DNA of 64,000 nucleotides from Parvularculaceae bacterium (GCA_021776435.1 JAJFFW010000041.1:6351-70350), one strand, 5' to 3'; shown: positions 1-64,000, counted from the stretch's first letter. Numbers and translations: made by a program. The notes: a model not told the origin generated them from the sequence alone.

Positions 1-79
1 GTCTTTGCTATAGAAGCGCGCTCTGAAGTCTCGCCCCGCAGGATTCGCGCGGATTAGGAGGGGCGGGCGATTTTCGTTT

Positions 80-164
80 GCGGATGTGGCGGAACTGGTA
101 GACGCGCCAGGTTTAGGTCCTGGTGGGGCAACCCGTGGGGGTTCGAGTCCCTCCATCCGCACCA
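80..164 (+). tRNA. tRNA-Leu (anticodon TAG)
   Basis: 85-nt cloverleaf. Acceptor arms GCGGATG/CATCCGC followed by ACCA; anticodon stem CCAGG/CCTGG with loop TTTAGGT; long variable arm typical of Leu; T-loop GGTTCGAGTCC. Confidence 0.85.
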
Positions 165-192
165 AAAAGCGTGTGTAACGAGGCGAGAAGTT

Positions 193-1530
193 ATGGAAGT
201 CATCGAAGAAAACGCCGAAGGATTAGAGCGGCGGTTTAAGGTAAAAGTTCCTGCGACAGAGCTTGATCAAAAGCTTTTGGAACGCCTCGAGAATCTTAAA
301 GGTCAAATTCACCTTAAAGGATTTCGCAAGGGCAAGGCGCCGGTCTCTTTCCTGAGGAAAATGTATGGCAAGGGCGTCATGGGCGAAATCGTCCAGGAAC
401 TCGTCACTGAGACCAGTCAGAAGGCCTTCAGTGAACGTGATCTGCAACCAGCGACACAACCACATCCCCATTTCCATTGTGACATGGATGCTGTGATCGA
501 TGGCAAAGCGGATCTGGAGTACGATGTTCACGCGGAGATACTGCCTGAGTTTGAACCGATGGAAGTCTCGGAATTAAAGCTTCAGCGCCTGGTCGCGGAT
601 GTTTCGGACGAAGACATTGATGAGGCTGTGAAAAAACTTGCCGAACAGCAGAAGTCTTATTCTTCCCGCAAAACGGGCTCGAAGGCGCAATCCGGAGATA
701 TGGTCGTTGTCGACTTTGTCGGTAGCATAGATGGCGATGCGTTCGATGGCGGTAAAGGCGAGGGTGTCAGTATCATTCTAGGCTCGGGCCAGTTCATCCC
801 CGGCTTTGAGGAGCAGCTTGAAGGTGCGAAAGCCGAAAGCGATGTAGAAGTGAAAGTGACGTTTCCTGCGGATTACGGCGGGGCGGAACTAGCGGGCAAG
901 GATGCAGTTTTTGCCGTTAAGGTTCATGAGGTCAAAGCTCCCGAAGATGTGGTTATTGATGACGAACTGGCGAAAAAGCTAAGCCTTGAAAGCCTTGATG
1001 ATTTGAAGGCTAAAATAAAAGAGCGGCTAGAATCCGATCACAAGGAGCTCTCCCGAGCGCATGTGAAACGCTCTCTGCTCGATAAACTCGATGCGGCGCA
1101 TGATTTTGATCTTCCGCCGAGTATGGTTGATGCTGAATTCAATCAAATCTGGGCTCAGGTTGAGAACGCCGAACGTGACGAAGAAGATAAAGACAAATCT
1201 GAAGACGAACTCAAAGCGGAATACCGTAAAATTTCAGTTCGGCGGGTTCGTCTGGGACTCGTGCTGGCGGAAATCGGCAAACGGGCTGAGGTTCAAGTTC
1301 CCTCTGAGGTGCTCCAGCGCGAAATGATAAATACCGCTCGTGGATATCCTGGTCAGGAGCGCGAGGTATTAGAGTTCTACCAAAAGAATCCTGGCGCATT
1401 GGCTCAGCTTCGTGCGCCCTTGTTTGAGGAACGGGTCGTCGATTACATACTCGAACGGGCTGAGGTCGTGGATGAGAAGGTCTCAAAAGAGGACCTTATG
1501 AAAGAACCAGAAGGCGACGATCTGGCTTAA
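193..1530 (+). CDS. tig: trigger factor (ribosome-associated PPIase chaperone)
   Basis: 445-aa ORF. N-terminal ribosome-binding signature GFRKGKAP. FKBP-like core '...VVDFVGSIDGDAFDGGKGEG...FIPGFEEQLEG'. Synteny tig-clpP-clpX-lon. Confidence 0.95.
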   Translation: MEVIEENAEGLERRFKVKVPATELDQKLLERLENLKGQIHLKGFRKGKAPVSFLRKMYGKGVMGEIVQELVTETSQKAFSERDLQPATQPHPHFHCDMDAVIDGKADLEYDVHAEILPEFEPMEVSELKLQRLVADVSDEDIDEAVKKLAEQQKSYSSRKTGSKAQSGDMVVVDFVGSIDGDAFDGGKGEGVSIILGSGQFIPGFEEQLEGAKAESDVEVKVTFPADYGGAELAGKDAVFAVKVHEVKAPEDVVIDDELAKKLSLESLDDLKAKIKERLESDHKELSRAHVKRSLLDKLDAAHDFDLPPSMVDAEFNQIWAQVENAERDEEDKDKSEDELKAEYRKISVRRVRLGLVLAEIGKRAEVQVPSEVLQREMINTARGYPGQEREVLEFYQKNPGALAQLRAPLFEERVVDYILERAEVVDEKVSKEDLMKEPEGDDLA

Positions 1531-1765
1531 GCTTTGTTGAAGCCTGTCATGCCGGGGGTCTTCATTCCGGGTGTGGCCTACGTTAACTCGTTTACATGGA
1601 ACAATTTCTTGCATTTTTGGAAGAATAACTCTCGCTTAAGCGCGATGGATTATCATAACGATCAGGTGTGGATTTGTTTCGATTGAGCCGACTTCCCATA
1701 TAGGCTGAATCAAGTGTGATAAGCTGTCGCATGTTGCTGCTGCTTCATCGGATTAAGAGGAATTG

Positions 1766-2401
1766 ATGAGAGACCCCCACGATATTTTCATGAATACGCT
1801 TGTGCCCATGGTCGTTGAGCAATCCAGCCGCGGTGAAAGGGCGTATGATATTTATTCGCGTCTCTTGAAGGAGCGAATTATCTTCCTTTCAGGGCCTGTG
1901 CACGATACTGTCTCGACGTTAATCGTCGCGCAGCTGCTCTTTCTCGAGGCCGAAAACCCAAAGAAAGAAATTGCCCTTTACATTAATTCACCCGGTGGAT
2001 CGGTGTCTGCGGGCCTCGCGATGTATGACACGATGCGGTATATCAGTCCCGCTGTTTCTACGATGTGCGTAGGGATGGCTGCCTCAATGGGGTCCTTATT
2101 GCTGACGGCAGGTGAGAAAGATTTAAGGTTCTCGCTGCCAAATTCGAGGATCATGGTGCATCAGCCTTCTGGAGGCTTTCAAGGCCAGGCGTCTGATATT
2201 GAGCGCCACGCACAAGATATTATTGAGGTTAAACGGCGACTTAACGAAATTTACGTACACCATACGGGGCAACCGTATGAAATGATCGAGAACACGCTTG
2301 ATCGTGATCATTTCATGACTCCAGAATATGCGGTTGAATTTGGCTTGATTGATAAGGTTTTGACTGAACGTGCGACCGGATCTGACGAAAAAGAAGGTTA
2401 A
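1766..2401 (+). CDS. clpP: ATP-dependent Clp protease proteolytic subunit
   Basis: Starts '[34 protein letters not shown]'. Catalytic Ser in GMAASMGS and His in [11 protein letters not shown] at 1766 has an AAGAGG SD 6 nt upstream; the ORF track starts 3 nt earlier at a TTG. Confidence 0.95.
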
Positions 2402-2598
2402 ATGTCAATTTGGTCTCGTTGGGAGAAACATTTCTTGATTGAGCTAAGCGGAATATGGTCGAATAATGTGAAAATGAAGGGCATGGCGCCCTTCGTGCAC
2501 GATTTGCGTACGAGCCGCTGATGTCGTCCTGAATGGGACCTGAGCTGTAATGGCAGGCTATCCGTCGGCGTGCGGCGCGAATAAGGAGTATTGTAAGG

Positions 2599-3885
2599 GT
2601 GAGCAAAGTTGGTGGCAAAAGCGGCGGAGATGGGAAAAACACCCTCTACTGCTCGTTCTGTGGAAAAAGTCAGCACGAAGTCAGAAAGCTGATCGCGGGA
2701 CCCACGGTGTTTATCTGCGATGAGTGTGTTGAGCTCTGCATGGACATCATTCGCGAGGAATCAAAGTCTTCGCTCGTGAAGGCAAGCGATGGTGTTCCGA
2801 GCCCGCAGCAGATTCAAAAAGTGCTAGCCGATTATGTCATCGGACAAAGCCACGCCAAGCGCGTATTGGCTGTCGCCGTTCACAACCATTTCAAACGTCT
2901 CAATCACGCCAGTAAGAATAATGATGTAGAGCTGGCAAAATCGAACATTCTTCTTGTCGGTCCGACTGGTTCGGGCAAAACTTTACTTGCTCAGACGTTG
3001 GCGCGCATTCTTGATGTTCCATTTACAATGGCGGATGCAACGACACTGACCGAAGCTGGCTATGTCGGCGAAGATGTTGAAAACATTATTCTGAAGCTTC
3101 TTCAGTCTGCGGATTATAATGTGGAACGCGCTCAGCGCGGAATTGTCTATATAGACGAAGTCGACAAGATCAGTCGTAAATCTGATAATCCTTCGATCAC
3201 ACGTGATGTGTCGGGGGAGGGCGTCCAGCAGGCGCTCTTGAAGATTATGGAAGGCACTGTTGCGTCTGTTCCCCCGCAAGGCGGGCGTAAGCATCCACAG
3301 CAGGAATTTTTACAAGTTGATACGACCAATATTCTGTTCATTGTCGGAGGCGCTTTCGCGGGGCTTGAGAAAGTCATCGCCAGTCGCGGTTCCGGCTCTT
3401 CAATTGGGTTTGGCGCTGAGGTAAAAAGCGCAGATGACCGGCGCGTTGGAGATATTTTACGCCAAGTGGAGCCTGAAGACCTCTTGAAATTTGGTCTTAT
3501 TCCCGAATTTGTTGGTCGGCTGCCTGTGATTGCCACCCTTGAAGACCTGGACGAAGACGCATTGGTTCAGATTTTGACCACACCGAAGAATGCGCTCGTT
3601 AAACAATATCAGCGCTTGTTCGAAATGGAGGACGTGAAGCTGACTTTCACGGACGATGCAAGAGTGGCTATAGCCGGCAGAGCGATCAAGCGTAAAACCG
3701 GCGCACGAGGCTTGCGGTCGATTATGGAGGGAATCCTTCTCGATTCGATGTTTGAATTGCCGACACTGGAAGGCGTGGTTGAAGTAGTTGTGAACGGCGA
3801 AGTTGTCGGAGGGCGGGCGAAACCACTCTACATCTACGAGGAGCGTCGCGATCAAGGGAATGTCGAGGCTGACGCAAGCGCTTAG
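2599..3885 (+). CDS. clpX: ATP-dependent Clp protease ATP-binding subunit ClpX
   Basis: Zinc-binding domain '[11 protein letters not shown]...CDECV'. Walker A GPTGSGKT, Walker [14 protein letters not shown]-loop region 'SIGFGAE'. GTG start. Confidence 0.95.
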
Positions 3886-3915
3886 TGTTTGTTTTCCTTC
3901 TTGGTTTATCCTCAA

Positions 3916-3945
3916 CTTGAAAGTGCGGCGAACAACGCCACATTA
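3916..3945 (+). promoter_or_regulatory. candidate sigma32 (heat-shock) promoter of lon
   Basis: CTTGAAA-N15-CCACATTA, compared with the consensus CTTGAAA-N13-15-CCCCATNT. Lies about 110 nt upstream of the lon ATG. Confidence 0.35.
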
Positions 3946-4054
3946 AGTATGCTTGCCGCTATAGTAGCGCTGGTCGTTCAGTGACCTGTCGCGACGCGGC
4001 GTGAGCTGATATGACCAGAGCGCCATAATGGGCTCTGAGTGTTAGGAGATTTGG

Positions 4055-6445
4055 ATGACCGCGACTGAACAATTTCCAGTCCTTCCGCTACGCGATATCG
4101 TTGTATTCCCAACAATGATCGTGCCGCTTTTTGTCGGCCGCGATAAATCGGTTCGCGCGCTTGAGAATGTCATGCAAAATGACAAGAAGATTCTGTTAGT
4201 TGCGCAAAAAGACGCCGGCGATGATGATCCGGCTCCGGAGGACATCTACGATGTTGGCGTTGTTGCTTCGGTATTGCAGCTTCTTAAGCTACCCGATGGC
4301 ACGGTCAAGGTTTTGGTCGAGGGAGAGCGCCGAGCGAAAGTCGGCAAATATTCGAAAACGGATGAGTATTTTGAAGCGGAGGCAATCCCTCTTGACGAGT
4401 CGATGGGAGATAAGTCCGAGGTTGAAGCATTAGCACGCTCGGTTTTGTCGCAGTTCGAATCTTACGTGAAGTTGAACAAACGCGTACCCCCGGAAGTAAT
4501 CGTTTCAATCAATCAGATTGAAGATACGGCAAAGCTTGCGGATACGGCAGCTTCTCATCTCAATATCAAAGTTTCCGAAAAGCAGGAACTTTTGGAACTG
4601 ACTACAGTTGCTCAACGACTTGAGCGCGTCTACGCGCTTATGGAAGGGGAAATGAGCGTCCTGCAGGTTGAGAAAAAGATTCGCAATCGCGTCAAACGTC
4701 AGATGGAGAAAACCCAGCGAGAATATTATCTCAACGAACAAATGAAAGCGATCCAGAAAGAGCTGGGCGAAAGCGACGAAGGTCGCGATGAGATCGCCGA
4801 ACTTGAAGACAAAATCAACAATACAAAACTTTCAAAAGAAGCCCGCACGAAGGTGGACGCCGAGATCAAGAAGCTTCGGCAGATGTCACCCATGTCAGCG
4901 GAATCAACTGTCGTACGCAATTATCTTGACTGGATACTTTCGATCCCGTGGAACCTGCGTTCGCGCGTGAAGTCAGATCTCGGTAAAGCGCTCGAAGTGC
5001 TCGATAAAGACCATTACGGTCTTGAAAAAGTCAAAGAGCGTATTCTCGAATATCTCGCCGTTCAAAAGCGCACGAATAAGTTAAAAGGTCCGATCCTCTG
5101 CCTCGTGGGCCCGCCAGGCGTCGGCAAAACCTCGTTGGGTAAATCGATCGCAAAAGCGACCGGCCGTGAGTTCGTACGCGTTTCACTTGGCGGTGTACGG
5201 GATGAAGCTGAAATCCGCGGTCACCGGCGTACTTATATTGGCTCAATGCCGGGCAAGGTCATTCAATCGATGAAGAAGGCCAAAAAATCAAATCCACTCT
5301 TCTTGCTCGATGAAGTCGATAAGATGGGATACGATTTCAGAGGCGACCCTGCGTCCGCGCTACTTGAAGTTCTAGACCCAGAACAAAATTCGAGTTTCCA
5401 AGATCATTATCTCGAAGTTGATTATGACTTGTCCGACGTCATGTTCATCACGACGGCAAACAGTCTCAATATGCCGCAACCTCTACTCGACCGTATGGAG
5501 ATTATTCGCTTGCCGGGTTATACGGAGGATGAAAAAGTTGAAATTGCTCGCCGTCATCTCATTCCCAAGCAACTCGAAAATCATGGGCTTAAGGAATCGG
5601 AATGGTCAATCACTGACGAGGGTTTGCATCAACTTATCCGTCTTTATACGCGCGAAGCGGGTGTGCGTAATCTGGAACGAGAAATTGCCCAGTTGGCGCG
5701 CAAGGCCGTTCGGGAAATCGAATCCAGCAAAACGAAGATACTCGTTGTGAGCGTAGATAATCTTGCGGATTATGCCGGCGTGGCTAAGTTTCGTTATGGC
5801 GAAATTGACGGCGAAGACAGGGTCGGAGTCGTTACAGGGCTTGCATGGACATCAGTGGGCGGCGAAATCTTGACTATCGAGGCCGTGAAGATGGCTGGTA
5901 AGGGGCGCATGACTCCGACAGGTAACCTCAAAGAGGTGATGAAAGAGTCAGTTTCGGCAGCTTCGTCTTATGTGCGTTCAAGGGCGACGGAGTTCGGGAT
6001 TGAGCCGCCGGTTTTTGAGAAGACCGACATTCACATCCACGTCCCTGAAGGCGCTACCCCGAAAGATGGGCCATCAGCCGGTGTCGCGATGGCGGTAGCG
6101 ATCGTGTCTGTGCTGACAGGTGTTGAAGTCCATAAAGATATTGCAATGACTGGTGAGATTTCCTTGCGTGGGCATGTGTTGGCTATTGGCGGTTTAAAGG
6201 AGAAACTCCTTGCCGCATTACGAGCCGGTATCAAGAAAGTGCTGATCCCTAGTGATAATGAAAAAGACCTCGCGGACATTCCCGATAAAGTCAAAAAGGG
6301 CCTTGAAATCGTACCGGTCGAAAATGTCGATGAGGTTTTGGAGCATGCATTGGTCAGACCTCTGACGCCAATTGAATGGACCGAACCGACGGCGCCGCCG
6401 GTTTCGGTCGAGACTGTCAGCACAGGTTCAGTCGTTACCCACTGA
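4055..6445 (+). CDS. lon: ATP-dependent protease Lon (LonA)
   Basis: 796 aa. LON N-domain, Walker A GPPGVGKTS, Walker B LFLLDEVDK, protease catalytic site 'PKDGPSAGVAM'. Confidence 0.95.
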   Translation: MTATEQFPVLPLRDIVVFPTMIVPLFVGRDKSVRALENVMQNDKKILLVAQKDAGDDDPAPEDIYDVGVVASVLQLLKLPDGTVKVLVEGERRAKVGKYSKTDEYFEAEAIPLDESMGDKSEVEALARSVLSQFESYVKLNKRVPPEVIVSINQIEDTAKLADTAASHLNIKVSEKQELLELTTVAQRLERVYALMEGEMSVLQVEKKIRNRVKRQMEKTQREYYLNEQMKAIQKELGESDEGRDEIAELEDKINNTKLSKEARTKVDAEIKKLRQMSPMSAESTVVRNYLDWILSIPWNLRSRVKSDLGKALEVLDKDHYGLEKVKERILEYLAVQKRTNKLKGPILCLVGPPGVGKTSLGKSIAKATGREFVRVSLGGVRDEAEIRGHRRTYIGSMPGKVIQSMKKAKKSNPLFLLDEVDKMGYDFRGDPASALLEVLDPEQNSSFQDHYLEVDYDLSDVMFITTANSLNMPQPLLDRMEIIRLPGYTEDEKVEIARRHLIPKQLENHGLKESEWSITDEGLHQLIRLYTREAGVRNLEREIAQLARKAVREIESSKTKILVVSVDNLADYAGVAKFRYGEIDGEDRVGVVTGLAWTSVGGEILTIEAVKMAGKGRMTPTGNLKEVMKESVSAASSYVRSRATEFGIEPPVFEKTDIHIHVPEGATPKDGPSAGVAMAVAIVSVLTGVEVHKDIAMTGEISLRGHVLAIGGLKEKLLAALRAGIKKVLIPSDNEKDLADIPDKVKKGLEIVPVENVDEVLEHALVRPLTPIEWTEPTAPPVSVETVSTGSVVTH

Positions 6446-6678
6446 AGGTGTTTTCTATCTCAATGAGCAGCATAAAGGGTGTGGAAATCTTTGAGTCCCC
6501 ACTCTGCATTTTTGCAAGGTTTGTTGCACCCAATTTTTCCGCGTATCGTAAGCGCGTTGGTGGCGGTGGGGCGTTTGTCTTTTTGGTTTTTAGAGCGATT
6601 GGGCGGCGTTTTTCGACGAGGGCTCATTTTTTCTAAAGCGTGTTGCGCTCAGCGCTCCGGCGCATACGGAGAGACGCC

Positions 6679-7245
6679 ATGGGTAAGACTTTCGATCAGC
6701 TTAATGATGGCCTTCTGGATTTTATTGCGAAACAGAAATTATTCTTCGTTGCGACGGCGCCGCTTTCGATCGACGGCCATGTCAATCTCTCGCCGAAGGG
6801 CTATGATAGCCTTGTCGTGCTTGATTCTCTGACCGTGGCATATATCGACCTTGGCGGTTCCGGTATTGAGACGCAGGCGCATTTGCGCGAAAATTCCCGT
6901 ATTACGTTAATGTTTTGTGCGTTGGAGGGGCCAGCGAAAATACTGCGTTTATACGGTCAGGGCGAAGCGATCACTTTCGACGACCCTCGTTTTGACGATC
7001 TAATGGGTCATTTCCCTTCGTTTAGTAGGGCGCGCGCTGTGGTGAAAATCCAAATCGAACGCATTGCTGATTCATGTGGGTGGGGTGTGCCGTTCTTCGC
7101 GTTTCAAGGCGAGAGAGACCAATTGGCGCGCAGCGTTGTCGCCAGACCGTTTGAGGACTGGACTGCGCACCGCTTCGCCACCAACTCCGTCAGCGTTGAT
7201 GGCCTGCCGGGGTTAACACCGCAGAACAAGGAAACGTCTTCGTGA
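6679..7245 (+). CDS. pyridoxamine 5'-phosphate oxidase-family (FMN-binding split-barrel) protein
   Basis: 'MGKTFDQLNDGLLDFIAKQKLFFVATAP...DGHVNLSPKG' resembles PNPOx-like split-barrel proteins. The ATG at 6679 is preferred over the upstream non-ATG start in the ORF track. Confidence 0.55.
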   Translation: MGKTFDQLNDGLLDFIAKQKLFFVATAPLSIDGHVNLSPKGYDSLVVLDSLTVAYIDLGGSGIETQAHLRENSRITLMFCALEGPAKILRLYGQGEAITFDDPRFDDLMGHFPSFSRARAVVKIQIERIADSCGWGVPFFAFQGERDQLARSVVARPFEDWTAHRFATNSVSVDGLPGLTPQNKETSS

Positions 7246-7676
7246 CGAATCCTCGGTCTTGGACGCCGATGACAACGACCGTAGCACCATTGCGGCGTCG
7301 CCCGCTTTTCCCGATCAGATAAGGCGGAACATTCACCGCATGACAATGTTTTTCTTGAGCTCACAACACTCTAAATTTGCAGAGCCTGGCGGCAATGTGT
7401 TGAGTTTTCACGGACGTGATCTGAGTGAAACGAATCGCACATGCGCGAAACCCTATTAATTACGGCAAGGGGAAGCGTAGAAATACGGGATCTGGGGATG
7501 TGAAATTTATGTTCTTTTTATTTAAAATGCCAATAAAATCAAATAGTTACATGGATATGGCGCTGTGTGGCGCGGAATCTCTCGGTTTTCTCTTTGCCCG
7601 GCGCACCTTCGCGCGCGATATTTGAAGGATAGGAAATCCCTTATAATCCCCGCATCACAGCAGAAAGGGTGGAGGA

Positions 7677-7949
7677 ATGAATAAGAACGAATTTATCGAT
7701 CGTGTCGCCGACTTGGCAGGCATGAGCAAAGCTGACGCTGCGCGCGCCGTCGATGCCGTTTTCGACACCATCACAGAAACATTGAAAAAAGGCGACGATG
7801 TCCGACTTGTTGGCTTCGGAGCATTTTCAGCCGCACAGCGCGCCGCACGTGAAGGCCGTAATCCACGGACTGGTGAAACGATCCAGATTCCTGCCAGCAT
7901 TCAGCCGAAGTTTTCTGCTGGTAAAGGTTTGAAAGAAGCTCTCAACTAA
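7677..7949 (+). CDS. hupB: DNA-binding protein HU
   Basis: 90 aa, 'MNKNEFIDRVA...GFGAFS...REGRNPRTGETIQIPA'. GGAGGA SD immediately upstream. Confidence 0.93.
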   Translation: MNKNEFIDRVADLAGMSKADAARAVDAVFDTITETLKKGDDVRLVGFGAFSAAQRAAREGRNPRTGETIQIPASIQPKFSAGKGLKEALN

Positions 7950-8023
7950 AAATCGTCATCAGCCTCGATTTCTGACGATAAGGGCGCGTAAGTACCCACT
8001 AGATCGATTCTGGGATTATCGGT

Positions 8024-8056
8024 GACAGACAGATGCCTTCCGCGCGTCTGTCTGTC
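8024..8056 (+). terminator. stem-loop downstream of hupB (possible terminator)
   Basis: GACAGACAGA-N13-TCTGTCTGTC, a 10-bp perfect stem. No clear T-tract follows. Confidence 0.3.
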
Positions 8057-8129
8057 GCTGCCTTAAATGTGATAAAGTGGGCGGTCGATGCGATACGATT
8101 GCAAATATTTCTTAGATTCCCTTGTTAGA

Positions 8130-8170
8130 GCATGATGCGAAAAAGTGGGAACCGGTTTTTCGCATCATGC
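8130..8170. repeat. perfect 15-bp-stem palindrome
   Basis: GCATGATGCGAAAAA-gtgggaaccgg-TTTTTCGCATCATGC. Confidence 0.8.
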
Positions 8171-8184
8171 GATAAAACAAAAAT

Positions 8185-8227
8185 CTATAGCAAAATGCCG
8201 ATTCAACCTTATCGCATTTTGCTATAG
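8185..8227. repeat. perfect 14-bp-stem palindrome
   Basis: CTATAGCAAAATGC-cgattcaaccttatc-GCATTTTGCTATAG. Confidence 0.8.
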
Positions 8228-8275
8228 TGCTTGCCTGTGACCTAAGAGCGCGATAGGAAGTGCCCCCTTAGGAAT

Positions 8276-8351
8276 GGGCGGTTAGCTCAGCTGGTAGAGC
8301 ATCTCGTTTACACCGAGAGGGTCGGCGGTTCGAACCCGTCACCGCCCACCA
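8276..8351 (+). tRNA. tRNA-Val (anticodon TAC)
   Basis: 76 nt. GGGCGGT...ACCGCCCACCA acceptor, D-arm AGCTCAGCTGGTAGAGC, anticodon loop TTTACAC, T-arm GGCGGTTCGAACCCGTC. Confidence 0.9.
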
Positions 8352-8360
8352 CGCAGTCTG

Positions 8361-8759
8361 TTGTTTTTTCTCATATTTTCAGAAAGTCATGTAAGGTTCG
8401 AACTCGACCGCATTGCCGAGCGCCGCGGCTACCCTCTCATGATGGTCAGCGATAACGGGACGGAACTCACTTCAAACGCCATTCTTCAGTGGCAGGAAGA
8501 CCGCAAGGTCGAATGGCATTACATCCAGCCGGGAAAACCGATGCAGAATGGCTTTGTCGAGAGCTTTAAAGGGCGACTGCGCGATGAGTGCCTCAACGAG
8601 CATCTGTTCCGCAACTTCGCTCACGCACGAAACGTTATCGAAACATGGAGACGCGATTACAATCAGAACCGACCACACACGAGCCTCAACGGGCTCTCAC
8701 CAACCGAAGTTGCAACCCGGTCCACCTTGGATCATAACCAGAACAGGCCGAGCCTATAA
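8361..8759 (+). mobile_element. truncated IS3-family transposase (C-terminal part of the OrfB/rve DDE domain only)
   Basis: '...[61 protein letters not shown]...[28 protein letters not shown]' is the conserved C-terminal integrase-core segment. The N-terminal two-thirds, OrfA and the frameshift site are missing. Homology appears to start about 40 nt after the tRNA-Val 3' end. Confidence 0.8.
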
Positions 8760-9055
8760 ACGCGGGCAATCAGGGAGCAGGTCAGGCATACCGTGTTCAC
8801 CGAGCGCGGCAGGGTTCATTTGCGCTGCAAAACGCTGAGTTGATGGCAAAATTCCAAGAGTTCCGCTTCTAATACGCGGCGCGAGCGAAGCGCGTTGCGA
8901 ATGAAAAACCCCACTCAGCGTATGAAATCGCGCATGCCGAATTGCGAACTCGAGTCACCATACATTACGTATACAGATGAATAGAGTTTTCGATAGGCAT
9001 TTCAGCTGTCTCGCGAACGCGTACATTCCTACAGCCAACGCCTGCTTAAGAACGC

Positions 9056-12000
9056 TCAATGCTCTGGTGCTTGCGCCAGCTCGGCCTCGACTTTGCGGCC
9101 CTCTGAGGCGCGCGGCTTGGATAGGCCAGCGAGCATCAGATAGGCGACCGGGGTCAGGAACAATGTGAAGACGGTGGCAAAGCCAAGTCCGCCCACCACG
9201 ATCCAGCCGAGGGCGGCGCGCGATTCAGCCCCCGCGCCGGCGCCGAGGATCAGCGGCACGCCGCCGAGAAGAGTTGAAATCGCCGTCATCAAAACGGGTC
9301 GCAATCGGGTGATCGAGGCGTGCTCGATCGCCTCGCGCACAGACTCGCCGCGATCGCGCAGCTGGTTAGCGAATTCGACAATCAAAATGCCGTTCTTGGC
9401 CATAATGCCGATCAGCAGCACCAGCCCGATCTGGCTGTAATAATTGATCGATCCGCCCGTCAGTACGATCGCATAAACAGCGGCTGCAAGGCCGAAGGGC
9501 ACGGTCACCATAATAATCAGGGCACTGATAAAGCTTTCAAATTGTGCGGCCAGCACCAAAAACACGATCAGCGCGGCAAAGCCGAAGACCAAAAATGTTG
9601 CGTTGTTTTGCTGTTGCAGCAACCGCGCCTCGCCAAGCGGCGCCACCGAGAGCGAGCCGGTCAGCATTTCGTCCGCAGCTTGGCGCATGGCTGTCACCGC
9701 CTCGCCAAGCCGCGCACCCTCAGCCAGGCTCGCCGTCACCGGCACCGCCCGTCGGCGTTGTTCACGCGCTAGGTTAGAGGCAACCGCCACCTCGTTGATC
9801 GTCGCTACAGATGATAACGGCACGAACCCGCCGCTCGCCGTGCGGACGAAGAGATTAGCAAGGTCGGTCGGGTCATTGACCGGCTCGCCGCCCGCTGAGA
9901 TCAGGACTTCGATGATGTCATCGCCGACAAAAATTTGCGCACCACGATATTCGTCCGCCATCGCCTGCAGCGTCGTGGTGATGGCGTTGACCGGCACGCC
10001 GAGCGAGGTCGCCGCCTCGCGGTCAATGGCGACAGTGATCTGTGGCTGTGAGGTTTGGAAGTTGAGCCGCACATCGGCAAACAGCGGATTGGCTTGCAAC
10101 ACGCCGACAAGTTGCTCGGCAGCGTCCGCGGCGGCGTCATAATCGTCGCCGACAACGGCAAACTGCAAGCCCTGACCAGCGCCCCTGATGCCCAGTGAAT
10201 TACTGCGCCGGATGATCGCATTAGCGCCCGGTATATCGCTGACCAGGGCGCGCACCTGCGCTTCAAAATCTTCCTGTGATTTTTCCCGATCGGCCCAGTC
10301 CGGCAGGCGGAGGATAACAAACGAAAGGTTAGATCCGCGAATACCGTTGATCGACATCACCGTCGTCGCTTCACCACCTTCAACCAGCGGCATCAGCCGA
10401 GATTCCATCTCAAGCACTTTGCGGTCGAGATAATCAAAGCTCGCGCCTTCTTGCCCCACAACCATAAAGAAAACTGCGCCGCGATCTTCCGTCGGCGTGA
10501 GTTCTTTTGGCACAATGCCGAAAACCAGAATTGCGCCAGCGGCAAAAGCAAGTGACGCACCAATGGGCACGGCCGGCAAGCGCAAACAGAAACGCAACAC
10601 CATGCAATAGGCGGCGGAAAGAGGCCCCGCAGGTTTTCGCTTGTGTGCGGGCTGATCCATCTCGGCCAACGTTTCAGGGCGCACCTCGCGTCCGAAGCGC
10701 ACCGTCAGCACAGGGCATAATGTCAGCGCCACAAACGAGGAGACGATAACCGCGAAGGCGAGCACGAAACCAAATTCAGAAAATAACCGTCCGGCCTGAC
10801 CAGGCAGGAACGAGATTGGAACGAACACCGCCGCTAGCGTCACCGTAGTCGAAAGAACGGCGAAGATAATCTCGCGCGTGCCAATCACCGCTGCGGCGCG
10901 CTTGCCCGCTCCCTTGGCGCGCCAGCGTTGGATATTTTCGGTCACGACAATGGCATCATCGACCACCAGACCGGTCGCCATGACCAGCGCCAGCAGGGTG
11001 ATCAAATTGATCGAAAAACCCGCAAGCCATAACGCAGCGACTGTGCCGAGTAGTGATACCGGAATGGTCACCGCGGGAATAATCGTCGCGCGCACCGAGC
11101 GCAGGAATGCAAAGATAATCAACACAACTATTACCGTCGCCAGCAGCAAGCTTTTGAAAACTTCCTTGACGGCCTCGTTGATGAAAATGGAATCATCGAC
11201 CGTGACGTCGATCAGCACATTCGCAGGCAAGGAAGCCTGAAGGCTGGCAACCGCGTCGCGCACGCCGTTTGAGACGGCCACCGTATTCGATTGCGCCTGA
11301 CGGATAATACCGATGCCGATGCCCGGATCGCCATTGACGCGCGCTGTTGTCGTCTCATCCTCAAAACCCCACTCTACCAGCGCCACATCGGCAAGCCGGG
11401 TCTCGTCATCGAGGCGCATGGCGCCGATTTCTTCGGGCGTGGTGGCGGGCGCTTCGGCTCGAATGAGGATTTGCTGGGTGTCGTTGCGCAGGCGGCCGCT
11501 TGGCGCGCTCTGCGAGGCGGTGGCCACAAGGCGCGCCACATCTTCAACGGAAAACCCTCGCGCGGCCAGCGAAACCGGCATGATCCGCACTCGTATGACG
11601 CGATTTCTGACACCATAATCATTGGCCTGCGCCACCCCCTCAACCGATTGCAGGCGGGGCAAGATGACATCATCGACAAGGTCGGCAAGCGTTCCCGCAT
11701 CCATACCGGAGGCAGAGACCGATAGACGCATGATCGGCGACGCGTCGTTGTCAGCCTTGATCACGACAGGCTCTTCCACGTCCAGCGGCAATTGGCGGGC
11801 GATCGCGGAGACTGCATTTTTGACATCAGTCGCCGCAAGATTGATGTCGACGCTGGGCGAGAATTCTGCGGAGATGTTACTGCGTGCGAAGCTCGACGAG
11901 GAAGAGATTGAGACAACGCCGTCTACTTGTGCGACTGCGCTTTCGATGACCGATGTCACTTCCGCGTCAATTGATTCCGGCGTCGCGCCCGGGTAATTCG

Positions 12001-12202
12001 TTCGGATCGATATGACCGGCTGATCAATATCGGGCAGTTCGCGCACCTCGATGCCGAGCGTCGCAGCAAGACCAGCCAGGATAATGATCAGACTAACGAC
12101 AGCGGCAAGGATCGGACGTTGAATGAATATGCCGATAAATCCGCCTGCGCCGCCATGGGAGTCATTGAGCGTAGACGAGAGAAAGGGATCTTCTTGCGCC
12201 AT
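9056..12202 (-). CDS. RND efflux transporter, inner-membrane permease (AcrB/HAE1-like)
   Basis: 1048 aa with the 12-TM/two-large-loop pattern. N-terminus 'FIQRPILAAVVSLIIILAGL...LPDIDQPVISIRTNYPGATPE' and 'VVDDAIVVTENI' are typical of AcrB-family pumps. Confidence 0.9.
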   Translation of the reverse strand: MAQEDPFLSSTLNDSHGGAGGFIGIFIQRPILAAVVSLIIILAGLAATLGIEVRELPDIDQPVISIRTNYPGATPESIDAEVTSVIESAVAQVDGVVSISSSSSFARSNISAEFSPSVDINLAATDVKNAVSAIARQLPLDVEEPVVIKADNDASPIMRLSVSASGMDAGTLADLVDDVILPRLQSVEGVAQANDYGVRNRVIRVRIMPVSLAARGFSVEDVARLVATASQSAPSGRLRNDTQQILIRAEAPATTPEEIGAMRLDDETRLADVALVEWGFEDETTTARVNGDPGIGIGIIRQAQSNTVAVSNGVRDAVASLQASLPANVLIDVTVDDSIFINEAVKEVFKSLLLATVIVVLIIFAFLRSVRATIIPAVTIPVSLLGTVAALWLAGFSINLITLLALVMATGLVVDDAIVVTENIQRWRAKGAGKRAAAVIGTREIIFAVLSTTVTLAAVFVPISFLPGQAGRLFSEFGFVLAFAVIVSSFVALTLCPVLTVRFGREVRPETLAEMDQPAHKRKPAGPLSAAYCMVLRFCLRLPAVPIGASLAFAAGAILVFGIVPKELTPTEDRGAVFFMVVGQEGASFDYLDRKVLEMESRLMPLVEGGEATTVMSINGIRGSNLSFVILRLPDWADREKSQEDFEAQVRALVSDIPGANAIIRRSNSLGIRGAGQGLQFAVVGDDYDAAADAAEQLVGVLQANPLFADVRLNFQTSQPQITVAIDREAATSLGVPVNAITTTLQAMADEYRGAQIFVGDDIIEVLISAGGEPVNDPTDLANLFVRTASGGFVPLSSVATINEVAVASNLAREQRRRAVPVTASLAEGARLGEAVTAMRQAADEMLTGSLSVAPLGEARLLQQQNNATFLVFGFAALIVFLVLAAQFESFISALIIMVTVPFGLAAAVYAIVLTGGSINYYSQIGLVLLIGIMAKNGILIVEFANQLRDRGESVREAIEHASITRLRPVLMTAISTLLGGVPLILGAGAGAESRAALGWIVVGGLGFATVFTLFLTPVAYLMLAGLSKPRASEGRKVEAELAQAPEH

Positions 12203-12207
12203 TCCTG

Positions 12208-13362
12208 TCAGTTTCCTGAAATGGCGTTTCCGGCGCCAGGTGAGAGGCGCAGGGGTTGGGGCTCGCCAAGCGGAATGCCGGGACGCACCCTGTCTGCTCC
12301 CTCAGAGACGACTTCGTCACCGGGGGCGATCTCGCCTTCAACCAACACAATCTCATCTGTGCGCTGAAGTATGGTCACATGAGCACGCACCGCGCCGCCG
12401 TCAAGCCCGCGCTTCCACACATAGGCCCCGGCGCGGTCCCATTGAATGGCGAGGCCTGGAACGGACACCGCCGGGGCGCCAAGGCTGGTTGTTGAAACCG
12501 CGAATACTGCGCCCGGCAACAGCCGGTTATCGGTATTTTCAAATGTCGCTTCGACCCGCAAGGTGCGAGAAGCCGAATTGACGCGGCTGTCGATGGCGGA
12601 GACGGCGCCCTCATAACGACGTCCGGCGGCGGACGCGAGCGTGGCGCTGACCATCTGGCCAATCTCGATAAAGCTCGCTGTTTCCTGCGGCACGGCAAAC
12701 TCGATGACGATCGACGACGTGTCATCAAGAGTGGCGATCACATCGCCCGCGCGGATATAATCGCCGGGTTCGATTTCGGTAAGGCCAGCAATCCCGGTAA
12801 AGGGCGCTTTGATCGACCGTTGATCAACGGCGAATTGCGCGGCCCGCAAATCTGCTTCGAGAGTTTTGAAATTGTTGAAAGCCGCCTCGGCTTCCAGCGC
12901 AGATGCGGCATTGGCCTTTGCGAGGTCAGCATAGCGTTCGGAATTTTCTTTCGCCACCGGATATTGCGCGTGGGCGCGGTTGAGCGCGATGTGTTGTTGT
13001 TCATCATCGATGAGGATCATCACATCGCCCGCCGTCAGCCTTGCGCCGGGGGTGAAGGCAACCTCTTTAACCAGGCCCGTGACTTCGGAGGTGATGGTAA
13101 TGCTCTTTAGCGAACGGCCCTGGCCAATAACGTCGATGGTTTTGCCGAGTGCAGCTTCCTGTGCTGTGGAAATCGTCACCGCCGGCGCATAACCGCCGCG
13201 TCCGCCCCCTCGGTTACCGCCTTGGCTGGACTGCGCGCCATCTTGTGCCGGAGCCCCGCCAGCGGTTTTGTTTTGTCCCGTGGTCAGCACCAGCCCTGTG
13301 ATCGCCGCACCGGCAATCAATACGAAAACAGCGCCCAGATTAAGGGTTGCTCGAAGCTTCAT
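12208..13362 (-). CDS. RND efflux periplasmic adaptor (membrane fusion protein, HlyD_D23 family)
   Basis: 384 aa. N-terminal anchor, lipoyl/barrel-sandwich motifs ('GDVMILIDDEQ', 'IKAPFTGIAG'). Lies 5 nt upstream of the RND permease. Confidence 0.88.
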   Translation of the reverse strand: MKLRATLNLGAVFVLIAGAAITGLVLTTGQNKTAGGAPAQDGAQSSQGGNRGGGRGGYAPAVTISTAQEAALGKTIDVIGQGRSLKSITITSEVTGLVKEVAFTPGARLTAGDVMILIDDEQQHIALNRAHAQYPVAKENSERYADLAKANAASALEAEAAFNNFKTLEADLRAAQFAVDQRSIKAPFTGIAGLTEIEPGDYIRAGDVIATLDDTSSIVIEFAVPQETASFIEIGQMVSATLASAAGRRYEGAVSAIDSRVNSASRTLRVEATFENTDNRLLPGAVFAVSTTSLGAPAVSVPGLAIQWDRAGAYVWKRGLDGGAVRAHVTILQRTDEIVLVEGEIAPGDEVVSEGADRVRPGIPLGEPQPLRLSPGAGNAISGN

Positions 13363-13860
13363 TCTCTCTCCGTCGGTGCGGCTCCACCGGGCAGCCTTAT
13401 TATTGCGCCATTATTGCGCCGTTTAGCCTTGGCGGGTGCGTATAACACTTCGCCATCCTAACACAGCTATAACGCATCACATCTTACGATCCGTCGCCCT
13501 TTTCAGATCAAGATTGGGTTACCGGCTTTGATGCGGTTGGGGGAAGGTGCGATTGACCTCCAGAAAGTGAATTTTATTCTATAAATCAATTACTTAATAA
13601 AAAATTTTGATAAATAAAGGGTTCCCCTTGCCCAAAACTCGATTCTGGTGTGCTCGTGGCGTCATTCACCGAGAGGTTGGGAGCGGTTCAGGTCACTTGA
13701 TTGCGTAACCGTTCTGCTACGGACTTTTGAGAGTTGTCAGACCATCGCGAATACCCGTCCACACAACCCCATTGGCATGATTGCGCAGAAAGGTATTCCA
13801 GATTTGCGGCAGTCGGACACAACTTCGAATTTTCGATGCCGATGGAAGGGCATTTCCCCT

Positions 13861-14922
13861 TTAATTTTCGGATGGCAAAGCAGGCTCAACACTCGGAATA
13901 ATGGTCGAATCTGATAGGAATGTCATGTCATACCAATCAACAATCGCCGCGCCGATCTCAGCTCCGTGGTCTTCCTGAACGAAGTGGATACCGTCACCCA
14001 GAAATTGGGCGTCCAGATTTTTCCAATCACGGGCCATCGCTTCAGCCCGGGTTTTCGGAATCAGGGCGCCGGGATCGAAATAGAACATCAGTTTTGGCGT
14101 GGAGGATGATGGCAACCACTCGGCGAATGGCGAAATTCGCGCAGCGACATCTTCCGGTTTACCGTCAAAGGGAATCTGCCGTGGCCACACAAGGGTCGGC
14201 AAGCGTGAACCGAAGGTCGGAAACGGCTCGCGATAGGCTGCCATCTCTTCATCGGTCAATTCACGTACGACACTGAGCGGCAGGACGTTCTCAACGAAGA
14301 AATTACGTCCCATGATCATCAATTCCCCAATGCCTTTTGTGCGAAACATTTTAAAAAGCCGTTGGGGGAGCGGGGCCAAATCATTCATAGAGGATATACG
14401 CAGTATGGCTTCCATAAAGACAATGCCTTTGACATTCTCTTGATGCCGGAATGCGTAATCAAACCCTAGCGCTGATCCCCAGTCATGAATGACAAGGGTG
14501 ACATTTTGCAAGTCCATCGCCTCAATAAAACTGTCGATGTAATCCGCATGTTCAATAAAAGTGTAACCGATGTCCGGTCGGTCGGAAGCTCCGAAGCCGA
14601 TGTTGTCGACTGCGATCGCGTGCGCGCCCGATGCTGCGACGACGGGAAGAACATTACGCCAGAGATAGGACGACGTAGGGTTGCCGTGAAGGAACAAAAA
14701 AACCGGGCCGTCCGGATCTCCCTCGTCGATATAGTGCATGCGTGATCCATCGATAGTAATGTAGTGCGACTTGAATGGATAATTGGCCCAAACCTCCGAC
14801 ATTTGCCTCTCCGGTTTTTGTACCGGGTCGGCGTTGAGCGTCGTCAGATAAAAAGCAAAGCCTGCAAGCAGGGAAAGCCCGATTAGAATAAGGCCAAAAA
14901 TCCATTGGAAGAATGTTGCCAT
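13861..14922 (-). CDS. dhaA: haloalkane dehalogenase, HLD-II (DhaA/LinB-like), with extra N-terminal transmembrane anchor
   Basis: 'FLFLHGNPTSSYLWRNVLP' (halide-binding Asn), 'LVIHDWGSALGF' (nucleophile Asp plus Trp), 'GIVFMEA' (catalytic Glu), 'GIHFVQEDH' (His). Collinear with DhaA as I recall it. Preceded by the hydrophobic segment 'FFQWIFGLILIGLSLLAGFAFYL'. Confidence 0.85.
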   Translation of the reverse strand: MATFFQWIFGLILIGLSLLAGFAFYLTTLNADPVQKPERQMSEVWANYPFKSHYITIDGSRMHYIDEGDPDGPVFLFLHGNPTSSYLWRNVLPVVAASGAHAIAVDNIGFGASDRPDIGYTFIEHADYIDSFIEAMDLQNVTLVIHDWGSALGFDYAFRHQENVKGIVFMEAILRISSMNDLAPLPQRLFKMFRTKGIGELMIMGRNFFVENVLPLSVVRELTDEEMAAYREPFPTFGSRLPTLVWPRQIPFDGKPEDVAARISPFAEWLPSSSTPKLMFYFDPGALIPKTRAEAMARDWKNLDAQFLGDGIHFVQEDHGAEIGAAIVDWYDMTFLSDSTIIPSVEPALPSEN

Positions 14923-15109
14923 GTCGGATGTCCCCTCGTCAGCGCTGCGTACGACTTGATTGTGAAAGCTAACTGTTCAGCGAGCAATGTAAAGCGGCAG
15001 ACAACTCATTGAGACCATCCTTATCGCACTCTTTGCCCCTAAGTGTGTTGAATGAAATTAATATATGCCTTTCAGGCGCGCTGATGTCACAGGGGCTCCT
15101 GAACAGGGC

Positions 15110-16618
15110 TTAGAAATATTTTGAGGGTCTACCTGAGGGAATGAATGGGATGCCTTTGCCAACATTTCTGAATGTGATTGGCAGCGTGAACGAGATTGAA
15201 AAATCAGGCGATTGATCCGTTAATCCGATAGACGCGGATGCGAGGAGCGTGCGTCCTCTTGGCGTTGCGATTGCGGTGCCGAACACTAGACGGGCGTCAT
15301 TCGTTGCCGTGCCGATCGATTCAATGCCGTTCTGTCTTGTTTTCTTCGTATGTCGATTGATGAATGAAGTGCTGATCGATACGCGGTCACTGATGGCGAA
15401 ATTGAACCCCGCAAACCAGCCGAATGAGTCACCAGGATCGATGACACCAAACTCGTCAAACTCCTGCTGGAGATTAAGAGCGTAGTCGGCGCCGCCGAAA
15501 TAGACGAGGGGATCGTTACGCCAGACGAAATTCGCGCCCGGAGAAACTGCGTAATGGCCTCCACCTGTTGGAGGATTCACCAGTCGGCTTTCACCACCAC
15601 GGTCGATGACTTCACTCTCGATTTCAAATGGGTTGCGACCGGTCGGGAATCGAGCGGTCGCCTTCAATACGGTCGCCGGAATGAGTCCATTGTTGGAAAT
15701 CGGCTGCCAGGACAATGTCGCCTCGATATCGCCGAGGTCGACATCGCTAACCGTACGTTCACGGATATCGGCTGTTCCAATACCCAATATTTCCTTATCA
15801 CGCCTATAAACCCCGGGAACTCTCGCCTCAAGTTGAAGTCGCTCAGCGATCCCGTAACGCACCGTCAAGGAACTTGTGACGATATCCCGGCGCAAATCAT
15901 CAACGCGGATCGTTCCGATAACAATCGCGTCAAAAATGGAAAACCCGTTGATAGCAACATTGTTGCCTGAGAGGTGCGAATAATCGAAACCAGGTTCGAT
16001 CTGTAACGAACCAGGGGAGAGTAGAATGCCGCCAGTATCAATCAACAGCTGATCGATGGGCCTCTCTGAAGCGGGACGTGCGGTTTCATTCGCATCAGAC
16101 GATTCCGTATTTTGGCTATCGGTTGATCGTCGTGATTGGGTGATCTCATCCGGTCCGTTCTCTTTCGGACGCAACGCTCCTTGTGTGGTCTCAGTGTTGA
16201 AACCCTTTGGCGCGACCGGGCGTGGGCTGTTTTCAGCTATTGTGTTAATTGTTTTTTGCTCGCTGTTTTGGTCGACCCTGACGCCAGAATCATAACCGCT
16301 GACAGGGCCACCTTTGCTTGCCAATGCAGCATCAGGGTTCGTGCCATCGGCTATTTGTTCTTTTAAAAGTTGGAGCTCTTCAAACTGAGCCTTGAGTATT
16401 TGAAACTGACCTTCAATAGCCTGACTTTGCTTTTGTAACTCCTCGGCTTGAAGTCGCAAAACCGATTCCTGCAGTTCTATCCGTTGTAGAAAGTCAATAT
16501 TCGTCTCGGTTTGGGCGTATGCGTTGAGACTTGTCAGGGATACGAAGGATAGACATGTAATGCGAAGTGAATTCTTCTGCATCGCGGATGTTACGTTCAT
16601 TCGCTTGGTATTCAACAT
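15110..16618 (-). CDS. FapF-like outer-membrane beta-barrel with N-terminal coiled coil
   Basis: Signal peptide '...LSFVSLTSLNAYAQ'. Heptad coiled coil 'LQRIELQESVLRLQAEELQKQSQAIEGQFQILKAQFEELQLLKEQI'. Polar low-complexity linker, then alternating-hydrophobic beta-strand region containing 'ARFPTG' and a C-terminal Phe ('SKYF'). Alternative starts at 16648 (GTG), 16600 and 16582. The ATG at 16618 sits 7 nt after a G8 run that could serve as its SD. Confidence 0.7.
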   Translation of the reverse strand: MLNTKRMNVTSAMQKNSLRITCLSFVSLTSLNAYAQTETNIDFLQRIELQESVLRLQAEELQKQSQAIEGQFQILKAQFEELQLLKEQIADGTNPDAALASKGGPVSGYDSGVRVDQNSEQKTINTIAENSPRPVAPKGFNTETTQGALRPKENGPDEITQSRRSTDSQNTESSDANETARPASERPIDQLLIDTGGILLSPGSLQIEPGFDYSHLSGNNVAINGFSIFDAIVIGTIRVDDLRRDIVTSSLTVRYGIAERLQLEARVPGVYRRDKEILGIGTADIRERTVSDVDLGDIEATLSWQPISNNGLIPATVLKATARFPTGRNPFEIESEVIDRGGESRLVNPPTGGGHYAVSPGANFVWRNDPLVYFGGADYALNLQQEFDEFGVIDPGDSFGWFAGFNFAISDRVSISTSFINRHTKKTRQNGIESIGTATNDARLVFGTAIATPRGRTLLASASIGLTDQSPDFSISFTLPITFRNVGKGIPFIPSGRPSKYF

Positions 16619-16666
16619 GAATACACCCCCCCCAAAGAGTTGACGCACTTCGCTGCCTCAGTAGAA

Positions 16667-17125
16667 TCAATTCCCACCAAGCGCTGCCATTAATGATGAT
16701 ACGGCATCTGGCGCTGTGCCGTTTATGATCGCGATATTAATCGTCAGCGTGTTGTTGATAATGTTATTATTTCCTTCGATATTCGCCAGTTGGAATATTC
16801 CATTTGCGCCGGCGAAGCTGCCCAGGGCGCCACTCAACTGCACGTGATTCTCATCGGAAAAGGATACACCAACACCATCTGGCAGCGTGTTGGCGCCACC
16901 GCTGTTGGCGATAGAACCGCCAAATAGGATAGAGAAGGCGATGCCGCCAAACCCGCCGCGTAATTCACCCATTTCTTTATCTGACAGAGCTTCATTTCCG
17001 CATTCGTGTTTGGAAACGCCAAGTGCATCGCAAAGCGTTGTAGACTCTGCGTTGGCATTCGTAGGAACAACAAAGGCTAAAACGGCCAGAGCAGTAGATG
17101 CTTTAATAAATCGAATAAACATCAT
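16667..17125 (-). CDS. small secreted Gly/Asn-rich protein (occupies the FapE position)
   Basis: 152 aa. Signal peptide 'MMFIRFIKASTALAVLAFVVPTNANA'. G/N/A-rich mature part. Located between the C39 peptidase and the barrel, as fapE is in Pseudomonas. Confidence 0.55.
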   Translation of the reverse strand: MMFIRFIKASTALAVLAFVVPTNANAESTTLCDALGVSKHECGNEALSDKEMGELRGGFGGIAFSILFGGSIANSGGANTLPDGVGVSFSDENHVQLSGALGSFAGANGIFQLANIEGNNNIINNTLTINIAIINGTAPDAVSSLMAALGGN

Positions 17126-17180
17126 GTGACTCCCATATACAAAATAAAACCAAACTCGAGATCATGACCAACACAAGCAC

Positions 17181-17876
17181 TTAGAACTCATTTCCTGACG
17201 GCGTAATTGACACACTGGTTTGATTCCAAAGTGAAATGAGCGTATTCATTCGACCGTACAGCGCGTAATCACGCATAAATACAGTGTTCTGCAGTTCCGA
17301 ATCTGCATCTACCAGGGCGAGGACAACACCATCCCATTCTTTTGAGAACTCAATAGTATTCTGTGTACGGTTACCAAAAGCGGGATCGGCGACGAACACT
17401 TTTCCGTCTTTCGCAGCTCTAATAACGACGAAATGGGCGTATCCGCGAACGGTTGTCAGCGCGATGACGGGCGCTTTCAGCTTCTCTAAACTTTCAACCC
17501 CGTCCAGGCGAAAACCTCCACCTAAAAGACCTTTTCGTTCACCTGCTTGTTTCAACTCAAGTAGGGAAAACCCATACTGATTAATATTATCACGTTGCTT
17601 TTCAGAAACATTCTCGAAGATATCATTGATGATGTCGCGTTCACTTATGGTCAGATCAAAATGGAATTGCAGTAAAGTGGCGAGCGCCGCTGCTCCACAA
17701 CTCAGATCTTCCGTCTGGCGGATGACGCCACCATAGCGCATATCGATGAATGATTTCACAGGTAGATAGACTGGTGATGTATGGGGCAGGGTGGATGTCA
17801 AACGTAACTGCCCCTGCGCAGGCATGATTGAGGCTAACATTATCAGCGCGACAAAGCCTACGAAGCTGCGCATCAA
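17181..17876 (-). CDS. periplasmic C39-family cysteine peptidase (FapD-like)
   Basis: 231 aa. Signal peptide 'MMRSFVGFVALIMLASIMPAQG'. Catalytic Cys in 'EDLSCGAAALATLLQF', His in 'GYAHFVVIRA', and 'VADPAFGN'. A 4-nt overlap with the upstream gene suggests translational coupling. Confidence 0.75.
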   Translation of the reverse strand: MMRSFVGFVALIMLASIMPAQGQLRLTSTLPHTSPVYLPVKSFIDMRYGGVIRQTEDLSCGAAALATLLQFHFDLTISERDIINDIFENVSEKQRDNINQYGFSLLELKQAGERKGLLGGGFRLDGVESLEKLKAPVIALTTVRGYAHFVVIRAAKDGKVFVADPAFGNRTQNTIEFSKEWDGVVLALVDADSELQNTVFMRDYALYGRMNTLISLWNQTSVSITPSGNEF

Positions 17877-18763
17877 AAACCTCCCAAATTCGTCATAGTA
17901 ATGCCAATTTTATTGCTCACCTGGTTGAGTGAACCGGCGGTTTGGGAAATTTGGGCGACGCCCGTAAAGTTATTAAATGAGTTCGAGAGTCGGGTGACGC
18001 GTGTTTGTTCCTCATTGAGGTTGTACTCATTATCCTTGTTCACCGAAACTGCCGCGAGCTCGGCATCGCCAATCAGCGCTGCCGGAACCGCGTCATTGAT
18101 TCCGATTGAAAATGCGAGCGCGAATGCATTTATCTGCTGGTTGAGGGCGCCTGCGGACTGGTTTATGCCGACCACACCGGACGTATTATTGAAACTATCC
18201 TCTATCCGTGTCTGCAACGTATGCGCCCGGTCAAACACGCGATTGGCGATTAGGGTTTGCGACGTATCAAGGAGAGCAATTGCGCCGCCGCCAGTTGATA
18301 CGCCTGCAATTGATATCACGTTGGCTTGGCTCTCGCCCACCCCTGCGCTCATATTGAAGCCAGCAAGACCGTGAAAAGCATTCACCGAATTCTCTAAACT
18401 TACTTCGTAGCCGTTGTTTAAAGTGACAGAATTGCCGGCGGTGTCTTGTGAAATCGCGGCGTAAGCGGCTGCGAAGGCGGATGCCGCGACGAACAGGGGG
18501 CCGTCCGCTTCAAACGGGTTTGGCGTCTCTGAACCGTAAAACCCGTTGCGCCCCGTCGGTTCCGGCTCGCCTGGAAGCACACCAATGTAGATATATGCGG
18601 GGTTTTCCGGATTGTAGGCCTCAGATGTCTCCGCCTCCACTGGTGGTTGTGAAGAGTCAACCGACGTCTCTAGCGCAGCGGCGATATCGAACCCGGAGAG
18701 AACGATGATCACTGCCAGGCCTAGAACGACTGACCGCATTGGCCGCGTCGATCGAACATTCAT
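17873..18763 (-). CDS. secreted amyloid-repeat protein, paralog 3 (Fap subunit-like)
   Basis: Signal peptide 'MNVRSTRPMRSVVLGLAVIIVLSG'. Three imperfect repeats: 'AFHGLAGFNMSAGVGESQANVISIA', 'SFNNTSGVVGINQSAGALNQQINAFALA', 'SFNNFTGVAQISQTAGSLNQVSNKIGIT'. Start moved to the ATG at 18763. Confidence 0.65.
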   Translation of the reverse strand: MNVRSTRPMRSVVLGLAVIIVLSGFDIAAALETSVDSSQPPVEAETSEAYNPENPAYIYIGVLPGEPEPTGRNGFYGSETPNPFEADGPLFVAASAFAAAYAAISQDTAGNSVTLNNGYEVSLENSVNAFHGLAGFNMSAGVGESQANVISIAGVSTGGGAIALLDTSQTLIANRVFDRAHTLQTRIEDSFNNTSGVVGINQSAGALNQQINAFALAFSIGINDAVPAALIGDAELAAVSVNKDNEYNLNEEQTRVTRLSNSFNNFTGVAQISQTAGSLNQVSNKIGITMTNLGGF

Positions 18764-18895
18764 GAAATCATGAATGCAATGAGTGATAGAAAAAACACAT
18801 TGAGCCATCGTGACTTTCTCCAACAAGTCTTCGCAATTAGCGCGCTGACGTAAATCATGAATCGTCAGCGCGCACTTTTCTTTGGTGGTCTTAAA

Positions 18896-19894
18896 CTAGT
18901 TCGTAGAAAGACCGATGCCAGCGAGACTCGAGATCGCTGCGACACTGACTACGGTCGACTGGTTATTATGGTAACCGGTTGACTGATTCACATTGATGAT
19001 GCCGGAATTACCTGAAAACGATCCTGTAATCGTATCGTATTTCACAGTATTTTCGTCATCGACAACATTGAAACCATTGACCTGAGCGATACCTGCATCG
19101 GCCAGAGCATAGGCGGCATCGTCGCCAATCGCCGCAGCGAGTGCGTTCGATTGATTGTTACTGTTGCCGGTGTTCTGGTTGAATTGAAGGACGCCAGAGT
19201 TGCCTCTGAAGCTATTATCGATCGTTGCATTCAGATGGCCGGGCGCAAGTGTAATCAATTGGGCCGGCGTGGCGGCAAGGACTTCGTCTAACGAAGCTCC
19301 CGGATCGCCCTGGAATGGGGTCAGTTCGTGGTGAAAGGTTTCGTTGAAGACGTTCACCTGATCTGAATAGGCTTCAGAATGGGCGAATGTGCCAGTAATC
19401 AGAATGGGCTCGCCTGTGGCATTATCGACCTCACCATTGGGCGATCCATTATCAGTAGCGCCTGTCAACGCGATGGAGGCGAAATTGCCCTGTTGGGCCA
19501 TATTACCAGAATCCTGGTTCGCCTGCATAATGCCCTGATTATTATTGAACGAACTCAATGTTTCGGACGTTTTGTTGATCATCATATTTTGGGATTGACT
19601 CAGGGTAGCGGCGTCGCCCTCCGGTCCCAGTTCGCCTTCGTCGCCAAAATAGCTGACGCGATTAAAGCCGTTCCATTGATTGCCGAAAGCATGGGCTTCA
19701 GCGGCGCCCTCCAGATCCCTGTTGAACATGACGTCAATAGTCGCGAATTTAAACTTCACGACGAAGATGTCGATGTCGATACTTTTTGCTTTGTCTACGT
19801 CCCAACTCAAAAAGACATCTGCTTGGGCCGCGCCTGATGCGAACACAGCTGTTGCTGCGACGCCTGACAGGATTATAGCCTTGAGATTTTTCAT
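18896..19894 (-). CDS. secreted amyloid-repeat protein, paralog 2 (FapB/FapC-like)
   Basis: Signal peptide 'MKNLKAIILSGVAATAVFASGAAQA'. Repeats 'SFNNNQGIMQANQDSGNMAQQGNFASIA', 'SFRGNSGVLQFNQNTGNSNNQSNALAAA', 'SFSGNSGIINVNQSTGYHNNQSTVVSVA'. Confidence 0.7.
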   Translation of the reverse strand: MKNLKAIILSGVAATAVFASGAAQADVFLSWDVDKAKSIDIDIFVVKFKFATIDVMFNRDLEGAAEAHAFGNQWNGFNRVSYFGDEGELGPEGDAATLSQSQNMMINKTSETLSSFNNNQGIMQANQDSGNMAQQGNFASIALTGATDNGSPNGEVDNATGEPILITGTFAHSEAYSDQVNVFNETFHHELTPFQGDPGASLDEVLAATPAQLITLAPGHLNATIDNSFRGNSGVLQFNQNTGNSNNQSNALAAAIGDDAAYALADAGIAQVNGFNVVDDENTVKYDTITGSFSGNSGIINVNQSTGYHNNQSTVVSVAAISSLAGIGLSTN

Positions 19895-19916
19895 GACTTA
19901 CATTTCTCCCAATGAA

Positions 19917-21020
19917 TTAAAAAGCGCCGCTGACAGTATTGGCGGCGGGATTACCGACGACAGAAAGCGAAACGACATTCGCCTGGTTCGCCATATTGCC
20001 GGTCGTCTGATTGAAACCAATGATTCCGGAGTTTCCGTTGAAAGATCCGTTGATGCGGGACAGCTTATTAATGCCGACGAGGCCATCTCCTGAGTCGGAT
20101 TCCATCACTTCATTGAAAACAGTGTATTGGCCAAGGTCCGCTTCAGACAACGCCACACCCGTTTCGGCAAGTGAAACAGCAAGGGATAGCGCGTTAGCCT
20201 GATTGTTCATATTACCAGCGGCTTGGTTCCCGTGGAGAACGCCGGAATTGCCAGAAAACGATGCATCGACAACTGCGTTCCTGAATACGACGTTCACTGT
20301 CTTCACGTGGTTTGCGAAAAGAGAGGGATCTGTCGGTAGAAATGCAGCGCCATCAGCGTTGAGGCCCGCGAGAACAGCACTACGTACGAGGTCGACGTTT
20401 GCGAAACCACCCTGATCAAGCGGCGCGTCTGGGAAACTCGAGGTGTAGCTCCCAAAATTACCTTCCGATGCATCACTGAGGGGGTTCTCGGGACCGCCAT
20501 TGATCGATGCGGCCGTTCCTTCGTCGGGGCGCAGGAATACGACGCCGTTATTTTGGCTGACTGCGGCCTGAGATTCGGCGAAGCCGCCCGGCGTGCGCGG
20601 ATGTTCACCCGTTGTAGGTGGCTCACCCGGAGTTGTCGGGGGCAATGGACTATCGGGCGCGCCCGAGAAGTCATAGGCGATTGAGGTCGCACTGCCTTGG
20701 TTGTTCTGGTTACCGCTAGCCTGGTTTGCAGAAATAAGACCGGTGCTGTTGTTGAAGGACTGAAAGATATAATCCTGCTTTTCCGCACAATTGGAACAAG
20801 CAGTATTTGCAAAGTTGTTTTGATTGACGAGAGCGAAAGATTCAGCGAATTTTTCCGCATCGATAAAAATATTGGCATCAGCCGTTATGAATTTAGCAAT
20901 GCCAATTCTCTCAAAAATCAAAATGTCTTTCTCATGTTGTATAGCGACGTTGAGGTCGCCATCTGCTAAAGCGGGTGTGACGGCTAATAGAGATGCCCCC
21001 GCAAACAATAGCTTCTTCAT
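19917..21020 (-). CDS. secreted amyloid-repeat protein, paralog 1 (FapB/FapC-like) with Pro/Thr-rich linker
   Basis: ATG at 21020 preceded by GGAGAA. Signal peptide 'MKKLLFAGASLLAVTPALA'. Repeats 'SFNNSTGLISANQASGNQNNQGSATSIA', 'SFSGNSGVLHGNQAAGNMNNQANALSLA', 'SFNGNSGIIGFNQTTGNMANQANVVSLS'. CxxC ('CSNC') and a 'PLPPTTPGEPPTTGEHPRTPGG' linker. Confidence 0.7.
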   Translation of the reverse strand: MKKLLFAGASLLAVTPALADGDLNVAIQHEKDILIFERIGIAKFITADANIFIDAEKFAESFALVNQNNFANTACSNCAEKQDYIFQSFNNSTGLISANQASGNQNNQGSATSIAYDFSGAPDSPLPPTTPGEPPTTGEHPRTPGGFAESQAAVSQNNGVVFLRPDEGTAASINGGPENPLSDASEGNFGSYTSSFPDAPLDQGGFANVDLVRSAVLAGLNADGAAFLPTDPSLFANHVKTVNVVFRNAVVDASFSGNSGVLHGNQAAGNMNNQANALSLAVSLAETGVALSEADLGQYTVFNEVMESDSGDGLVGINKLSRINGSFNGNSGIIGFNQTTGNMANQANVVSLSVVGNPAANTVSGAF

Positions 21021-21243
21021 CGAGTTCTCCTTTTTCGAGAAGGGAGCCCCAAAACGGTCCGGCCCCAAGTGCAATTTGATCTTTGCCCGAGATGCTTCGG
21101 CGAAAATTAAAATTTCTTAACTAATCGAAATATTTCTCGATATAAGAGTGAGATGTGAATTTATGCGTACACTGGTGTTTTGCGTGCGTCCGCTCTCATC
21201 GATTCGCTTTGTGTTTTCACCCTGAAAAAACGATTATGATCGC

Positions 21244-21537
21244 ATGCCCAAGAACAGCGAACAATCTTCGAGTCATCCCCATAGGAGAAAACGGACTTTC
21301 ATCGTGAATGGCCGAGCATCTGATGCGGCAGGAAAACCGCCCATCTTTAAGGTTTTGCGCCCCGCTTCGATTTCACGAAAGCCTCAATATATAGAGATTA
21401 AAAAAGCGACCGATAAAATATGGCTTCTCTATGTTTATAATAAAGACGCCGATAGCCCAACTTGCTATGCATTCCATAGCCGTGAAGATGCGCTCGCCGC
21501 CTACGAAGAAATTTGGCCGGAGGCGTCTCGCGAGTAA
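21244..21537 (+). CDS. hypothetical protein (97 aa)
   Basis: ORF only, with no recognisable motif. Its 3' end overlaps the convergent FNR-like gene by 37 nt. Confidence 0.3.
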   Translation: MPKNSEQSSSHPHRRKRTFIVNGRASDAAGKPPIFKVLRPASISRKPQYIEIKKATDKIWLLYVYNKDADSPTCYAFHSREDALAAYEEIWPEASRE

Positions 21538-22286
21538 GGACTTGCTTTGAAATCTTTGTTCCTCTTTTCATGACGGGCTGAAAACGACCTGAGGGCTTCA
21601 ACGTCAAGGATGGTCAATTTTCCACGACCGATCTCAACCACATTTTGACTTTCCAACGTTTTAAGAATTTTGTTGACATAAACGGATGTCAGGCTAATTG
21701 CATCGGCGATGTCGATTTGTCGTAGAGGTAACACCAATGGTTTTGTGTCTGGGGAGCGCCGGCGGCTTTGTGCACGATTAGACAGTTCCACCAAAAGATC
21801 CAACAGACGGTCAAGCGCGGACCCGCCAACGGCATTTATGAGATGCCGGTGCCAACGGTCCTGTTGCATGTCGGCAATATCAGATATGCGCAAGCCTATT
21901 TCTGGGTGATCTTCGATTAATCTACGCATTCGAGTGTGTGGGATTGTGCAGATGGCTGCGTCAGTAAGGCATTCAGCGGTGAAAGTTGAGGACGGACTGG
22001 CCGATGTCATGTGTCCAAAAGTATCGCCGGCGACCAGTATTTCTAGCACTCTGCGCGCACCGGAGCTGTCGTGATGGAATAGCGATATCCATCCGGCAAT
22101 AACTTGGTGATAATGATGAAGCACGTCTCCCTGCTGAACAATCATAGCGTGAGAGCGGAAAACACGATCGGACAGCTTAGCTTCTTCGAGAAGATGGGTG
22201 TATTCTGTTGGTACAGCACCGCATAGGTCGCCGTGCCGATTAAAGCAATGGGCGCAATGCGACGGTATAATAGGTGTCGACGGCAT
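21501..22286 (-). CDS. Crp/Fnr-family transcriptional regulator, FNR-type (N-terminal Cys cluster)
   Basis: 'SHCAHCFNRHGDLCGAV' (C-x2-C-x7-C) plus the central 'AAICTIPH' Cys, as at the FNR [4Fe-4S] ligand positions. cNMP-binding beta-roll. C-terminal HTH 'RQIDIADAISLTSVYVNKILKTLE'. ATG at 22286 has a GGAGAA SD. Confidence 0.8.
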   Translation of the reverse strand: MPSTPIIPSHCAHCFNRHGDLCGAVPTEYTHLLEEAKLSDRVFRSHAMIVQQGDVLHHYHQVIAGWISLFHHDSSGARRVLEILVAGDTFGHMTSASPSSTFTAECLTDAAICTIPHTRMRRLIEDHPEIGLRISDIADMQQDRWHRHLINAVGGSALDRLLDLLVELSNRAQSRRRSPDTKPLVLPLRQIDIADAISLTSVYVNKILKTLESQNVVEIGRGKLTILDVEALRSFSARHEKRNKDFKASPYSRDASGQISS

Positions 22287-22678
22287 ACTTTTCTCCAGAA
22301 ATTTAGAAGTTCTTCCAGTCCGCGAGGTCATGTCAGTCCAACAAGCGCTTCATCCGTTGAAGCGCGGCTAGCCGAGCGTGAATGAGTCTTACTCGGTCGC
22401 GAAATCCTGCTCTGCGTGCAAATACTACGGAAAGCCGGTCACGTGTTCTGATGAAATGCTGGCGTCATGCTTTTCCTCCCCCGAGGCTAGATGGTCCTAC
22501 TCTAAAAGATACATAAATAATAAATATTAGAGATAACTTTGATGCAGATTTAGCAAAATGATTAGTAAAGAATGTATGGGTAAAGAAAGTTGTTAAAGTA
22601 TACAATAACTACCGTGAGTTAAGCCAAAACGTAAGCAAGCCATAGGTTGCGTAGCGGTTACAAATATTCTCAATATCG

Positions 22679-23629
22679 TTAGTATAGATACTGATCGATC
22701 TGAGGTGTCTCCTTGATAAGGTTGGCCTGCGTCAAGGCCCACGCATTGTAATAGGCGTCAGTCAAAACGTTTTTATCCCATACATCAAGGTCGTAGTGTT
22801 GCATGCGAATCCATTCGACGGATTGATCCGCATCAATTGTTATGCCACGGCGATGAAGAAAAATTCGTAAGAGACGTGCTGCGTCATCCGGATCGGCCAT
22901 GATATGGGCCTTTGCTGCACTCCATGCTCTCTTAACAGCGGCAACGGTATCTTCATCATTGGCTAAAATATGCGGAGAAGCGATCAGGGGTTGCGCGCCG
23001 ATATAACCGATTGCATCGGAGATCTCACTCGCGTTGAGTAATAACTGAGCATCGTTTTGCTCAAGCAACAGATCGCCGATTGGCTGCTCGGCGATTGCTG
23101 CATCCATGCCATCACCGAATGCTCGGCCAAGTGAGCCGGGTTCATAATACTTCAAAGTTACGTCGGAAAGATCAATATCGTTGGCATTGAGCAGGCGCGC
23201 AAGCACGACGATAGCATCTGTATCAGGGATTAAGGCTATGGATTTTCCCTTTAGATCAAGGGTATTTTCGATAGCGCTATTTTTATTGACGACTAAAAGA
23301 TGCGCGCTACCCCAGTTATTTATCGCGACCGCTTTGATTTTTGCATTTGCTGCAGCGGCTTGCAATAGAGCCGTTTGAGGCAGCACTGCGAAGTCTGTTG
23401 CTCCAGATGCAAGGGAATTGATAATCGCTTTGTGAGAGGAAACAGCGGCGCCGCTCATATATATGCCCTCGGTAGCCAGAAACCCTCGTTCAGCGGCGAC
23501 GATTGCGGGCACTGCGTCCCATGAACTGGCGTAAGTTATTCTTACGACTTTGAACGTTTGAGCACTGACGACGTTGACTGCGCAAAAGTTCAACGCCAAC
23601 GAAAAGGCCAATAGAATCATCTTGAACAT
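22679..23629 (-). CDS. periplasmic solute-binding protein, NMT1/THI5-like (SsuA/TauA/NrtA-type); orphan
   Basis: Signal peptide 'MFKMILLAFSLALNFCAVNVVSAQ'. Type-2 SBP pattern ('SSWDAVPAIVAAERGFL', 'GKSIALIPDTD'). No adjacent permease or ATPase genes. Confidence 0.6.
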   Translation of the reverse strand: MFKMILLAFSLALNFCAVNVVSAQTFKVVRITYASSWDAVPAIVAAERGFLATEGIYMSGAAVSSHKAIINSLASGATDFAVLPQTALLQAAAANAKIKAVAINNWGSAHLLVVNKNSAIENTLDLKGKSIALIPDTDAIVVLARLLNANDIDLSDVTLKYYEPGSLGRAFGDGMDAAIAEQPIGDLLLEQNDAQLLLNASEISDAIGYIGAQPLIASPHILANDEDTVAAVKRAWSAAKAHIMADPDDAARLLRIFLHRRGITIDADQSVEWIRMQHYDLDVWDKNVLTDAYYNAWALTQANLIKETPQIDQYLY

Positions 23630-24094
23630 AGCTGGAAGTCCCCCCGTCAATCACCGTCATAGCAATTGAGATGTACCACGAATAAACCATTGATAACCAA
23701 AAATAGGAAATCTTGATTCAACTAGTTAAAGTTGAGCCCTATTTTCTCCTCCACCTTCATGGAGAAATGACCCTGGTCTCTTTCAAAAAAAACTTCTCTG
23801 GGGCAAATTCGAGGCGCGGCCCGTGAATGCCCGGAAAGGGTATTGATCCAACTGACTTTCATCCCGTATTTCGGATCGATTCAAGTAAGAAATTTCATTC
23901 CAAATACCGGCCTGTATGCAGACATTATTTTGTTCGTCGCCGTCGGCTCCTCTGTTTTCCAAGTGAAACAAATAATTGCAAAGGGAGAGATCAACGGAAC
24001 CGCAAATTGATGTGATTGCTTTATCAGAGCTATGTTTTTAGATGATTATCTGATACGGAAAGCTAAACAATAGTGGTGAGCGCCGAGGTGAAAA

Positions 24095-24541
24095 ATGTTT
24101 GAGTGGTTGACGCCAGAACTGGGGCAAATCCTTGAGGGCGTGTCCGGGGTTTTTACAGCGTTTCTTGGGGGCTTGGCAATTTTGTATGCAGCTGGCCAAC
24201 TGCATGCTGAAAAAACCCGATCGAAAGTTGAATGGGCAACTAAACTGTTCGCTGACCATCTACAAAGATCTCTTGAGTTTCCTGACCTGGCGACACCTGA
24301 TCCCAAGACATTGAGTGAGATCGACAAGATGCCGCAATATGAGTGGTTCGTTGGCGTAATGCTCTTTACGATGGAAGCGGTTATAAGTGCATTTCCTAGG
24401 AAACGAGTGTGGCTTGCGCGTGTTGAGGGGCAGCTTTTAATTCACAAAGACTATCTTTCTACGGACCGGTGTGAAGAAAGGTACTTACGGGGAACAACCA
24501 CGGAGATGCGCAAAATTGTTAAATTAGTGCTTGACCGGTAA
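24095..24541 (+). CDS. hypothetical membrane protein (148 aa)
   Basis: ORF with an N-terminal hydrophobic helix 'VSGVFTAFLGGLAILYAAG' and a GGTGA SD-like sequence upstream. No family recognised. Confidence 0.4.
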   Translation: MFEWLTPELGQILEGVSGVFTAFLGGLAILYAAGQLHAEKTRSKVEWATKLFADHLQRSLEFPDLATPDPKTLSEIDKMPQYEWFVGVMLFTMEAVISAFPRKRVWLARVEGQLLIHKDYLSTDRCEERYLRGTTTEMRKIVKLVLDR

Positions 24542-24711
24542 TGTGAAGTAATCATTTGATCAAAATTTCATGGCTCATGATATGGCTTCAAAATTCTTTC
24601 CACTGTCATTCAAATCCCTGTTAGGCATGGGCTTTAGAAGTTTTGGACATTATTATTAGAGCGCCGAGAGAAAACCGTTTCACACTTTTCGCTCGATGAT
24701 CTCATCAATAA

Positions 24712-26037
24712 TTATGCGGCTTTTCGCACTTTGGCTTTCTGCTGTGCGCTTTGCTCAGCCTCTTGTTGTCCAGTGATCAACCTCACTCCGCGCTGCCAAG
24801 TCAAATAGGACCAAATCCAGCTTAACCCGATGGTTATACGGTTTCGAAACCCAACAAGATAATAAATGTGTGCAAAGCTCCAAAGAAGCCAACCAAGGAA
24901 TCCGCTGAACCTGAGACCGTAAATATCTGCGATCGCCTTGCCGCGCCCGATCGTCGCCATTGAACCCATATCGTGATAGCGAAAGCTGCTAAGCGCCTTG
25001 CTGCTTCGATCTGTAAGAATGCGGCGCGCCACATATTTTCCCATCTGTTTGGCCACAGCGGCGACACCCGGTAGGGGCTCCGTGTCGCCATCGGGCGTAA
25101 GAGACGCTGTATCGCCGATGGCGAAAATATGAGGATGATCAGCAACGGACAAATCGTCCTTGACGATGATCCGACCCATATTGTCTGTTTCCGCAGCCAG
25201 CCATTTCCCTGCTGGCGACGCCTCAACGCCCGCAGCCCAGATAACCGTGCGGGCGGCGATATGGTGCTCGCCCATGTCGACACCGCCGTCATCCACATGA
25301 TTGACACGCGCGTTCAGGGCAATTTCCACACCCAGGCCTTCAAGATGTTGATGGGCTTTCGCCGACAATTTCGGGTTGAAACGCGACAGCACGCGTTCTC
25401 CGGCATCGGCAAGAATGATCCGAGCGCTGTCTGGGTTGATGTGACGAAAATCATAGACCAGGGAGCACCGAGCAAGTTCGGCGATAGCACCGGCGAGTTC
25501 CGCGCCTGTAGGTCCGGCGCCGACGATTATGAAGGTGAGCCACGCTTTGCGCTTCTCGGCATCGTCCTCCATCTCGGCTTTCTCAAAAGCGGTCAAAATA
25601 CGTTGGCGCAATTCAAATGCGTCATCAATGGTCTTAAGGCCGGGCGCCGCGCGGGCCCATTCATTTTTGCCAAAATAGCTGTGACGAGCGCCTGTGGCGA
25701 GGATGAGATAGTCATAAAAAAGCTGCCGCCCGCCTTTCGTCATTAAGGTTTTGGCTTTTGCATCGACGCCTTCGACTGTGTCCATGAAGACCGTCACGTT
25801 TTTGGCGTTACGGACAACGTGTCTGATCGGTGAGGCAATTTCCGCTGGCGTCAGCGCCGCCGTCGCCACCTGATAGAGCAAAGGTTGAAAGAGATGATAA
25901 TTGTGCCGATCGATCAGCGTTACATCGACTTCTGTATTTGCGAGCACTTTAGTCGCCTCAAGGCCGCCAAACCCAGCGCCGACAATTACGACATGCGGGC
26001 GCGCGTTCTCGCTCGCTTCATCTTGCTTATTGTGCAA
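24712..26037 (-). CDS. ndh: type II NADH:quinone oxidoreductase (NDH-2)
   Basis: 441 aa. Two Rossmann motifs 'VVIVGAGFGGLE' and 'FIIVGAGPTGAELAG', 'FAIGD', and a C-terminal membrane-association helix. Confidence 0.88.
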   Translation of the reverse strand: MHNKQDEASENARPHVVIVGAGFGGLEATKVLANTEVDVTLIDRHNYHLFQPLLYQVATAALTPAEIASPIRHVVRNAKNVTVFMDTVEGVDAKAKTLMTKGGRQLFYDYLILATGARHSYFGKNEWARAAPGLKTIDDAFELRQRILTAFEKAEMEDDAEKRKAWLTFIIVGAGPTGAELAGAIAELARCSLVYDFRHINPDSARIILADAGERVLSRFNPKLSAKAHQHLEGLGVEIALNARVNHVDDGGVDMGEHHIAARTVIWAAGVEASPAGKWLAAETDNMGRIIVKDDLSVADHPHIFAIGDTASLTPDGDTEPLPGVAAVAKQMGKYVARRILTDRSSKALSSFRYHDMGSMATIGRGKAIADIYGLRFSGFLGWLLWSFAHIYYLVGFRNRITIGLSWIWSYLTWQRGVRLITGQQEAEQSAQQKAKVRKAA

Positions 26038-26485
26038 TGGGACCCTCTTTGCTTCGCTTGCTCTCTTTGCGAATGTCTGTTGGACGAATGCTCGGTGAGA
26101 AAATATCAGTTCGCGCGTTGGTCATAGTGATCCGCTGTTCGCCAAAGGCAAATCGTAATCGCGTGAGTGAAACGAATGTCTTGCACACGCGGTAGTGAGT
26201 TTTGTTAATCGGAAATTGAGAATGTCTGGAGGATTACCAAGGTTGCGCCGCTTTATGGCATCAATGTTTTTCTCGAGCTCTTCCGGTTCGGACATGTCCA
26301 CGAGATCGTCCACGGAATCTTCGATCCAAAATGTCCAGAACAGCAATACTCACCGCCATGGGATGGTTTTGTATGTCACTGCAAACAATCGCCAGATAAT
26401 GGCGGCGGGAATTGAGTTCCGTCTTGAGTGTCGCGTACGATGATCGATCAACCCGAGCACAAGCAACTTGCTATGGCAATGAGAG

Positions 26486-26525
26486 GACGCCCGAACTCAA
26501 GTTGTGTTCTTGGTGTTCGGGCGTC
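26486..26525. terminator. 11-bp-stem hairpin downstream of the cytochrome operon
   Basis: GACGCCCGAAC-N18-GTTCGGGCGTC followed by TTTGA on the plus strand. The loop is long and the orientation ambiguous. Confidence 0.3.
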
Positions 26526-26669
26526 TTTGATAAATGAAAGCAAGCTGCGTTAGTCGAATTTACTGCATCTTGCTCCGGGTTACAGTGGTCGCGTGGTTTA
26601 ACGCGAGAAAGGTTACACACAACATTTCGCTCGGCGCACTAGCGTCGCACATGGAGAAGGGCAGGGTTG

Positions 26670-27047
26670 CTATTTCGGGCAACCGTCCTCTTTGCACAGC
26701 GCGCGAACATAATTCATTAGCCCTTCTATTTCGTCAGTAGACAGCCGATTGCCCCATGGGGGCATCAACGAATCGAGAGTGTTTACCGGGCCCCCATGCG
26801 TGAGCGTTTTAATGATCATTGGGCCGGTAAATTTCGACATTTCCTTTGCCGCCGTAAGGTTCATTGGTCCAACAGGCAGCTCATCGACGGAGTTTATTCC
26901 ATTGCCAGTGCCGTCAACACCGTGGCATTGAGCGCAATACCAGTCGAAATTCTCTTTCGGCGTGGCGGCAAATCCCGGTGTCGTCTGCGCAAGGAAAGAC
27001 AGACTGGAGAGCGTTGCGATGGCTAGGTTGTACTTGGTTTTCATCAT
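26670..27047 (-). CDS. monoheme class-I c-type cytochrome (periplasmic)
   Basis: 125 aa. Signal peptide, one CXXCH (CAQCH), distal 'MPPWG' Met. Start overlaps the upstream stop (TAATG). Confidence 0.85.
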   Translation of the reverse strand: MMKTKYNLAIATLSSLSFLAQTTPGFAATPKENFDWYCAQCHGVDGTGNGINSVDELPVGPMNLTAAKEMSKFTGPMIIKTLTHGGPVNTLDSLMPPWGNRLSTDEIEGLMNYVRALCKEDGCPK

Positions 27048-27769
27048 TATTCTCCATCTTCGCCAAGGCTGGTGATATATTGGGCGAGCAGTCGCAATTC
27101 GTCATCCGTATACGCTTCGAAGGCCTCGTCGCCATAAACGGGCATGCGCCCATTGGGATAATAGCGAGCGTTATCCTGGAGCATGAAGTAGACCCAATCG
27201 CCATTCAGCCGCTGACCGCCTGTAGTAAATGATGGTCCGGTGAAACCGCCGATATTGCCACGCGAAGATGGGTATTCATGACAACCGAAGCAGACTTGCT
27301 TTTTGGTAAACAGCTTTTCGGCTTTGAATTCGACGCGACGGCTGAGCGGTTCATCCACCACTTCATCGATACTCATTTCAGCATCGACCAAGGACATTAG
27401 ATAGGCGCCGACATCTGCCGCCTCTGCTGTAGAAAGGGCTACATGATCATTGGCGCCTTTCACAAGTGTGCCGTATTTCACACGACGAATTGGGGTCGGA
27501 CTTTCAAGCCAGGTCAGCAACCAGTCTTCATTGAACTTGCTCCCTGCAAACCATAGTGGCGGGCCCTTTATCTTCGAGCGTTGCGCGACTGGCAGCGGTT
27601 CACTCGGGCCGGTCATTTGGTGGCAATTTTCGCAAGCTTTGGCGTCAAATATCTGCTTGCCTTCCGTTACGCCGGCCAATGCGGCAGGCGAGAGCACCCC
27701 CCCGGCGACGGCAAGCATGCCGGCGCCAATCAGGCCCTTGGCCAGGCCAAACAATTTTGTTCGCTTCAT
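27047..27769 (-). CDS. diheme c-type cytochrome (periplasmic)
   Basis: Two CXXCH sites (CENCH, CFGCH). Signal peptide 'MKRTKLFGLAKGLIGAGMLAVAGGVLSPAALA'. ATG at 27769 with GGAG upstream. Confidence 0.85.
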   Translation of the reverse strand: MKRTKLFGLAKGLIGAGMLAVAGGVLSPAALAGVTEGKQIFDAKACENCHQMTGPSEPLPVAQRSKIKGPPLWFAGSKFNEDWLLTWLESPTPIRRVKYGTLVKGANDHVALSTAEAADVGAYLMSLVDAEMSIDEVVDEPLSRRVEFKAEKLFTKKQVCFGCHEYPSSRGNIGGFTGPSFTTGGQRLNGDWVYFMLQDNARYYPNGRMPVYGDEAFEAYTDDELRLLAQYITSLGEDGE

Positions 27770-27831
27770 TGAGCACTCCAATTTCCGTTTTCCGTACACG
27801 CTGGTCAGAGCGCGTTCCGATCCCCCGCAGC

Positions 27832-30612
27832 TTATTTATCAGCTTCGGCCGTTCGCGACAAACCGTCCTCAGAGAAACCGAGCTTTCGCCGCAACATATC
27901 CCGATCCTCAAGGGTAAGCTCTCCATCTGGTATGATCCTGCGGATATTTTCCGTCAACGGCGCTTCGATTGTGGCCGGATCAACGGACTGGTCATATATT
28001 CTCCTCGCATCTGAAGCATTGGAGATTAATGTTCCGCCTGCTTTTGCGTTCTCGCGCGATAGATAGAACCACACATCGCGCGGCAACGAGCCGGGAATGA
28101 CCTCGCCATTCTCTGCCCGTTGATGATTTTGTCGGAAACCATCACTCTGGACATAGTCAACAATTTTGTCGATTTCGTCGCGAGTCAACGGGCCGCCAAA
28201 GCCATCGCCATTGCCAACACCCCAGGGCGGCATAAATTTGTCGAAGCGACCGGTATTGACGATTTTGAACATCGCCTGATGGGTCCGGTCAATATCCGCT
28301 TCAAGCGACAATCCGTCGATGCCCTCGCCGAACTGACCATGACAGCCGGCGCAATTGGCTTCAAACATCTGCTGGCCACTCAGACCGAGAACCGTGCCAT
28401 AGCCAACTTTGATTGGTTTGGAAGGTTGTAACGGGATGATGGTGCCGTCTTCGCGTTCCATCGGCTCGCGTTCGACGAGGCCCGCTTCATCAAAAATGAG
28501 AGGTGTCAGGATTGCAGCCTGCTCTTCTGTTGACTTCTGACGATATTTCATCCGCACCGTTCCATACCGGTTCGCGTCGTAGTGTTCGCCTTTCATCTTG
28601 GCGAACTCACGATTGTCTGCGCCGCCGACATTGATGACAACTTTTCCAGCGAGTAGGGGGGCGATCCCGTTAGAACCGTCGCCTTTGCTCGTATAAGCGA
28701 TGCCGTCGCCGTCATCATCCTCGCGAATGAATCCGGTATAGATTTCACCGGTTCGCTCGGATTCCGACTGCATGGAGCCACTCTGATCGACAGTCTGCAC
28801 CCACCAGCGCGAGAAGCGTTCAATCTGCGCATCGGTTCGGTGCGCCGGCGTCGCAAAGATCATCTCTCGCATAGCTGCGAGAGCGATGCCGACCCCGTAG
28901 GGTTCAACCACAACAGTGTCGTCGCCGAGCTGAGTGCGATAGACGCCGAATTCTTCAACCCAGTATTCGCTGTTGAGGAGGTTGAAGGTCTTGCGCGCCG
29001 CTGCCAGAAAGTCTTCGTCCTCGGTTAGATAATAGGCCGCCAAAAGCGCTCTAATGCCAGCCCAGTTGGGCGCGCTCAGATTGTTATCGCCAATCGATTG
29101 TCCGTCAACTGTATAAGACTCATTGAAAGATCCATCGGTATTTTGCACTTCGAGAAGGAAGCGGCCATTGCGCTCAACAATTTTCTGCGCGCGCCGGCTC
29201 GTCTTGGAATATTTCTCGAGAAGCTCCCAAGTTTGCGCCATATCTTGCAAGGCGACGATTGCCATCGTCATGTCGCGCATCGTTATTTGCGCGCCAGTTC
29301 CATTTTTAGGCGTCCATTCGGATACCAGAATGCCGTCCTTCAGGTGCATAGCCTCGATATTCTTGAAAACAGCGTTGGTTAGCGATTCCGCGACCAGCCC
29401 CATCTCTTTTTCGATGAACCCCCCGTCAACCGGCGGATTGTCTGTAAACACCATCGGGCGGCGCATTGCGGTCATGGCATAGGTGCTAGATCCCCAAATC
29501 CAGGACGCCTGGTCCCAGAGCTGGCTTGACTTGTCCTTGAGGCTCATCGACCAGAGGCGTTCCGGGATGTCGCCGACCCATAAAATGTTGGGTTCGATCT
29601 CATGGGGAATATAGCGCAGCCCTTGAGCCGGATCGTATTCGGCCGGATTGATGCCCATCAGCTTTTTGCCATCGGTGAACATCGACGATTTGACTTCGAG
29701 GATGGTGTTGGTCGCCGCCATCGTCAGACCCCAGCCGCGCATCCCTTCTTCGGCGTCATTACCCAGCATCGACACTTCAGTGCCGAGCGATACCGGCGAT
29801 ACCTCGTTATGCTCTGAGTGGAAAAAATAGTCCGACCACTGCATGCGCCGCTTCACAAATTGACCGATCGCGCCGAGATCGAAGGTCGTATTCATTTTGT
29901 CGGGATCGAAGCGTTGGGTGTAATCGTTCATATAAACGTTTGGTTGTCCCCAGCCACCCTTCTTATCGCTCATGGGGTCTTCGAAGCTGTCGGTATTGTC
30001 GAGCTTGCCTGTGAAATGAGGGTCAACCGACTTGTACTGGACGTAACTGACCTGAATGTCGTCAAAAACTCGCGGGAAGCCGGTCCGTTGATAAACCATC
30101 GGCAAGTACAGGCCGAGCATGATGTCTTTGTTGGAGAAGGTGCGCTCGCCGCGGTCGCGCTGGATCTTGTTATAGGACGAGTGACGCAGGGCCTGCATCG
30201 TCCAGTAAGGCGCATGCACCATATGGACGCCGGCGTGTCCGCGACCGCCGGTGTAATCGAGCAGATAGCGCGCGTAGAAATATATCTCCTTGGAAGTGAT
30301 CCATTGGAAGCCACGGCGATAGGCGACCGGCACACCGGCTTTGGCGAAGTCGTTGTAGCCCTCCATGCCAATCTTGAAGCCCTCATTGGCCATGAAGGTT
30401 GCGTCGTTCGTATAGAATCGCCGGTCCACAACTTTGCTGTCGAGAGGTGATCGATACATGCTGAGGTCGGGCTGTAGCGCGCCGCCCTTGATGTGAACGA
30501 TCCGGCCGTCCGGCGTGTAGAGTAGATTTTTGGCGATCACGATCGGTGTGATAAATAGACAGCCGCCGAGGATCAGTGCGATCACGCGTTTACGTGTTTT
30601 GGTACCTGTCAT
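27832..30612 (-). CDS. membrane-anchored 926-aa periplasmic protein of unknown family with C-terminal monoheme cytochrome c domain
   Basis: N-terminal anchor 'VIALILGGCLFITPIVIA'. About 700 aa that I cannot assign; the segment '...NGRFLLEVQNTDGSFNES...NWAGIRALLAAYYLTEDEDFLAAARKTFNLL' is reminiscent of alpha/alpha-toroid repeats. Then 'CAGCHG...FMPPWG'. Confidence 0.75.
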   Translation of the reverse strand: MTGTKTRKRVIALILGGCLFITPIVIAKNLLYTPDGRIVHIKGGALQPDLSMYRSPLDSKVVDRRFYTNDATFMANEGFKIGMEGYNDFAKAGVPVAYRRGFQWITSKEIYFYARYLLDYTGGRGHAGVHMVHAPYWTMQALRHSSYNKIQRDRGERTFSNKDIMLGLYLPMVYQRTGFPRVFDDIQVSYVQYKSVDPHFTGKLDNTDSFEDPMSDKKGGWGQPNVYMNDYTQRFDPDKMNTTFDLGAIGQFVKRRMQWSDYFFHSEHNEVSPVSLGTEVSMLGNDAEEGMRGWGLTMAATNTILEVKSSMFTDGKKLMGINPAEYDPAQGLRYIPHEIEPNILWVGDIPERLWSMSLKDKSSQLWDQASWIWGSSTYAMTAMRRPMVFTDNPPVDGGFIEKEMGLVAESLTNAVFKNIEAMHLKDGILVSEWTPKNGTGAQITMRDMTMAIVALQDMAQTWELLEKYSKTSRRAQKIVERNGRFLLEVQNTDGSFNESYTVDGQSIGDNNLSAPNWAGIRALLAAYYLTEDEDFLAAARKTFNLLNSEYWVEEFGVYRTQLGDDTVVVEPYGVGIALAAMREMIFATPAHRTDAQIERFSRWWVQTVDQSGSMQSESERTGEIYTGFIREDDDGDGIAYTSKGDGSNGIAPLLAGKVVINVGGADNREFAKMKGEHYDANRYGTVRMKYRQKSTEEQAAILTPLIFDEAGLVEREPMEREDGTIIPLQPSKPIKVGYGTVLGLSGQQMFEANCAGCHGQFGEGIDGLSLEADIDRTHQAMFKIVNTGRFDKFMPPWGVGNGDGFGGPLTRDEIDKIVDYVQSDGFRQNHQRAENGEVIPGSLPRDVWFYLSRENAKAGGTLISNASDARRIYDQSVDPATIEAPLTENIRRIIPDGELTLEDRDMLRRKLGFSEDGLSRTAEADK

Positions 30613-30678
30613 TGCTCCATGCCTCCGATGCGCGCGCGACCGTCGTACTCATTGATGCGGCCGCTAAAATAAACGTCT

Positions 30679-32193
30679 TTAAAAAATCACTTCCAGATTG
30701 GCCCGCAACACGAATGGCGGTGCTGGACCGAGGTCGGGCTCGATAACCCGAATGAGGCCGGACACGGTCATGCGAATTTGCGGATCCGGGCTGAAGATCA
30801 ATGAGGGGGCGACCATGCCGGTGAAGCCCCCCGAAAAGGAGGGTCTGTCGACGACGTCGAACACAAAAGCCTCGTCTCCGATCATCCCGCAGCCGCCGAC
30901 GGCGCCGGCGACGTCGACCGCGTCGCAGACGTGGATTTCCGGTTCCGGAATCTTGCCGGCATAGGAATCGTTTTGCTTATCGAACCCGACAAAGGTCAGA
31001 TCCATGGCCACAAAATCTTTGTAGATCGGCTTGACGAAGGATGCGAAATACGTGGTCGTGTCACCAAAATCGATACCGTCTTCTTCCTGTACGAATTTAT
31101 GGATCACGCCGATATGCCCGGCGCTGCGGCCCAGGAAGCTGTTGGGAGCGAACTGTCGAGTGAGGAATCCGCCGGTCAGGAAGCTAAAGTCGCCGGTGCC
31201 CGGCTGCAGGGTTGAAGGCAGGCGTCCATCGGCTGAGAAGCGACCAAAAATGCCGTCATTGAATGGAAAATCACCAATGAAGGCGTTGTCGAAATTCGCG
31301 CCGCCCGGAGCGAATGACAACGGCCCGGCAGACGGCGCGCCGAAAGCCCCGCCGTCGCCCATGGCCGGTCCATCACATAGCGCTCGATTGCCGAGATTGA
31401 AATTGTGAAAGAAGCATCTGGGATCGCCCCACACGCCCATATCCACATTCGCCTTCATGACCGCATCGAAACCCTGCGCCGCGATCGTGTTCGGAGGTTG
31501 CGGCCGTTTCGTCGTGACCCGTCCGTTCGAGCCAAAGGTCTCGTCATTGGCGCCGGTCGGAAAGAAGACGGCGCCGACAACGGCGAGGCCGAACGGATGA
31601 TTGCCCTGATCCCACACTTTTTTCTTGAGGAACACGCCGACGTCGCCGATCTCCTGCGTGCTGCCTGCGTTCTCTATGCTAATGAATTGTTGACCATTGG
31701 GATGAATGAAACCGTCAACGCTTGAACTCAGATAAGGCACGTTAACGCGGAGCGTGAAACCGTGAAGATACTTTCTGTTCAGGTCGAAACCATAGAGAAA
31801 ATCAAAATCGGTCAGATTGCGCTCGACTGTGGAATCTCCGAAGACGGCGAGGTTGGGAGATCCATTGCGAAAGAAGTCGTCGCCCTCGATACGCGTGTAA
31901 CGGTGGGTTAGTCCGACCGACACGGCGCCGGGGGGGAGAACGAAGGCATGCTGCGTAAAGGCAGGGCGCAAAAGCGGCGGAATAAAGGTCAGGATTTGCG
32001 TCTTGATCTGATTGCGCTCGAAGGCTTTTTGCTCTTCGCCTCCCAGCACGCCTTGCTCCGTACCCAATTCTAAATAGCGATCCGCTGCTGTGGGTTTATC
32101 TTTGTCCACATCTTCTTGAGCTTGGGCGCCGCCGCCCGCTGCAATCGAAAGAAGAAAAGCAAGACTTGCTCCGCTCCGGAGGAAATATTTCAT
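30679..32193 (-). CDS. outer-membrane beta-barrel protein (MetA-pathway/FapF-type transporter family-like)
   Basis: Signal peptide '...LLSIAAGGGAQAQ'. 'AVVGAVFFPTGAND' motif, alternating beta-strand pattern, C-terminal 'LEVIF'. No CXXCH. Confidence 0.7.
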   Translation of the reverse strand: MKYFLRSGASLAFLLSIAAGGGAQAQEDVDKDKPTAADRYLELGTEQGVLGGEEQKAFERNQIKTQILTFIPPLLRPAFTQHAFVLPPGAVSVGLTHRYTRIEGDDFFRNGSPNLAVFGDSTVERNLTDFDFLYGFDLNRKYLHGFTLRVNVPYLSSSVDGFIHPNGQQFISIENAGSTQEIGDVGVFLKKKVWDQGNHPFGLAVVGAVFFPTGANDETFGSNGRVTTKRPQPPNTIAAQGFDAVMKANVDMGVWGDPRCFFHNFNLGNRALCDGPAMGDGGAFGAPSAGPLSFAPGGANFDNAFIGDFPFNDGIFGRFSADGRLPSTLQPGTGDFSFLTGGFLTRQFAPNSFLGRSAGHIGVIHKFVQEEDGIDFGDTTTYFASFVKPIYKDFVAMDLTFVGFDKQNDSYAGKIPEPEIHVCDAVDVAGAVGGCGMIGDEAFVFDVVDRPSFSGGFTGMVAPSLIFSPDPQIRMTVSGLIRVIEPDLGPAPPFVLRANLEVIF

Positions 32194-32244
32194 ACCAAAG
32201 CCCCCTTTTGGGAAAATTATTAACCAAAATCTATTTCGTCATAC

Positions 32245-32259
32245 GCAACTGGCGTGCCA
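32245..32259 (-). promoter_or_regulatory. sigma54 (-24/-12) promoter
   Basis: The minus strand reads cTGGCACGCCAGTTGCg, an exact TGGCAC-N5-TTGC, 52 nt upstream of the ATG at 32193. Confidence 0.7.
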
Positions 32260-32384
32260 GACGCTCACGAACTCGTGATATCGTCTTGTGTTTTGTTTTT
32301 GTTGATAGATTTTGAAATCTGCAAGATTCTCCGTACTGACGATGCTGATTGGAGGTGAACAAAATTATCAATTTTTCGAATTCA

Positions 32385-32401
32385 TTGAACGAATGATTCA
32401 A
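32385..32401. promoter_or_regulatory. 17-bp palindrome, candidate enhancer (bEBP) site
   Basis: TTGAACGAATGATTCAA. 15/17 identical to the site at 38063-38079. About 130 nt upstream of the sigma54 promoter. Confidence 0.5.
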
Positions 32402-32425
32402 CCTCCCGCCATCGAGCTGGGCGCG

Positions 32426-34795
32426 TCACTTTCGGCGACGAGCCCGACGAATGACAACCAAACCTGTTCCAAACACTAGGAATGCAATGAATAACGGCAG
32501 ACCACGAGTTTTCATTGGGTCTTCCGGAGCGGGCAAGACCAACCAGTACCAGGGCGTCAGGGTGTGTTTGGAGGCGATTTCCCCATTGCTGCCATTCCAG
32601 TTGGCGAACGAAATCGGAATGAATTCACCTTCATTAAAGGAAACATCGCGCGGATCTTCAGCCTGACGGCTGCGCGACATCATGACGCGCCAGCGGCCAT
32701 ACTGCCATTCTCCACTTGCGGTTACGGATTGATCATCGCTGCGCGGATGAAGCCTTTGATCGTCGCCGACACCATCTAAAATCGTGATCTTCGGCTCGAT
32801 AACAGGATCTGCGCTACCGGCGTTCCAGTACCAGATGGCAGTTGGATGCGACTTATCACCATGTCGGAAGAATGGCTTTTCGACCGTTGGTCCAGTCTGG
32901 AATGAACCCGCCGTGGGAAGCTGGATGGCCAGAGCATCGGAGAAGAGTTGCAAAGTACGGTCTTGCGTCGCCAGCGCATCCGCGTCGCCCGGCCGACTGA
33001 GCGTGCGGTCGTCTAACTCCAGCAGGATAGCGATGTCATCATCATTGTAGAGCAATCGCACTGTCAGAGCGTCGGAGAGCGGCTTGAAAAGCCTTTCCCC
33101 TTTCATGATGTTGGCGAGAAGCATCAGCGTTGTCGGTTTTGCGGAGGCCCAGACCTCGTCATTGACGTTATCGGGGAGGGGGCCATCGATTCTGACACCC
33201 TGAATCGTTCGTTCACGGCTAACTGGAGTTGTGTAGTTTCGTAGCGTGTAGACATAGTTGGCGATATGCCAACGGTCCTCTTCGTCGATCTTATCCTCAT
33301 GAGCTGGCATTGGCGTGCCTGGAATGCCGACCGATAGCCGTGTGAAAATATTGCGGATTGTCCCTTCGGTATCTTCGGCAATTTCCGTGACACGCCAGGT
33401 CCATGGTTTGGTGAGGTCGCGCGGCCAGATGCGGTTTCCCCATTCGTCTTTGAGTCGCTTATCGACGGATGGGTTGCCTCGACCATCCGTTCCGTGACAG
33501 ATCGAACAAGTTTTTTCAAATAGATTTTTCCCCAATGCAACAGAGTCTTCCGTAAACGGAACGGGATTTTCGGCCGTACTCCGTTCGATAACGCTAAGGG
33601 GTTTGTTCTTGTAGCGTCCTTCGTCGTCGAAATCGGCATCAGGCGCGTCCGCAGGCGCCCATGTCCCGACGAGGTCAAACCCCTTGACGACCTTGATTAG
33701 TTCCCGGATTTGAGCGTCGCTTAGAACGCTTTCCCATGCCGGCATCGCGGTTCCTGGCAGACCCGTTTTGATGGTGTGAAAGAGATCCTCGTCAGAAGGG
33801 GGATTCGTTTTGAACGGGGACGTTTTATATTTGAACATCCCGATTGTGAAATCACGAGGCGCCGGATACACAAATTCGGCGGCGGGTCCGTCACCCGCCC
33901 CATCTTCACCGTGGCATACGGCGCAATGCAGTTCGTAAAGATCGCGACCGTGCAGGTTTTGGCGTTCATTCTCGATCGTGTCTTTCATTGACGTCACCGC
34001 TTTGGAGACGTCTTGATTCCACATTCTCGGCACTTGCCCCACATGGTCGTAAAGGAAGGTGATGACGCTCCAAACTTCTTCCTCGCTCAACACGTCTTTC
34101 CAAACGGGCATTGCTGAGTTCCATGGAGCGCCTTCTTTTGGCAACCCAGGACCGCCGGTGGTGATGCGCCAGAACAAATAGGCTTCTTGCAACTGCGCGA
34201 TCGTTCCGACATCACGGAAATTAGCGGGTGGCGGATTCAGCCCTGGCGCAAATATACCGTGCCCATCGAGAAGGTCGCCATGGCAGAAAAAACAATTTGT
34301 ATAATAGATATCAGATCCCTTCTCCACGGTCCGTTGATAATTTGTGGCGGCGGCGTCTGGGTCCGTTTTGAATGTTTCGAGGATTTCGTTGCGGAGGGGG
34401 TTTTCCAACGAAGTGAGATCGAAGGTCTTGTCATAGGCCTGCAATTGGCGTGGAGGGGCCGGGTGGACCTGTCGCAATTCGACCGGCGCAATGAGGGATT
34501 GTTTGACAACAGAGAATGCAATCAACCCCGCTAGACCCGTCGCTAATCCAAGGAACGCCCACCGAATTGGCCATTTTCCCTTGTCCTCGAGTGTGGATTT
34601 GATCGGCGCTTTGAACTCAGCCCACCTGCTGTCGTCGAATGAATAAAAGAGCAACACACCCACTGCGATGATGATCATATACTGGGCGAGTACGGATTTT
34701 GGCATGACTGGAGGAAAGGCATTGTCGAGAATAAGATAAGCAACGACAAGAACGAGTACGGCCTGCAGTAGGGCGGGTATTTTGAATCTCTTCAT
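32426..34795 (-). CDS. membrane-bound triheme cytochrome c fused to a DOMON/EB_dh-like haem-binding domain
   Basis: 789 aa. N-terminal TM helices. Three CXXCH sites (CFFCH, CAVCH, CSICH). The C-terminal about 220 aa ('DALAIQLP...FRHGD...AIWYWNAG...GRWRVMMSRSR...ISFANWNGSNGEIASKHTLTPWYWL') follow the pattern of the ethylbenzene-dehydrogenase/NarI-type-II gamma-subunit domain. C-terminal TM 'LPLFIAFLVFGTGLVVI'. Confidence 0.8.
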   Translation of the reverse strand: MKRFKIPALLQAVLVLVVAYLILDNAFPPVMPKSVLAQYMIIIAVGVLLFYSFDDSRWAEFKAPIKSTLEDKGKWPIRWAFLGLATGLAGLIAFSVVKQSLIAPVELRQVHPAPPRQLQAYDKTFDLTSLENPLRNEILETFKTDPDAAATNYQRTVEKGSDIYYTNCFFCHGDLLDGHGIFAPGLNPPPANFRDVGTIAQLQEAYLFWRITTGGPGLPKEGAPWNSAMPVWKDVLSEEEVWSVITFLYDHVGQVPRMWNQDVSKAVTSMKDTIENERQNLHGRDLYELHCAVCHGEDGAGDGPAAEFVYPAPRDFTIGMFKYKTSPFKTNPPSDEDLFHTIKTGLPGTAMPAWESVLSDAQIRELIKVVKGFDLVGTWAPADAPDADFDDEGRYKNKPLSVIERSTAENPVPFTEDSVALGKNLFEKTCSICHGTDGRGNPSVDKRLKDEWGNRIWPRDLTKPWTWRVTEIAEDTEGTIRNIFTRLSVGIPGTPMPAHEDKIDEEDRWHIANYVYTLRNYTTPVSRERTIQGVRIDGPLPDNVNDEVWASAKPTTLMLLANIMKGERLFKPLSDALTVRLLYNDDDIAILLELDDRTLSRPGDADALATQDRTLQLFSDALAIQLPTAGSFQTGPTVEKPFFRHGDKSHPTAIWYWNAGSADPVIEPKITILDGVGDDQRLHPRSDDQSVTASGEWQYGRWRVMMSRSRQAEDPRDVSFNEGEFIPISFANWNGSNGEIASKHTLTPWYWLVLPAPEDPMKTRGLPLFIAFLVFGTGLVVIRRARRRK

Positions 34796-34802
34796 GGCGC
34801 CT

Positions 34803-35630
34803 TCAACCGTTCTGGCTTTCGAGAAATTTCACGATGGCCTCGAGTTCTTTGATCGTCAGTTCATCTACGAAGTAATCGGGCATCATCGGCTCGTAACCAT
34901 CGGCAATCACCGACATCGGATCGATGATGCTCTGGCGGATCTGTTCAGTGGTCAGGCGCGCCCCCACAGTTCTAAGATCGGGACCGATATCCACCTCGCT
35001 GTCGAGAATGCTGTGGCAGGCTGTGCAACCGTAATTCATCAAAAGGTCTGCGGCGGTCGCCGTCTCGCCAGAAACCGCAGGCTCAGCGGCGGAATCATTT
35101 GCAGGTTCCGGCGCCGGTTCGAGCCGGGCGGTCGGCAGAGCGACTGTCACATCGTGCCCGTCCTTGGATTCAAGAAACGCAATGATTGCGTCCATTTCCA
35201 TCTGAGATAGCTGAATCGGCGCTTGGTTGACCGGTGGCATGGGCGATATCTGGTCATCGGTGCCTTTCTTGCCAAAGCCCGGCACGACATAGGCGCTTGG
35301 TTCCGTCATCGATTCCCGAATATAGCTGGCAGCATCGACCGCATCTCCTTCATAGCCCTCAGCGGAGATCCGCGATGCAGAGGTGTCGACGACGTTTAAG
35401 GCCAGGAGGTCAGGCGCCCGCCCCATATTGTTGTGACATAACGCGCAAGTCCCTTTTCCTGTGAAAAGCTTTTCTCCCAATCGGGTGAAATCCGCCATCG
35501 TCAGTGAGCTGACGTCGATTGTTGTTTCCTCCGGCGGCTCGCCCTGCACTTGCGGCAAAAGGTTAGCGACCCCGGTGAAGACCAGAGTGAGGAGAAGGCT
35601 GAACCCCGCGACTTTTCCCAACACCCGCAT
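34803..35630 (-). CDS. diheme c-type cytochrome
   Basis: 275 aa. N-terminal anchor or signal. CALCH and CTACH. Start overlaps the upstream stop (TGATG). Confidence 0.85.
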   Translation of the reverse strand: MRVLGKVAGFSLLLTLVFTGVANLLPQVQGEPPEETTIDVSSLTMADFTRLGEKLFTGKGTCALCHNNMGRAPDLLALNVVDTSASRISAEGYEGDAVDAASYIRESMTEPSAYVVPGFGKKGTDDQISPMPPVNQAPIQLSQMEMDAIIAFLESKDGHDVTVALPTARLEPAPEPANDSAAEPAVSGETATAADLLMNYGCTACHSILDSEVDIGPDLRTVGARLTTEQIRQSIIDPMSVIADGYEPMMPDYFVDELTIKELEAIVKFLESQNG

Positions 35631-37486
35631 CAGCTTTGCTCAACATATGGTTTGCGTGTCTCGCCGAGCGACGCAAGCCAGAAAATGAATAGCACCATGA
35701 GTAAGAATAGCACTGTCACGATTGTCATCATGTTGCCCGCATAACCGATCGTCGGAATAAAATTATCAGGTGAGGCGTCCTTAAGAACACCATAAACGTG
35801 CCAGTGTCCGCGGACAGATGACCGGACATACCCCATCAACGCCATCAACCAGGTGAATGCTACCGGCAAAGCAAACAATGCGTATTGCGAGCGTTCGCTA
35901 ACTTGCCCCCAACGTGAGGGTAAAATCTTTGCGTTCCGATACATGAAAGAGTCGAGGATGACGCCGCTGATGATGACGAACAGTGTCGAGACCACCTGGA
36001 TCACGCTCGCTCCCACTTTGTAAACCGTGTTGGTGAAGTAGCCGTAATAAACGCCAGCGAAAATAACGTTGATAATCGCCACCAGATAGATCGCTGTCAT
36101 CAAGGCGTTGCCTGATTTTTCCCACGACACCGTCGCCACCTTGTCTGACCGCCTATAGAGCTGAAAAGAGAGGAAGGTGCAGATGAGCATCAAGTTCACG
36201 GCGATGTTCTTGGCGGGCATGATGCCTAGCGGTCCGAGAATATGATGGTGGCTGCCGCCGAGTGTGGCGATTTCGTCGGAAGACAAAATGAGCGTGTGCG
36301 GAGTGACCCAGACCAGAAAGCCCAGAACCAACACTCCCGCGATGTATTTGATAATCCAGTCGTATCGCTTCGAACCTTCCGAGCGCGACATGCCCGACCA
36401 CAGATAATAATTGGCGGCCAGCAAAATTGTACCGATCAAAACCGCCTGAACGATGAATAGCCAGGCGAGAATTCCGCCCATCGCGGTGATCCCCATCTGC
36501 TGTGAATACGCGTAAATTTCGGCCATCAACCAATACCCAGCGAAGGGCAGAGGCAGGAGCGCCAGAACAGCAATGAAATTGGCTGTGTAGCCCATCCAGT
36601 CGTAATGGGCTTTGTCCGCCTTCGTCGTTGAACTTAAAAATTTAAAAGCCGCATAAGCGCCCACCATTGCCCCGCCGAAGGCGATGTTGGCGATGAACCG
36701 ATGCAAATTGAGCGGGTTCCACAAGGGGCCCCTCATGATTTCCCAGATTCCGCCGGTCACGACACCAGCCTCGGTGACGCCGCTCGGCGCCATGGTGAAG
36801 GTGGCCCAGGAATTGGCGATGAAAAGCAAGCTCGTCCCAACGGCGTTGAGCAGTAGACCGAGCGTTAAATGGAGCCATTTGCCGTTGCCTGAGCTGAGGC
36901 GGCGCCAACTGTAGTAATAGATGTAAAGTAGCGTGCTCTCGGCAAAGAAAAGACCTGCATAGACTAACACCTGCGATCCAAAAACGCGCATTAAGAAGGC
37001 CATGAATCCGGGATAGAGAAGGAAGAGAACAAAAGACAGCGTGCCGCCTAAAAGCGCCGTTATGGAATAGGCGGTCAGGCTGATCTTCATGAACTCGTGC
37101 GCCATGTCGTCATATCGTCGATCGTGAGTGGTTTGCCCGATCCATTCGATGACGACGACAAAGAGTGGTACAGCGAGAACAAAGGCTGCGAAGAACAGAT
37201 GCAGTTGCGCCACCACCCATACGACCGATCGACTACTAACACCAATGTTCGGATAATCTCTCGGGCCAAGCTTCGGGGCGCCGACACTTTCCTCTGTCAC
37301 CGGAGGTGAGGTCAGATCTTGATCTGTGATGCCGGACGAGATCAACGTATCACTCGCCTGAGCCTCGACAGACCCCGCAGCCACTGCGGCTAGCAGAAAA
37401 ATTGCAAGCACAGCCCAAAACCGAAGACCGGGACGTGTCAAGCCTGTGCGCCACGTTGGCATTAATTTCTCCTTGAACATCATCAT
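35630..37486 (-). CDS. cytochrome bd-like oxidase subunit I (CydA) homolog, extended, without Q-loop
   Basis: Many TM helices (I estimate about 14). CydA-like motifs 'VAQLHLFFAAF' (His19-type), 'FFAESTLLYIYYYSW' (Glu99/Glu107 region), 'IANSWATFTMAPSG' (compare 'ANGWMQNP'), 'NPLNLHRFIANIAFGG'. Only a short loop where CydA has the Q-loop. No cydB nearby. First ATG at 37486; the ORF track begins at a TTG at 37489. Confidence 0.75.
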   Translation of the reverse strand: MMMFKEKLMPTWRTGLTRPGLRFWAVLAIFLLAAVAAGSVEAQASDTLISSGITDQDLTSPPVTEESVGAPKLGPRDYPNIGVSSRSVVWVVAQLHLFFAAFVLAVPLFVVVIEWIGQTTHDRRYDDMAHEFMKISLTAYSITALLGGTLSFVLFLLYPGFMAFLMRVFGSQVLVYAGLFFAESTLLYIYYYSWRRLSSGNGKWLHLTLGLLLNAVGTSLLFIANSWATFTMAPSGVTEAGVVTGGIWEIMRGPLWNPLNLHRFIANIAFGGAMVGAYAAFKFLSSTTKADKAHYDWMGYTANFIAVLALLPLPFAGYWLMAEIYAYSQQMGITAMGGILAWLFIVQAVLIGTILLAANYYLWSGMSRSEGSKRYDWIIKYIAGVLVLGFLVWVTPHTLILSSDEIATLGGSHHHILGPLGIMPAKNIAVNLMLICTFLSFQLYRRSDKVATVSWEKSGNALMTAIYLVAIINVIFAGVYYGYFTNTVYKVGASVIQVVSTLFVIISGVILDSFMYRNAKILPSRWGQVSERSQYALFALPVAFTWLMALMGYVRSSVRGHWHVYGVLKDASPDNFIPTIGYAGNMMTIVTVLFLLMVLFIFWLASLGETRKPYVEQS

Positions 37487-37617
37487 CAAGCTGGTTGTAA
37501 GATCCAGTTGAGTGGCAATCCCTGGCCTGCCATTATCGCTTGATCAATCGCGTAGAAAACTGCGGCGGTGGCCGTCAAGACAACGATCCAGATTATCAGT
37601 GAGCGACGCTCCTTCAT
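37486..37617 (-). CDS. 43-aa single-TM micro-protein, translationally coupled to the bd-like gene
   Basis: My own translation: MKERRSLIIWIVVLTATAAVFYAIDQAIMAGQGLPLNWILQPA. AAGGGA SD upstream. Its TGA stop overlaps the bd-like ATG (TGATG). Below the ORF-track size cut-off. Confidence 0.5.
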   Translation of the reverse strand: MKERRSLIIWIVVLTATAAVFYAIDQAIMAGQGLPLNWILQPA

Positions 37618-37640
37618 GGCCTATCATATCCCTTAGCTGG

Positions 37641-37814
37641 TTACGTTACGTGCGGAGCCACGCCGTGCGGGAAGATTGTCAGCCACCAGAAGAAGGCCAT
37701 AACTGCTATCAGCGCGCCGCCGAACAGCCATGGACCGGTGCGGTCTCCCTTAACATTTGGCTCATCCGCTCGATCTTCCGACCCATGCGATGATCTTTCC
37801 ATTTCCGGCGGCAT
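37641..37814 (-). CDS. 57-aa single-TM micro-protein, first gene of the minus-strand operon
   Basis: My own translation: MPPEMERSSHGSEDRADEPNVKGDRTGPWLFGGALIAVMAFFWWLTIFPHGVAPHVT. Lies 23 nt upstream of the next ORF. Confidence 0.45.
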   Translation of the reverse strand: MPPEMERSSHGSEDRADEPNVKGDRTGPWLFGGALIAVMAFFWWLTIFPHGVAPHVT

Positions 37815-37984
37815 AGCGGCTCCCTTTTCAATTTCTAACTGGGTATTCGATCAAATTTCAGCGATCGATCGAGCTTCCTCTTTTTTACCCCGCCAACGCT
37901 CTGTAAACGGCCGACATATCTGCATTGACCAGCTTGGATCGCGGTGGTTGAGACGGTTTTCCGGCGATGTTGAGCGATCTATTA

Positions 37985-37999
37985 GCAACTTCCAGGCCA
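37985..37999 (-). promoter_or_regulatory. candidate sigma54 promoter (minus strand)
   Basis: The minus strand reads cTGGCCTGGAAGTTGCt. GG and GC have the correct 12-nt register. About 170 nt upstream of the ATG at 37814. Confidence 0.5.
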
Positions 38000-38062
38000 G
38001 ATGATTGATAAGCGAAAATTGATGATTTTGATGCGTTCGAGCGCCGTCGCTATTGAATGCAA

Positions 38063-38079
38063 TTGAATGAATTATTCAA
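38063..38079. promoter_or_regulatory. 17-bp palindrome, candidate enhancer (bEBP) site shared by divergent promoters
   Basis: TTGAATGAATTATTCAA (extends to ATTGAAT-N5-ATTCAAT). An extra half-site TTGAAT lies at 38053-38058. Confidence 0.5.
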
Positions 38080-38205
38080 TTTCTGGGTAGGGCGTCGATA
38101 CATTGAACGAACTATTCCCACACGACACTTTGCGCCTTGTTCCAACTGGCGGATAAAACCTTGAGTCTGGAGCGCCAGGATGCGGCGGCAGAGGCAATGT
38201 TGGGT

Positions 38206-38220
38206 TGGCACGATTACTGC
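38206..38220 (+). promoter_or_regulatory. candidate sigma54 promoter (plus strand)
   Basis: tTGGCACGATTACTGCt. TGGCAC is exact and the -12 element is CTGC. Confidence 0.55.
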
Positions 38221-38357
38221 TCAAAGAGCCATGAAAAAAGAGCCGTGAAGACTGATCTAAGAGCGCCGACCTGCCAAACAAGCCAAGAGAATTCGACTTC
38301 ACAATGTTCGGCGCAAAGCCGGTAAGAGTTTTCGTTTCCTCGTTAGAAGAACCAAAC

Positions 38358-38501
38358 ATGAGCCAAATAGCCGAGAGTCAAATTGAACAACGACGCTCAA
38401 CGTGGCGTAACAAACTCTTTGATCTTTTTATCCTTTCGGGCCTGACAATGAATCTCATCGTTATTGGATGGCTCGTTGGATACTGGGTCCTGCACATATG
38501 A
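38358..38501 (+). CDS. 47-aa single-TM micro-protein
   Basis: MSQIAESQIEQRRSTWRNKLFDLFILSGLTMNLIVIGWLVGYWVLHI. Internal ATG of the 65-aa ORF-track entry. First ORF after the plus-strand sigma54 promoter. Confidence 0.4.
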   Translation: MSQIAESQIEQRRSTWRNKLFDLFILSGLTMNLIVIGWLVGYWVLHI

Positions 38502-38545
38502 TGGCTGCTGAAATCCGAATTCGAAATAAAAGTGAGACCTAAGCG

Positions 38546-40738
38546 ATGGCTCAACCTTTAGAGAACGAAGCAAGTGCCCTTGGAAAAGATGAGAAGGGCG
38601 GAAAACTCGACCTTCCCTCATATGCTTCGGTCTTGGTCGCCGTCGATGCTTCTGACCACGCCAATCGAGCGACCGTAGAGGCGGCGGCGATTGCCAAGGC
38701 ATTTGACGCTCGCATGACGGCGACTCACGTCTATGCAGCGAAACTTCATGATCTGCGGTTTCGGCAGATGGAGGGTGGGCTTCCCGAACAGTTCCGCGAG
38801 GAGAGCGAATTGGAGCGTCAACGGGATGTCCATGACGATCTTATCACCCGCGGACTCTCGATCATCACGGACTCTTATCTCGATCACGCCGCGCGTGTCT
38901 GTGAGCAAACCGGGGTCAACTTTGAGCGTCGGTCACTCGAAGGCAAGAATTATCGAGCTTTGGTCGCAGAGACGAACTCAGGTGATTATGATCTTTTAAT
39001 CATCGGCTCTTTAGGGTTGGGTGCGGTGCCTGGAAATACACTGGGGTCAGTCTGCGATCGAGTGGCGCGCCGAACTAATATCGACACACTGGTGATCAAA
39101 GATACGATCCGTCCGCTCGCCGATGGACCGATCGTTGTCGCCATTGACGGATCGTCTCGTGCTTATGGCGGTCTCATGACAGCGCTTGCTCTGGCTGAAT
39201 GCTGGCGTGTTCCAGTCGAGGTGATTGCCGCCTTCGATCCCTATTATCATTATGTCGCCTTCAACCGTATCGCCGGCGTGTTGTCCGAAGAAGCGGGCAA
39301 GGTGTTTCGCTTTGAAGAGCAAGAACAGCTGCACGAGGAGATCATCGATTCCGGTCTCGCCAAAATCTATCAGGGCCATCTGAGCGTCGCCCGCCAGATT
39401 GCCGACGAGTATGACGTCCAATTGAAGACGACGCTTCTCGATGGCAAACCGCATGCCGCCATCGAAAAATATCTCACTAGGGCGAAACCTTCCCTCCTCG
39501 TGGTCGGTAAGGTGGGCATCCATGCTGATCCCGATCTCGACATCGGCGGTACGACAGAAAATTTGTTGCGCAATGCCGCCTGCTCGATTCTGCTCAGTCA
39601 ACGCGAACATAAGCCCCGCATCGACCTGATCGCGGCCGAAACCATTTCCTGGACCAAAGAGGCCGAACAAAGAATGGAAGCCGTGCCTTCTTTCGTTTCT
39701 TCGATGGCGAGAATGGCGATCTTGCGCTACGCGCAGGATAAAGGGCACACCGTGATCACCGAGCGGATCGTTGAGGAAGCCACCGCCAAGTTGATGCCGC
39801 ACCGCGCCGAAGAGACCATGCGCCAGATCGTCGAAGCCCACGATGATGGCAAACTTGATTCACTAAATCCCGAGATCGAGACGCCAGGCTGGTCGGATGA
39901 AGCGATTGGGCTCTTATCGGAAATCGAGAGCTCTTCGACACGGGACAATGTCGCCAAGCGAGCTGAGAAGAAGGCGCGCCAGCAAGGTCAGCCCATTGTC
40001 CTCGTGGCGCATGTTATGGACTTTCTAGAATCCTCTTATGTTGAAGTGGCGCCGTTGCATTGGACGGCTCCGGCGCTCGCACGCCTCATGAAAGTCCCCG
40101 CTGGTATAATGCGCGACGGCGTGAAGGCGCGGGTTGAGGACTATGCGCGGCGCGAAGACCTGCACGAGATTACTCTCCACATCACCGAAATCGGATTGAC
40201 CGAAGCGCGCAGTGAGATGGAAACGATGGCGGCGGGCAGCGCTTCGCAGTCAGCGACTGGAAGTTTTCCACAGAAAGCAAGTAAATGTCCGTTTGCGGAT
40301 AGTGTGCAAAATGACGAATTATCTGTGCCGCCCCCTGACGCTAATTTCGGCTCTGAATGGACCCCAGAAGCTAAAGCCCGCCTCAACGCCGTGCCGGTCG
40401 GATTCTGTAGAGACATGGTGGTGAAGGCGGCGGAAACCATAGGCGGCGTCAACGGCCTTTCGGAAATCGATTCCGAGTTTGTTAAGCAATTGCTTCGCAC
40501 ATTCCGAACTGGGGCGGAGGGCGTAAGCGAGGCTCTGCCTTGGGATGCAGATGCGAGGATTCGAGTCTCCCGAGCCCCGAAGATGGTCCGCGGTATGTTG
40601 ATTCGTGAGATCGAAAATTGGACCCGGCGTCACGGGCGCGACAGCGTCGATGAAGCGGCGGTGGACTCAGTCAAGGATCAATGGATGAAGCGCGGATTTT
40701 TTCATCTCGACCCCAGCGATCCGAGGAGCGGGCTCTAA
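38546..40738 (+). CDS. tandem universal-stress-protein (USP) domains fused to five PCP_red-like modules
   Basis: 730 aa. Two USP folds ('VLVAVDASDHANRA...LLIIGSLGLGAVPGNTLGSVCDRVARR', 'IVVAIDGSSRAY...LLVVGKVGIH...GGTTENLLRNAACSILL'). Then five modules of about 45 aa beginning 'W[TSD]xxA...(V/A)P' (for example 'WTKEAEQRMEAVPSFVSSMARMAILRYA'). Confidence 0.75.
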   Translation: MAQPLENEASALGKDEKGGKLDLPSYASVLVAVDASDHANRATVEAAAIAKAFDARMTATHVYAAKLHDLRFRQMEGGLPEQFREESELERQRDVHDDLITRGLSIITDSYLDHAARVCEQTGVNFERRSLEGKNYRALVAETNSGDYDLLIIGSLGLGAVPGNTLGSVCDRVARRTNIDTLVIKDTIRPLADGPIVVAIDGSSRAYGGLMTALALAECWRVPVEVIAAFDPYYHYVAFNRIAGVLSEEAGKVFRFEEQEQLHEEIIDSGLAKIYQGHLSVARQIADEYDVQLKTTLLDGKPHAAIEKYLTRAKPSLLVVGKVGIHADPDLDIGGTTENLLRNAACSILLSQREHKPRIDLIAAETISWTKEAEQRMEAVPSFVSSMARMAILRYAQDKGHTVITERIVEEATAKLMPHRAEETMRQIVEAHDDGKLDSLNPEIETPGWSDEAIGLLSEIESSSTRDNVAKRAEKKARQQGQPIVLVAHVMDFLESSYVEVAPLHWTAPALARLMKVPAGIMRDGVKARVEDYARREDLHEITLHITEIGLTEARSEMETMAAGSASQSATGSFPQKASKCPFADSVQNDELSVPPPDANFGSEWTPEAKARLNAVPVGFCRDMVVKAAETIGGVNGLSEIDSEFVKQLLRTFRTGAEGVSEALPWDADARIRVSRAPKMVRGMLIREIENWTRRHGRDSVDEAAVDSVKDQWMKRGFFHLDPSDPRSGL

Positions 40739-40773
40739 CCGACTTGACGCAACGAATGAAAGGCGGCCGGTCG

Positions 40774-42033
40774 ATGAACACATTGCTGTTACTGGCGATC
40801 AACCTGACACGACGTTGCAATCTGGCGTGTACGCACTGTTATCTGGATGCGGAGACGCTGAGCCGCGCTGCTCCAGACGAGTTGACGACGCAAGAAGTTT
40901 GCGACTTACTCGATGCGATCGCAAAGCGTGGTGATGAGACCATGGTCGTGCTGACCGGTGGCGAACCCCTCGTGCGCGCCGATCTGGAAACCCTAATTGG
41001 TCACGGCGCCAGACGCGGACTTGCCGTCGTCGTAGGAACCAACGGAACCCTCTTGACCGAGCGGCGTGTCTTGTCACTGAAGAAGGCTGGCGCGCTCGGC
41101 GTTGGCATCAGCCTCGACTCGCTCGACGCAGAAATTCACGACGACTTCAGGGGTAAGCCAGGGGCTTGGGAGAGAACCATGAGCGGGATCGAGGCCTGTC
41201 GTCGCCATGATCTGTCGTTTCAGATCCACTTCACGGTTACAGAGCGCACGGTCGGCGAGATTGATGCTATAATTGAATTCTCCAGGGGCGTCGGCGCCCG
41301 CGTGCTCAATGTCTTCTTCCTAATTTGTACCGGGCGCGCTGAGTCGATTTCCGACCTTGCACCGAAGCGCTACGAGGAAGTGCTCAGGCAGCTGATCGAG
41401 GCTCAAGAACACAACCCCGACCTCATCATTCGGCCGCGATGTGCGCCGCATTCAAAGCGCATCGCCCATCAAAGAGACCCAGACAGCCAGGTCAATCAAA
41501 TTAGCGGCAGGGACGGTGATGGTTGTATCGCTGCAACGCATTACTGCCGCATTACAGCAACGGGGGGTGTGACCGCATGTCCTTATATCGCCGAAGAGGC
41601 CGGTAATATTCGCACACGGCCATTCCTTGAAATCTGGGAACAGGCGCCGGAATTCGGTGCATTGCGCCAGCCGACATTGGAGGGCGCCTGCGGGGTTTGT
41701 GAATATAAGTTGTTGTGCGGTGGATGCCGGGCGCGGCCACAGGCAGCGGGTGAGGGTCTGATGGGCGCTGATAATCTGTGCACCTATTCGCCTCGCGGTG
41801 CAGCGGTAATCGAACCCTTGGCTGATCAAGTTCTGGCCAAAATCACCTGGAGCACGGACGCCGCCGGGCGGTTGTCGAATGTGCCGTCATTCTTGCGCGG
41901 CCTTGTTCGCCGGCGGGCCGAGGCTTATGTCGCGGGTCGTGGAGAATCGCAGGTGACGATCGAACATTTGTCGGAATTGACCGCTCGGCGCTTTGGCGCC
42001 GGCGGCCCGCGCAATCCGGGAGCCCGGATATGA
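40774..42033 (+). CDS. radical SAM/SPASM enzyme, AhbD/NirJ-like (tetrapyrrole-modifying family), with C-terminal PCP_red-like module
   Basis: 'LTRRCNLACTHCY' (CX3CX2C), 'VLTGGEPL', SPASM Cys cluster 'CPYI...ACGVCEYKLLCGGCRARP'. C-terminal 'WSTDAAGRLSNVPSFLRGLVRRRAEAYV'. Alternative ATG at 40756; the ORF-track start at 40681 overlaps the upstream gene. Confidence 0.75.
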   Translation: MNTLLLLAINLTRRCNLACTHCYLDAETLSRAAPDELTTQEVCDLLDAIAKRGDETMVVLTGGEPLVRADLETLIGHGARRGLAVVVGTNGTLLTERRVLSLKKAGALGVGISLDSLDAEIHDDFRGKPGAWERTMSGIEACRRHDLSFQIHFTVTERTVGEIDAIIEFSRGVGARVLNVFFLICTGRAESISDLAPKRYEEVLRQLIEAQEHNPDLIIRPRCAPHSKRIAHQRDPDSQVNQISGRDGDGCIAATHYCRITATGGVTACPYIAEEAGNIRTRPFLEIWEQAPEFGALRQPTLEGACGVCEYKLLCGGCRARPQAAGEGLMGADNLCTYSPRGAAVIEPLADQVLAKITWSTDAAGRLSNVPSFLRGLVRRRAEAYVAGRGESQVTIEHLSELTARRFGAGGPRNPGARI

Positions 42034-43484
42034 GCGATATCGATGTTCTCGTTATCGGCGGCGGCATCTCCGGCCTCGCCACGGCATGGCGCCTTGCACG
42101 CCGGGGAATATCCGTAGAAGTCTGGGATCGCGAGAAACGGCCGGGCGGCAAAATCTCAAGCGCTCGTCAGGACGGTTATGTCACCGAGCGGGCGGCCTCC
42201 ATGGTGATGAATTTCCGGCCAGAGATAACGCACTTTCTTGGCGAGTCGGGTGTCGATATTCATAAAGTGCGCTGTACACCAACGAAAAAACGTTATCTCG
42301 TCAACGCCGGCAGACTTGGGGCAATCCCGAACACGATCGGCGCCGCCCTCATGCGCGCCCCTTTTAGTCGACGAGGGCGCGCGCGGCTAATGCTCGAACC
42401 ATTCATCCCTAAGGGCGGCCATGAGAGCGAGACTGTCAGCGCCTTCGTTCGCCGGCGTTTCGGGAACGAACTTTTGGAAGGTGCGATGGATTCGTTCGTA
42501 GCCGGAACGCTTGCCTCTGATCCGGACCATGCCTGCGCTCGGGCTGTGCTTCCGCGCCTGACGGCGCTCGAAAATCGCTACGGCAGTATAGCGCTTGGCG
42601 TCATTGCGAAAAAACTTTTGCGGCGTCGCTCGGCGATGCCCAACGAGGCCTTCTCTTTCGCTGGAGGAATGGGCACACTGGTTGAGTCTTTGGCGGCGAT
42701 TCCCGGCGTCGGTTTCCGGCCAGGTAGAACCGTTACGAAGCTGATTCGTGAGCAAAATGGCTGGCGGGTCGAAGCCAGCTCTTCGGATGGTGATATCGCA
42801 TTCAGTGCACGAACTGTCGTTTTATGCACGCCGGCCAAAGTCGCGGCGCGATTAGTCGGGTCCGTCGATGCGGACCTGCAAGGAATGTTGGCCGGCATCG
42901 ATTATGCGCCGCTCTCCGTTGTTCATTTAGGGTTTTCCAAATCGGACATTCGTCATCCGCTTGATGGCGCCGGTTTTTTGGCGCCGCGAAGGGAAGGGTT
43001 GGCCATCAACGGCTGTCTCTGGCCGAGTTCGCTGTTTTCTGGTCGCGCGCCCGCGGGTAGAGTATTGTTGAGTTGTTATCTCGGGGGCGCGCGAAACCCA
43101 GCGGCGGCGTCCTGGGACGATCGTAGGAGTATCGACGCAGTTCTGTCTTCTATCGTCCCCTTGCTCGACATCCGCGGAACCTCTGAAACGGTTCGCATCG
43201 ACCGCCATCGGGAAGCTCTGCCCCTCTATCACGGCCGTTACCTCGCTCATATGCGGGACATTGATCGACGGCTGGCGGATCATCCGGGTCTCCACCTTGA
43301 GGCCAATTACAAAGGAGGCGTCTCTGTCCGGGATCGCATCCTATGCGCCTACAAGGCTGCGGACCGAATTGAGGCCGATCTCGGAACGTCGGCGAAAAGC
43401 ACATGTTATCGTTTGGCGCCGGGTGACAGTCGATATTCAACATTCACCGGCAGTGCACATGCTGTATTTATGGATGGAGCTTGA
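42030..43484 (+). CDS. FAD-dependent protoporphyrinogen/coproporphyrinogen oxidase-like (HemY/CgoX family)
   Basis: 'IDVLVIGGGISGLATAWRL' dinucleotide fold, 'GGKISS...DGYVTERAA', C-terminal 'EALPLYHGRY...HPGLHLEANYKGGVSVRDRI'. ATGA overlap with the radical SAM gene. Confidence 0.7.
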   Translation: MSDIDVLVIGGGISGLATAWRLARRGISVEVWDREKRPGGKISSARQDGYVTERAASMVMNFRPEITHFLGESGVDIHKVRCTPTKKRYLVNAGRLGAIPNTIGAALMRAPFSRRGRARLMLEPFIPKGGHESETVSAFVRRRFGNELLEGAMDSFVAGTLASDPDHACARAVLPRLTALENRYGSIALGVIAKKLLRRRSAMPNEAFSFAGGMGTLVESLAAIPGVGFRPGRTVTKLIREQNGWRVEASSSDGDIAFSARTVVLCTPAKVAARLVGSVDADLQGMLAGIDYAPLSVVHLGFSKSDIRHPLDGAGFLAPRREGLAINGCLWPSSLFSGRAPAGRVLLSCYLGGARNPAAASWDDRRSIDAVLSSIVPLLDIRGTSETVRIDRHREALPLYHGRYLAHMRDIDRRLADHPGLHLEANYKGGVSVRDRILCAYKAADRIEADLGTSAKSTCYRLAPGDSRYSTFTGSAHAVFMDGA

Positions 43485-43491
43485 GGCTATC

Positions 43492-43836
43492 ATGTCGGAA
43501 GCTGGACCCGATAGAGTGCAAGAAGATTACTCACCGTCTGTGCGATTTAAGCCGTTACGGGTGATTATCGCTGTATTGGCCGCTACGCTTGCGGTGTCTG
43601 CTTACGCGAACTGGTATTCAGAGGAGGTATCGCTGCCGCGATATTGCGAGGATCCGGAGCAAAGCCTTCGCCTCTTGGAGAGCGTTATGACACAAGAACG
43701 CCCAGCGGGTGAGGAGAGTCGGCGACCTTATTTGATCGCCGCGAAACTTTTGTATCTGATCCCGCAAGAGGAGAGTGAATCTCTTTCCGCCTATCAAGCA
43801 CGCCTCCGTCAAGAACTGGTCAGCCGATGCCAATGA
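43492..43836 (+). CDS. 114-aa membrane-anchored hypothetical protein
   Basis: 'MSEAGPDRV...LRVIIAVLAATLAVSAYANWY'. Its 3' end overlaps the kinase gene start by 10 nt (43827-43836). The longer ORF-track version overlaps the upstream gene. Confidence 0.45.
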   Translation: MSEAGPDRVQEDYSPSVRFKPLRVIIAVLAATLAVSAYANWYSEEVSLPRYCEDPEQSLRLLESVMTQERPAGEESRRPYLIAAKLLYLIPQEESESLSAYQARLRQELVSRCQ

Positions 43837-45677
43837 ACCCTATGAGCGACGCCAATAAAGAGTCCCCTTGGGCGAATGTGACCATGTTCGCCATGATCAT
43901 CGGGATCGCGGTGATGATGCTTATGGGCGGGATGGCGGCGCATCTTTGGTGGACCGCTGGTGCGGCGACGCCTTCTGGTGACAGACCCGATGCCTTATTC
44001 AACGCCCTCAAACGGTTCGCCCCATTTTACGGCTTTACATTGATCTTGGTAGTAGCGCTGTCCGGTATGCTGGCGCATGCGATAGTCAAATGCTCTGAGG
44101 CGGAAAGCCGTATTGCCTTTGAGCGTCGCTTCCGAGAAACCCTCGGCGGCATCGGGTTGATGACCTTGGGCCTGGATGCGCAGGGCAAGATCACCGATTG
44201 CAACGACGTTTTTCTCCGTCTCGTCGGCCAAGGCATGAATGAGGTCTTCGGGTGCGACTGGATCGAATCCTTCGTCCCTGCCGTTGAACAACTCGAAACC
44301 AAGGCGGCGTTCTTGAAGGCGGCGTCGGGGCCGGCCCCGCATAAACATTATCAGTGCAAGATCGAGACCCGGTTGGGTCGCGAGCACATTATCTCCTGGG
44401 GCGTTTGGTCATTGCACGATCCGCTGAAAAAAACGGTCGGCTACACCTGTATCGGTCAGGATATTACAGAAGCCGACGAAATGAAGGAGCAATTGCGCAA
44501 GCTTTCCCACGCAGTAGAGCAAAGCCCGAGTGTGGTGATGATCGTCAATCTCGAGCAAAAGATCGAATATGTGAACCCCAAATTCACAGAGGCGACCGGT
44601 TACACTCTCGAGGAAATGCGCGGGAAGAACCCCCGTGTCCTGAAATCTGGGGAAACCAGCGCCGACGAATACAAGAATCTTTGGTCCACCGTCAAAGCAG
44701 GCGGTGAATGGCGCGGAGTGTTTCACAATCGTAAAAAGAGCGGCGAGTTGTTTTGGGAATCGGCGGTGATCTCGGCGCTGCGCGATGCTGACGGAGAAAT
44801 CACCCACTTTATTGCTGTCAAGGAAGACATCACGGAACGTGTGCGGCTGGAACACGAAGTTGCCGAGCGCAATCGCGAAATAGCCAAAAACCAGACCATG
44901 GCGGCAATCGGAAAAGTTGCGACGATGCTGGCGCACGACCTGCGTAATCCCTTGTCGTCGGTCAAGATGGGGTTGCAAATGTTATCCAAGAAACCGTCGC
45001 CCGAATGGGGCGAGGCCGAACAGGAACTACAGCAAATTGCGCTCCAGCAACTTCAATATACTGAGGAAATTTTGCAAAACCTGTTGAGTTATTCCCGTCC
45101 CGACGCCCTTCGGCTGGAGTGGCTCAACATCGGCAAGCTTCTCGACGTCGCCGTCTTCATCGCACATCGCGAGGTCGATGGACGTCTGGTCAAGATCACC
45201 ACCTGTCATCAGCACGGATTGCCGACGCTTTACGGAGACCCCGGAAAATTGAAACAAATGTTTTCGAACATCATCAACAATGCGGTCGAGGCGACCAAAG
45301 ATGTTGTCGGGCGCAAGCCGGAAGTCTTGATTTCGACCAATGTTGAGGTGATCGACGATGCGCCATGGATATTGGTGGAGATCAGCGATAATGGTGTCGG
45401 CATCGAATCGGGGACAAGTGACCAGCTGTTCGAGCCGTTCTTCACGACGCGGGCGAAGGGCACTGGCCTTGGCCTCGCAATTGTCAAACGCATCGTCGAT
45501 CAGCACCGCGGCTCTGTGCGTATGCAACGCGGATCACAATGTGGCACCGCAGTACGGATTCTGCTGCCGACGACCGCCGTTTTAGAAGACGTGGATCAGG
45601 GGTCCTCTGCGGTTGAACAATCGAGCCCTCCAATATTAGCGTCAATGGAATCGCATCATGATGGTGATATGTCATGA
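43827..45677 (+). CDS. PAS-domain sensor histidine kinase (NtrB/AtoS-like)
   Basis: Two N-terminal TM helices, two PAS domains, H-box 'LAHDLRNPLSS', N-box 'NIINNAVEA', G-boxes 'DNGVGI' and 'GTGLGLAIV'. Confidence 0.88.
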   Translation: MPMNPMSDANKESPWANVTMFAMIIGIAVMMLMGGMAAHLWWTAGAATPSGDRPDALFNALKRFAPFYGFTLILVVALSGMLAHAIVKCSEAESRIAFERRFRETLGGIGLMTLGLDAQGKITDCNDVFLRLVGQGMNEVFGCDWIESFVPAVEQLETKAAFLKAASGPAPHKHYQCKIETRLGREHIISWGVWSLHDPLKKTVGYTCIGQDITEADEMKEQLRKLSHAVEQSPSVVMIVNLEQKIEYVNPKFTEATGYTLEEMRGKNPRVLKSGETSADEYKNLWSTVKAGGEWRGVFHNRKKSGELFWESAVISALRDADGEITHFIAVKEDITERVRLEHEVAERNREIAKNQTMAAIGKVATMLAHDLRNPLSSVKMGLQMLSKKPSPEWGEAEQELQQIALQQLQYTEEILQNLLSYSRPDALRLEWLNIGKLLDVAVFIAHREVDGRLVKITTCHQHGLPTLYGDPGKLKQMFSNIINNAVEATKDVVGRKPEVLISTNVEVIDDAPWILVEISDNGVGIESGTSDQLFEPFFTTRAKGTGLGLAIVKRIVDQHRGSVRMQRGSQCGTAVRILLPTTAVLEDVDQGSSAVEQSSPPILASMESHHDGDMS

Positions 45678-47059
45678 GCAGGATACTGATCATTGACGAC
45701 GACCACGCGAGTTGCCGCACCTTGGAGCTCCATTTTCGAAGCCAAGGGCATGACATTCATCTCGCGCACAACATGGAGCAGGGTTTCGTAAAGATCGAAG
45801 GTACTAAGCCGGAACTCATCATCCTCGATATCCGAATGCCTGGGATGGACGGCCTGGAAGGATTGCCGCATATCAATGAAATGGCGCCCGACACGCCGGT
45901 TATTATGATTACGGCCTTTCATGACATGGAAAGCACGATCCAGGCGATGAAGCGGGGCGCCTGCGATTACATACAAAAGCCGATTGATATAAACGAGCTC
46001 AACGCTGCTGTAAGCATGGCGTTGACTCGGTTGAAGCTATCGGACTCAGAGCTCGCCGCTGGTGAGGTCCGTGGAACTGTGTCCGCTTCTAGCAGCATGG
46101 TCGGTAGTAGCCGATCGATGAAGGAAATTTACAAGATCATCGGTGTGATCGCCCCAAAACCACTGACCGTTCTGATCGAAGGTGAAAGTGGGACGGGTAA
46201 GGAACTGGTGACGCGCGCGATTCATGACGCCAGCGCCAATGCATCGGGCCCATTCGTCGCCGTCAATTGCGCGGCGCTGGTCGAGACGTTGATCGAGTCC
46301 GATTTATTCGGGCACGAAAAGGGAGCGTTCACGGGCGCAGTGCGTCGCCAGCCCGGCAAGCTCGCCATGGCCAATAATGGAACCATCTTTCTTGATGAGG
46401 TTGGTGAGCTCTCCCCAAAAATTCAGGCGAAACTTCTACGTATTCTTCAGGAACGGGAATATGTTCCGGTCGGCGGGACACAGGTTTGTTATACCAACGC
46501 CCGGGTCGTCGCTGCGACCAATGTCGACCTGCTGGAACAAGTTCGTCTCGGTAAGTTTCGCGAGGACCTTTACTACCGACTTCAAGTTGTGACTATACGC
46601 CTCCCGCCCTTGCGCGAGCGAATAGAAGATATCCCTGAGCTTGTTCAAGCATTGCTTGTACGGGTTAATCAGGAATTGCGCTGTAAGGTCGGCGGTGTAT
46701 CAAACGGTGTGATCGATGCTTTCTATGCTCATCAATGGCCAGGAAATGTCCGTGAGCTGGAGAATGTGTTGATGAAGGCAGTCGCTCTTTGTTCTGGTGA
46801 AATTATCACCGAGGAGCTGATTCCCGAATATATGCGGCGGCGCGAACCGGTATCGAAAAGCCTCGGAAAACCCGTGGCCCAATTGTCGTTGAAGGAAGCG
46901 GATGTTCAACATGTCGCGCGGATATTGGAGTCGACCAACTGGCACCGAGGACGAGCCTGTGAGATCTTGGGAATCTCGCGCCCTCGCTTACGTCGGATAA
47001 TGGTCGAGGCGGGTCTAGATGTGCCCCCCCATGTCACCGCCGAAGATGACGACGCCTGA
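45674..47059 (+). CDS. sigma54-dependent response regulator (NtrC/AtoC family bEBP)
   Basis: REC ('ILIIDDD...LDIRMPGMDG'), AAA+ ('GESGTGKE', 'GAFTGA' sigma54-contact loop, 'FREDLYYRL'), C-terminal Fis-type HTH. ATGA overlap with the kinase gene. Confidence 0.9.
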   Translation: MSRILIIDDDHASCRTLELHFRSQGHDIHLAHNMEQGFVKIEGTKPELIILDIRMPGMDGLEGLPHINEMAPDTPVIMITAFHDMESTIQAMKRGACDYIQKPIDINELNAAVSMALTRLKLSDSELAAGEVRGTVSASSSMVGSSRSMKEIYKIIGVIAPKPLTVLIEGESGTGKELVTRAIHDASANASGPFVAVNCAALVETLIESDLFGHEKGAFTGAVRRQPGKLAMANNGTIFLDEVGELSPKIQAKLLRILQEREYVPVGGTQVCYTNARVVAATNVDLLEQVRLGKFREDLYYRLQVVTIRLPPLRERIEDIPELVQALLVRVNQELRCKVGGVSNGVIDAFYAHQWPGNVRELENVLMKAVALCSGEIITEELIPEYMRRREPVSKSLGKPVAQLSLKEADVQHVARILESTNWHRGRACEILGISRPRLRRIMVEAGLDVPPHVTAEDDDA

Positions 47060-47111
47060 AAAACGCAATCTTGGCGTTTTATGTATGCGAGTTTTTGTGT
47101 CAGTTGATTCT

Positions 47112-49592
47112 TTACGCGATGCCTTTATGTCGGGCTCCATGGTTCCAACGATACGTTGCTATGGTTTTTAACAGATAGTCGATATTCACAGGCTTGACGA
47201 TATAACCGTTGGCGCCGGCATTGAGATATTCTTCACGTGCGCCCTTCATTGCATTTGCAGTAAGAACAATAACCGGCACGTCTTTATACGCTTCTTTTGA
47301 TTGGCGGATGTGTCTTAACGCAACATCGCCGGACATCACCGGCATTTGAATATCCATCAACACAAGGTCGAAATGGTTTTTCTTTAATTGTTCGAGCGCC
47401 TGTTCGCCATTTTCGGCCATCGTCACCAGATATCCCTGCGGCTCAAGCGCCGCCTTCAAAACCATTCGGTTCACCAAGTTATCCTCGGCGACAAGGATGT
47501 TGCAGGGAGAAAAATCGCCATCGTCTTGATCCGGCGCCTCTGGCGCAACTGAATCCGACGTTGCTTTTGCCGCCGTTCGGCGTAAAGGAATTTCAAACCA
47601 GAAAGTCGATCCGCGTCCTGGCGTGCTGTCGACGCAAAGTTCGCCGCCGGCGAGCTGCACGATATCGCGCGATATCGCCAGGCCAAGTCCCGTGCCGCTG
47701 TGCTTGCGGGTTGAGGAGTTGTCGGTCTGGCTAAATCGATCGAAAATAACAGCGCATTGGTCCTGTGAAAGACCTGATCCGGTATCGCTAACACTAAAGC
47801 GCATGCGATCATCCTCAAACTGGCGGACCGAAATTTTAACGCCGCCATCATCGGTGAATTTGACCGCGTTTCCGGCGAGATTCGTCAAGACCTGACGCAG
47901 CCGGTTGATATCGCCAAGATATCGACCCGACAGGGACGCATCGATATCCGAGGACAGATTAATGTTCTTTTGCGCAGCGACGCCCGCAACCGTATCGATT
48001 GCCGATTGAACGAGCGCGGTAATTTCGAAAGGCTCTTCGTCGAGTTCAAAAAGCCCCGCTTCGATTTTTGAAAGATCCAGAACGTTATTAATTAGTGAAA
48101 GAAGCGCCGTTCCCGAGGACATAATCGTTTCGGCAAACTCCCGCTGCTTCTCGTCAAGATCGGTGTTCATGAGAAGCTGCGCCATACCGAGAACGCCATT
48201 GAGCGGCGTGCGGATTTCATGACTCGTATTGGCGAGAAACTGAGATTTTGCGTGATTGGCTTCCTCGGCCCGTTTCTGGCTTTCCACCAGATCGTTGATA
48301 TTGCTGATGCTTATCGCCATACGCTCAGCGACATCTTGTGCATTCCATAACGCCTGCCCGGTTGCGCAAAACCACTGATATTCACCGCTGATCAGACGCA
48401 TTCTGAGCCGCAGTTCGAACGGTTCTTTTTCTCTCAAATGCCGGTTAAGAGCGTGAAGCGTTTGATTGCGATCATCGGGGTGAATGCATTCGATCAAACC
48501 GTAAAGATTGTCCTCAAAGGCGTCTTGCGCATAACCCAGCAAATCTAAAAACTGTTCGGAGTATGTAATCGTTTCCTTTTGAATCTCCCAGTCGAGGAAT
48601 CCATCCGCCGTTGAGATCATAGCGAGTTCAAAACGGTCTCGTTCAGATTTGAGGTCATGCGTGCGGCTTTGAACGATACGTTCCACGACCCGGCGCCGGT
48701 ATATCTGGTAACCGACAAACCAGGAGAGCACGCCGAAGACTGTCAATGTCGCCAGTGCGGCGAGCCAGGCTTCGGCGGCGCTGAGTTTAACTTGATGAGT
48801 AGGCGTAATGAAAACATGCCAATCATTATTGGCGAAACGAAAATGATATGCGTACTGAAATGGCGCCAGCGTTTCGTCAAATCGTGACGAGGCGTCGTCG
48901 CGCGTTATCGAGACATCAAGATCCGCCGCCGCATTTATTCTCGACAGAGCTTTCAGTTTGAGCTCGGGCGAATAGGCAAGACCGATCACAACGCCGAGGA
49001 GCGGACGTGATGCCTGCTCGGTGCGATCACGCGCGCCGTGATCACGCACAGGGATCGCCGCCAAGATCGCGCCTGAAGCGGCGCCCAAGGCGCCGGTGTC
49101 GAGCACGCGCAGCGAATCAAATGCCGGGTCGGACGCCAGTCGCGCAAGCTCCTCCGCGTTGGTCGCGCGCCATAGGCGCTTCAATTCTTCAGCCTCGGCG
49201 GCGCCAGTGTGCGCAAACGCATAGTCAAGTGTAAATGCGCGCGCCTCTTGTGCAGGCTCGCCGCTGGCGATCGGCGCCCAGCCGGCGGCGCGAACCGTTG
49301 ACGTCCGGTCTGTGATCGCTTTTGCGAATAAATCAAACTCATCCGCGTCAACATATTGAGAACTGTCAAAGAGTGACAACACCGCCGTTAAGACGTTTTC
49401 GATACCGTTGAATTGAAATTCAACCGATAAGGCCGCATCGGCGGCGTCTCGAGCGAAATGTTCGCGCTCATAGGTTTCGAGCTTAATCTTTTGGACTGCA
49501 AAAAATTCGAATATTGAAAGCGTTAAACCAAAGATTAAAACCGTCGCGATTATGGCGCGATCTCTATAGCGGGAGAATGTGGTATTCGTCAC
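47112..49592 (-). CDS. hybrid sensor histidine kinase/response regulator with large periplasmic sensor domain
   Basis: 826 aa. TM, about 260-aa periplasmic (CHASE-like) region, TM, PAS, 'SHEIRTPLNGVLG' H-box, HATPase_c ('GTGLGLAISRDIV'), C-terminal REC ('LVLMDIQMPVMSG'). Confidence 0.88.
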   Translation of the reverse strand: MTNTTFSRYRDRAIIATVLIFGLTLSIFEFFAVQKIKLETYEREHFARDAADAALSVEFQFNGIENVLTAVLSLFDSSQYVDADEFDLFAKAITDRTSTVRAAGWAPIASGEPAQEARAFTLDYAFAHTGAAEAEELKRLWRATNAEELARLASDPAFDSLRVLDTGALGAASGAILAAIPVRDHGARDRTEQASRPLLGVVIGLAYSPELKLKALSRINAAADLDVSITRDDASSRFDETLAPFQYAYHFRFANNDWHVFITPTHQVKLSAAEAWLAALATLTVFGVLSWFVGYQIYRRRVVERIVQSRTHDLKSERDRFELAMISTADGFLDWEIQKETITYSEQFLDLLGYAQDAFEDNLYGLIECIHPDDRNQTLHALNRHLREKEPFELRLRMRLISGEYQWFCATGQALWNAQDVAERMAISISNINDLVESQKRAEEANHAKSQFLANTSHEIRTPLNGVLGMAQLLMNTDLDEKQREFAETIMSSGTALLSLINNVLDLSKIEAGLFELDEEPFEITALVQSAIDTVAGVAAQKNINLSSDIDASLSGRYLGDINRLRQVLTNLAGNAVKFTDDGGVKISVRQFEDDRMRFSVSDTGSGLSQDQCAVIFDRFSQTDNSSTRKHSGTGLGLAISRDIVQLAGGELCVDSTPGRGSTFWFEIPLRRTAAKATSDSVAPEAPDQDDGDFSPCNILVAEDNLVNRMVLKAALEPQGYLVTMAENGEQALEQLKKNHFDLVLMDIQMPVMSGDVALRHIRQSKEAYKDVPVIVLTANAMKGAREEYLNAGANGYIVKPVNIDYLLKTIATYRWNHGARHKGIA

Positions 49593-49878
49593 AGCACGAA
49601 CTCCAGTCCCAAAATTATAAACGTAGGAAATATTTAGACACCTTTAGTTTCCAATCTATTACTTTGGCCGTTGTCTTAATCGTTGGGAGAAATATTACGC
49701 CAATGCATAACGGGATTGCGGTAATGTCAGTTCACCCGTCTTATGGTCCGCCTCTACTGCGGGCTCTGTCTGGTCGTAGGTTGCCGTCAGACGAGTCGCC
49801 ACAAATCAACGCCAATCGGAAAGTTTAAACGCCCCAGAGAGGAAATTGTTGGAATTGATCTCGTTTAACCCTTGAAAA

Positions 49879-49911
49879 GAACAAAGAGTGAATATAGAAC
49901 AAACAAGGAAC
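49879..49911 (+). promoter_or_regulatory. tandem GAAC-N7-GAAC-type direct repeats (alphaproteobacterial LexA/SOS-box-like)
   Basis: GAACaaagagtGAATataGAACaaacaagGAAC. The distal pair, 49897-49911, is an exact GAAC-N7-GAAC. Overlaps a possible TTGAAA-N15-TATAGA promoter (49872-49898). Confidence 0.4.
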
Positions 49912-49935
49912 TAAATTTTTTGAAGGATCAAAAGG

Positions 49936-50031
49936 ATGAAAACGGAATCATTGCGTGATGTCATCGGACTCGGCGTACTTTTGATGCTAATCGGAGCCGC
50001 CGGGATATGGAGCACGTGTTTGGGGGCGTAA
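49936..50031 (+). CDS. possible 31-aa hydrophobic micro-protein
   Basis: My own translation: MKTESLRDVIGLGVLLMLIGAAGIWSTCLGA. AAGGA immediately upstream. 25 nt downstream of the SOS-box-like repeat. Confidence 0.25.
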   Translation: MKTESLRDVIGLGVLLMLIGAAGIWSTCLGA

Positions 50032-50083
50032 AACGGCCGGGCGCGGCGACTGGCGTTGCCGTATCAAAAGCGTTGAAAGAGTT

Positions 50084-53000
50084 GTGGAGAAGCCGCCATT
50101 GACTGATTTTGTGCATCTGCATTTGCACTCCGCATATTCGATGGCGGAAGGAGCGATACCGATCTCTAAGCTGGCGTCGTTGTGTATTGAGCATGCCATG
50201 CCGGCTGTGGCGATCACGGACACCAACAATCTTTTTGGGGCCCTGGAAGCGTCGGAGACGCTGAGCGCTGCCGGTGTGCAGCCCCTTATTGGTCTGCAGC
50301 AGGCTTTTACTGGCGCGTCGTTTGGTTTGCCGGAGGACCGCACGGGAGAACGCCCGCCAGCACTCGTATTGTTAGCGCAAACCGAAAACGGATATAACCA
50401 CCTCCTCAAGCTTACGAGTGAAGCATTTTTACGCTCTGCGAGTGAGGACGGTCCCTGTTGCGATCTGGATTGGCTGGCCGATCTTCAAGAGGGGATAATC
50501 TGCCTGACCGGCGGTTTTAACGGGCCTATCGATCGGCTCCTGCGTGAAAGTCGTGTTGAAGATGCAAGAATAGCGCTTTCGCGTCTTTCCGCGATCTTCC
50601 CCAACCGTCTTTATGTAGAGATTCAACGTCACAGAGAGAGGGAGGATAAGACGGATGAAACGGCGCTTATTGACCTTGCCTATGCGTTAGACCTGCCACT
50701 GGTTGCGACGAATGAGCCGTTTTTTCCGAAACCGGATTATTTTGAAGCTCATGATGCTTTGATGTGCATTGCCGACGGGGCTTATGTGCACCAAGAGGAC
50801 CGGCGCCGTGTCACGCCGGATCATTATTTTAAGTCCGCCGATGAAATGGTCGCGCTTTTCGATGACCTGCCTGAGGCGATCGAAAACACGGTCGAGATTG
50901 CTCAGCGTTGTTCGTTCCGGCCGCGGTGTCATGCGCCAATTCTTCCGCGATTTGTCGCCGGTGATGAAAAGGGAGGGGTAGACGCTGAAGCGCACGAACT
51001 TGCTCGTCAGGCGCACGAAGGACTAAAAATGCGGCTGGCTGCAATTGAGCTGGCGGCGCCCGAAGACGATTATTGGCGTCGGCTGGAGATTGAGCTCGGT
51101 ATTATCAACCGTATGGGATTTCCAGGATATTTTTTGATCGTTGCAGATTTTATAAAATGGTCGAAAGCGCAAGACATTCCGGTCGGTCCGGGGCGTGGTT
51201 CCGGCGCCGGATCGCTTGTCGCGTGGGCGCTGACGATTACCGATCTAGACCCCCTTCGTTTTGGACTTCTGTTTGAACGTTTCCTCAATCCGGAACGGGT
51301 TTCGATGCCTGATTTCGACATTGATTTCTGCCAGGACCGTCGTGATGAGGTGATCCGTTACGTCCAGCAGAAATATGGTGAGGATCGGGTTGCGCAGATC
51401 ATTACGTTTGGAAAACTTCAAGCACGGGCGGTTTTGCGTGATGTCGGCCGGGTGCTGAACATGCCTTTCGGTCAAGTCGACCGACTTTGCAAACTGGTGC
51501 CGAATAACCCTGCAAACCCGGTCTCACTTGGGGAGGCTCTAGCGACCGAGCCGCGCCTTGCAGCAGAACGAGACAGCGATGAATCCGTGGCGGCGCTTCT
51601 TGAAAAGGCGTTGAAACTGGAAGGGTTATATCGTCACGCCTCAACACATGCGGCGGGTGTCGTTATAGGCGACAGGCCGTTAAACGAACTTGTTCCGCTT
51701 TATCGTGACCCGCGATCCGATATGCCCGCCACGCAATTCAATATGAAATGGGTTGAACCGGCAGGCCTGGTGAAATTTGATTTTTTGGGTTTGAAGACCC
51801 TGACTGTTATCGCCCGCGCGCTGAAACTTCTCTCGAAGCGCGGTGTTGAAATCGACATCGCGTCGTTGCCTCTCGATGATCGCGCGAGCTTTGACATGCT
51901 AGGGGAGGGTTCGGCTGCAGGTGTATTCCAGCTTGAAAGTTCGGGCATGCGCGCGACGCTGCGATCGATGAAACCTGATACGCTTGAAGATATTATTGCG
52001 CTTGTCTCTCTCTACCGTCCCGGTCCGATGGAGAATATTCCGACATACATAGAGCGAAAGCAAGGTCTTCAGGAGCCGGATTATCTGCATCCCAAGCTCG
52101 AAGGCGTTTTAAAGGAAACCTATGGCGTAATCATCTATCAAGAACAGGTGATGCAGATCGCGCAAATACTCTCCGGTTATACTTTGGGCGAGGCGGATCT
52201 TTTGCGCCGAGCGATGGGAAAGAAAAATAAAGCGGAGATGGATCGCCAGCGCAAGCGTTTTGTTGAAGGGGCTGTCGGGCGAGGCGTTGATGCTGGAAAG
52301 GCGTCAACAATCTTCGACCTGGTGCAAAAATTCGCCGGATACGGATTTAATAAATCTCACGCCGCCGCCTATGCGCTCATTGCCTATCAGACGGCTTATC
52401 TCAAGGCCAATTATCCAGCTGAGTTCCTCGCCGCCTCGATGTCCCTCGACCGGGCGAATACGGACAAGCTGGCGGTCTTTTTGGAAGAGGCCAAGCGCAT
52501 CGGCGTGGAGGTGCGGGCGCCGCATGTGAATTCTTCCCTATCTGATTTTACCGTAGTGGATGGAGCCATCGTTTACGCATTATCGGCGGTGAAAAATGTG
52601 GGTGAGGCGGCGATGGAGCATATCGCAGAGATTCGACAAAAGGGGGGCGAATTTTCCGACCTCCATGCGTTTTCAGAGAGAGTTGATCTGAAGCGTGTCG
52701 GTAAGCGCGCTATGGAAAACCTCGCCCGCGCTGGCGCGTTTGACGGTTTGTGTGCGTCGCGCGCGCAAGGGTTTGCAGCGTCTGAGCTCCTTATTCGGGC
52801 ATCGGCGCAGGCAACTGAAGACCGCCAAAGTGACCAGGTCGGACTTTTCGATCTTGCGGCCGCTCCGGCGCTTGAGCGTCCGAGATTACCGACCGCTGAT
52901 GATTGGCCGCCACTCGCGCGTCTGGATGCTGAGCGCGCCGCGTTGGGTTTTTATTTCAGCGGTCACCCTCTTGATGACTATGAACGTGAGTTACGGCGAC

Positions 53001-53548
53001 TCAAGGTGCTCTCTTATTCAGAGGCTGTAAGCCAGGCGATGAATGGGCGGTCCAGTTTCCAGATGGCGGGGGTCGTTCGTTCGGTCCGTTTTCGCCGATC
53101 AAAGTCCGGACGGCCGTTTGCCTGGGTGGAGTGCTCAGACGCAACCGGAGAATATGAAATCACCGTGTTTTCAGAAACGCTGTCTACATCGCGGGACCTT
53201 TTCGAGACCGGGGCGATGCTGCTTTTTTCTTTGGCTGCTGAGGATCGAGAAGGTGAAATCCGGTTTGCCTGTGAAAGCGTCAAGCGGCTTGATGCAGCTG
53301 CGGCTGGCGCCAAGTCCCAGCTGCGTATCGAGATCAGCACGGAAGCGGCGCTGGAAGGGGTCAAACGACGTCTTAGTGGGGTAAAATCATCTACGGCACA
53401 GGAAAATGGCCAGATTATTGTGAAAATACGTCTCCCTGAGACGGGACGCGAAATTGAGATTTTATTGCCGGACAGTGCGGCTTGTACGCCCGCCATGCGC
53501 GGCGCCCTTAAAACAGTTGAGGGCGTCACGGATGTTGAGCTGGTCTGA
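50084..53548 (+). CDS. dnaE: DNA polymerase III alpha subunit
   Basis: 1154 aa. PHP domain 'FVHLHLHSAYSMAEGA', polymerase core 'GPGRGSGAGSLVAWAL...PDFDIDF', OB fold near the C-terminus. GTG start. Confidence 0.95.
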   Translation: MEKPPLTDFVHLHLHSAYSMAEGAIPISKLASLCIEHAMPAVAITDTNNLFGALEASETLSAAGVQPLIGLQQAFTGASFGLPEDRTGERPPALVLLAQTENGYNHLLKLTSEAFLRSASEDGPCCDLDWLADLQEGIICLTGGFNGPIDRLLRESRVEDARIALSRLSAIFPNRLYVEIQRHREREDKTDETALIDLAYALDLPLVATNEPFFPKPDYFEAHDALMCIADGAYVHQEDRRRVTPDHYFKSADEMVALFDDLPEAIENTVEIAQRCSFRPRCHAPILPRFVAGDEKGGVDAEAHELARQAHEGLKMRLAAIELAAPEDDYWRRLEIELGIINRMGFPGYFLIVADFIKWSKAQDIPVGPGRGSGAGSLVAWALTITDLDPLRFGLLFERFLNPERVSMPDFDIDFCQDRRDEVIRYVQQKYGEDRVAQIITFGKLQARAVLRDVGRVLNMPFGQVDRLCKLVPNNPANPVSLGEALATEPRLAAERDSDESVAALLEKALKLEGLYRHASTHAAGVVIGDRPLNELVPLYRDPRSDMPATQFNMKWVEPAGLVKFDFLGLKTLTVIARALKLLSKRGVEIDIASLPLDDRASFDMLGEGSAAGVFQLESSGMRATLRSMKPDTLEDIIALVSLYRPGPMENIPTYIERKQGLQEPDYLHPKLEGVLKETYGVIIYQEQVMQIAQILSGYTLGEADLLRRAMGKKNKAEMDRQRKRFVEGAVGRGVDAGKASTIFDLVQKFAGYGFNKSHAAAYALIAYQTAYLKANYPAEFLAASMSLDRANTDKLAVFLEEAKRIGVEVRAPHVNSSLSDFTVVDGAIVYALSAVKNVGEAAMEHIAEIRQKGGEFSDLHAFSERVDLKRVGKRAMENLARAGAFDGLCASRAQGFAASELLIRASAQATEDRQSDQVGLFDLAAAPALERPRLPTADDWPPLARLDAERAALGFYFSGHPLDDYERELRRLKVLSYSEAVSQAMNGRSSFQMAGVVRSVRFRRSKSGRPFAWVECSDATGEYEITVFSETLSTSRDLFETGAMLLFSLAAEDREGEIRFACESVKRLDAAAAGAKSQLRIEISTEAALEGVKRRLSGVKSSTAQENGQIIVKIRLPETGREIEILLPDSAACTPAMRGALKTVEGVTDVELV

Positions 53549-53714
53549 TTCGCGAAATACTTTCTTCCTTATTGCTTCAGGCAGTTGAAAACTGATGCTG
53601 ATCGGCGTATAGGGCGCGCCATCTCACACGCAGCGCCATCCTCGGTGGCGAGCTTGGGCTTTTGTCTGGGCGGGCTTACGCGGCGTTGCGGCGGAAAAAC
53701 CGAAGGAGTCTACT

Positions 53715-54578
53715 ATGGCGTTGCCAGAATTTTCTATGCGTCAGCTTTTGGAAGCTGGCGTTCATTTCGGCCATCAGACACATCGCTGGAACCCAAAAAT
53801 GAAATCGTTCATTTTTGGTGACCGTAACGGCATTCACGTTATTGATCTGTCTCAGACTGTTCCATTGCTACATCAGGCGCTCGTCAAAGTTCGCGATGTG
53901 GTCGCAGGCGGCGGGCGTGTTCTTTTTGTCGGCACCAAGCGACAGGCGCAAACGCCAGTCGCTGAAGCGGCTCAACGCTGTGCGCAGTATTATATGAATG
54001 TGCGATGGCTTGGCGGTACGCTTACCAACTGGGAAACCATCTCGAATTCAATTCGACGGATGAAAGACATGGAAGAACGTCTTGCCGGTGGGGGGCAAGG
54101 CCTGACCAAAAAAGAACAGCTTCAACTGACACGGGAAAAGGCGAAACTTGATGCGTCGCTCGGCGGCATCCGCGATATGGGCGGGCTACCGGATTTGATG
54201 TTTGTTATTGATGTCACGAAAGAAGACATCGCCGTCAAAGAAGCCAAGAAGCTTGGTATTCCTGTCGTCGCTATTGTCGACACCAATTGCAGCCCGGACG
54301 GCATTGATTATGTCATCCCGGGAAATGATGACGCCTCGAGGGCGATCGCTCTTTATTGCAACCTGATGGCGGATGCGGTTATCGACGGTATTTCGGCCAG
54401 TCAAGCAGCGCTCGGCGTTGATCTGGGGGCAATGGAAAATGTTCCCGAGGAAACGATATTATCGGAAGAACCGACGACTGCGGCCCCGGATACGACTGCT
54501 GACGAAGTCACGCCCACAGACGATACGGAACCATCGAAAGAAACGACAGCGCCGGCAGCCGCCGCCGCGCCAGCCTGA
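53715..54578 (+). CDS. rpsB: 30S ribosomal protein S2
   Basis: '[22 protein letters not shown]'. Acidic/Pro/Thr/Ala-rich C-terminal tail. Confidence 0.95.
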
Positions 54579-54734
54579 TCGGTTTTTAAGGCTTAACCCA
54601 TTTGTCGTACTCCCTTCATGGGGTGATGTGACGTCAACCGGCGAACTTAAAAACCTGTGTGCTGATTGTAAGCACGCAACGATCCAATCAAGCGTGGGAG
54701 CATTGTGATGCGCCCCGTAGCAAGGAGCAAGAAA

Positions 54735-55643
54735 ATGACTGGCATCACCGCTGCGATGGTGAAGGAACTGCGCGAAATGACCGGCGCAGGCATGATGGAC
54801 TGCAAAGGCGCGCTCAATGAGACTGGTGCGGATATGGAAGCCGCGGTTGATTGGCTGCGCAAGAAAGGTCTGTCAAAGGCTGCGAAAAAAGCCGACCGTA
54901 TGGCGGCTGACGGACTTGTCGCTATTGCGATAGAAACTGGAGCGCGGGGCGCAGAAGGTGTGCTCGTCGAAATTAATTCTGAAACAGATTTTGTCGCACG
55001 CAATGAAGTGTTTCAGTCCATGGTCGGTGAAATTGCACAAATTGCGCTATCTGTGAATGGTGACCTTGACCAATTGCGTAACGCAGATTTTCCCGAATCC
55101 GGTAAATCGGTCGAAGGCCATGTGGCTGAGATGGTTGGCAAGATCGGCGAAAACATGACGCTACGGCGTGCAGAAGGTGTTGCGGTCGATGAAGGTGTTG
55201 TGGCTTCTTATGTGCACGGACAAGTGACGGACGGCGCCGGCAAGATTGGCGTTCTGGTTGGACTGAAATCTTCCGGCGATCGTGAAAAACTGCAAGTCCT
55301 TGGTAAACAGATTGCGATGCATGTAGCGGCGGCGCGGCCGCTGTCGGCGTTTGTCCAAGATCTTGATCCGGCGGTATTGGATCGCGAGAAAACAATTCTC
55401 GCGGATCAGGCTCGCGCCTCTGGAAAACCTGAAAATATCATTGAAAAAATGGTTGAGGGCAGGTTGCGCAAGTTTTACGAGGAATCAGTCCTGCTTGAAC
55501 AGATTTTCGTAATCGATGGTGAAACCAAAGTTGGCAAAGTGATCGAAAACGCAGCCGCGGATGTCGGGGCTCCTGTCGAGCTCGTTGGTTTTGCTCGCCT
55601 GGAACTGGGCGAAGGCGTCGATAAGATCGCTGACGAGGACTAA
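54735..55643 (+). CDS. tsf: translation elongation factor Ts
   Basis: 'MTGITAAMVKELREMTGAGMMDCKGAL'. AAGGAG SD 7 nt upstream of the ATG at 54735; the ORF-track start at 54705 is rejected. Confidence 0.95.
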   Translation: MTGITAAMVKELREMTGAGMMDCKGALNETGADMEAAVDWLRKKGLSKAAKKADRMAADGLVAIAIETGARGAEGVLVEINSETDFVARNEVFQSMVGEIAQIALSVNGDLDQLRNADFPESGKSVEGHVAEMVGKIGENMTLRRAEGVAVDEGVVASYVHGQVTDGAGKIGVLVGLKSSGDREKLQVLGKQIAMHVAAARPLSAFVQDLDPAVLDREKTILADQARASGKPENIIEKMVEGRLRKFYEESVLLEQIFVIDGETKVGKVIENAAADVGAPVELVGFARLELGEGVDKIADED

Positions 55644-55683
55644 TCTTTCGGGATGGTTAATCCTCGAGTCGCCAATTACGAGA

Positions 55684-55710
55684 GCCCGGACAGCGCGTCC
55701 GGGCTTTTTT
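55684..55710 (+). terminator. rho-independent terminator after tsf
   Basis: GCCCGGAC-agcgc-GTCCGGGC followed by TTTTTT. Confidence 0.75.
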
Positions 55711-55849
55711 CGTTCATCGCGAGCTTGCAAATGCGCGCCGCTTTTCTAAGGTGACGCGCAATAAGGCAAAGGCAGACGCTACAGCGCTTCCGGCTTTCGC
55801 GTTCGCGTGTAATTCTGTTTTATCGCGCGTTTTGAAAACAGGTCAAAAC

Positions 55850-56596
55850 ATGACAGACCCTAATACCGCTCCCACTCCTGGCGTGCCGCGTTTCAGTAGA
55901 GTTCTTCTCAAGATATCCGGTGAAGCGCTGATGGGTTCCGGTCAGTATGGGATTGATCAGGACACCGTTAAGCGCATCGCTCGCGAGGTGAAAGACGCCA
56001 AAGAGCTTGGCGTTCAGATCGGGTTGGTGATTGGAGGGGGAAATATTTTTCGGGGTGTTTCAAATGCCGCCCACGGCATGGAGCGGGCGAGCGCCGATTA
56101 TATGGGAATGCTCGCGACGGTCATGAATGCGCTGGCAATGCAAAATGCCCTCGAAGACCTGGGCCTCTATACCCGCGTGATGTCTGCCATAGAGATGATG
56201 GCAATCTGCGAGCCGTATATCCGGCGTCGCGCGCTCAGGCATATGGAAAAGGGGAGGGTTGTTATCTTCGCTGCTGGCACCGGCAATCCGTTTTTCACTA
56301 CCGACACGGCCGCAGCGTTGCGTGCGGCCGAAATGGGGTGCGACGTTCTCTTAAAGGGGACACAAGTCGATGGTGTTTACACAGCCGACCCCAAGTTCAA
56401 TGCTGATGCAGAGCGATTTGATAAACTTTCCTATCACGAGGTTTTACTGCGTGATCTTAAAGTTATGGATCAGGCGGCAATCGCGTTGACGCGCGAAAAC
56501 TCGATACCAATTGTCGTATTCCCGATTGGCAATGCGGGTGGCATAGTGGGTGCGATATCCGGTCTGGGGCCGCATACGATCATAATGGATGATTGA
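55850..56596 (+). CDS. pyrH: UMP kinase
   Basis: '[13 protein letters not shown]', '[10 protein letters not shown]', '[12 protein letters not shown]'. The internal ATG at 55850 is preferred. Confidence 0.93.
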
Positions 56597-56655
56597 AGTA
56601 ATGCCTGTTTTTCGCAGTAAAATCAGATAACAAGACATAAAAGGAGATTACCCAG

Positions 56656-57210
56656 ATGAGCATCGACGGCGTCGACCTGAAAGATCTTGGAAAACGTATG
56701 GAGGGAGCGATTGCGGCGTTGAAAACTGAGTTTTCAGGTTTGCGCACCGGGCGTGCTTCTGCGAGTTTAGTCGAACCGATCACAGTCGACGCTTACGGAT
56801 CGCGTATGCCGATCAGTCAGGTCGGAACTGTCGGCATTCCGGACCCTAGAATGATCTCGATTCAAGTCTGGGATAAAGGGCTGGTTGGCGCGGTCGAAAA
56901 AGCGATCCGCGATTCCGGTCTTGGTATCAATCCAGTGGTTGATGGGACGACAGTCCGTGTGCCGGTGCCGCCGTTAACTGAAGAACGTCGCGTGGATCTT
57001 GTCAAAGTCGCTGGAAAATATGCTGAACACGCACGGGTCTCTATACGTAATGTGAGACGAGAGGGCATGGAGGCTATCAAGAAGGCCGACGGCGCGAGCG
57101 AAGATGAGCAGAAACACTTGTCGGAGCAGGTTCAGAAGCTGACTGATGAGATGGTTAAGAACGTGGACCATGCACTATCGACCAAAGAAGTCGAAATCAT
57201 GCGCGTCTGA
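56656..57210 (+). CDS. frr: ribosome recycling factor
   Basis: 184 aa. '...[28 protein letters not shown]...IRNVRREG'. Confidence 0.95.
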
Positions 57211-57326
57211 AGTGTTTCTCGTGTGACGGGAATCAGTCTGATGCTCAGTCTAATGCGCGCCGACTCTGATGACTTTCAACTCATTGGGGCCGCCAAAGCA
57301 GAGTGTGCTTATAAGGAGACCAGAGT

Positions 57327-58091
57327 GTGACCGCTAAGCCTGTGACACACTACCCTCAGGGAACCGCCAGTGGCGGTCGAACCGGGTTGTCACACGTGGC
57401 GATCATTATGGATGGAAATGGCCGATGGGCTGCCGGGCAAGGATTGCCCCGTGCTGCGGGTCATCGGCAAGGGGTTGAGGCGGCGCGCCGTGCGGTAGAG
57501 GCGGCGAACGAGCTTGGATTAACCCATTTAACCCTTTACAGTTTCTCTACGGAGAATTGGGGTCGTCCAGCTGGCGAAGTCCGCGACCTGATGACTCTGT
57601 TGCGAAAATTTATTGCGCAAGATCTGCCCCGCCTTAAACGTGAGGGTGTGAGAGTCCGTATTATTGGCGACCGAGAAAGCCTTGACCCCGAGCTGCGAAT
57701 TTTAGTGACCCGCGCCGAGAAGGAAACTGGCGGTAATCACAGCTTTACATTGCAGATTGCCTTTAACTATGGCGGGCGCGATGAAATCATTCGCGTCGCC
57801 CGCTCTCTGGCGGTGAAAGCCAGCGAGGGCGTTATTGATCCAAAAAAGATCGCTGGCTCCGATATAGAGCAATTGCTAGATACAAAAGGGATCCCTGATC
57901 CCGAACTTGTTATCCGTACGAGTGGGGAAAAGCGAATTAGTAACTTTCTTTTGTGGCAAGCAGCTTATGCCGAATATGTTTTCTTGGATGTGTTATGGCC
58001 TGATTTTGATCGCTCCCATTTCGAAAAAGCAATCGCCGAATATCAATTGAGAGATCGCCGGTTCGGCGGCATTGGCGCTGGCGCGGGATAA
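57327..58091 (+). CDS. uppS: di-trans,poly-cis-undecaprenyl-diphosphate synthase
   Basis: '[13 protein letters not shown]', '[14 protein letters not shown]', '[21 protein letters not shown]'. Confidence 0.93.
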
Positions 58092-58103
58092 GGTATCTGA
58101 ATC

Positions 58104-58943
58104 GTGGAGGTCAAATCGCAAACCCAGGTATCGAAATCGAGCGGGTCCATGGGCCCACGTATCCTTTCCGCATTCATTTTGATTCCGGGTGCGCTAACGG
58201 CGACCTATATCGGAGGGCCAATTTTTGCGGCTGGCGTGGCCTTTGCCTGCGTGGTGATGATTTTTGAATGGAGCCGAATGGTTGAGGGGCGTGAATTTTC
58301 GCACGCCTTTTATGCGTTGTCTTTTGCCAGCGCCGGGGCGCTGGTTTGCGCTGCAGGAGGTGAGTTCGTATGGGCTTTTGTTATTTGCGTATCAGGAGCG
58401 GCGGGGGCGGCATTTTTTGCAAAAGGACCTTCAGGGACACGTGCGTGGGTTAGTTTTGGTGCGCTCTATTTGATCGCGCCTTCAATTGCTCTTTTATGGC
58501 TTCGCTCCGATGTCCAGAATGGTCGTGCGCTTACTTTCATGTTGCTTGCTATTGTGTGGGCTGCTGATACTGGCGCTTATGCTGCCGGTCGATTGGTTGG
58601 GGGACCGAAAATGAATCCGGCCGTTTCCCCGGCTAAAACGTGGGCTGGTATTATTGGCGGCGTATTATTTGGCGCTTTCGCCGGTGCAGCGGCTGCGCGT
58701 ATTGCTTTCGGGCCGGGCGCGTTATCTCTGTATCTCATTGTGGGGGGAGCGCTTGGGCTTGCTTCAGTGCTTGGCGATGTCGCAGAGTCTGCGTTTAAAA
58801 GGATCTTCGGAGTGAAAGACTCTAGTAGTTTTATTCCAGGTCACGGCGGTGTGTTAGATAGGCTCGATGGCATGATTTTCGCCACGGCGGCTATGACGTC
58901 GGTGCTTTTCGTTTATATTCTAGCCGCAAGGCTTCAAGGATAG
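58104..58943 (+). CDS. cdsA: phosphatidate cytidylyltransferase
   Basis: Polytopic membrane protein with the CTP-transferase signature 'SAFKRIFGVKDSSSFIPGHGGVLDRLDG'. Start uncertain (GTG at 58104 or ATG at 58149). Confidence 0.9.
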   Translation: MEVKSQTQVSKSSGSMGPRILSAFILIPGALTATYIGGPIFAAGVAFACVVMIFEWSRMVEGREFSHAFYALSFASAGALVCAAGGEFVWAFVICVSGAAGAAFFAKGPSGTRAWVSFGALYLIAPSIALLWLRSDVQNGRALTFMLLAIVWAADTGAYAAGRLVGGPKMNPAVSPAKTWAGIIGGVLFGAFAGAAAARIAFGPGALSLYLIVGGALGLASVLGDVAESAFKRIFGVKDSSSFIPGHGGVLDRLDGMIFATAAMTSVLFVYILAARLQG

Positions 58944-58946
58944 GGT

Positions 58947-60161
58947 ATGGAGCAAGTGAGTAAAATGAAATTAGGTCCGCGTCGGGTCACGATTCTGGGT
59001 TCAACCGGGTCGATAGGCGTGAACACGCTCGATTTGTTGGAATTCGCCGCTGCGCGGGGTGAGGCGGAAATCAAGATTGAAGCGCTCACCGCCAATCGCA
59101 ATGTCGCTCTTCTCGCGGAGCAGGCCCATAAATTCCGGCCGAGTTTTGTCGCCGTGGCCGATGAGAGTTTAGCTGAAGATCTAAAATCCGCCGTCGCAGA
59201 GCTTGATATTGAAACGGGCGCAGGCGCCGACGCAATTGAAGAGGCTGCGGCGCGTGACGCCAATTGGGTTATGGCGGCGATCGTTGGCGCGGCGGGATTA
59301 AAGCCGACACTGTGCGCGGCGCGCCGGGGGGCTGCAATTGCGCTTGCCAATAAGGAATGTCTTGTCTGTGCGGGCGATGTGGTGACCGCTGCGGTTCGTG
59401 AAGCGGGCGGAATGCTTTTGCCGGTCGATTCTGAGCACAATGCGATTTTTCAGGTATTCGATTTTGACCACCCAAACCGTGTTTCAAAACTCATTCTGAC
59501 GGCGTCTGGCGGACCATTTCGCACATCGTCAAAGGCGGATATGGCTGCGGCGACGCCAGCCCAAGCTGTGGCCCACCCAAACTGGACGATGGGCGCCAAA
59601 ATTTCGGTTGATTCTGCGACAATGATGAATAAAGGCCTCGAGTTGATCGAAGCGGCGCATTTATTCCCTGTCTCGCATGAGCGGATCGATATCCTGGTTC
59701 ATCCTCAATCCGTTATCCATTCGATGGTGGAATATGTCGACGGGTCTGTCCTCGCTCAACTTGGAACGCCGGATATGCGAACGCCGATTGCCTCGGCGCT
59801 GGCCTGGCCTGACCGTACACCCAGTCCGAGTCCGCGCCTTAATCTGGCGGAAGTCGCGACCTTAACCTTTGAAGCGCCCGATTTAGATCGGTTTCCCGCC
59901 TTGCGTCTTGCTCGGGAAGCGGTTGAGCGCGGGGGTGTCTATCCGGCCACTCTCAATGCCGCCAATGAGATCGCTGTGGCTGCTTTCCTGGCGGGAGGGT
60001 TGAAATTTCTGGACATTGCCGCTGTCACCGAGCAGGTTCTCGGCATGGTGGGGCGACGGAACGGACCAGCGACGCTCGAATCGCTTGAAGACGCGATGGA
60101 GGCTGATGCTGACGCACGACGCTTGGCGGTGGAAGCCGTCGCGGCGCGCGTAGCGGCTTAA
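58947..60161 (+). CDS. dxr: 1-deoxy-D-xylulose 5-phosphate reductoisomerase
   Basis: '[11 protein letters not shown]', 'LANKECLV', '[11 protein letters not shown]', 'LTASGGPFR', 'NKGLELIEA'. Alternative start at 58965. Confidence 0.93.
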
Positions 60162-60179
60162 GAACCCGGAGCTTAGTAA

Positions 60180-61460
60180 ATGTCGGTCGCAGGTATGACG
60201 CTTGAATCGATTTTGGTTTTTCCGATCACTATCGCTGCATTTCTCGCCCTTTTGACGATCATCGTATTCTTCCATGAATTCGGTCATTTTTACGTTGCGC
60301 GACTTCTCGGCGTGCGGGTGGACATTTTTTCGATTGGGTTTGGAAAAACGCTGTGGCGGTGGGTCGATCGAAAGGGGACAGAGTGGCGAATCGCGTTGTT
60401 GCCTTTAGGCGGGTATGTAAAATTTTTCGGGGATTTAAATATTGCTTCTCAGGCGCCGCCAGCGGCTGAGGGGAGCGCTCATTCCGATGTTGAGCCGCAT
60501 CCCGTGACAACCCAATTTCCGCGGCCCGGCCACGAAGAAGAGACGGCGCAGGGCATGACGGCCGAAGAACGGAAGGTCTGTTTTCATTTTAAACCGTTGT
60601 GGGTACGCGCTGCGGTCGTTGCGGCCGGTCCATTCGCCAATTTCATATTGGCTATTGCTATTTTCTGGGTGCTTTTGGTCAGTCTCGGCCAAGTCGTTTA
60701 CGAACCGAGAGTTGCGTTGGTTGAGGAAGCCTCGGCGGCCGCTGAAGCGGGGTTTCAACCAGACGATCTCATTCGGTCAATCAATGGTCGACCGATCCAG
60801 GCGTTTCACGAATTAAGACTAGCTGTGACATTAAGCACTGGCGATCCACTTCGTTTCGAAGTCGATCGAGGTGGCGAGACAATCACTCTCACCGCGACTC
60901 CGAGGCGTCATGAAACGAAAGACGCCTATGGCAACACGATTTCTGTTGGCATGCTTGGGGTCGCAAGTGACAGCAATTCACGCGCCTTTATTCGGCATGG
61001 TCCGATGGGGGCGCTACGTGGAGCGAGCGTGCAAGTATGGCGGATTCTCGCCAGCACAGTGAAAGTCATCGGACGTCTCGTTGTCGGCAAAGAAGATACC
61101 AGTCAACTCGGTGGCCCTTTGAAAATGGCTCAATTTGCTGGGCAATCTGTGATGTCTGGTTTTGACGAGTCAGGTTATGCTTCTCCACCAAGCTTCATCC
61201 AGAAGTTGAAGGTGAGTTTGGTCGACTTCATAAGTTTGGCGGCGATTGTGTCAATATCTATCGGTTTTTTAAATCTTCTTCCAATACCGGTTCTCGACGG
61301 CGGCCATCTAATGTATTACGCCTATGAGGCCGTTGCCGGTAAGCCGTTGGGGGCTAGGGCGCAGGCGATCGGATTTCGGGTGGGTATCGTCTTTCTGGCG
61401 TCGCTCATGCTTTTTGTAACGTGGAATGACATCAATCATCTGCTCTCTTTAAACAGCTAG
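60180..61460 (+). CDS. rseP: RIP zinc metalloprotease RseP (M50 site-2 protease)
   Basis: 'HEFGHF' zinc motif in TM1, PDZ region, 'NLLPIPVLDGGH'. Confidence 0.9.
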   Translation: MSVAGMTLESILVFPITIAAFLALLTIIVFFHEFGHFYVARLLGVRVDIFSIGFGKTLWRWVDRKGTEWRIALLPLGGYVKFFGDLNIASQAPPAAEGSAHSDVEPHPVTTQFPRPGHEEETAQGMTAEERKVCFHFKPLWVRAAVVAAGPFANFILAIAIFWVLLVSLGQVVYEPRVALVEEASAAAEAGFQPDDLIRSINGRPIQAFHELRLAVTLSTGDPLRFEVDRGGETITLTATPRRHETKDAYGNTISVGMLGVASDSNSRAFIRHGPMGALRGASVQVWRILASTVKVIGRLVVGKEDTSQLGGPLKMAQFAGQSVMSGFDESGYASPPSFIQKLKVSLVDFISLAAIVSISIGFLNLLPIPVLDGGHLMYYAYEAVAGKPLGARAQAIGFRVGIVFLASLMLFVTWNDINHLLSLNS

Positions 61461-61470
61461 GTCGGCGGCA

Positions 61471-64000
61471 TGTGTACAGTCAGGTGGGGGAGCGGCGCTT
61501 TTGCCGCCATCGTAATAACGGCAGCTTTTATAAGCGTTGATATTTTTGGTTTCGCGGGGGAGGCCAGTGCGCAGGTTTTGCCAGCGCAATCAGCGCCAAT
61601 CATTCGATCCGTCGCCGTAACCGGCAATCAACGCATCGAAGCTGAAACGGTCGCCTCTTATCTCACCTTACAGGCAGGGCAGCGTGCGGACCCAAAGCTG
61701 CTCGATGTTTCTCTAAAAACCCTGCACAATACGGGGCTTTTTTCTGATGTGTCGTTAGAGCTGCAGGCTGATGGGGGATTACTCGTCACCGTTCGAGAGA
61801 ATCCGATCGTTAATCGCGTCCTTTTTGAGGGCAATAAGAACGTTAAAGAAGATAAATTCACGGAAGAAGTTCAGCTCACAGCACGCGGTATTTTCACCCG
61901 AGCAAAGGTTTCGTCTGACGTTCAACGCATCATAGAAGTTTATCGCCGCACCGGTCGTTTCGCCGCCACGGTCACGCCAAAAGTGACGCCGCTGGCGCAA
62001 AATCGCGTTGATGTTATCTATGAAATTGATGAAGGGCCAAAGACTGGCGTCGCCAAGATTAATTTTGTCGGCAATACAGTTTTCACCAGCACTGAATTGC
62101 GCTCTGTCGTTTTGACGGACGAGAGCCGATGGTGGAAGTTTTTTTCGAGTAACGCGAATTTCGACCCGGATCGTCACGAATTCGATCAAGAGCTTCTACG
62201 CCAGCATTACGGCCGGAATGGTTACGCTGACTTTCAGGTGGTCTCCGCGATTGCTGAACTGACGCCTGACCGGAAGGATTTCTTTATTACCTTCACTATC
62301 GATGAAGGCCCTCAATATACGGTCGCCGATGTCAAGGTGAAAACCACGCTCGCTAAACTCGATGAGAACGTGCTTGAGGCGTTCGTCCCGATTAGGTCAG
62401 GTCAAATATTCGATGGCGAAAAAATTGAAAAGGCGGTTGAGTCAATCACCTTTGCGACCGGGGCTACGGGGTATGCTTTCGTCGACGTCAACCCCAGGTT
62501 GTCTCGGCATCCCGAAAGCAAAATGATCGATATAACGTTTGAGGTTAATGAAGGACCTCGCGTTTATGTTGAGCGGATTAACATCAAAGGTAATACGAGA
62601 ACGGTAGATAAAGTGATCCGGCGCGAAGTGCGCCTCACAGAGGGAGACGCCTTCAATCGCGTGCTTGTCGATCGTTCCCGTGCGCGTATCCGATCGCTTG
62701 GTTTTTTTAGTGAAGTAGAAATTGAAGAAAAACCCGGATCGGCGCCGGACCGGACGGAACTTGATGTTACCCTTGAGGAACAATCAACAGGCTCTTTTAG
62801 CGTCGGTGTTGGTATTTCATCGACGGAGAATTTTATTGTCGATTTCTCTATCGAAGAACGAAACTTGATGGGGCGCGGCCAGGCACTGCGCTTTCGGGTG
62901 CAGGCAAGCTCACGCACCAGATCTGTCGATTTGCGATTCACGCAACCGTATTTTCTGGATCGGAACCTTGCCGCTGGATTTTCTTTATTCAATCAGCGCA
63001 CAGATTTTCGTGAATCCGGATTTGTTCGAAATCGCTCTGGGTTTGGGGTGAATGCTGGATTTCAAGTTTCGGAATTTGGTCGGGGCGGCCTGCAATATCT
63101 TTTCACTTATGATGACGTTGATATTGATTCCATATCTAGGCAGTTGTTAGCCCCGGGCGCTGATCCGACTTCTATTCTGGCTCCCGGATCTAACTTTACG
63201 CTGATCGACACGGTTGATGGTTTTGGCCGCCCTGCGACGGCGGTGCAGGCCAATCTATGTGATTTCGCGGTGCAAAACCTAACTCCGACATGTGAGTCCA
63301 GTGGGCAATTTGTGTCCTCATTGATAGGGTATTCACTCGCTTTCGATCATCGTAATGACCCCATAGATCCGACGAGTGGCTGGCGTGCTAGTCTTGCGCA
63401 AAGTTTTGCTGGCGCTGGCGGCGACGTAAATTACGTACGCTCTGAATTCTCAAGTGCGTATTATCACAGGATTTTCCGTGGATTTATTGGCGCGTTGAAG
63501 TTCCGTGCCGGCTACATCGAAGGTTATGCAGGCGACGATGTTCGCCTTTCGGACCGGTTCTTTGAAGGCGCGTCTACTTTTCGCGGTTTTGAAGTGGCCG
63601 GGATCGGCCCTAGATTCTTAAGTCCCCAGAGAACCAGAAATGGCAAACCGCTCAGTCAGGCAATTGGCGCCAAGCTATATGGAATCGGATCAGCGGAAAT
63701 ATCAATACCTTTGCCGTTACCGAAGCAATACGGTATTAAAGCATCTCTGTTCACTGATTTCGGTACTGTTGGACTGGTTGACGATGCAACTAAATTTATC
63801 AATGGCGATGTGTCATTTTTTGTCGATCCGGATGGCGATGGCATCTTCGTCGAACCTGTTCAGGACGACCTTTCCTTACGAGCCACAGCGGGTGTATCGG
63901 TCAGCTGGGATTCTCCTTTCGGCCCTGTTCGGTTTGATCTCGCGGAAGTGCTTCGGCAGGAATTTTTTGACAAAACCGAGGGATTCAGATTTAGCGCGGG
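61471..64000 (+). CDS. bamA: outer-membrane protein assembly factor BamA (3' end runs just off the window)
   Basis: Open frame from the ATG at 61471 to the window end; not in the ORF track because there is no stop. Signal peptide. POTRA repeats ('IRSVAVTGNQRIEAETV', 'IVNRVLFEGNKNV', 'INFVGNTVF', 'RINIKGNTRT'). The barrel ends '...TEGFRFSAG' at the window edge. Confidence 0.9.

What the first reader, a model, noticed from the sequence alone, without database searches (positions are those of the whole stretch)
38546..43484. Tetrapyrrole-type enzyme set (USP/PCP_red scaffold, AhbD/NirJ-like radical SAM, HemY/CgoX-like oxidase) co-regulated with the bd-like module
Three translationally linked genes directly face the haem-protein operon across a shared sigma54 control region. 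The radical SAM enzyme has the CX3CX2C and SPASM clusters and the overall look of the AhbD/NirJ group, which decarboxylate or modify propionate side chains of iron tetrapyrroles. The FAD oxidase resembles protoporphyrinogen/coproporphyrinogen oxidases. Together, CgoX plus AhbD would form an oxygen-independent end of the coproporphyrin-dependent haem route. That route is not the expected haem pathway of Alphaproteobacteria, and no ferrochelatase is present here. An alternative is that they tailor a specialised haem (d-type or other) for the bd-like protein or the DOMON domain. Either would be new. The genetic basis of haem d formation for bd oxidases is, to my knowledge, unresolved.
Basis: inference. 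Interest (0 to 1): 0.72.

Follow-up and report, generated by a model that had tools for sequence, protein, structure and literature searches.

The report
Haem-tailoring genes beside bd-like oxidase
Three genes that look like late haem-making enzymes sit next to, and appear to be co-regulated with, an enigmatic cytochrome bd-like respiratory complex; the same pairing recurs in several bacterial phyla and I found no description of it, so it probably supplies or tailors the haem of that complex.

Summary
Window 38546-43484 (+) encodes three proteins:
- a tandem-Usp protein with five PCP_red repeats;
- a radical SAM/SPASM enzyme with a C-terminal PCP_red domain, closest to AhbD/NirJ2 (about 300 bits, below the 500-bit equivalog cut-off, but more than twice any peptide-maturase model);
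- a HemY-family FAD oxidase that passes the protoporphyrinogen oxidase model.

Two conserved small membrane proteins, a PAS histidine kinase and a sigma54 activator complete the operon.

The set is linked to the same bd-like/cytochrome c/EB_dh genes in both directions:
- 23 of 32 fully flanked genome loci carry the bd-like genes;
- 16 of 23 fully flanked metagenome bd-like loci carry the rSAM (17 the Usp protein, 15 the HemY-like gene).

Gene arrangements differ between loci. Sigma54 sites are enriched 10-15 fold in the divergent intergenic regions.

A 37-39%-identical rSAM plus a tandem Usp lies directly beside a homologous bd-like gene in five loci of Nitrospirota, Thermodesulfobacteriota and a MAG labelled Syntrophomonadaceae. 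Those loci have no HemY-like gene.

In Nitrospinota, Brocadia and some Gallionella the rSAM lies among housekeeping genes.

Best reading: a dedicated haem synthesis and delivery module using AhbD-type chemistry. The product (haem b or a new haem) is unresolved. I found no published description.

The parts
38206..38220 (+). sigma54-type -24/-12 element (TGGCACGATTACTGC, 1 mismatch) about 150 nt upstream of the small first gene of the accessory operon
   Evidence: Near-identical sites (TGGCACGATAACTGC) occupy the same intergenic region in L041 and L088. Sites with at most 1 mismatch face the accessory operon in 16 of 41 divergent regions, against a background of 0.039 per kb per strand.
37984..37998 (-). 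weaker sigma54-like element (TGGCCTGGAAGTTGC, 2 mismatches, GG/GC kept) facing the bd-like operon
   Evidence: Read from the sequence. In 22 of 41 homologous divergent regions a site with at most 1 mismatch faces the bd-like operon.
38358..38501 (+). 47-aa single-helix membrane protein, first gene of the accessory operon
   Evidence: Sequence. Positional homologues lie directly upstream of the Usp-PCP_red gene in about 40 loci, with the motif D-[YL]-x-[VA]-[IL]-x-G-x-x-[IV]-N-x-x-V-[IV]...[YF]-W and no cysteines.
38546..40738 (+). Tandem Usp domains (residues about 26-350) followed by five PCP_red repeats (369-406, 449-485, 506-543, 605-644, 666-702); proposed nucleotide-binding tetrapyrrole carrier or scaffold
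   Evidence: Pfam and NCBIfam; repeat count. G-x2-G-x9-G motifs of both Usp domains are 100% conserved in 69 sequences. The gene lies next to the rSAM in 62 of 67 loci with room upstream.
40774..42033 (+). Radical SAM/SPASM enzyme of the AhbD/NirJ2 group with a C-terminal PCP_red domain
   Evidence: CX3CX2C plus ten further invariant cysteines. A family-wide AhbD/NirJ2 score of 280-320 bits against at most about 165 bits for peptide maturases. PCP_red-fused forms make a coherent clade.
42030..43484 (+). HemY-family FAD-dependent porphyrinogen oxidase homologue
   Evidence: TIGR00562 scores 209 bits against a cut-off of 98. Best PDB hit is 2ivd, E 1.5e-53. R88-Y89 are invariant in 59 homologues and align with the conserved Arg of plant, human and Myxococcus protoporphyrinogen oxidases. 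The gene lies downstream of the rSAM in 57 of 63 loci with room.
43492..43836 (+). 114-aa protein with one N-terminal membrane helix and no Pfam family; conserved after the oxidase gene
   Evidence: Gene call in L001. Homologues at the same position in 31-37 loci, 45-53% identity. No Pfam hit.
43833..45677 (+). PAS-domain histidine kinase, start overlapping the previous gene
   Evidence: Pfam; gene call. Homologues downstream of the set in 16 of 32 fully flanked genome loci.
45674..47059 (+). NtrC-type response regulator and sigma54 activator
   Evidence: Sigma54_activat E 1.5e-66. Homologues of 52-63% identity downstream in many loci.
35630..37462 (-). Cytochrome bd subunit-I-like membrane protein; only the N-terminal ~250 profile positions match, so it is an OR-N-like type
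   Evidence: Pfam. Only distant PDB matches, 43 bits. Highly conserved family. Linked with the accessory genes.
37486..37814 (-). Two small membrane proteins (43 aa at 37486-37617, 57 aa at 37641-37814) heading the bd-like operon
   Evidence: Gene calls; translations. Conserved in 29-32 loci at the same position.
32426..35630 (-). Cytochrome c protein (34803-35630) and tri-cytochrome-c/EB_dh (DOMON-like haem b) protein (32426-34795), partners of the bd-like protein
   Evidence: Pfam and NCBIfam. They co-occur with the bd-like gene in nearly all loci. Homologous cytochrome c and EB_dh genes occur in L166-L170.

Best explanation
The operon at 38358-43836 is a cytoplasmic, membrane-tethered module for the late steps of haem synthesis and for haem delivery. 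It serves the divergently transcribed cytochrome bd-like/cytochrome c/EB_dh complex and shares a PAS-kinase/sigma54 circuit with it.

Proposed steps, all inferred:
1. The HemY-like flavoenzyme oxidises coproporphyrinogen III to coproporphyrin III.
2. A ferrochelatase encoded elsewhere inserts iron to give coproheme.
3. The AhbD-type radical SAM enzyme attacks propionate side chains of this iron tetrapyrrole. It uses 5'-deoxyadenosyl radical chemistry with two auxiliary clusters and gives haem b or a close derivative.
4. The PCP_red repeats hold the tetrapyrrole and hand it between enzymes and on to the apo-complex. These repeats are homologous to the C-terminal domain of protochlorophyllide reductase subunit B. 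They sit on the rSAM and, as an array, on the Usp protein.
5. The two nucleotide-binding Usp domains gate or power this transfer.
6. The two small membrane proteins hold the machinery at the membrane.

In the Nitrospirota, Thermodesulfobacteriota and Syntrophomonadaceae-labelled clusters no HemY-like gene lies nearby. A sirohaem route to coproheme would explain that absence, but I did not check it in those genomes.
For: Shown:
- Family placement of all three proteins.
- Invariant CX3CX2C and ten further cysteines, enough for two auxiliary clusters.
- Intact nucleotide-binding motifs in both Usp domains across phyla.
- Forward linkage: Usp-PCP_red next to the rSAM in 62 of 67 loci, HemY-like in 57 of 63, bd-like within 10 kb in 23 of 32 fully flanked loci. 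Arrangements are divergent, upstream co-directional or downstream co-directional.
- Reverse linkage: 16 of 23 fully flanked metagenome bd-like loci carry the rSAM, 17 the Usp protein and 15 the HemY-like gene. Four of the remaining loci end in the HEAT gene that normally precedes the set.
- Deep linkage: in five of five loci examined (Nitrospirota, Thermodesulfobacteriota, one MAG labelled Syntrophomonadaceae) a 37-39%-identical rSAM-PCP_red and a homologous tandem Usp sit directly beside a 38-40%-identical bd-like gene, with cytochromes c and an EB_dh subunit.
- Co-regulation: the sigma54 activator lies in the operon, and sigma54 sites are enriched 10-15 fold in 41 divergent regions.

Inferred:
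- The chemistry, by analogy with AhbD. AhbD acts on Fe-coproporphyrin III, and it completes the coproporphyrin route in some Gram-positives (PMC13564367; PMC10452713).
- The carrier role of PCP_red.
Against: - No ferrochelatase is a conserved neighbour in about 170 loci or in the window, so step 2 rests on an unseen enzyme.
- The rSAM scores below NCBI's AhbD and NirJ2 equivalog cut-offs (about 300 bits against 500), so a different substrate or reaction is possible.
- The HemY-like protein keeps the Arg typical of protoporphyrinogen oxidases, which B. subtilis CgoX lacks. It is also closer to Myxococcus and plant PgoX than to Bacillus CgoX.
- In Nitrospinota, Brocadia and some Gallionella the rSAM lies among housekeeping genes with no bd-like gene within 10 kb. 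A general haem synthase role is therefore possible.
- Nine of 32 fully flanked genome loci show no bd-like gene within 10 kb.
- The number of PCP_red repeats varies from 4 to 8 per locus.
- There are no experimental data.
Confidence: 0.5

Rival explanations
1. General haem b branch, not dedicated to the bd-like complex. HemY-like plus AhbD-like form a coproporphyrin-type end of haem b synthesis for the whole cell under low oxygen. They lie near the bd-like genes only because both are induced by the same low-oxygen signal.
For: - Housekeeping contexts: Gallionella pairs of rSAM and HemY-like next to accC, leuS and che genes, without Usp or bd-like; Nitrospinota and Brocadia loci.
- JGI names some members 'AdoMet-dependent heme synthase'.
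- Anammox genomes are annotated with ahbABCD (PMC9387917).
- AhbD is known to serve coproporphyrin-route organisms (PMC13564367).
Against: - Linkage to bd-like genes persists through rearrangements and across phyla at 37-40% identity, and the whole block appears to move together.
- Proteobacteria are expected to have a full protoporphyrin route already (established knowledge; not checked for this genome).
- One MAG carries two copies of the set, one beside bd-like genes and one not (L050 and L009).
Confidence: 0.2
2. Protoporphyrin-order pair. The rSAM decarboxylates coproporphyrinogen III to protoporphyrinogen IX, as HemN/CgdH does. The HemY-like enzyme then acts as a true protoporphyrinogen oxidase, and the housekeeping ferrochelatase finishes the pathway.
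For: - No special ferrochelatase is needed, which fits its absence from all loci.
- The gene order is rSAM then oxidase.
- The oxidase keeps the PgoX-type Arg and is closest to Myxococcus and plant PgoX.
Against:
- The clusters in Nitrospirota, Thermodesulfobacteriota and the Syntrophomonadaceae-labelled MAG have the rSAM without any HemY-like gene.
Confidence: 0.1
3. Peptide-modifying SPASM maturase. The rSAM modifies a small peptide encoded nearby, for example the 47-aa product upstream of the Usp gene, and the oxidase tailors that product.
For: - A SPASM domain is present.
- A conserved small ORF lies at the head of the operon.
Against: - Maturase models score at most 130 bits on the window protein (up to 166 bits on homologues), against about 300 for AhbD/NirJ2.
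- The small protein is a transmembrane helix without cysteines or a Gly/Cys-rich core.
- No RiPP recognition, protease or export genes are conserved in the loci.
- The fused domain is PCP_red, which comes from a tetrapyrrole enzyme.
Confidence: 0.02

Closest known systems
AhbD (haem b synthase, TIGR04545) and NirJ2 (TIGR04055) of the sirohaem-dependent haem pathway
   Same: - Radical SAM CX3CX2C motif, SPASM region with enough cysteines for two auxiliary clusters, and end-to-end alignment to both models.
- The nearest relatives without PCP_red are AhbD-like, scoring 400-426 bits.
   Different: - Scores about 300 bits, below the 500-bit equivalog cut-offs.
- Carries one to three C-terminal PCP_red domains.
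- Is paired with a tandem Usp protein.
- Is linked to bd-like oxidase genes and not to ahbABC in the loci examined.
HemY-type porphyrinogen oxidases (PgoX of the protoporphyrin route, CgoX of the coproporphyrin route)
   Same: - Passes TIGR00562.
- Has the FAD-binding GxGxxG motif.
- Aligns over its full length to 2ivd, 1sez and 3i6d.
- Has the conserved Arg of PgoX.
   Different: - Encoded in an operon with an AhbD-like enzyme in Proteobacteria.
- Its substrate (copro- or protoporphyrinogen) is unknown.
- Scores far below the lineage-specific equivalog models: 177 against 560, and 92 against 702.
C-terminal domain of protochlorophyllide reductase subunit B (BchB/ChlB; Pfam PCP_red)
   Same: The repeats match PF08369 and the last ~55 residues of the BchB models, E 1e-19.
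   Different: - Here the domain is free of the nitrogenase-like body.
- It occurs in arrays of up to five.
- It is fused to Usp or radical SAM domains.
HemW, a HemN-like radical SAM protein that acts as a haem chaperone for respiratory enzymes (my own knowledge; not read here)
   Same: The idea of a haem-synthase-like radical SAM protein that hands haem to a membrane respiratory complex.
   Different: A different radical SAM subfamily. Here all catalytic cysteines are kept and an oxidase gene is attached. The chaperone role is only inferred.
OR-N family of cytochrome bd-like proteins (Murali et al., bioRxiv 10.1101/2021.01.16.426971) and the bd-like gene of NXR clusters (Nitrospina genome paper, PMC3578206)
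   Same: - The partner protein matches only the N-terminal part of CydA.
- It is accompanied by cytochromes c and EB_dh haem b subunits.
- L166-L170 also carry Nar/Nxr-like molybdoenzyme genes.
   Different: Neither paper mentions a radical SAM, Usp or HemY-like accessory set. I did not assign the subfamily.

Membership tests
AhbD / NirJ2 (NCBIfam equivalogs TIGR04545, TIGR04055) | Radical SAM CX3CX2C motif and SPASM/auxiliary-cluster cysteines | tested here: met
   C15, C19 and C22 plus ten further invariant Cys in 16 diverse homologues. Pfam Radical_SAM and SPASM.
AhbD / NirJ2 (NCBIfam equivalogs TIGR04545, TIGR04055) | Whole-protein score at or above the curated equivalog cut-off (500 bits) | tested here: not met
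   304 and 291 bits for the window protein; 270-346 bits for the other PCP_red-fused members scanned.
AhbD / NirJ2 (NCBIfam equivalogs TIGR04545, TIGR04055) | Closer to AhbD/NirJ2 than to AhbC, NirJ, NirJ1 or peptide maturases | tested here: met
   About 300 bits against about 150 (AhbC, NirJ, NirJ1) and at most 130 for maturases on the window protein, or up to 166 on homologues. The next relatives score 400-426 bits on AhbD.
AhbD / NirJ2 (NCBIfam equivalogs TIGR04545, TIGR04055) | Decarboxylates coproheme to haem b; encoded with or alongside ahbABC | not testable with these tools
   No assay is possible. No ahbABC in the window. Whole genomes could not be read.
HemY-type porphyrinogen oxidase (TIGR00562) | Score above the curated cut-off, with a full-length match | tested here: met
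   209 bits against 98 for the window protein; 221-272 bits for five homologues.
HemY-type porphyrinogen oxidase (TIGR00562) | FAD dinucleotide-binding motif and the conserved active-site Arg of PgoX | tested here: met
   VIGGGISGL at residues 7-15. R88 is invariant in 59 homologues and aligns with the Arg of 2ivd, 1sez and 3nks.
HemY-type porphyrinogen oxidase (TIGR00562) | Substrate: protoporphyrinogen IX (PgoX) or coproporphyrinogen III (CgoX) | not testable with these tools
   The review read states that no residue set is known to separate the two (PMC10427985). Bit scores favour Myxococcus and plant PgoX over Bacillus CgoX: 185 and 172 against 139.
Coproporphyrin-dependent haem pathway (CgoX, CpfC, ChdC or AhbD) | A coproporphyrin ferrochelatase is present | tested here: not met
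   None in the window, and none among the conserved gene families of the first 83 loci. Elsewhere in the genome could not be checked.
Usp (PF00582), ATP-binding subclass | G-x2-G-x9-G-[S/T] nucleotide-binding motif | tested here: met
   G154, G157, G167-S168 and G321, G324, G334 are 100% conserved in 69 sequences, including distant phyla.
PCP_red (PF08369) | Match to the BchB C-terminal domain above the gathering score | tested here: met
   126 bits (Usp protein) and 43 bits (rSAM) against a cut-off of 32.5. BchB models matched at their last ~55 positions.
RiPP radical SAM/SPASM maturase system | An adjacent precursor peptide with a modifiable core, plus recognition, protease or export genes | tested here: not met
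   The only conserved small ORFs are single-helix membrane proteins without Cys. No such accessory genes are among the conserved families.
OR-N type cytochrome bd-like oxidase (partner complex) | CydA-like N-terminal helices without the quinol-binding Q-loop region | tested here: inconclusive
   Pfam matches only profile positions 2-251 of 418, consistent with the description. Helix count and ligand residues were not analysed.

The most novel reading that the evidence does not exclude
The AhbD-like radical SAM enzyme does not make ordinary haem b. It would convert coproheme, or another iron tetrapyrrole, into a so far undescribed haem, for example a partly decarboxylated or chlorin-type derivative. 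That haem would be the catalytic cofactor of OR-N-type bd-like oxidases, including those encoded beside Nxr/Nar-like enzymes in Nitrospirota. This would explain why Proteobacteria, which can already make haem b, carry an extra HemY-like gene only to feed this enzyme.
Probability: 0.2. Interest if true: 0.9.

Novelty: new variant of a known kind. Interest (0 to 1): 0.68.

Why it matters
Cytochrome bd-like (OR-N) proteins sit in the nitrite-oxidoreductase gene clusters of nitrite oxidisers, and in many sulfur- and iron-oxidising Proteobacteria. Their cofactors and function are unknown; the Nitrospina genome paper calls them 'enigmatic'.

A conserved, co-regulated set of haem-type enzymes beside them gives a direct experimental handle:
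- knock out or express three genes;
- analyse the haem of one complex.

It also defines a large subfamily of AhbD-like enzymes fused to a chlorophyll-enzyme domain: more than 6,800 clusters at 90% identity and at least 20 at 50%. It would place coproheme chemistry in Proteobacteria, where it is not expected.

If the product is a new haem, that would bear on the open question of how d-type and other modified haems of bd-family oxidases arise.

Tried and rejected
- I first thought the total number of PCP_red repeats per locus was fixed at five, split 4+1 or 2+3. A family-specific HMM showed 4 to 8 per locus (window 5+1), so I dropped the claim.
- Sigma54 sites counted only within 650 nt upstream of the Usp gene were not enriched: 18 of 89 loci, against a background of 0.18. 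The enrichment appears only when the true divergent intergenic regions are used.
- In the window alone, the sigma54 pattern count is at chance: 6 found, 4.6 expected.
- An exact-sequence look-up of the oxidase found nothing.
- The PDB holds no AhbD or NirJ structure, and no close bd-like structure.
- Sigma70 promoter and terminator scans were at chance level.
- Rfam found only two tRNAs.
- Ten literature searches found no paper that links bd-like oxidases with a radical SAM, Usp or HemY-like set. The searches covered bd-like plus radical SAM, PF08369/PCP_red, AhbD in sulfur oxidisers, the iodate reductase island, and anammox haem synthesis.
- No published residue signature separates CgoX from PgoX.
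- I did not run structure prediction. Only per-residue confidence would be returned, which could not test docking of PCP_red on the rSAM.

Full report
**What is there.** The three ORFs exist as described.
- 38546-40738 encodes a 730-aa protein with two Usp domains and PCP_red repeats (Pfam E 5.7e-33 and 5e-37). A family-specific HMM finds five repeats.
- The radical SAM gene is best started at 40774. The 419-aa product is identical to a database protein and to the gene called on a second assembly of the same DNA. It has Radical_SAM, SPASM and a C-terminal PCP_red domain.
- 42030-43484 encodes a 484-aa flavoprotein of the Amino_oxidase fold.
- The closest named relative of the rSAM is from a Parvularculaceae MAG at 80% identity, so an alphaproteobacterial origin is plausible.

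**Family placement of the rSAM.**
- NCBIfam scores are NirJ2 304 bits and AhbD 291 bits, both matched end to end. An uncharacterised family (TIGR04053) scores 239. AhbC, NirJ1 and NirJ score about 145-155.
- Peptide maturases reach at most 130 bits on the window protein. On three homologues from other classes one maturase model (GeoRSP) reaches 166 bits, still about half the AhbD/NirJ2 score.
- Both top scores are below the 500-bit equivalog cut-offs, so this is not a certified AhbD.
- A full HMMER scan of 1.8 billion representative proteins shows a graded family. Of the 26 best-scoring representatives (at least 270 bits, 37-61% identity), 22 carry PCP_red; three of the four that do not are short fragments. 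The next tier (340-380 aa, no PCP_red, 34-40% identity) scores 400-426 bits on the AhbD model in six of the seven scanned.
- A neighbour-joining tree of the catalytic core puts 31 of 33 PCP_red-bearing representatives in one clade, together with four that lack the domain.
- CX3CX2C and ten further cysteines are invariant.

**Family placement of the oxidase.**
- It passes the protoporphyrinogen oxidase model: 209 bits against a cut-off of 98.
- Its best solved relatives are Myxococcus (185 bits), tobacco (172) and Bacillus (139) HemY enzymes. Amine oxidases reach only about E 1e-7.
- R88-Y89 are invariant in 59 homologues. They align with the conserved Arg of the plant, human and Myxococcus enzymes, where the Bacillus coproporphyrinogen oxidase has no Arg.

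**Operon anatomy.**
- A conserved 47-aa single-helix protein (38358-38501) precedes the Usp gene. It recurs at that position in about 40 loci, with a fixed D...G..N..V...W motif and no cysteine.
- A conserved 114-aa membrane-anchored protein (43492-43836) follows the oxidase in 31-37 loci.
- A PAS histidine kinase and an NtrC-type sigma54 activator come next, with overlapping start and stop codons.
- On the other strand lie two conserved small membrane proteins, the bd-like protein, a cytochrome c and a tri-cytochrome-c/EB_dh protein.
- No ferrochelatase or other hem gene is in the window. The module is flanked by tig-clpPX-lon on one side and dnaE-rpsB-tsf-pyrH-frr on the other.

**Regulation.**
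- The intergenic region has a one-mismatch sigma54 element facing the accessory operon (38206-38220) and a two-mismatch one facing the bd-like operon (37984-37998).
- In the window alone this is not above chance.
- Across 41 homologous divergent regions (mean length 906 nt), sites with at most one mismatch face the accessory operon in 16 and the bd-like operon in 22. The background is 0.039 sites per kb per strand.
- With the sigma54 activator encoded in the operon, shared sigma54 control is well supported.

**Linkage to the bd-like genes.**
- A scan of one genome per species found at least 522 species with relatives of the rSAM. The best 80 are mostly MAGs of sulfur- and iron-oxidising Gamma- and Betaproteobacteria, with some Alphaproteobacteria.
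- Where the contig leaves room, the Usp-PCP_red gene is adjacent in 62 of 67 loci and the oxidase in 57 of 63.
- The bd-like gene lies within 10 kb in 23 of 32 loci with both flanks present. It occurs in three different arrangements.
- Starting instead from the bd-like protein in metagenomes, 16 of 23 fully flanked loci carry the rSAM, 17 the Usp protein and 15 the HemY-like gene. Four of the remaining seven end in the HEAT-repeat gene that normally precedes the set.

**Deep conservation.**
- A subfamily only 37-39% identical to the window rSAM occurs in Thermodesulfovibrionales, Ca. Magnetoovum, a Thermodesulfobacteriota MAG and a MAG labelled Syntrophomonadaceae.
- In all five loci examined the order is: tandem Usp and rSAM-PCP_red, bd-like, two cytochromes c, a NarJ-like chaperone, a 1,150-aa molybdoenzyme, an FeS subunit and an EB_dh subunit.
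- The Usp, bd-like, cytochrome c and EB_dh products are each homologous to the window proteins at 27-40% identity over most of their length.
- None of these loci has a HemY-like gene.
- The ancient unit is therefore rSAM-PCP_red plus tandem Usp plus the bd-like complex. The oxidase was found only in the proteobacterial loci.

**Counter-examples.**
- Other subfamilies (40-48% identical) belong to anammox bacteria, Nitrospinota and Binatia.
- In a Brocadia genome the gene stands alone among housekeeping genes. In two further genomes (one labelled Nitrospinota, one unnamed) it pairs with a Usp-PCP_red gene, again among housekeeping genes.
- Three Gallionella loci have an rSAM-oxidase pair next to accC, leuS or che genes, without Usp or bd-like.
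- A paper's figure legend lists ahbABCD for anammox bacteria (PMC9387917). In those lineages the protein may simply be the cell's AhbD.

**Mechanism.**
- Shown: the domain content, the intact catalytic and nucleotide-binding motifs, the linkage and the regulation.
- Inferred: the chemistry. Characterised members of the AhbD/AhbC/NirJ group are described as acting on iron tetrapyrroles (PMC10114771, PMC10548856, PMC12505453; listed, not read). The most economical reading is therefore that the rSAM acts on coproheme.
- In the non-proteobacterial clusters coproheme could come from a sirohaem route. I did not check this.
- Proteobacteria are not expected to make coproheme, and in them the cluster has a HemY-like enzyme that could make coproporphyrin III. 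A ferrochelatase is then still needed and is nowhere in the loci.
- The PCP_red repeats derive from the BchB C-terminal domain. As I recall from the DPOR structures, that domain closes over the bound pigment. I propose the repeats hold and pass on the tetrapyrrole, with the Usp domains as a nucleotide-dependent switch.

**Why the product is open.** Proteobacteria can already make haem b, yet they carry this extra route beside one particular complex. This suggests one of two things: synthesis coupled to insertion (a HemW-like idea), or a product that is not haem b. I cannot decide between these, nor exclude the reverse order (rSAM on coproporphyrinogen, then a true protoporphyrinogen oxidase).

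**Novelty.** The bd-family survey that defined the OR-N and OR-C families does not mention these genes. Neither do the Nitrospina genome paper, a Gallionellaceae pangenome paper or the iodate reductase island paper. A 2026 review of haem biosynthesis places AhbD outside its own pathway only in Gram-positive coproporphyrin-route bacteria. Ten full-text searches gave no description. I rate it a new variant of known kinds of enzyme, in a new architecture and context.

**Limits.**
- Whole genomes could not be read, so the rest of the haem pathway is unknown.
- Most loci are MAG contigs cut at 10 kb.
- The tree is neighbour-joining, without characterised reference sequences.
- The taxon labels are those of the depositors.

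Noticed in passing
L088, L090-L093, L103 (metagenome) and L073; not in the window: In many marine gammaproteobacterial loci the bd-like operon continues with di-haem cytochrome c peroxidase genes and an AioA/IdrA-like molybdoenzyme (Rieske_3 plus Molybdopterin). This resembles the iodate reductase cluster idrABP1P2. The iodate papers report poor conservation of the surroundings and do not mention bd-like genes.
   Followed up: partly
L057:4307-6775 and homologues in about 29 loci; L027:15351-16133 and about 29 loci: An 822-aa HEAT/PBS-lyase-type repeat protein and a 260-aa protein with a CarboxypepD_reg domain usually precede the Usp-PCP_red gene in Sedimenticola-type loci. Neither is present in the window. 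PBS-lyase HEAT repeats are another tetrapyrrole-handling motif.
   Followed up: partly
window 27832-32259 (- strand): A 504-aa protein (weak outer-membrane-barrel-like hit) and a 926-aa protein with a C-terminal cytochrome c domain lie downstream of the bd-like operon. They are preceded by a perfect sigma54 element, TGGCACGCCAGTTGC, at 32245-32259. No homologues were found in the other loci.
   Followed up: partly
L166:5897-6598, L168:9240-9941; window 21501-22331: A Crp/Fnr-type regulator gene lies directly upstream of the rSAM in L168, and three genes upstream of it in L166. One is also present 5 kb beyond the module in the window. This hints at oxygen or NO control.
   Followed up: no
L009 and L050 (same MAG, MERG01): One betaproteobacterial MAG carries two copies of the Usp-PCP_red/rSAM/HemY-like set. 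One copy is beside bd-like genes. The other has an AioA-like gene and a two-component system nearby.
   Followed up: no
L002:6937-7539; L004:5178-6944: Copper-related genes lie inside the clusters of Betaproteobacteria: an SCO1/SenC gene upstream of the Usp gene, and a beta-propeller protein with nos_propeller and cupredoxin-like hits.
   Followed up: no
window 15110-21074 (- strand): A run of five ORFs, four without any Pfam family (512, 317, 332 and 385 aa), surrounds a lone Peptidase_C39 domain protein (17181-17876). Function unknown.
   Followed up: no
window 24712-26037 (- strand) and 27047-27799 (- strand): A Pyr_redox_2/NDH2_C flavoprotein (of the sulfide:quinone reductase or NDH-2 type) and a di-haem cytochrome c lie just beyond the module.
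   Followed up: no
window 47112-49592 (- strand): A hybrid PAS histidine kinase with a receiver domain converges on the sigma54 activator gene. It may be a second sensor for the same circuit.
   Followed up: no
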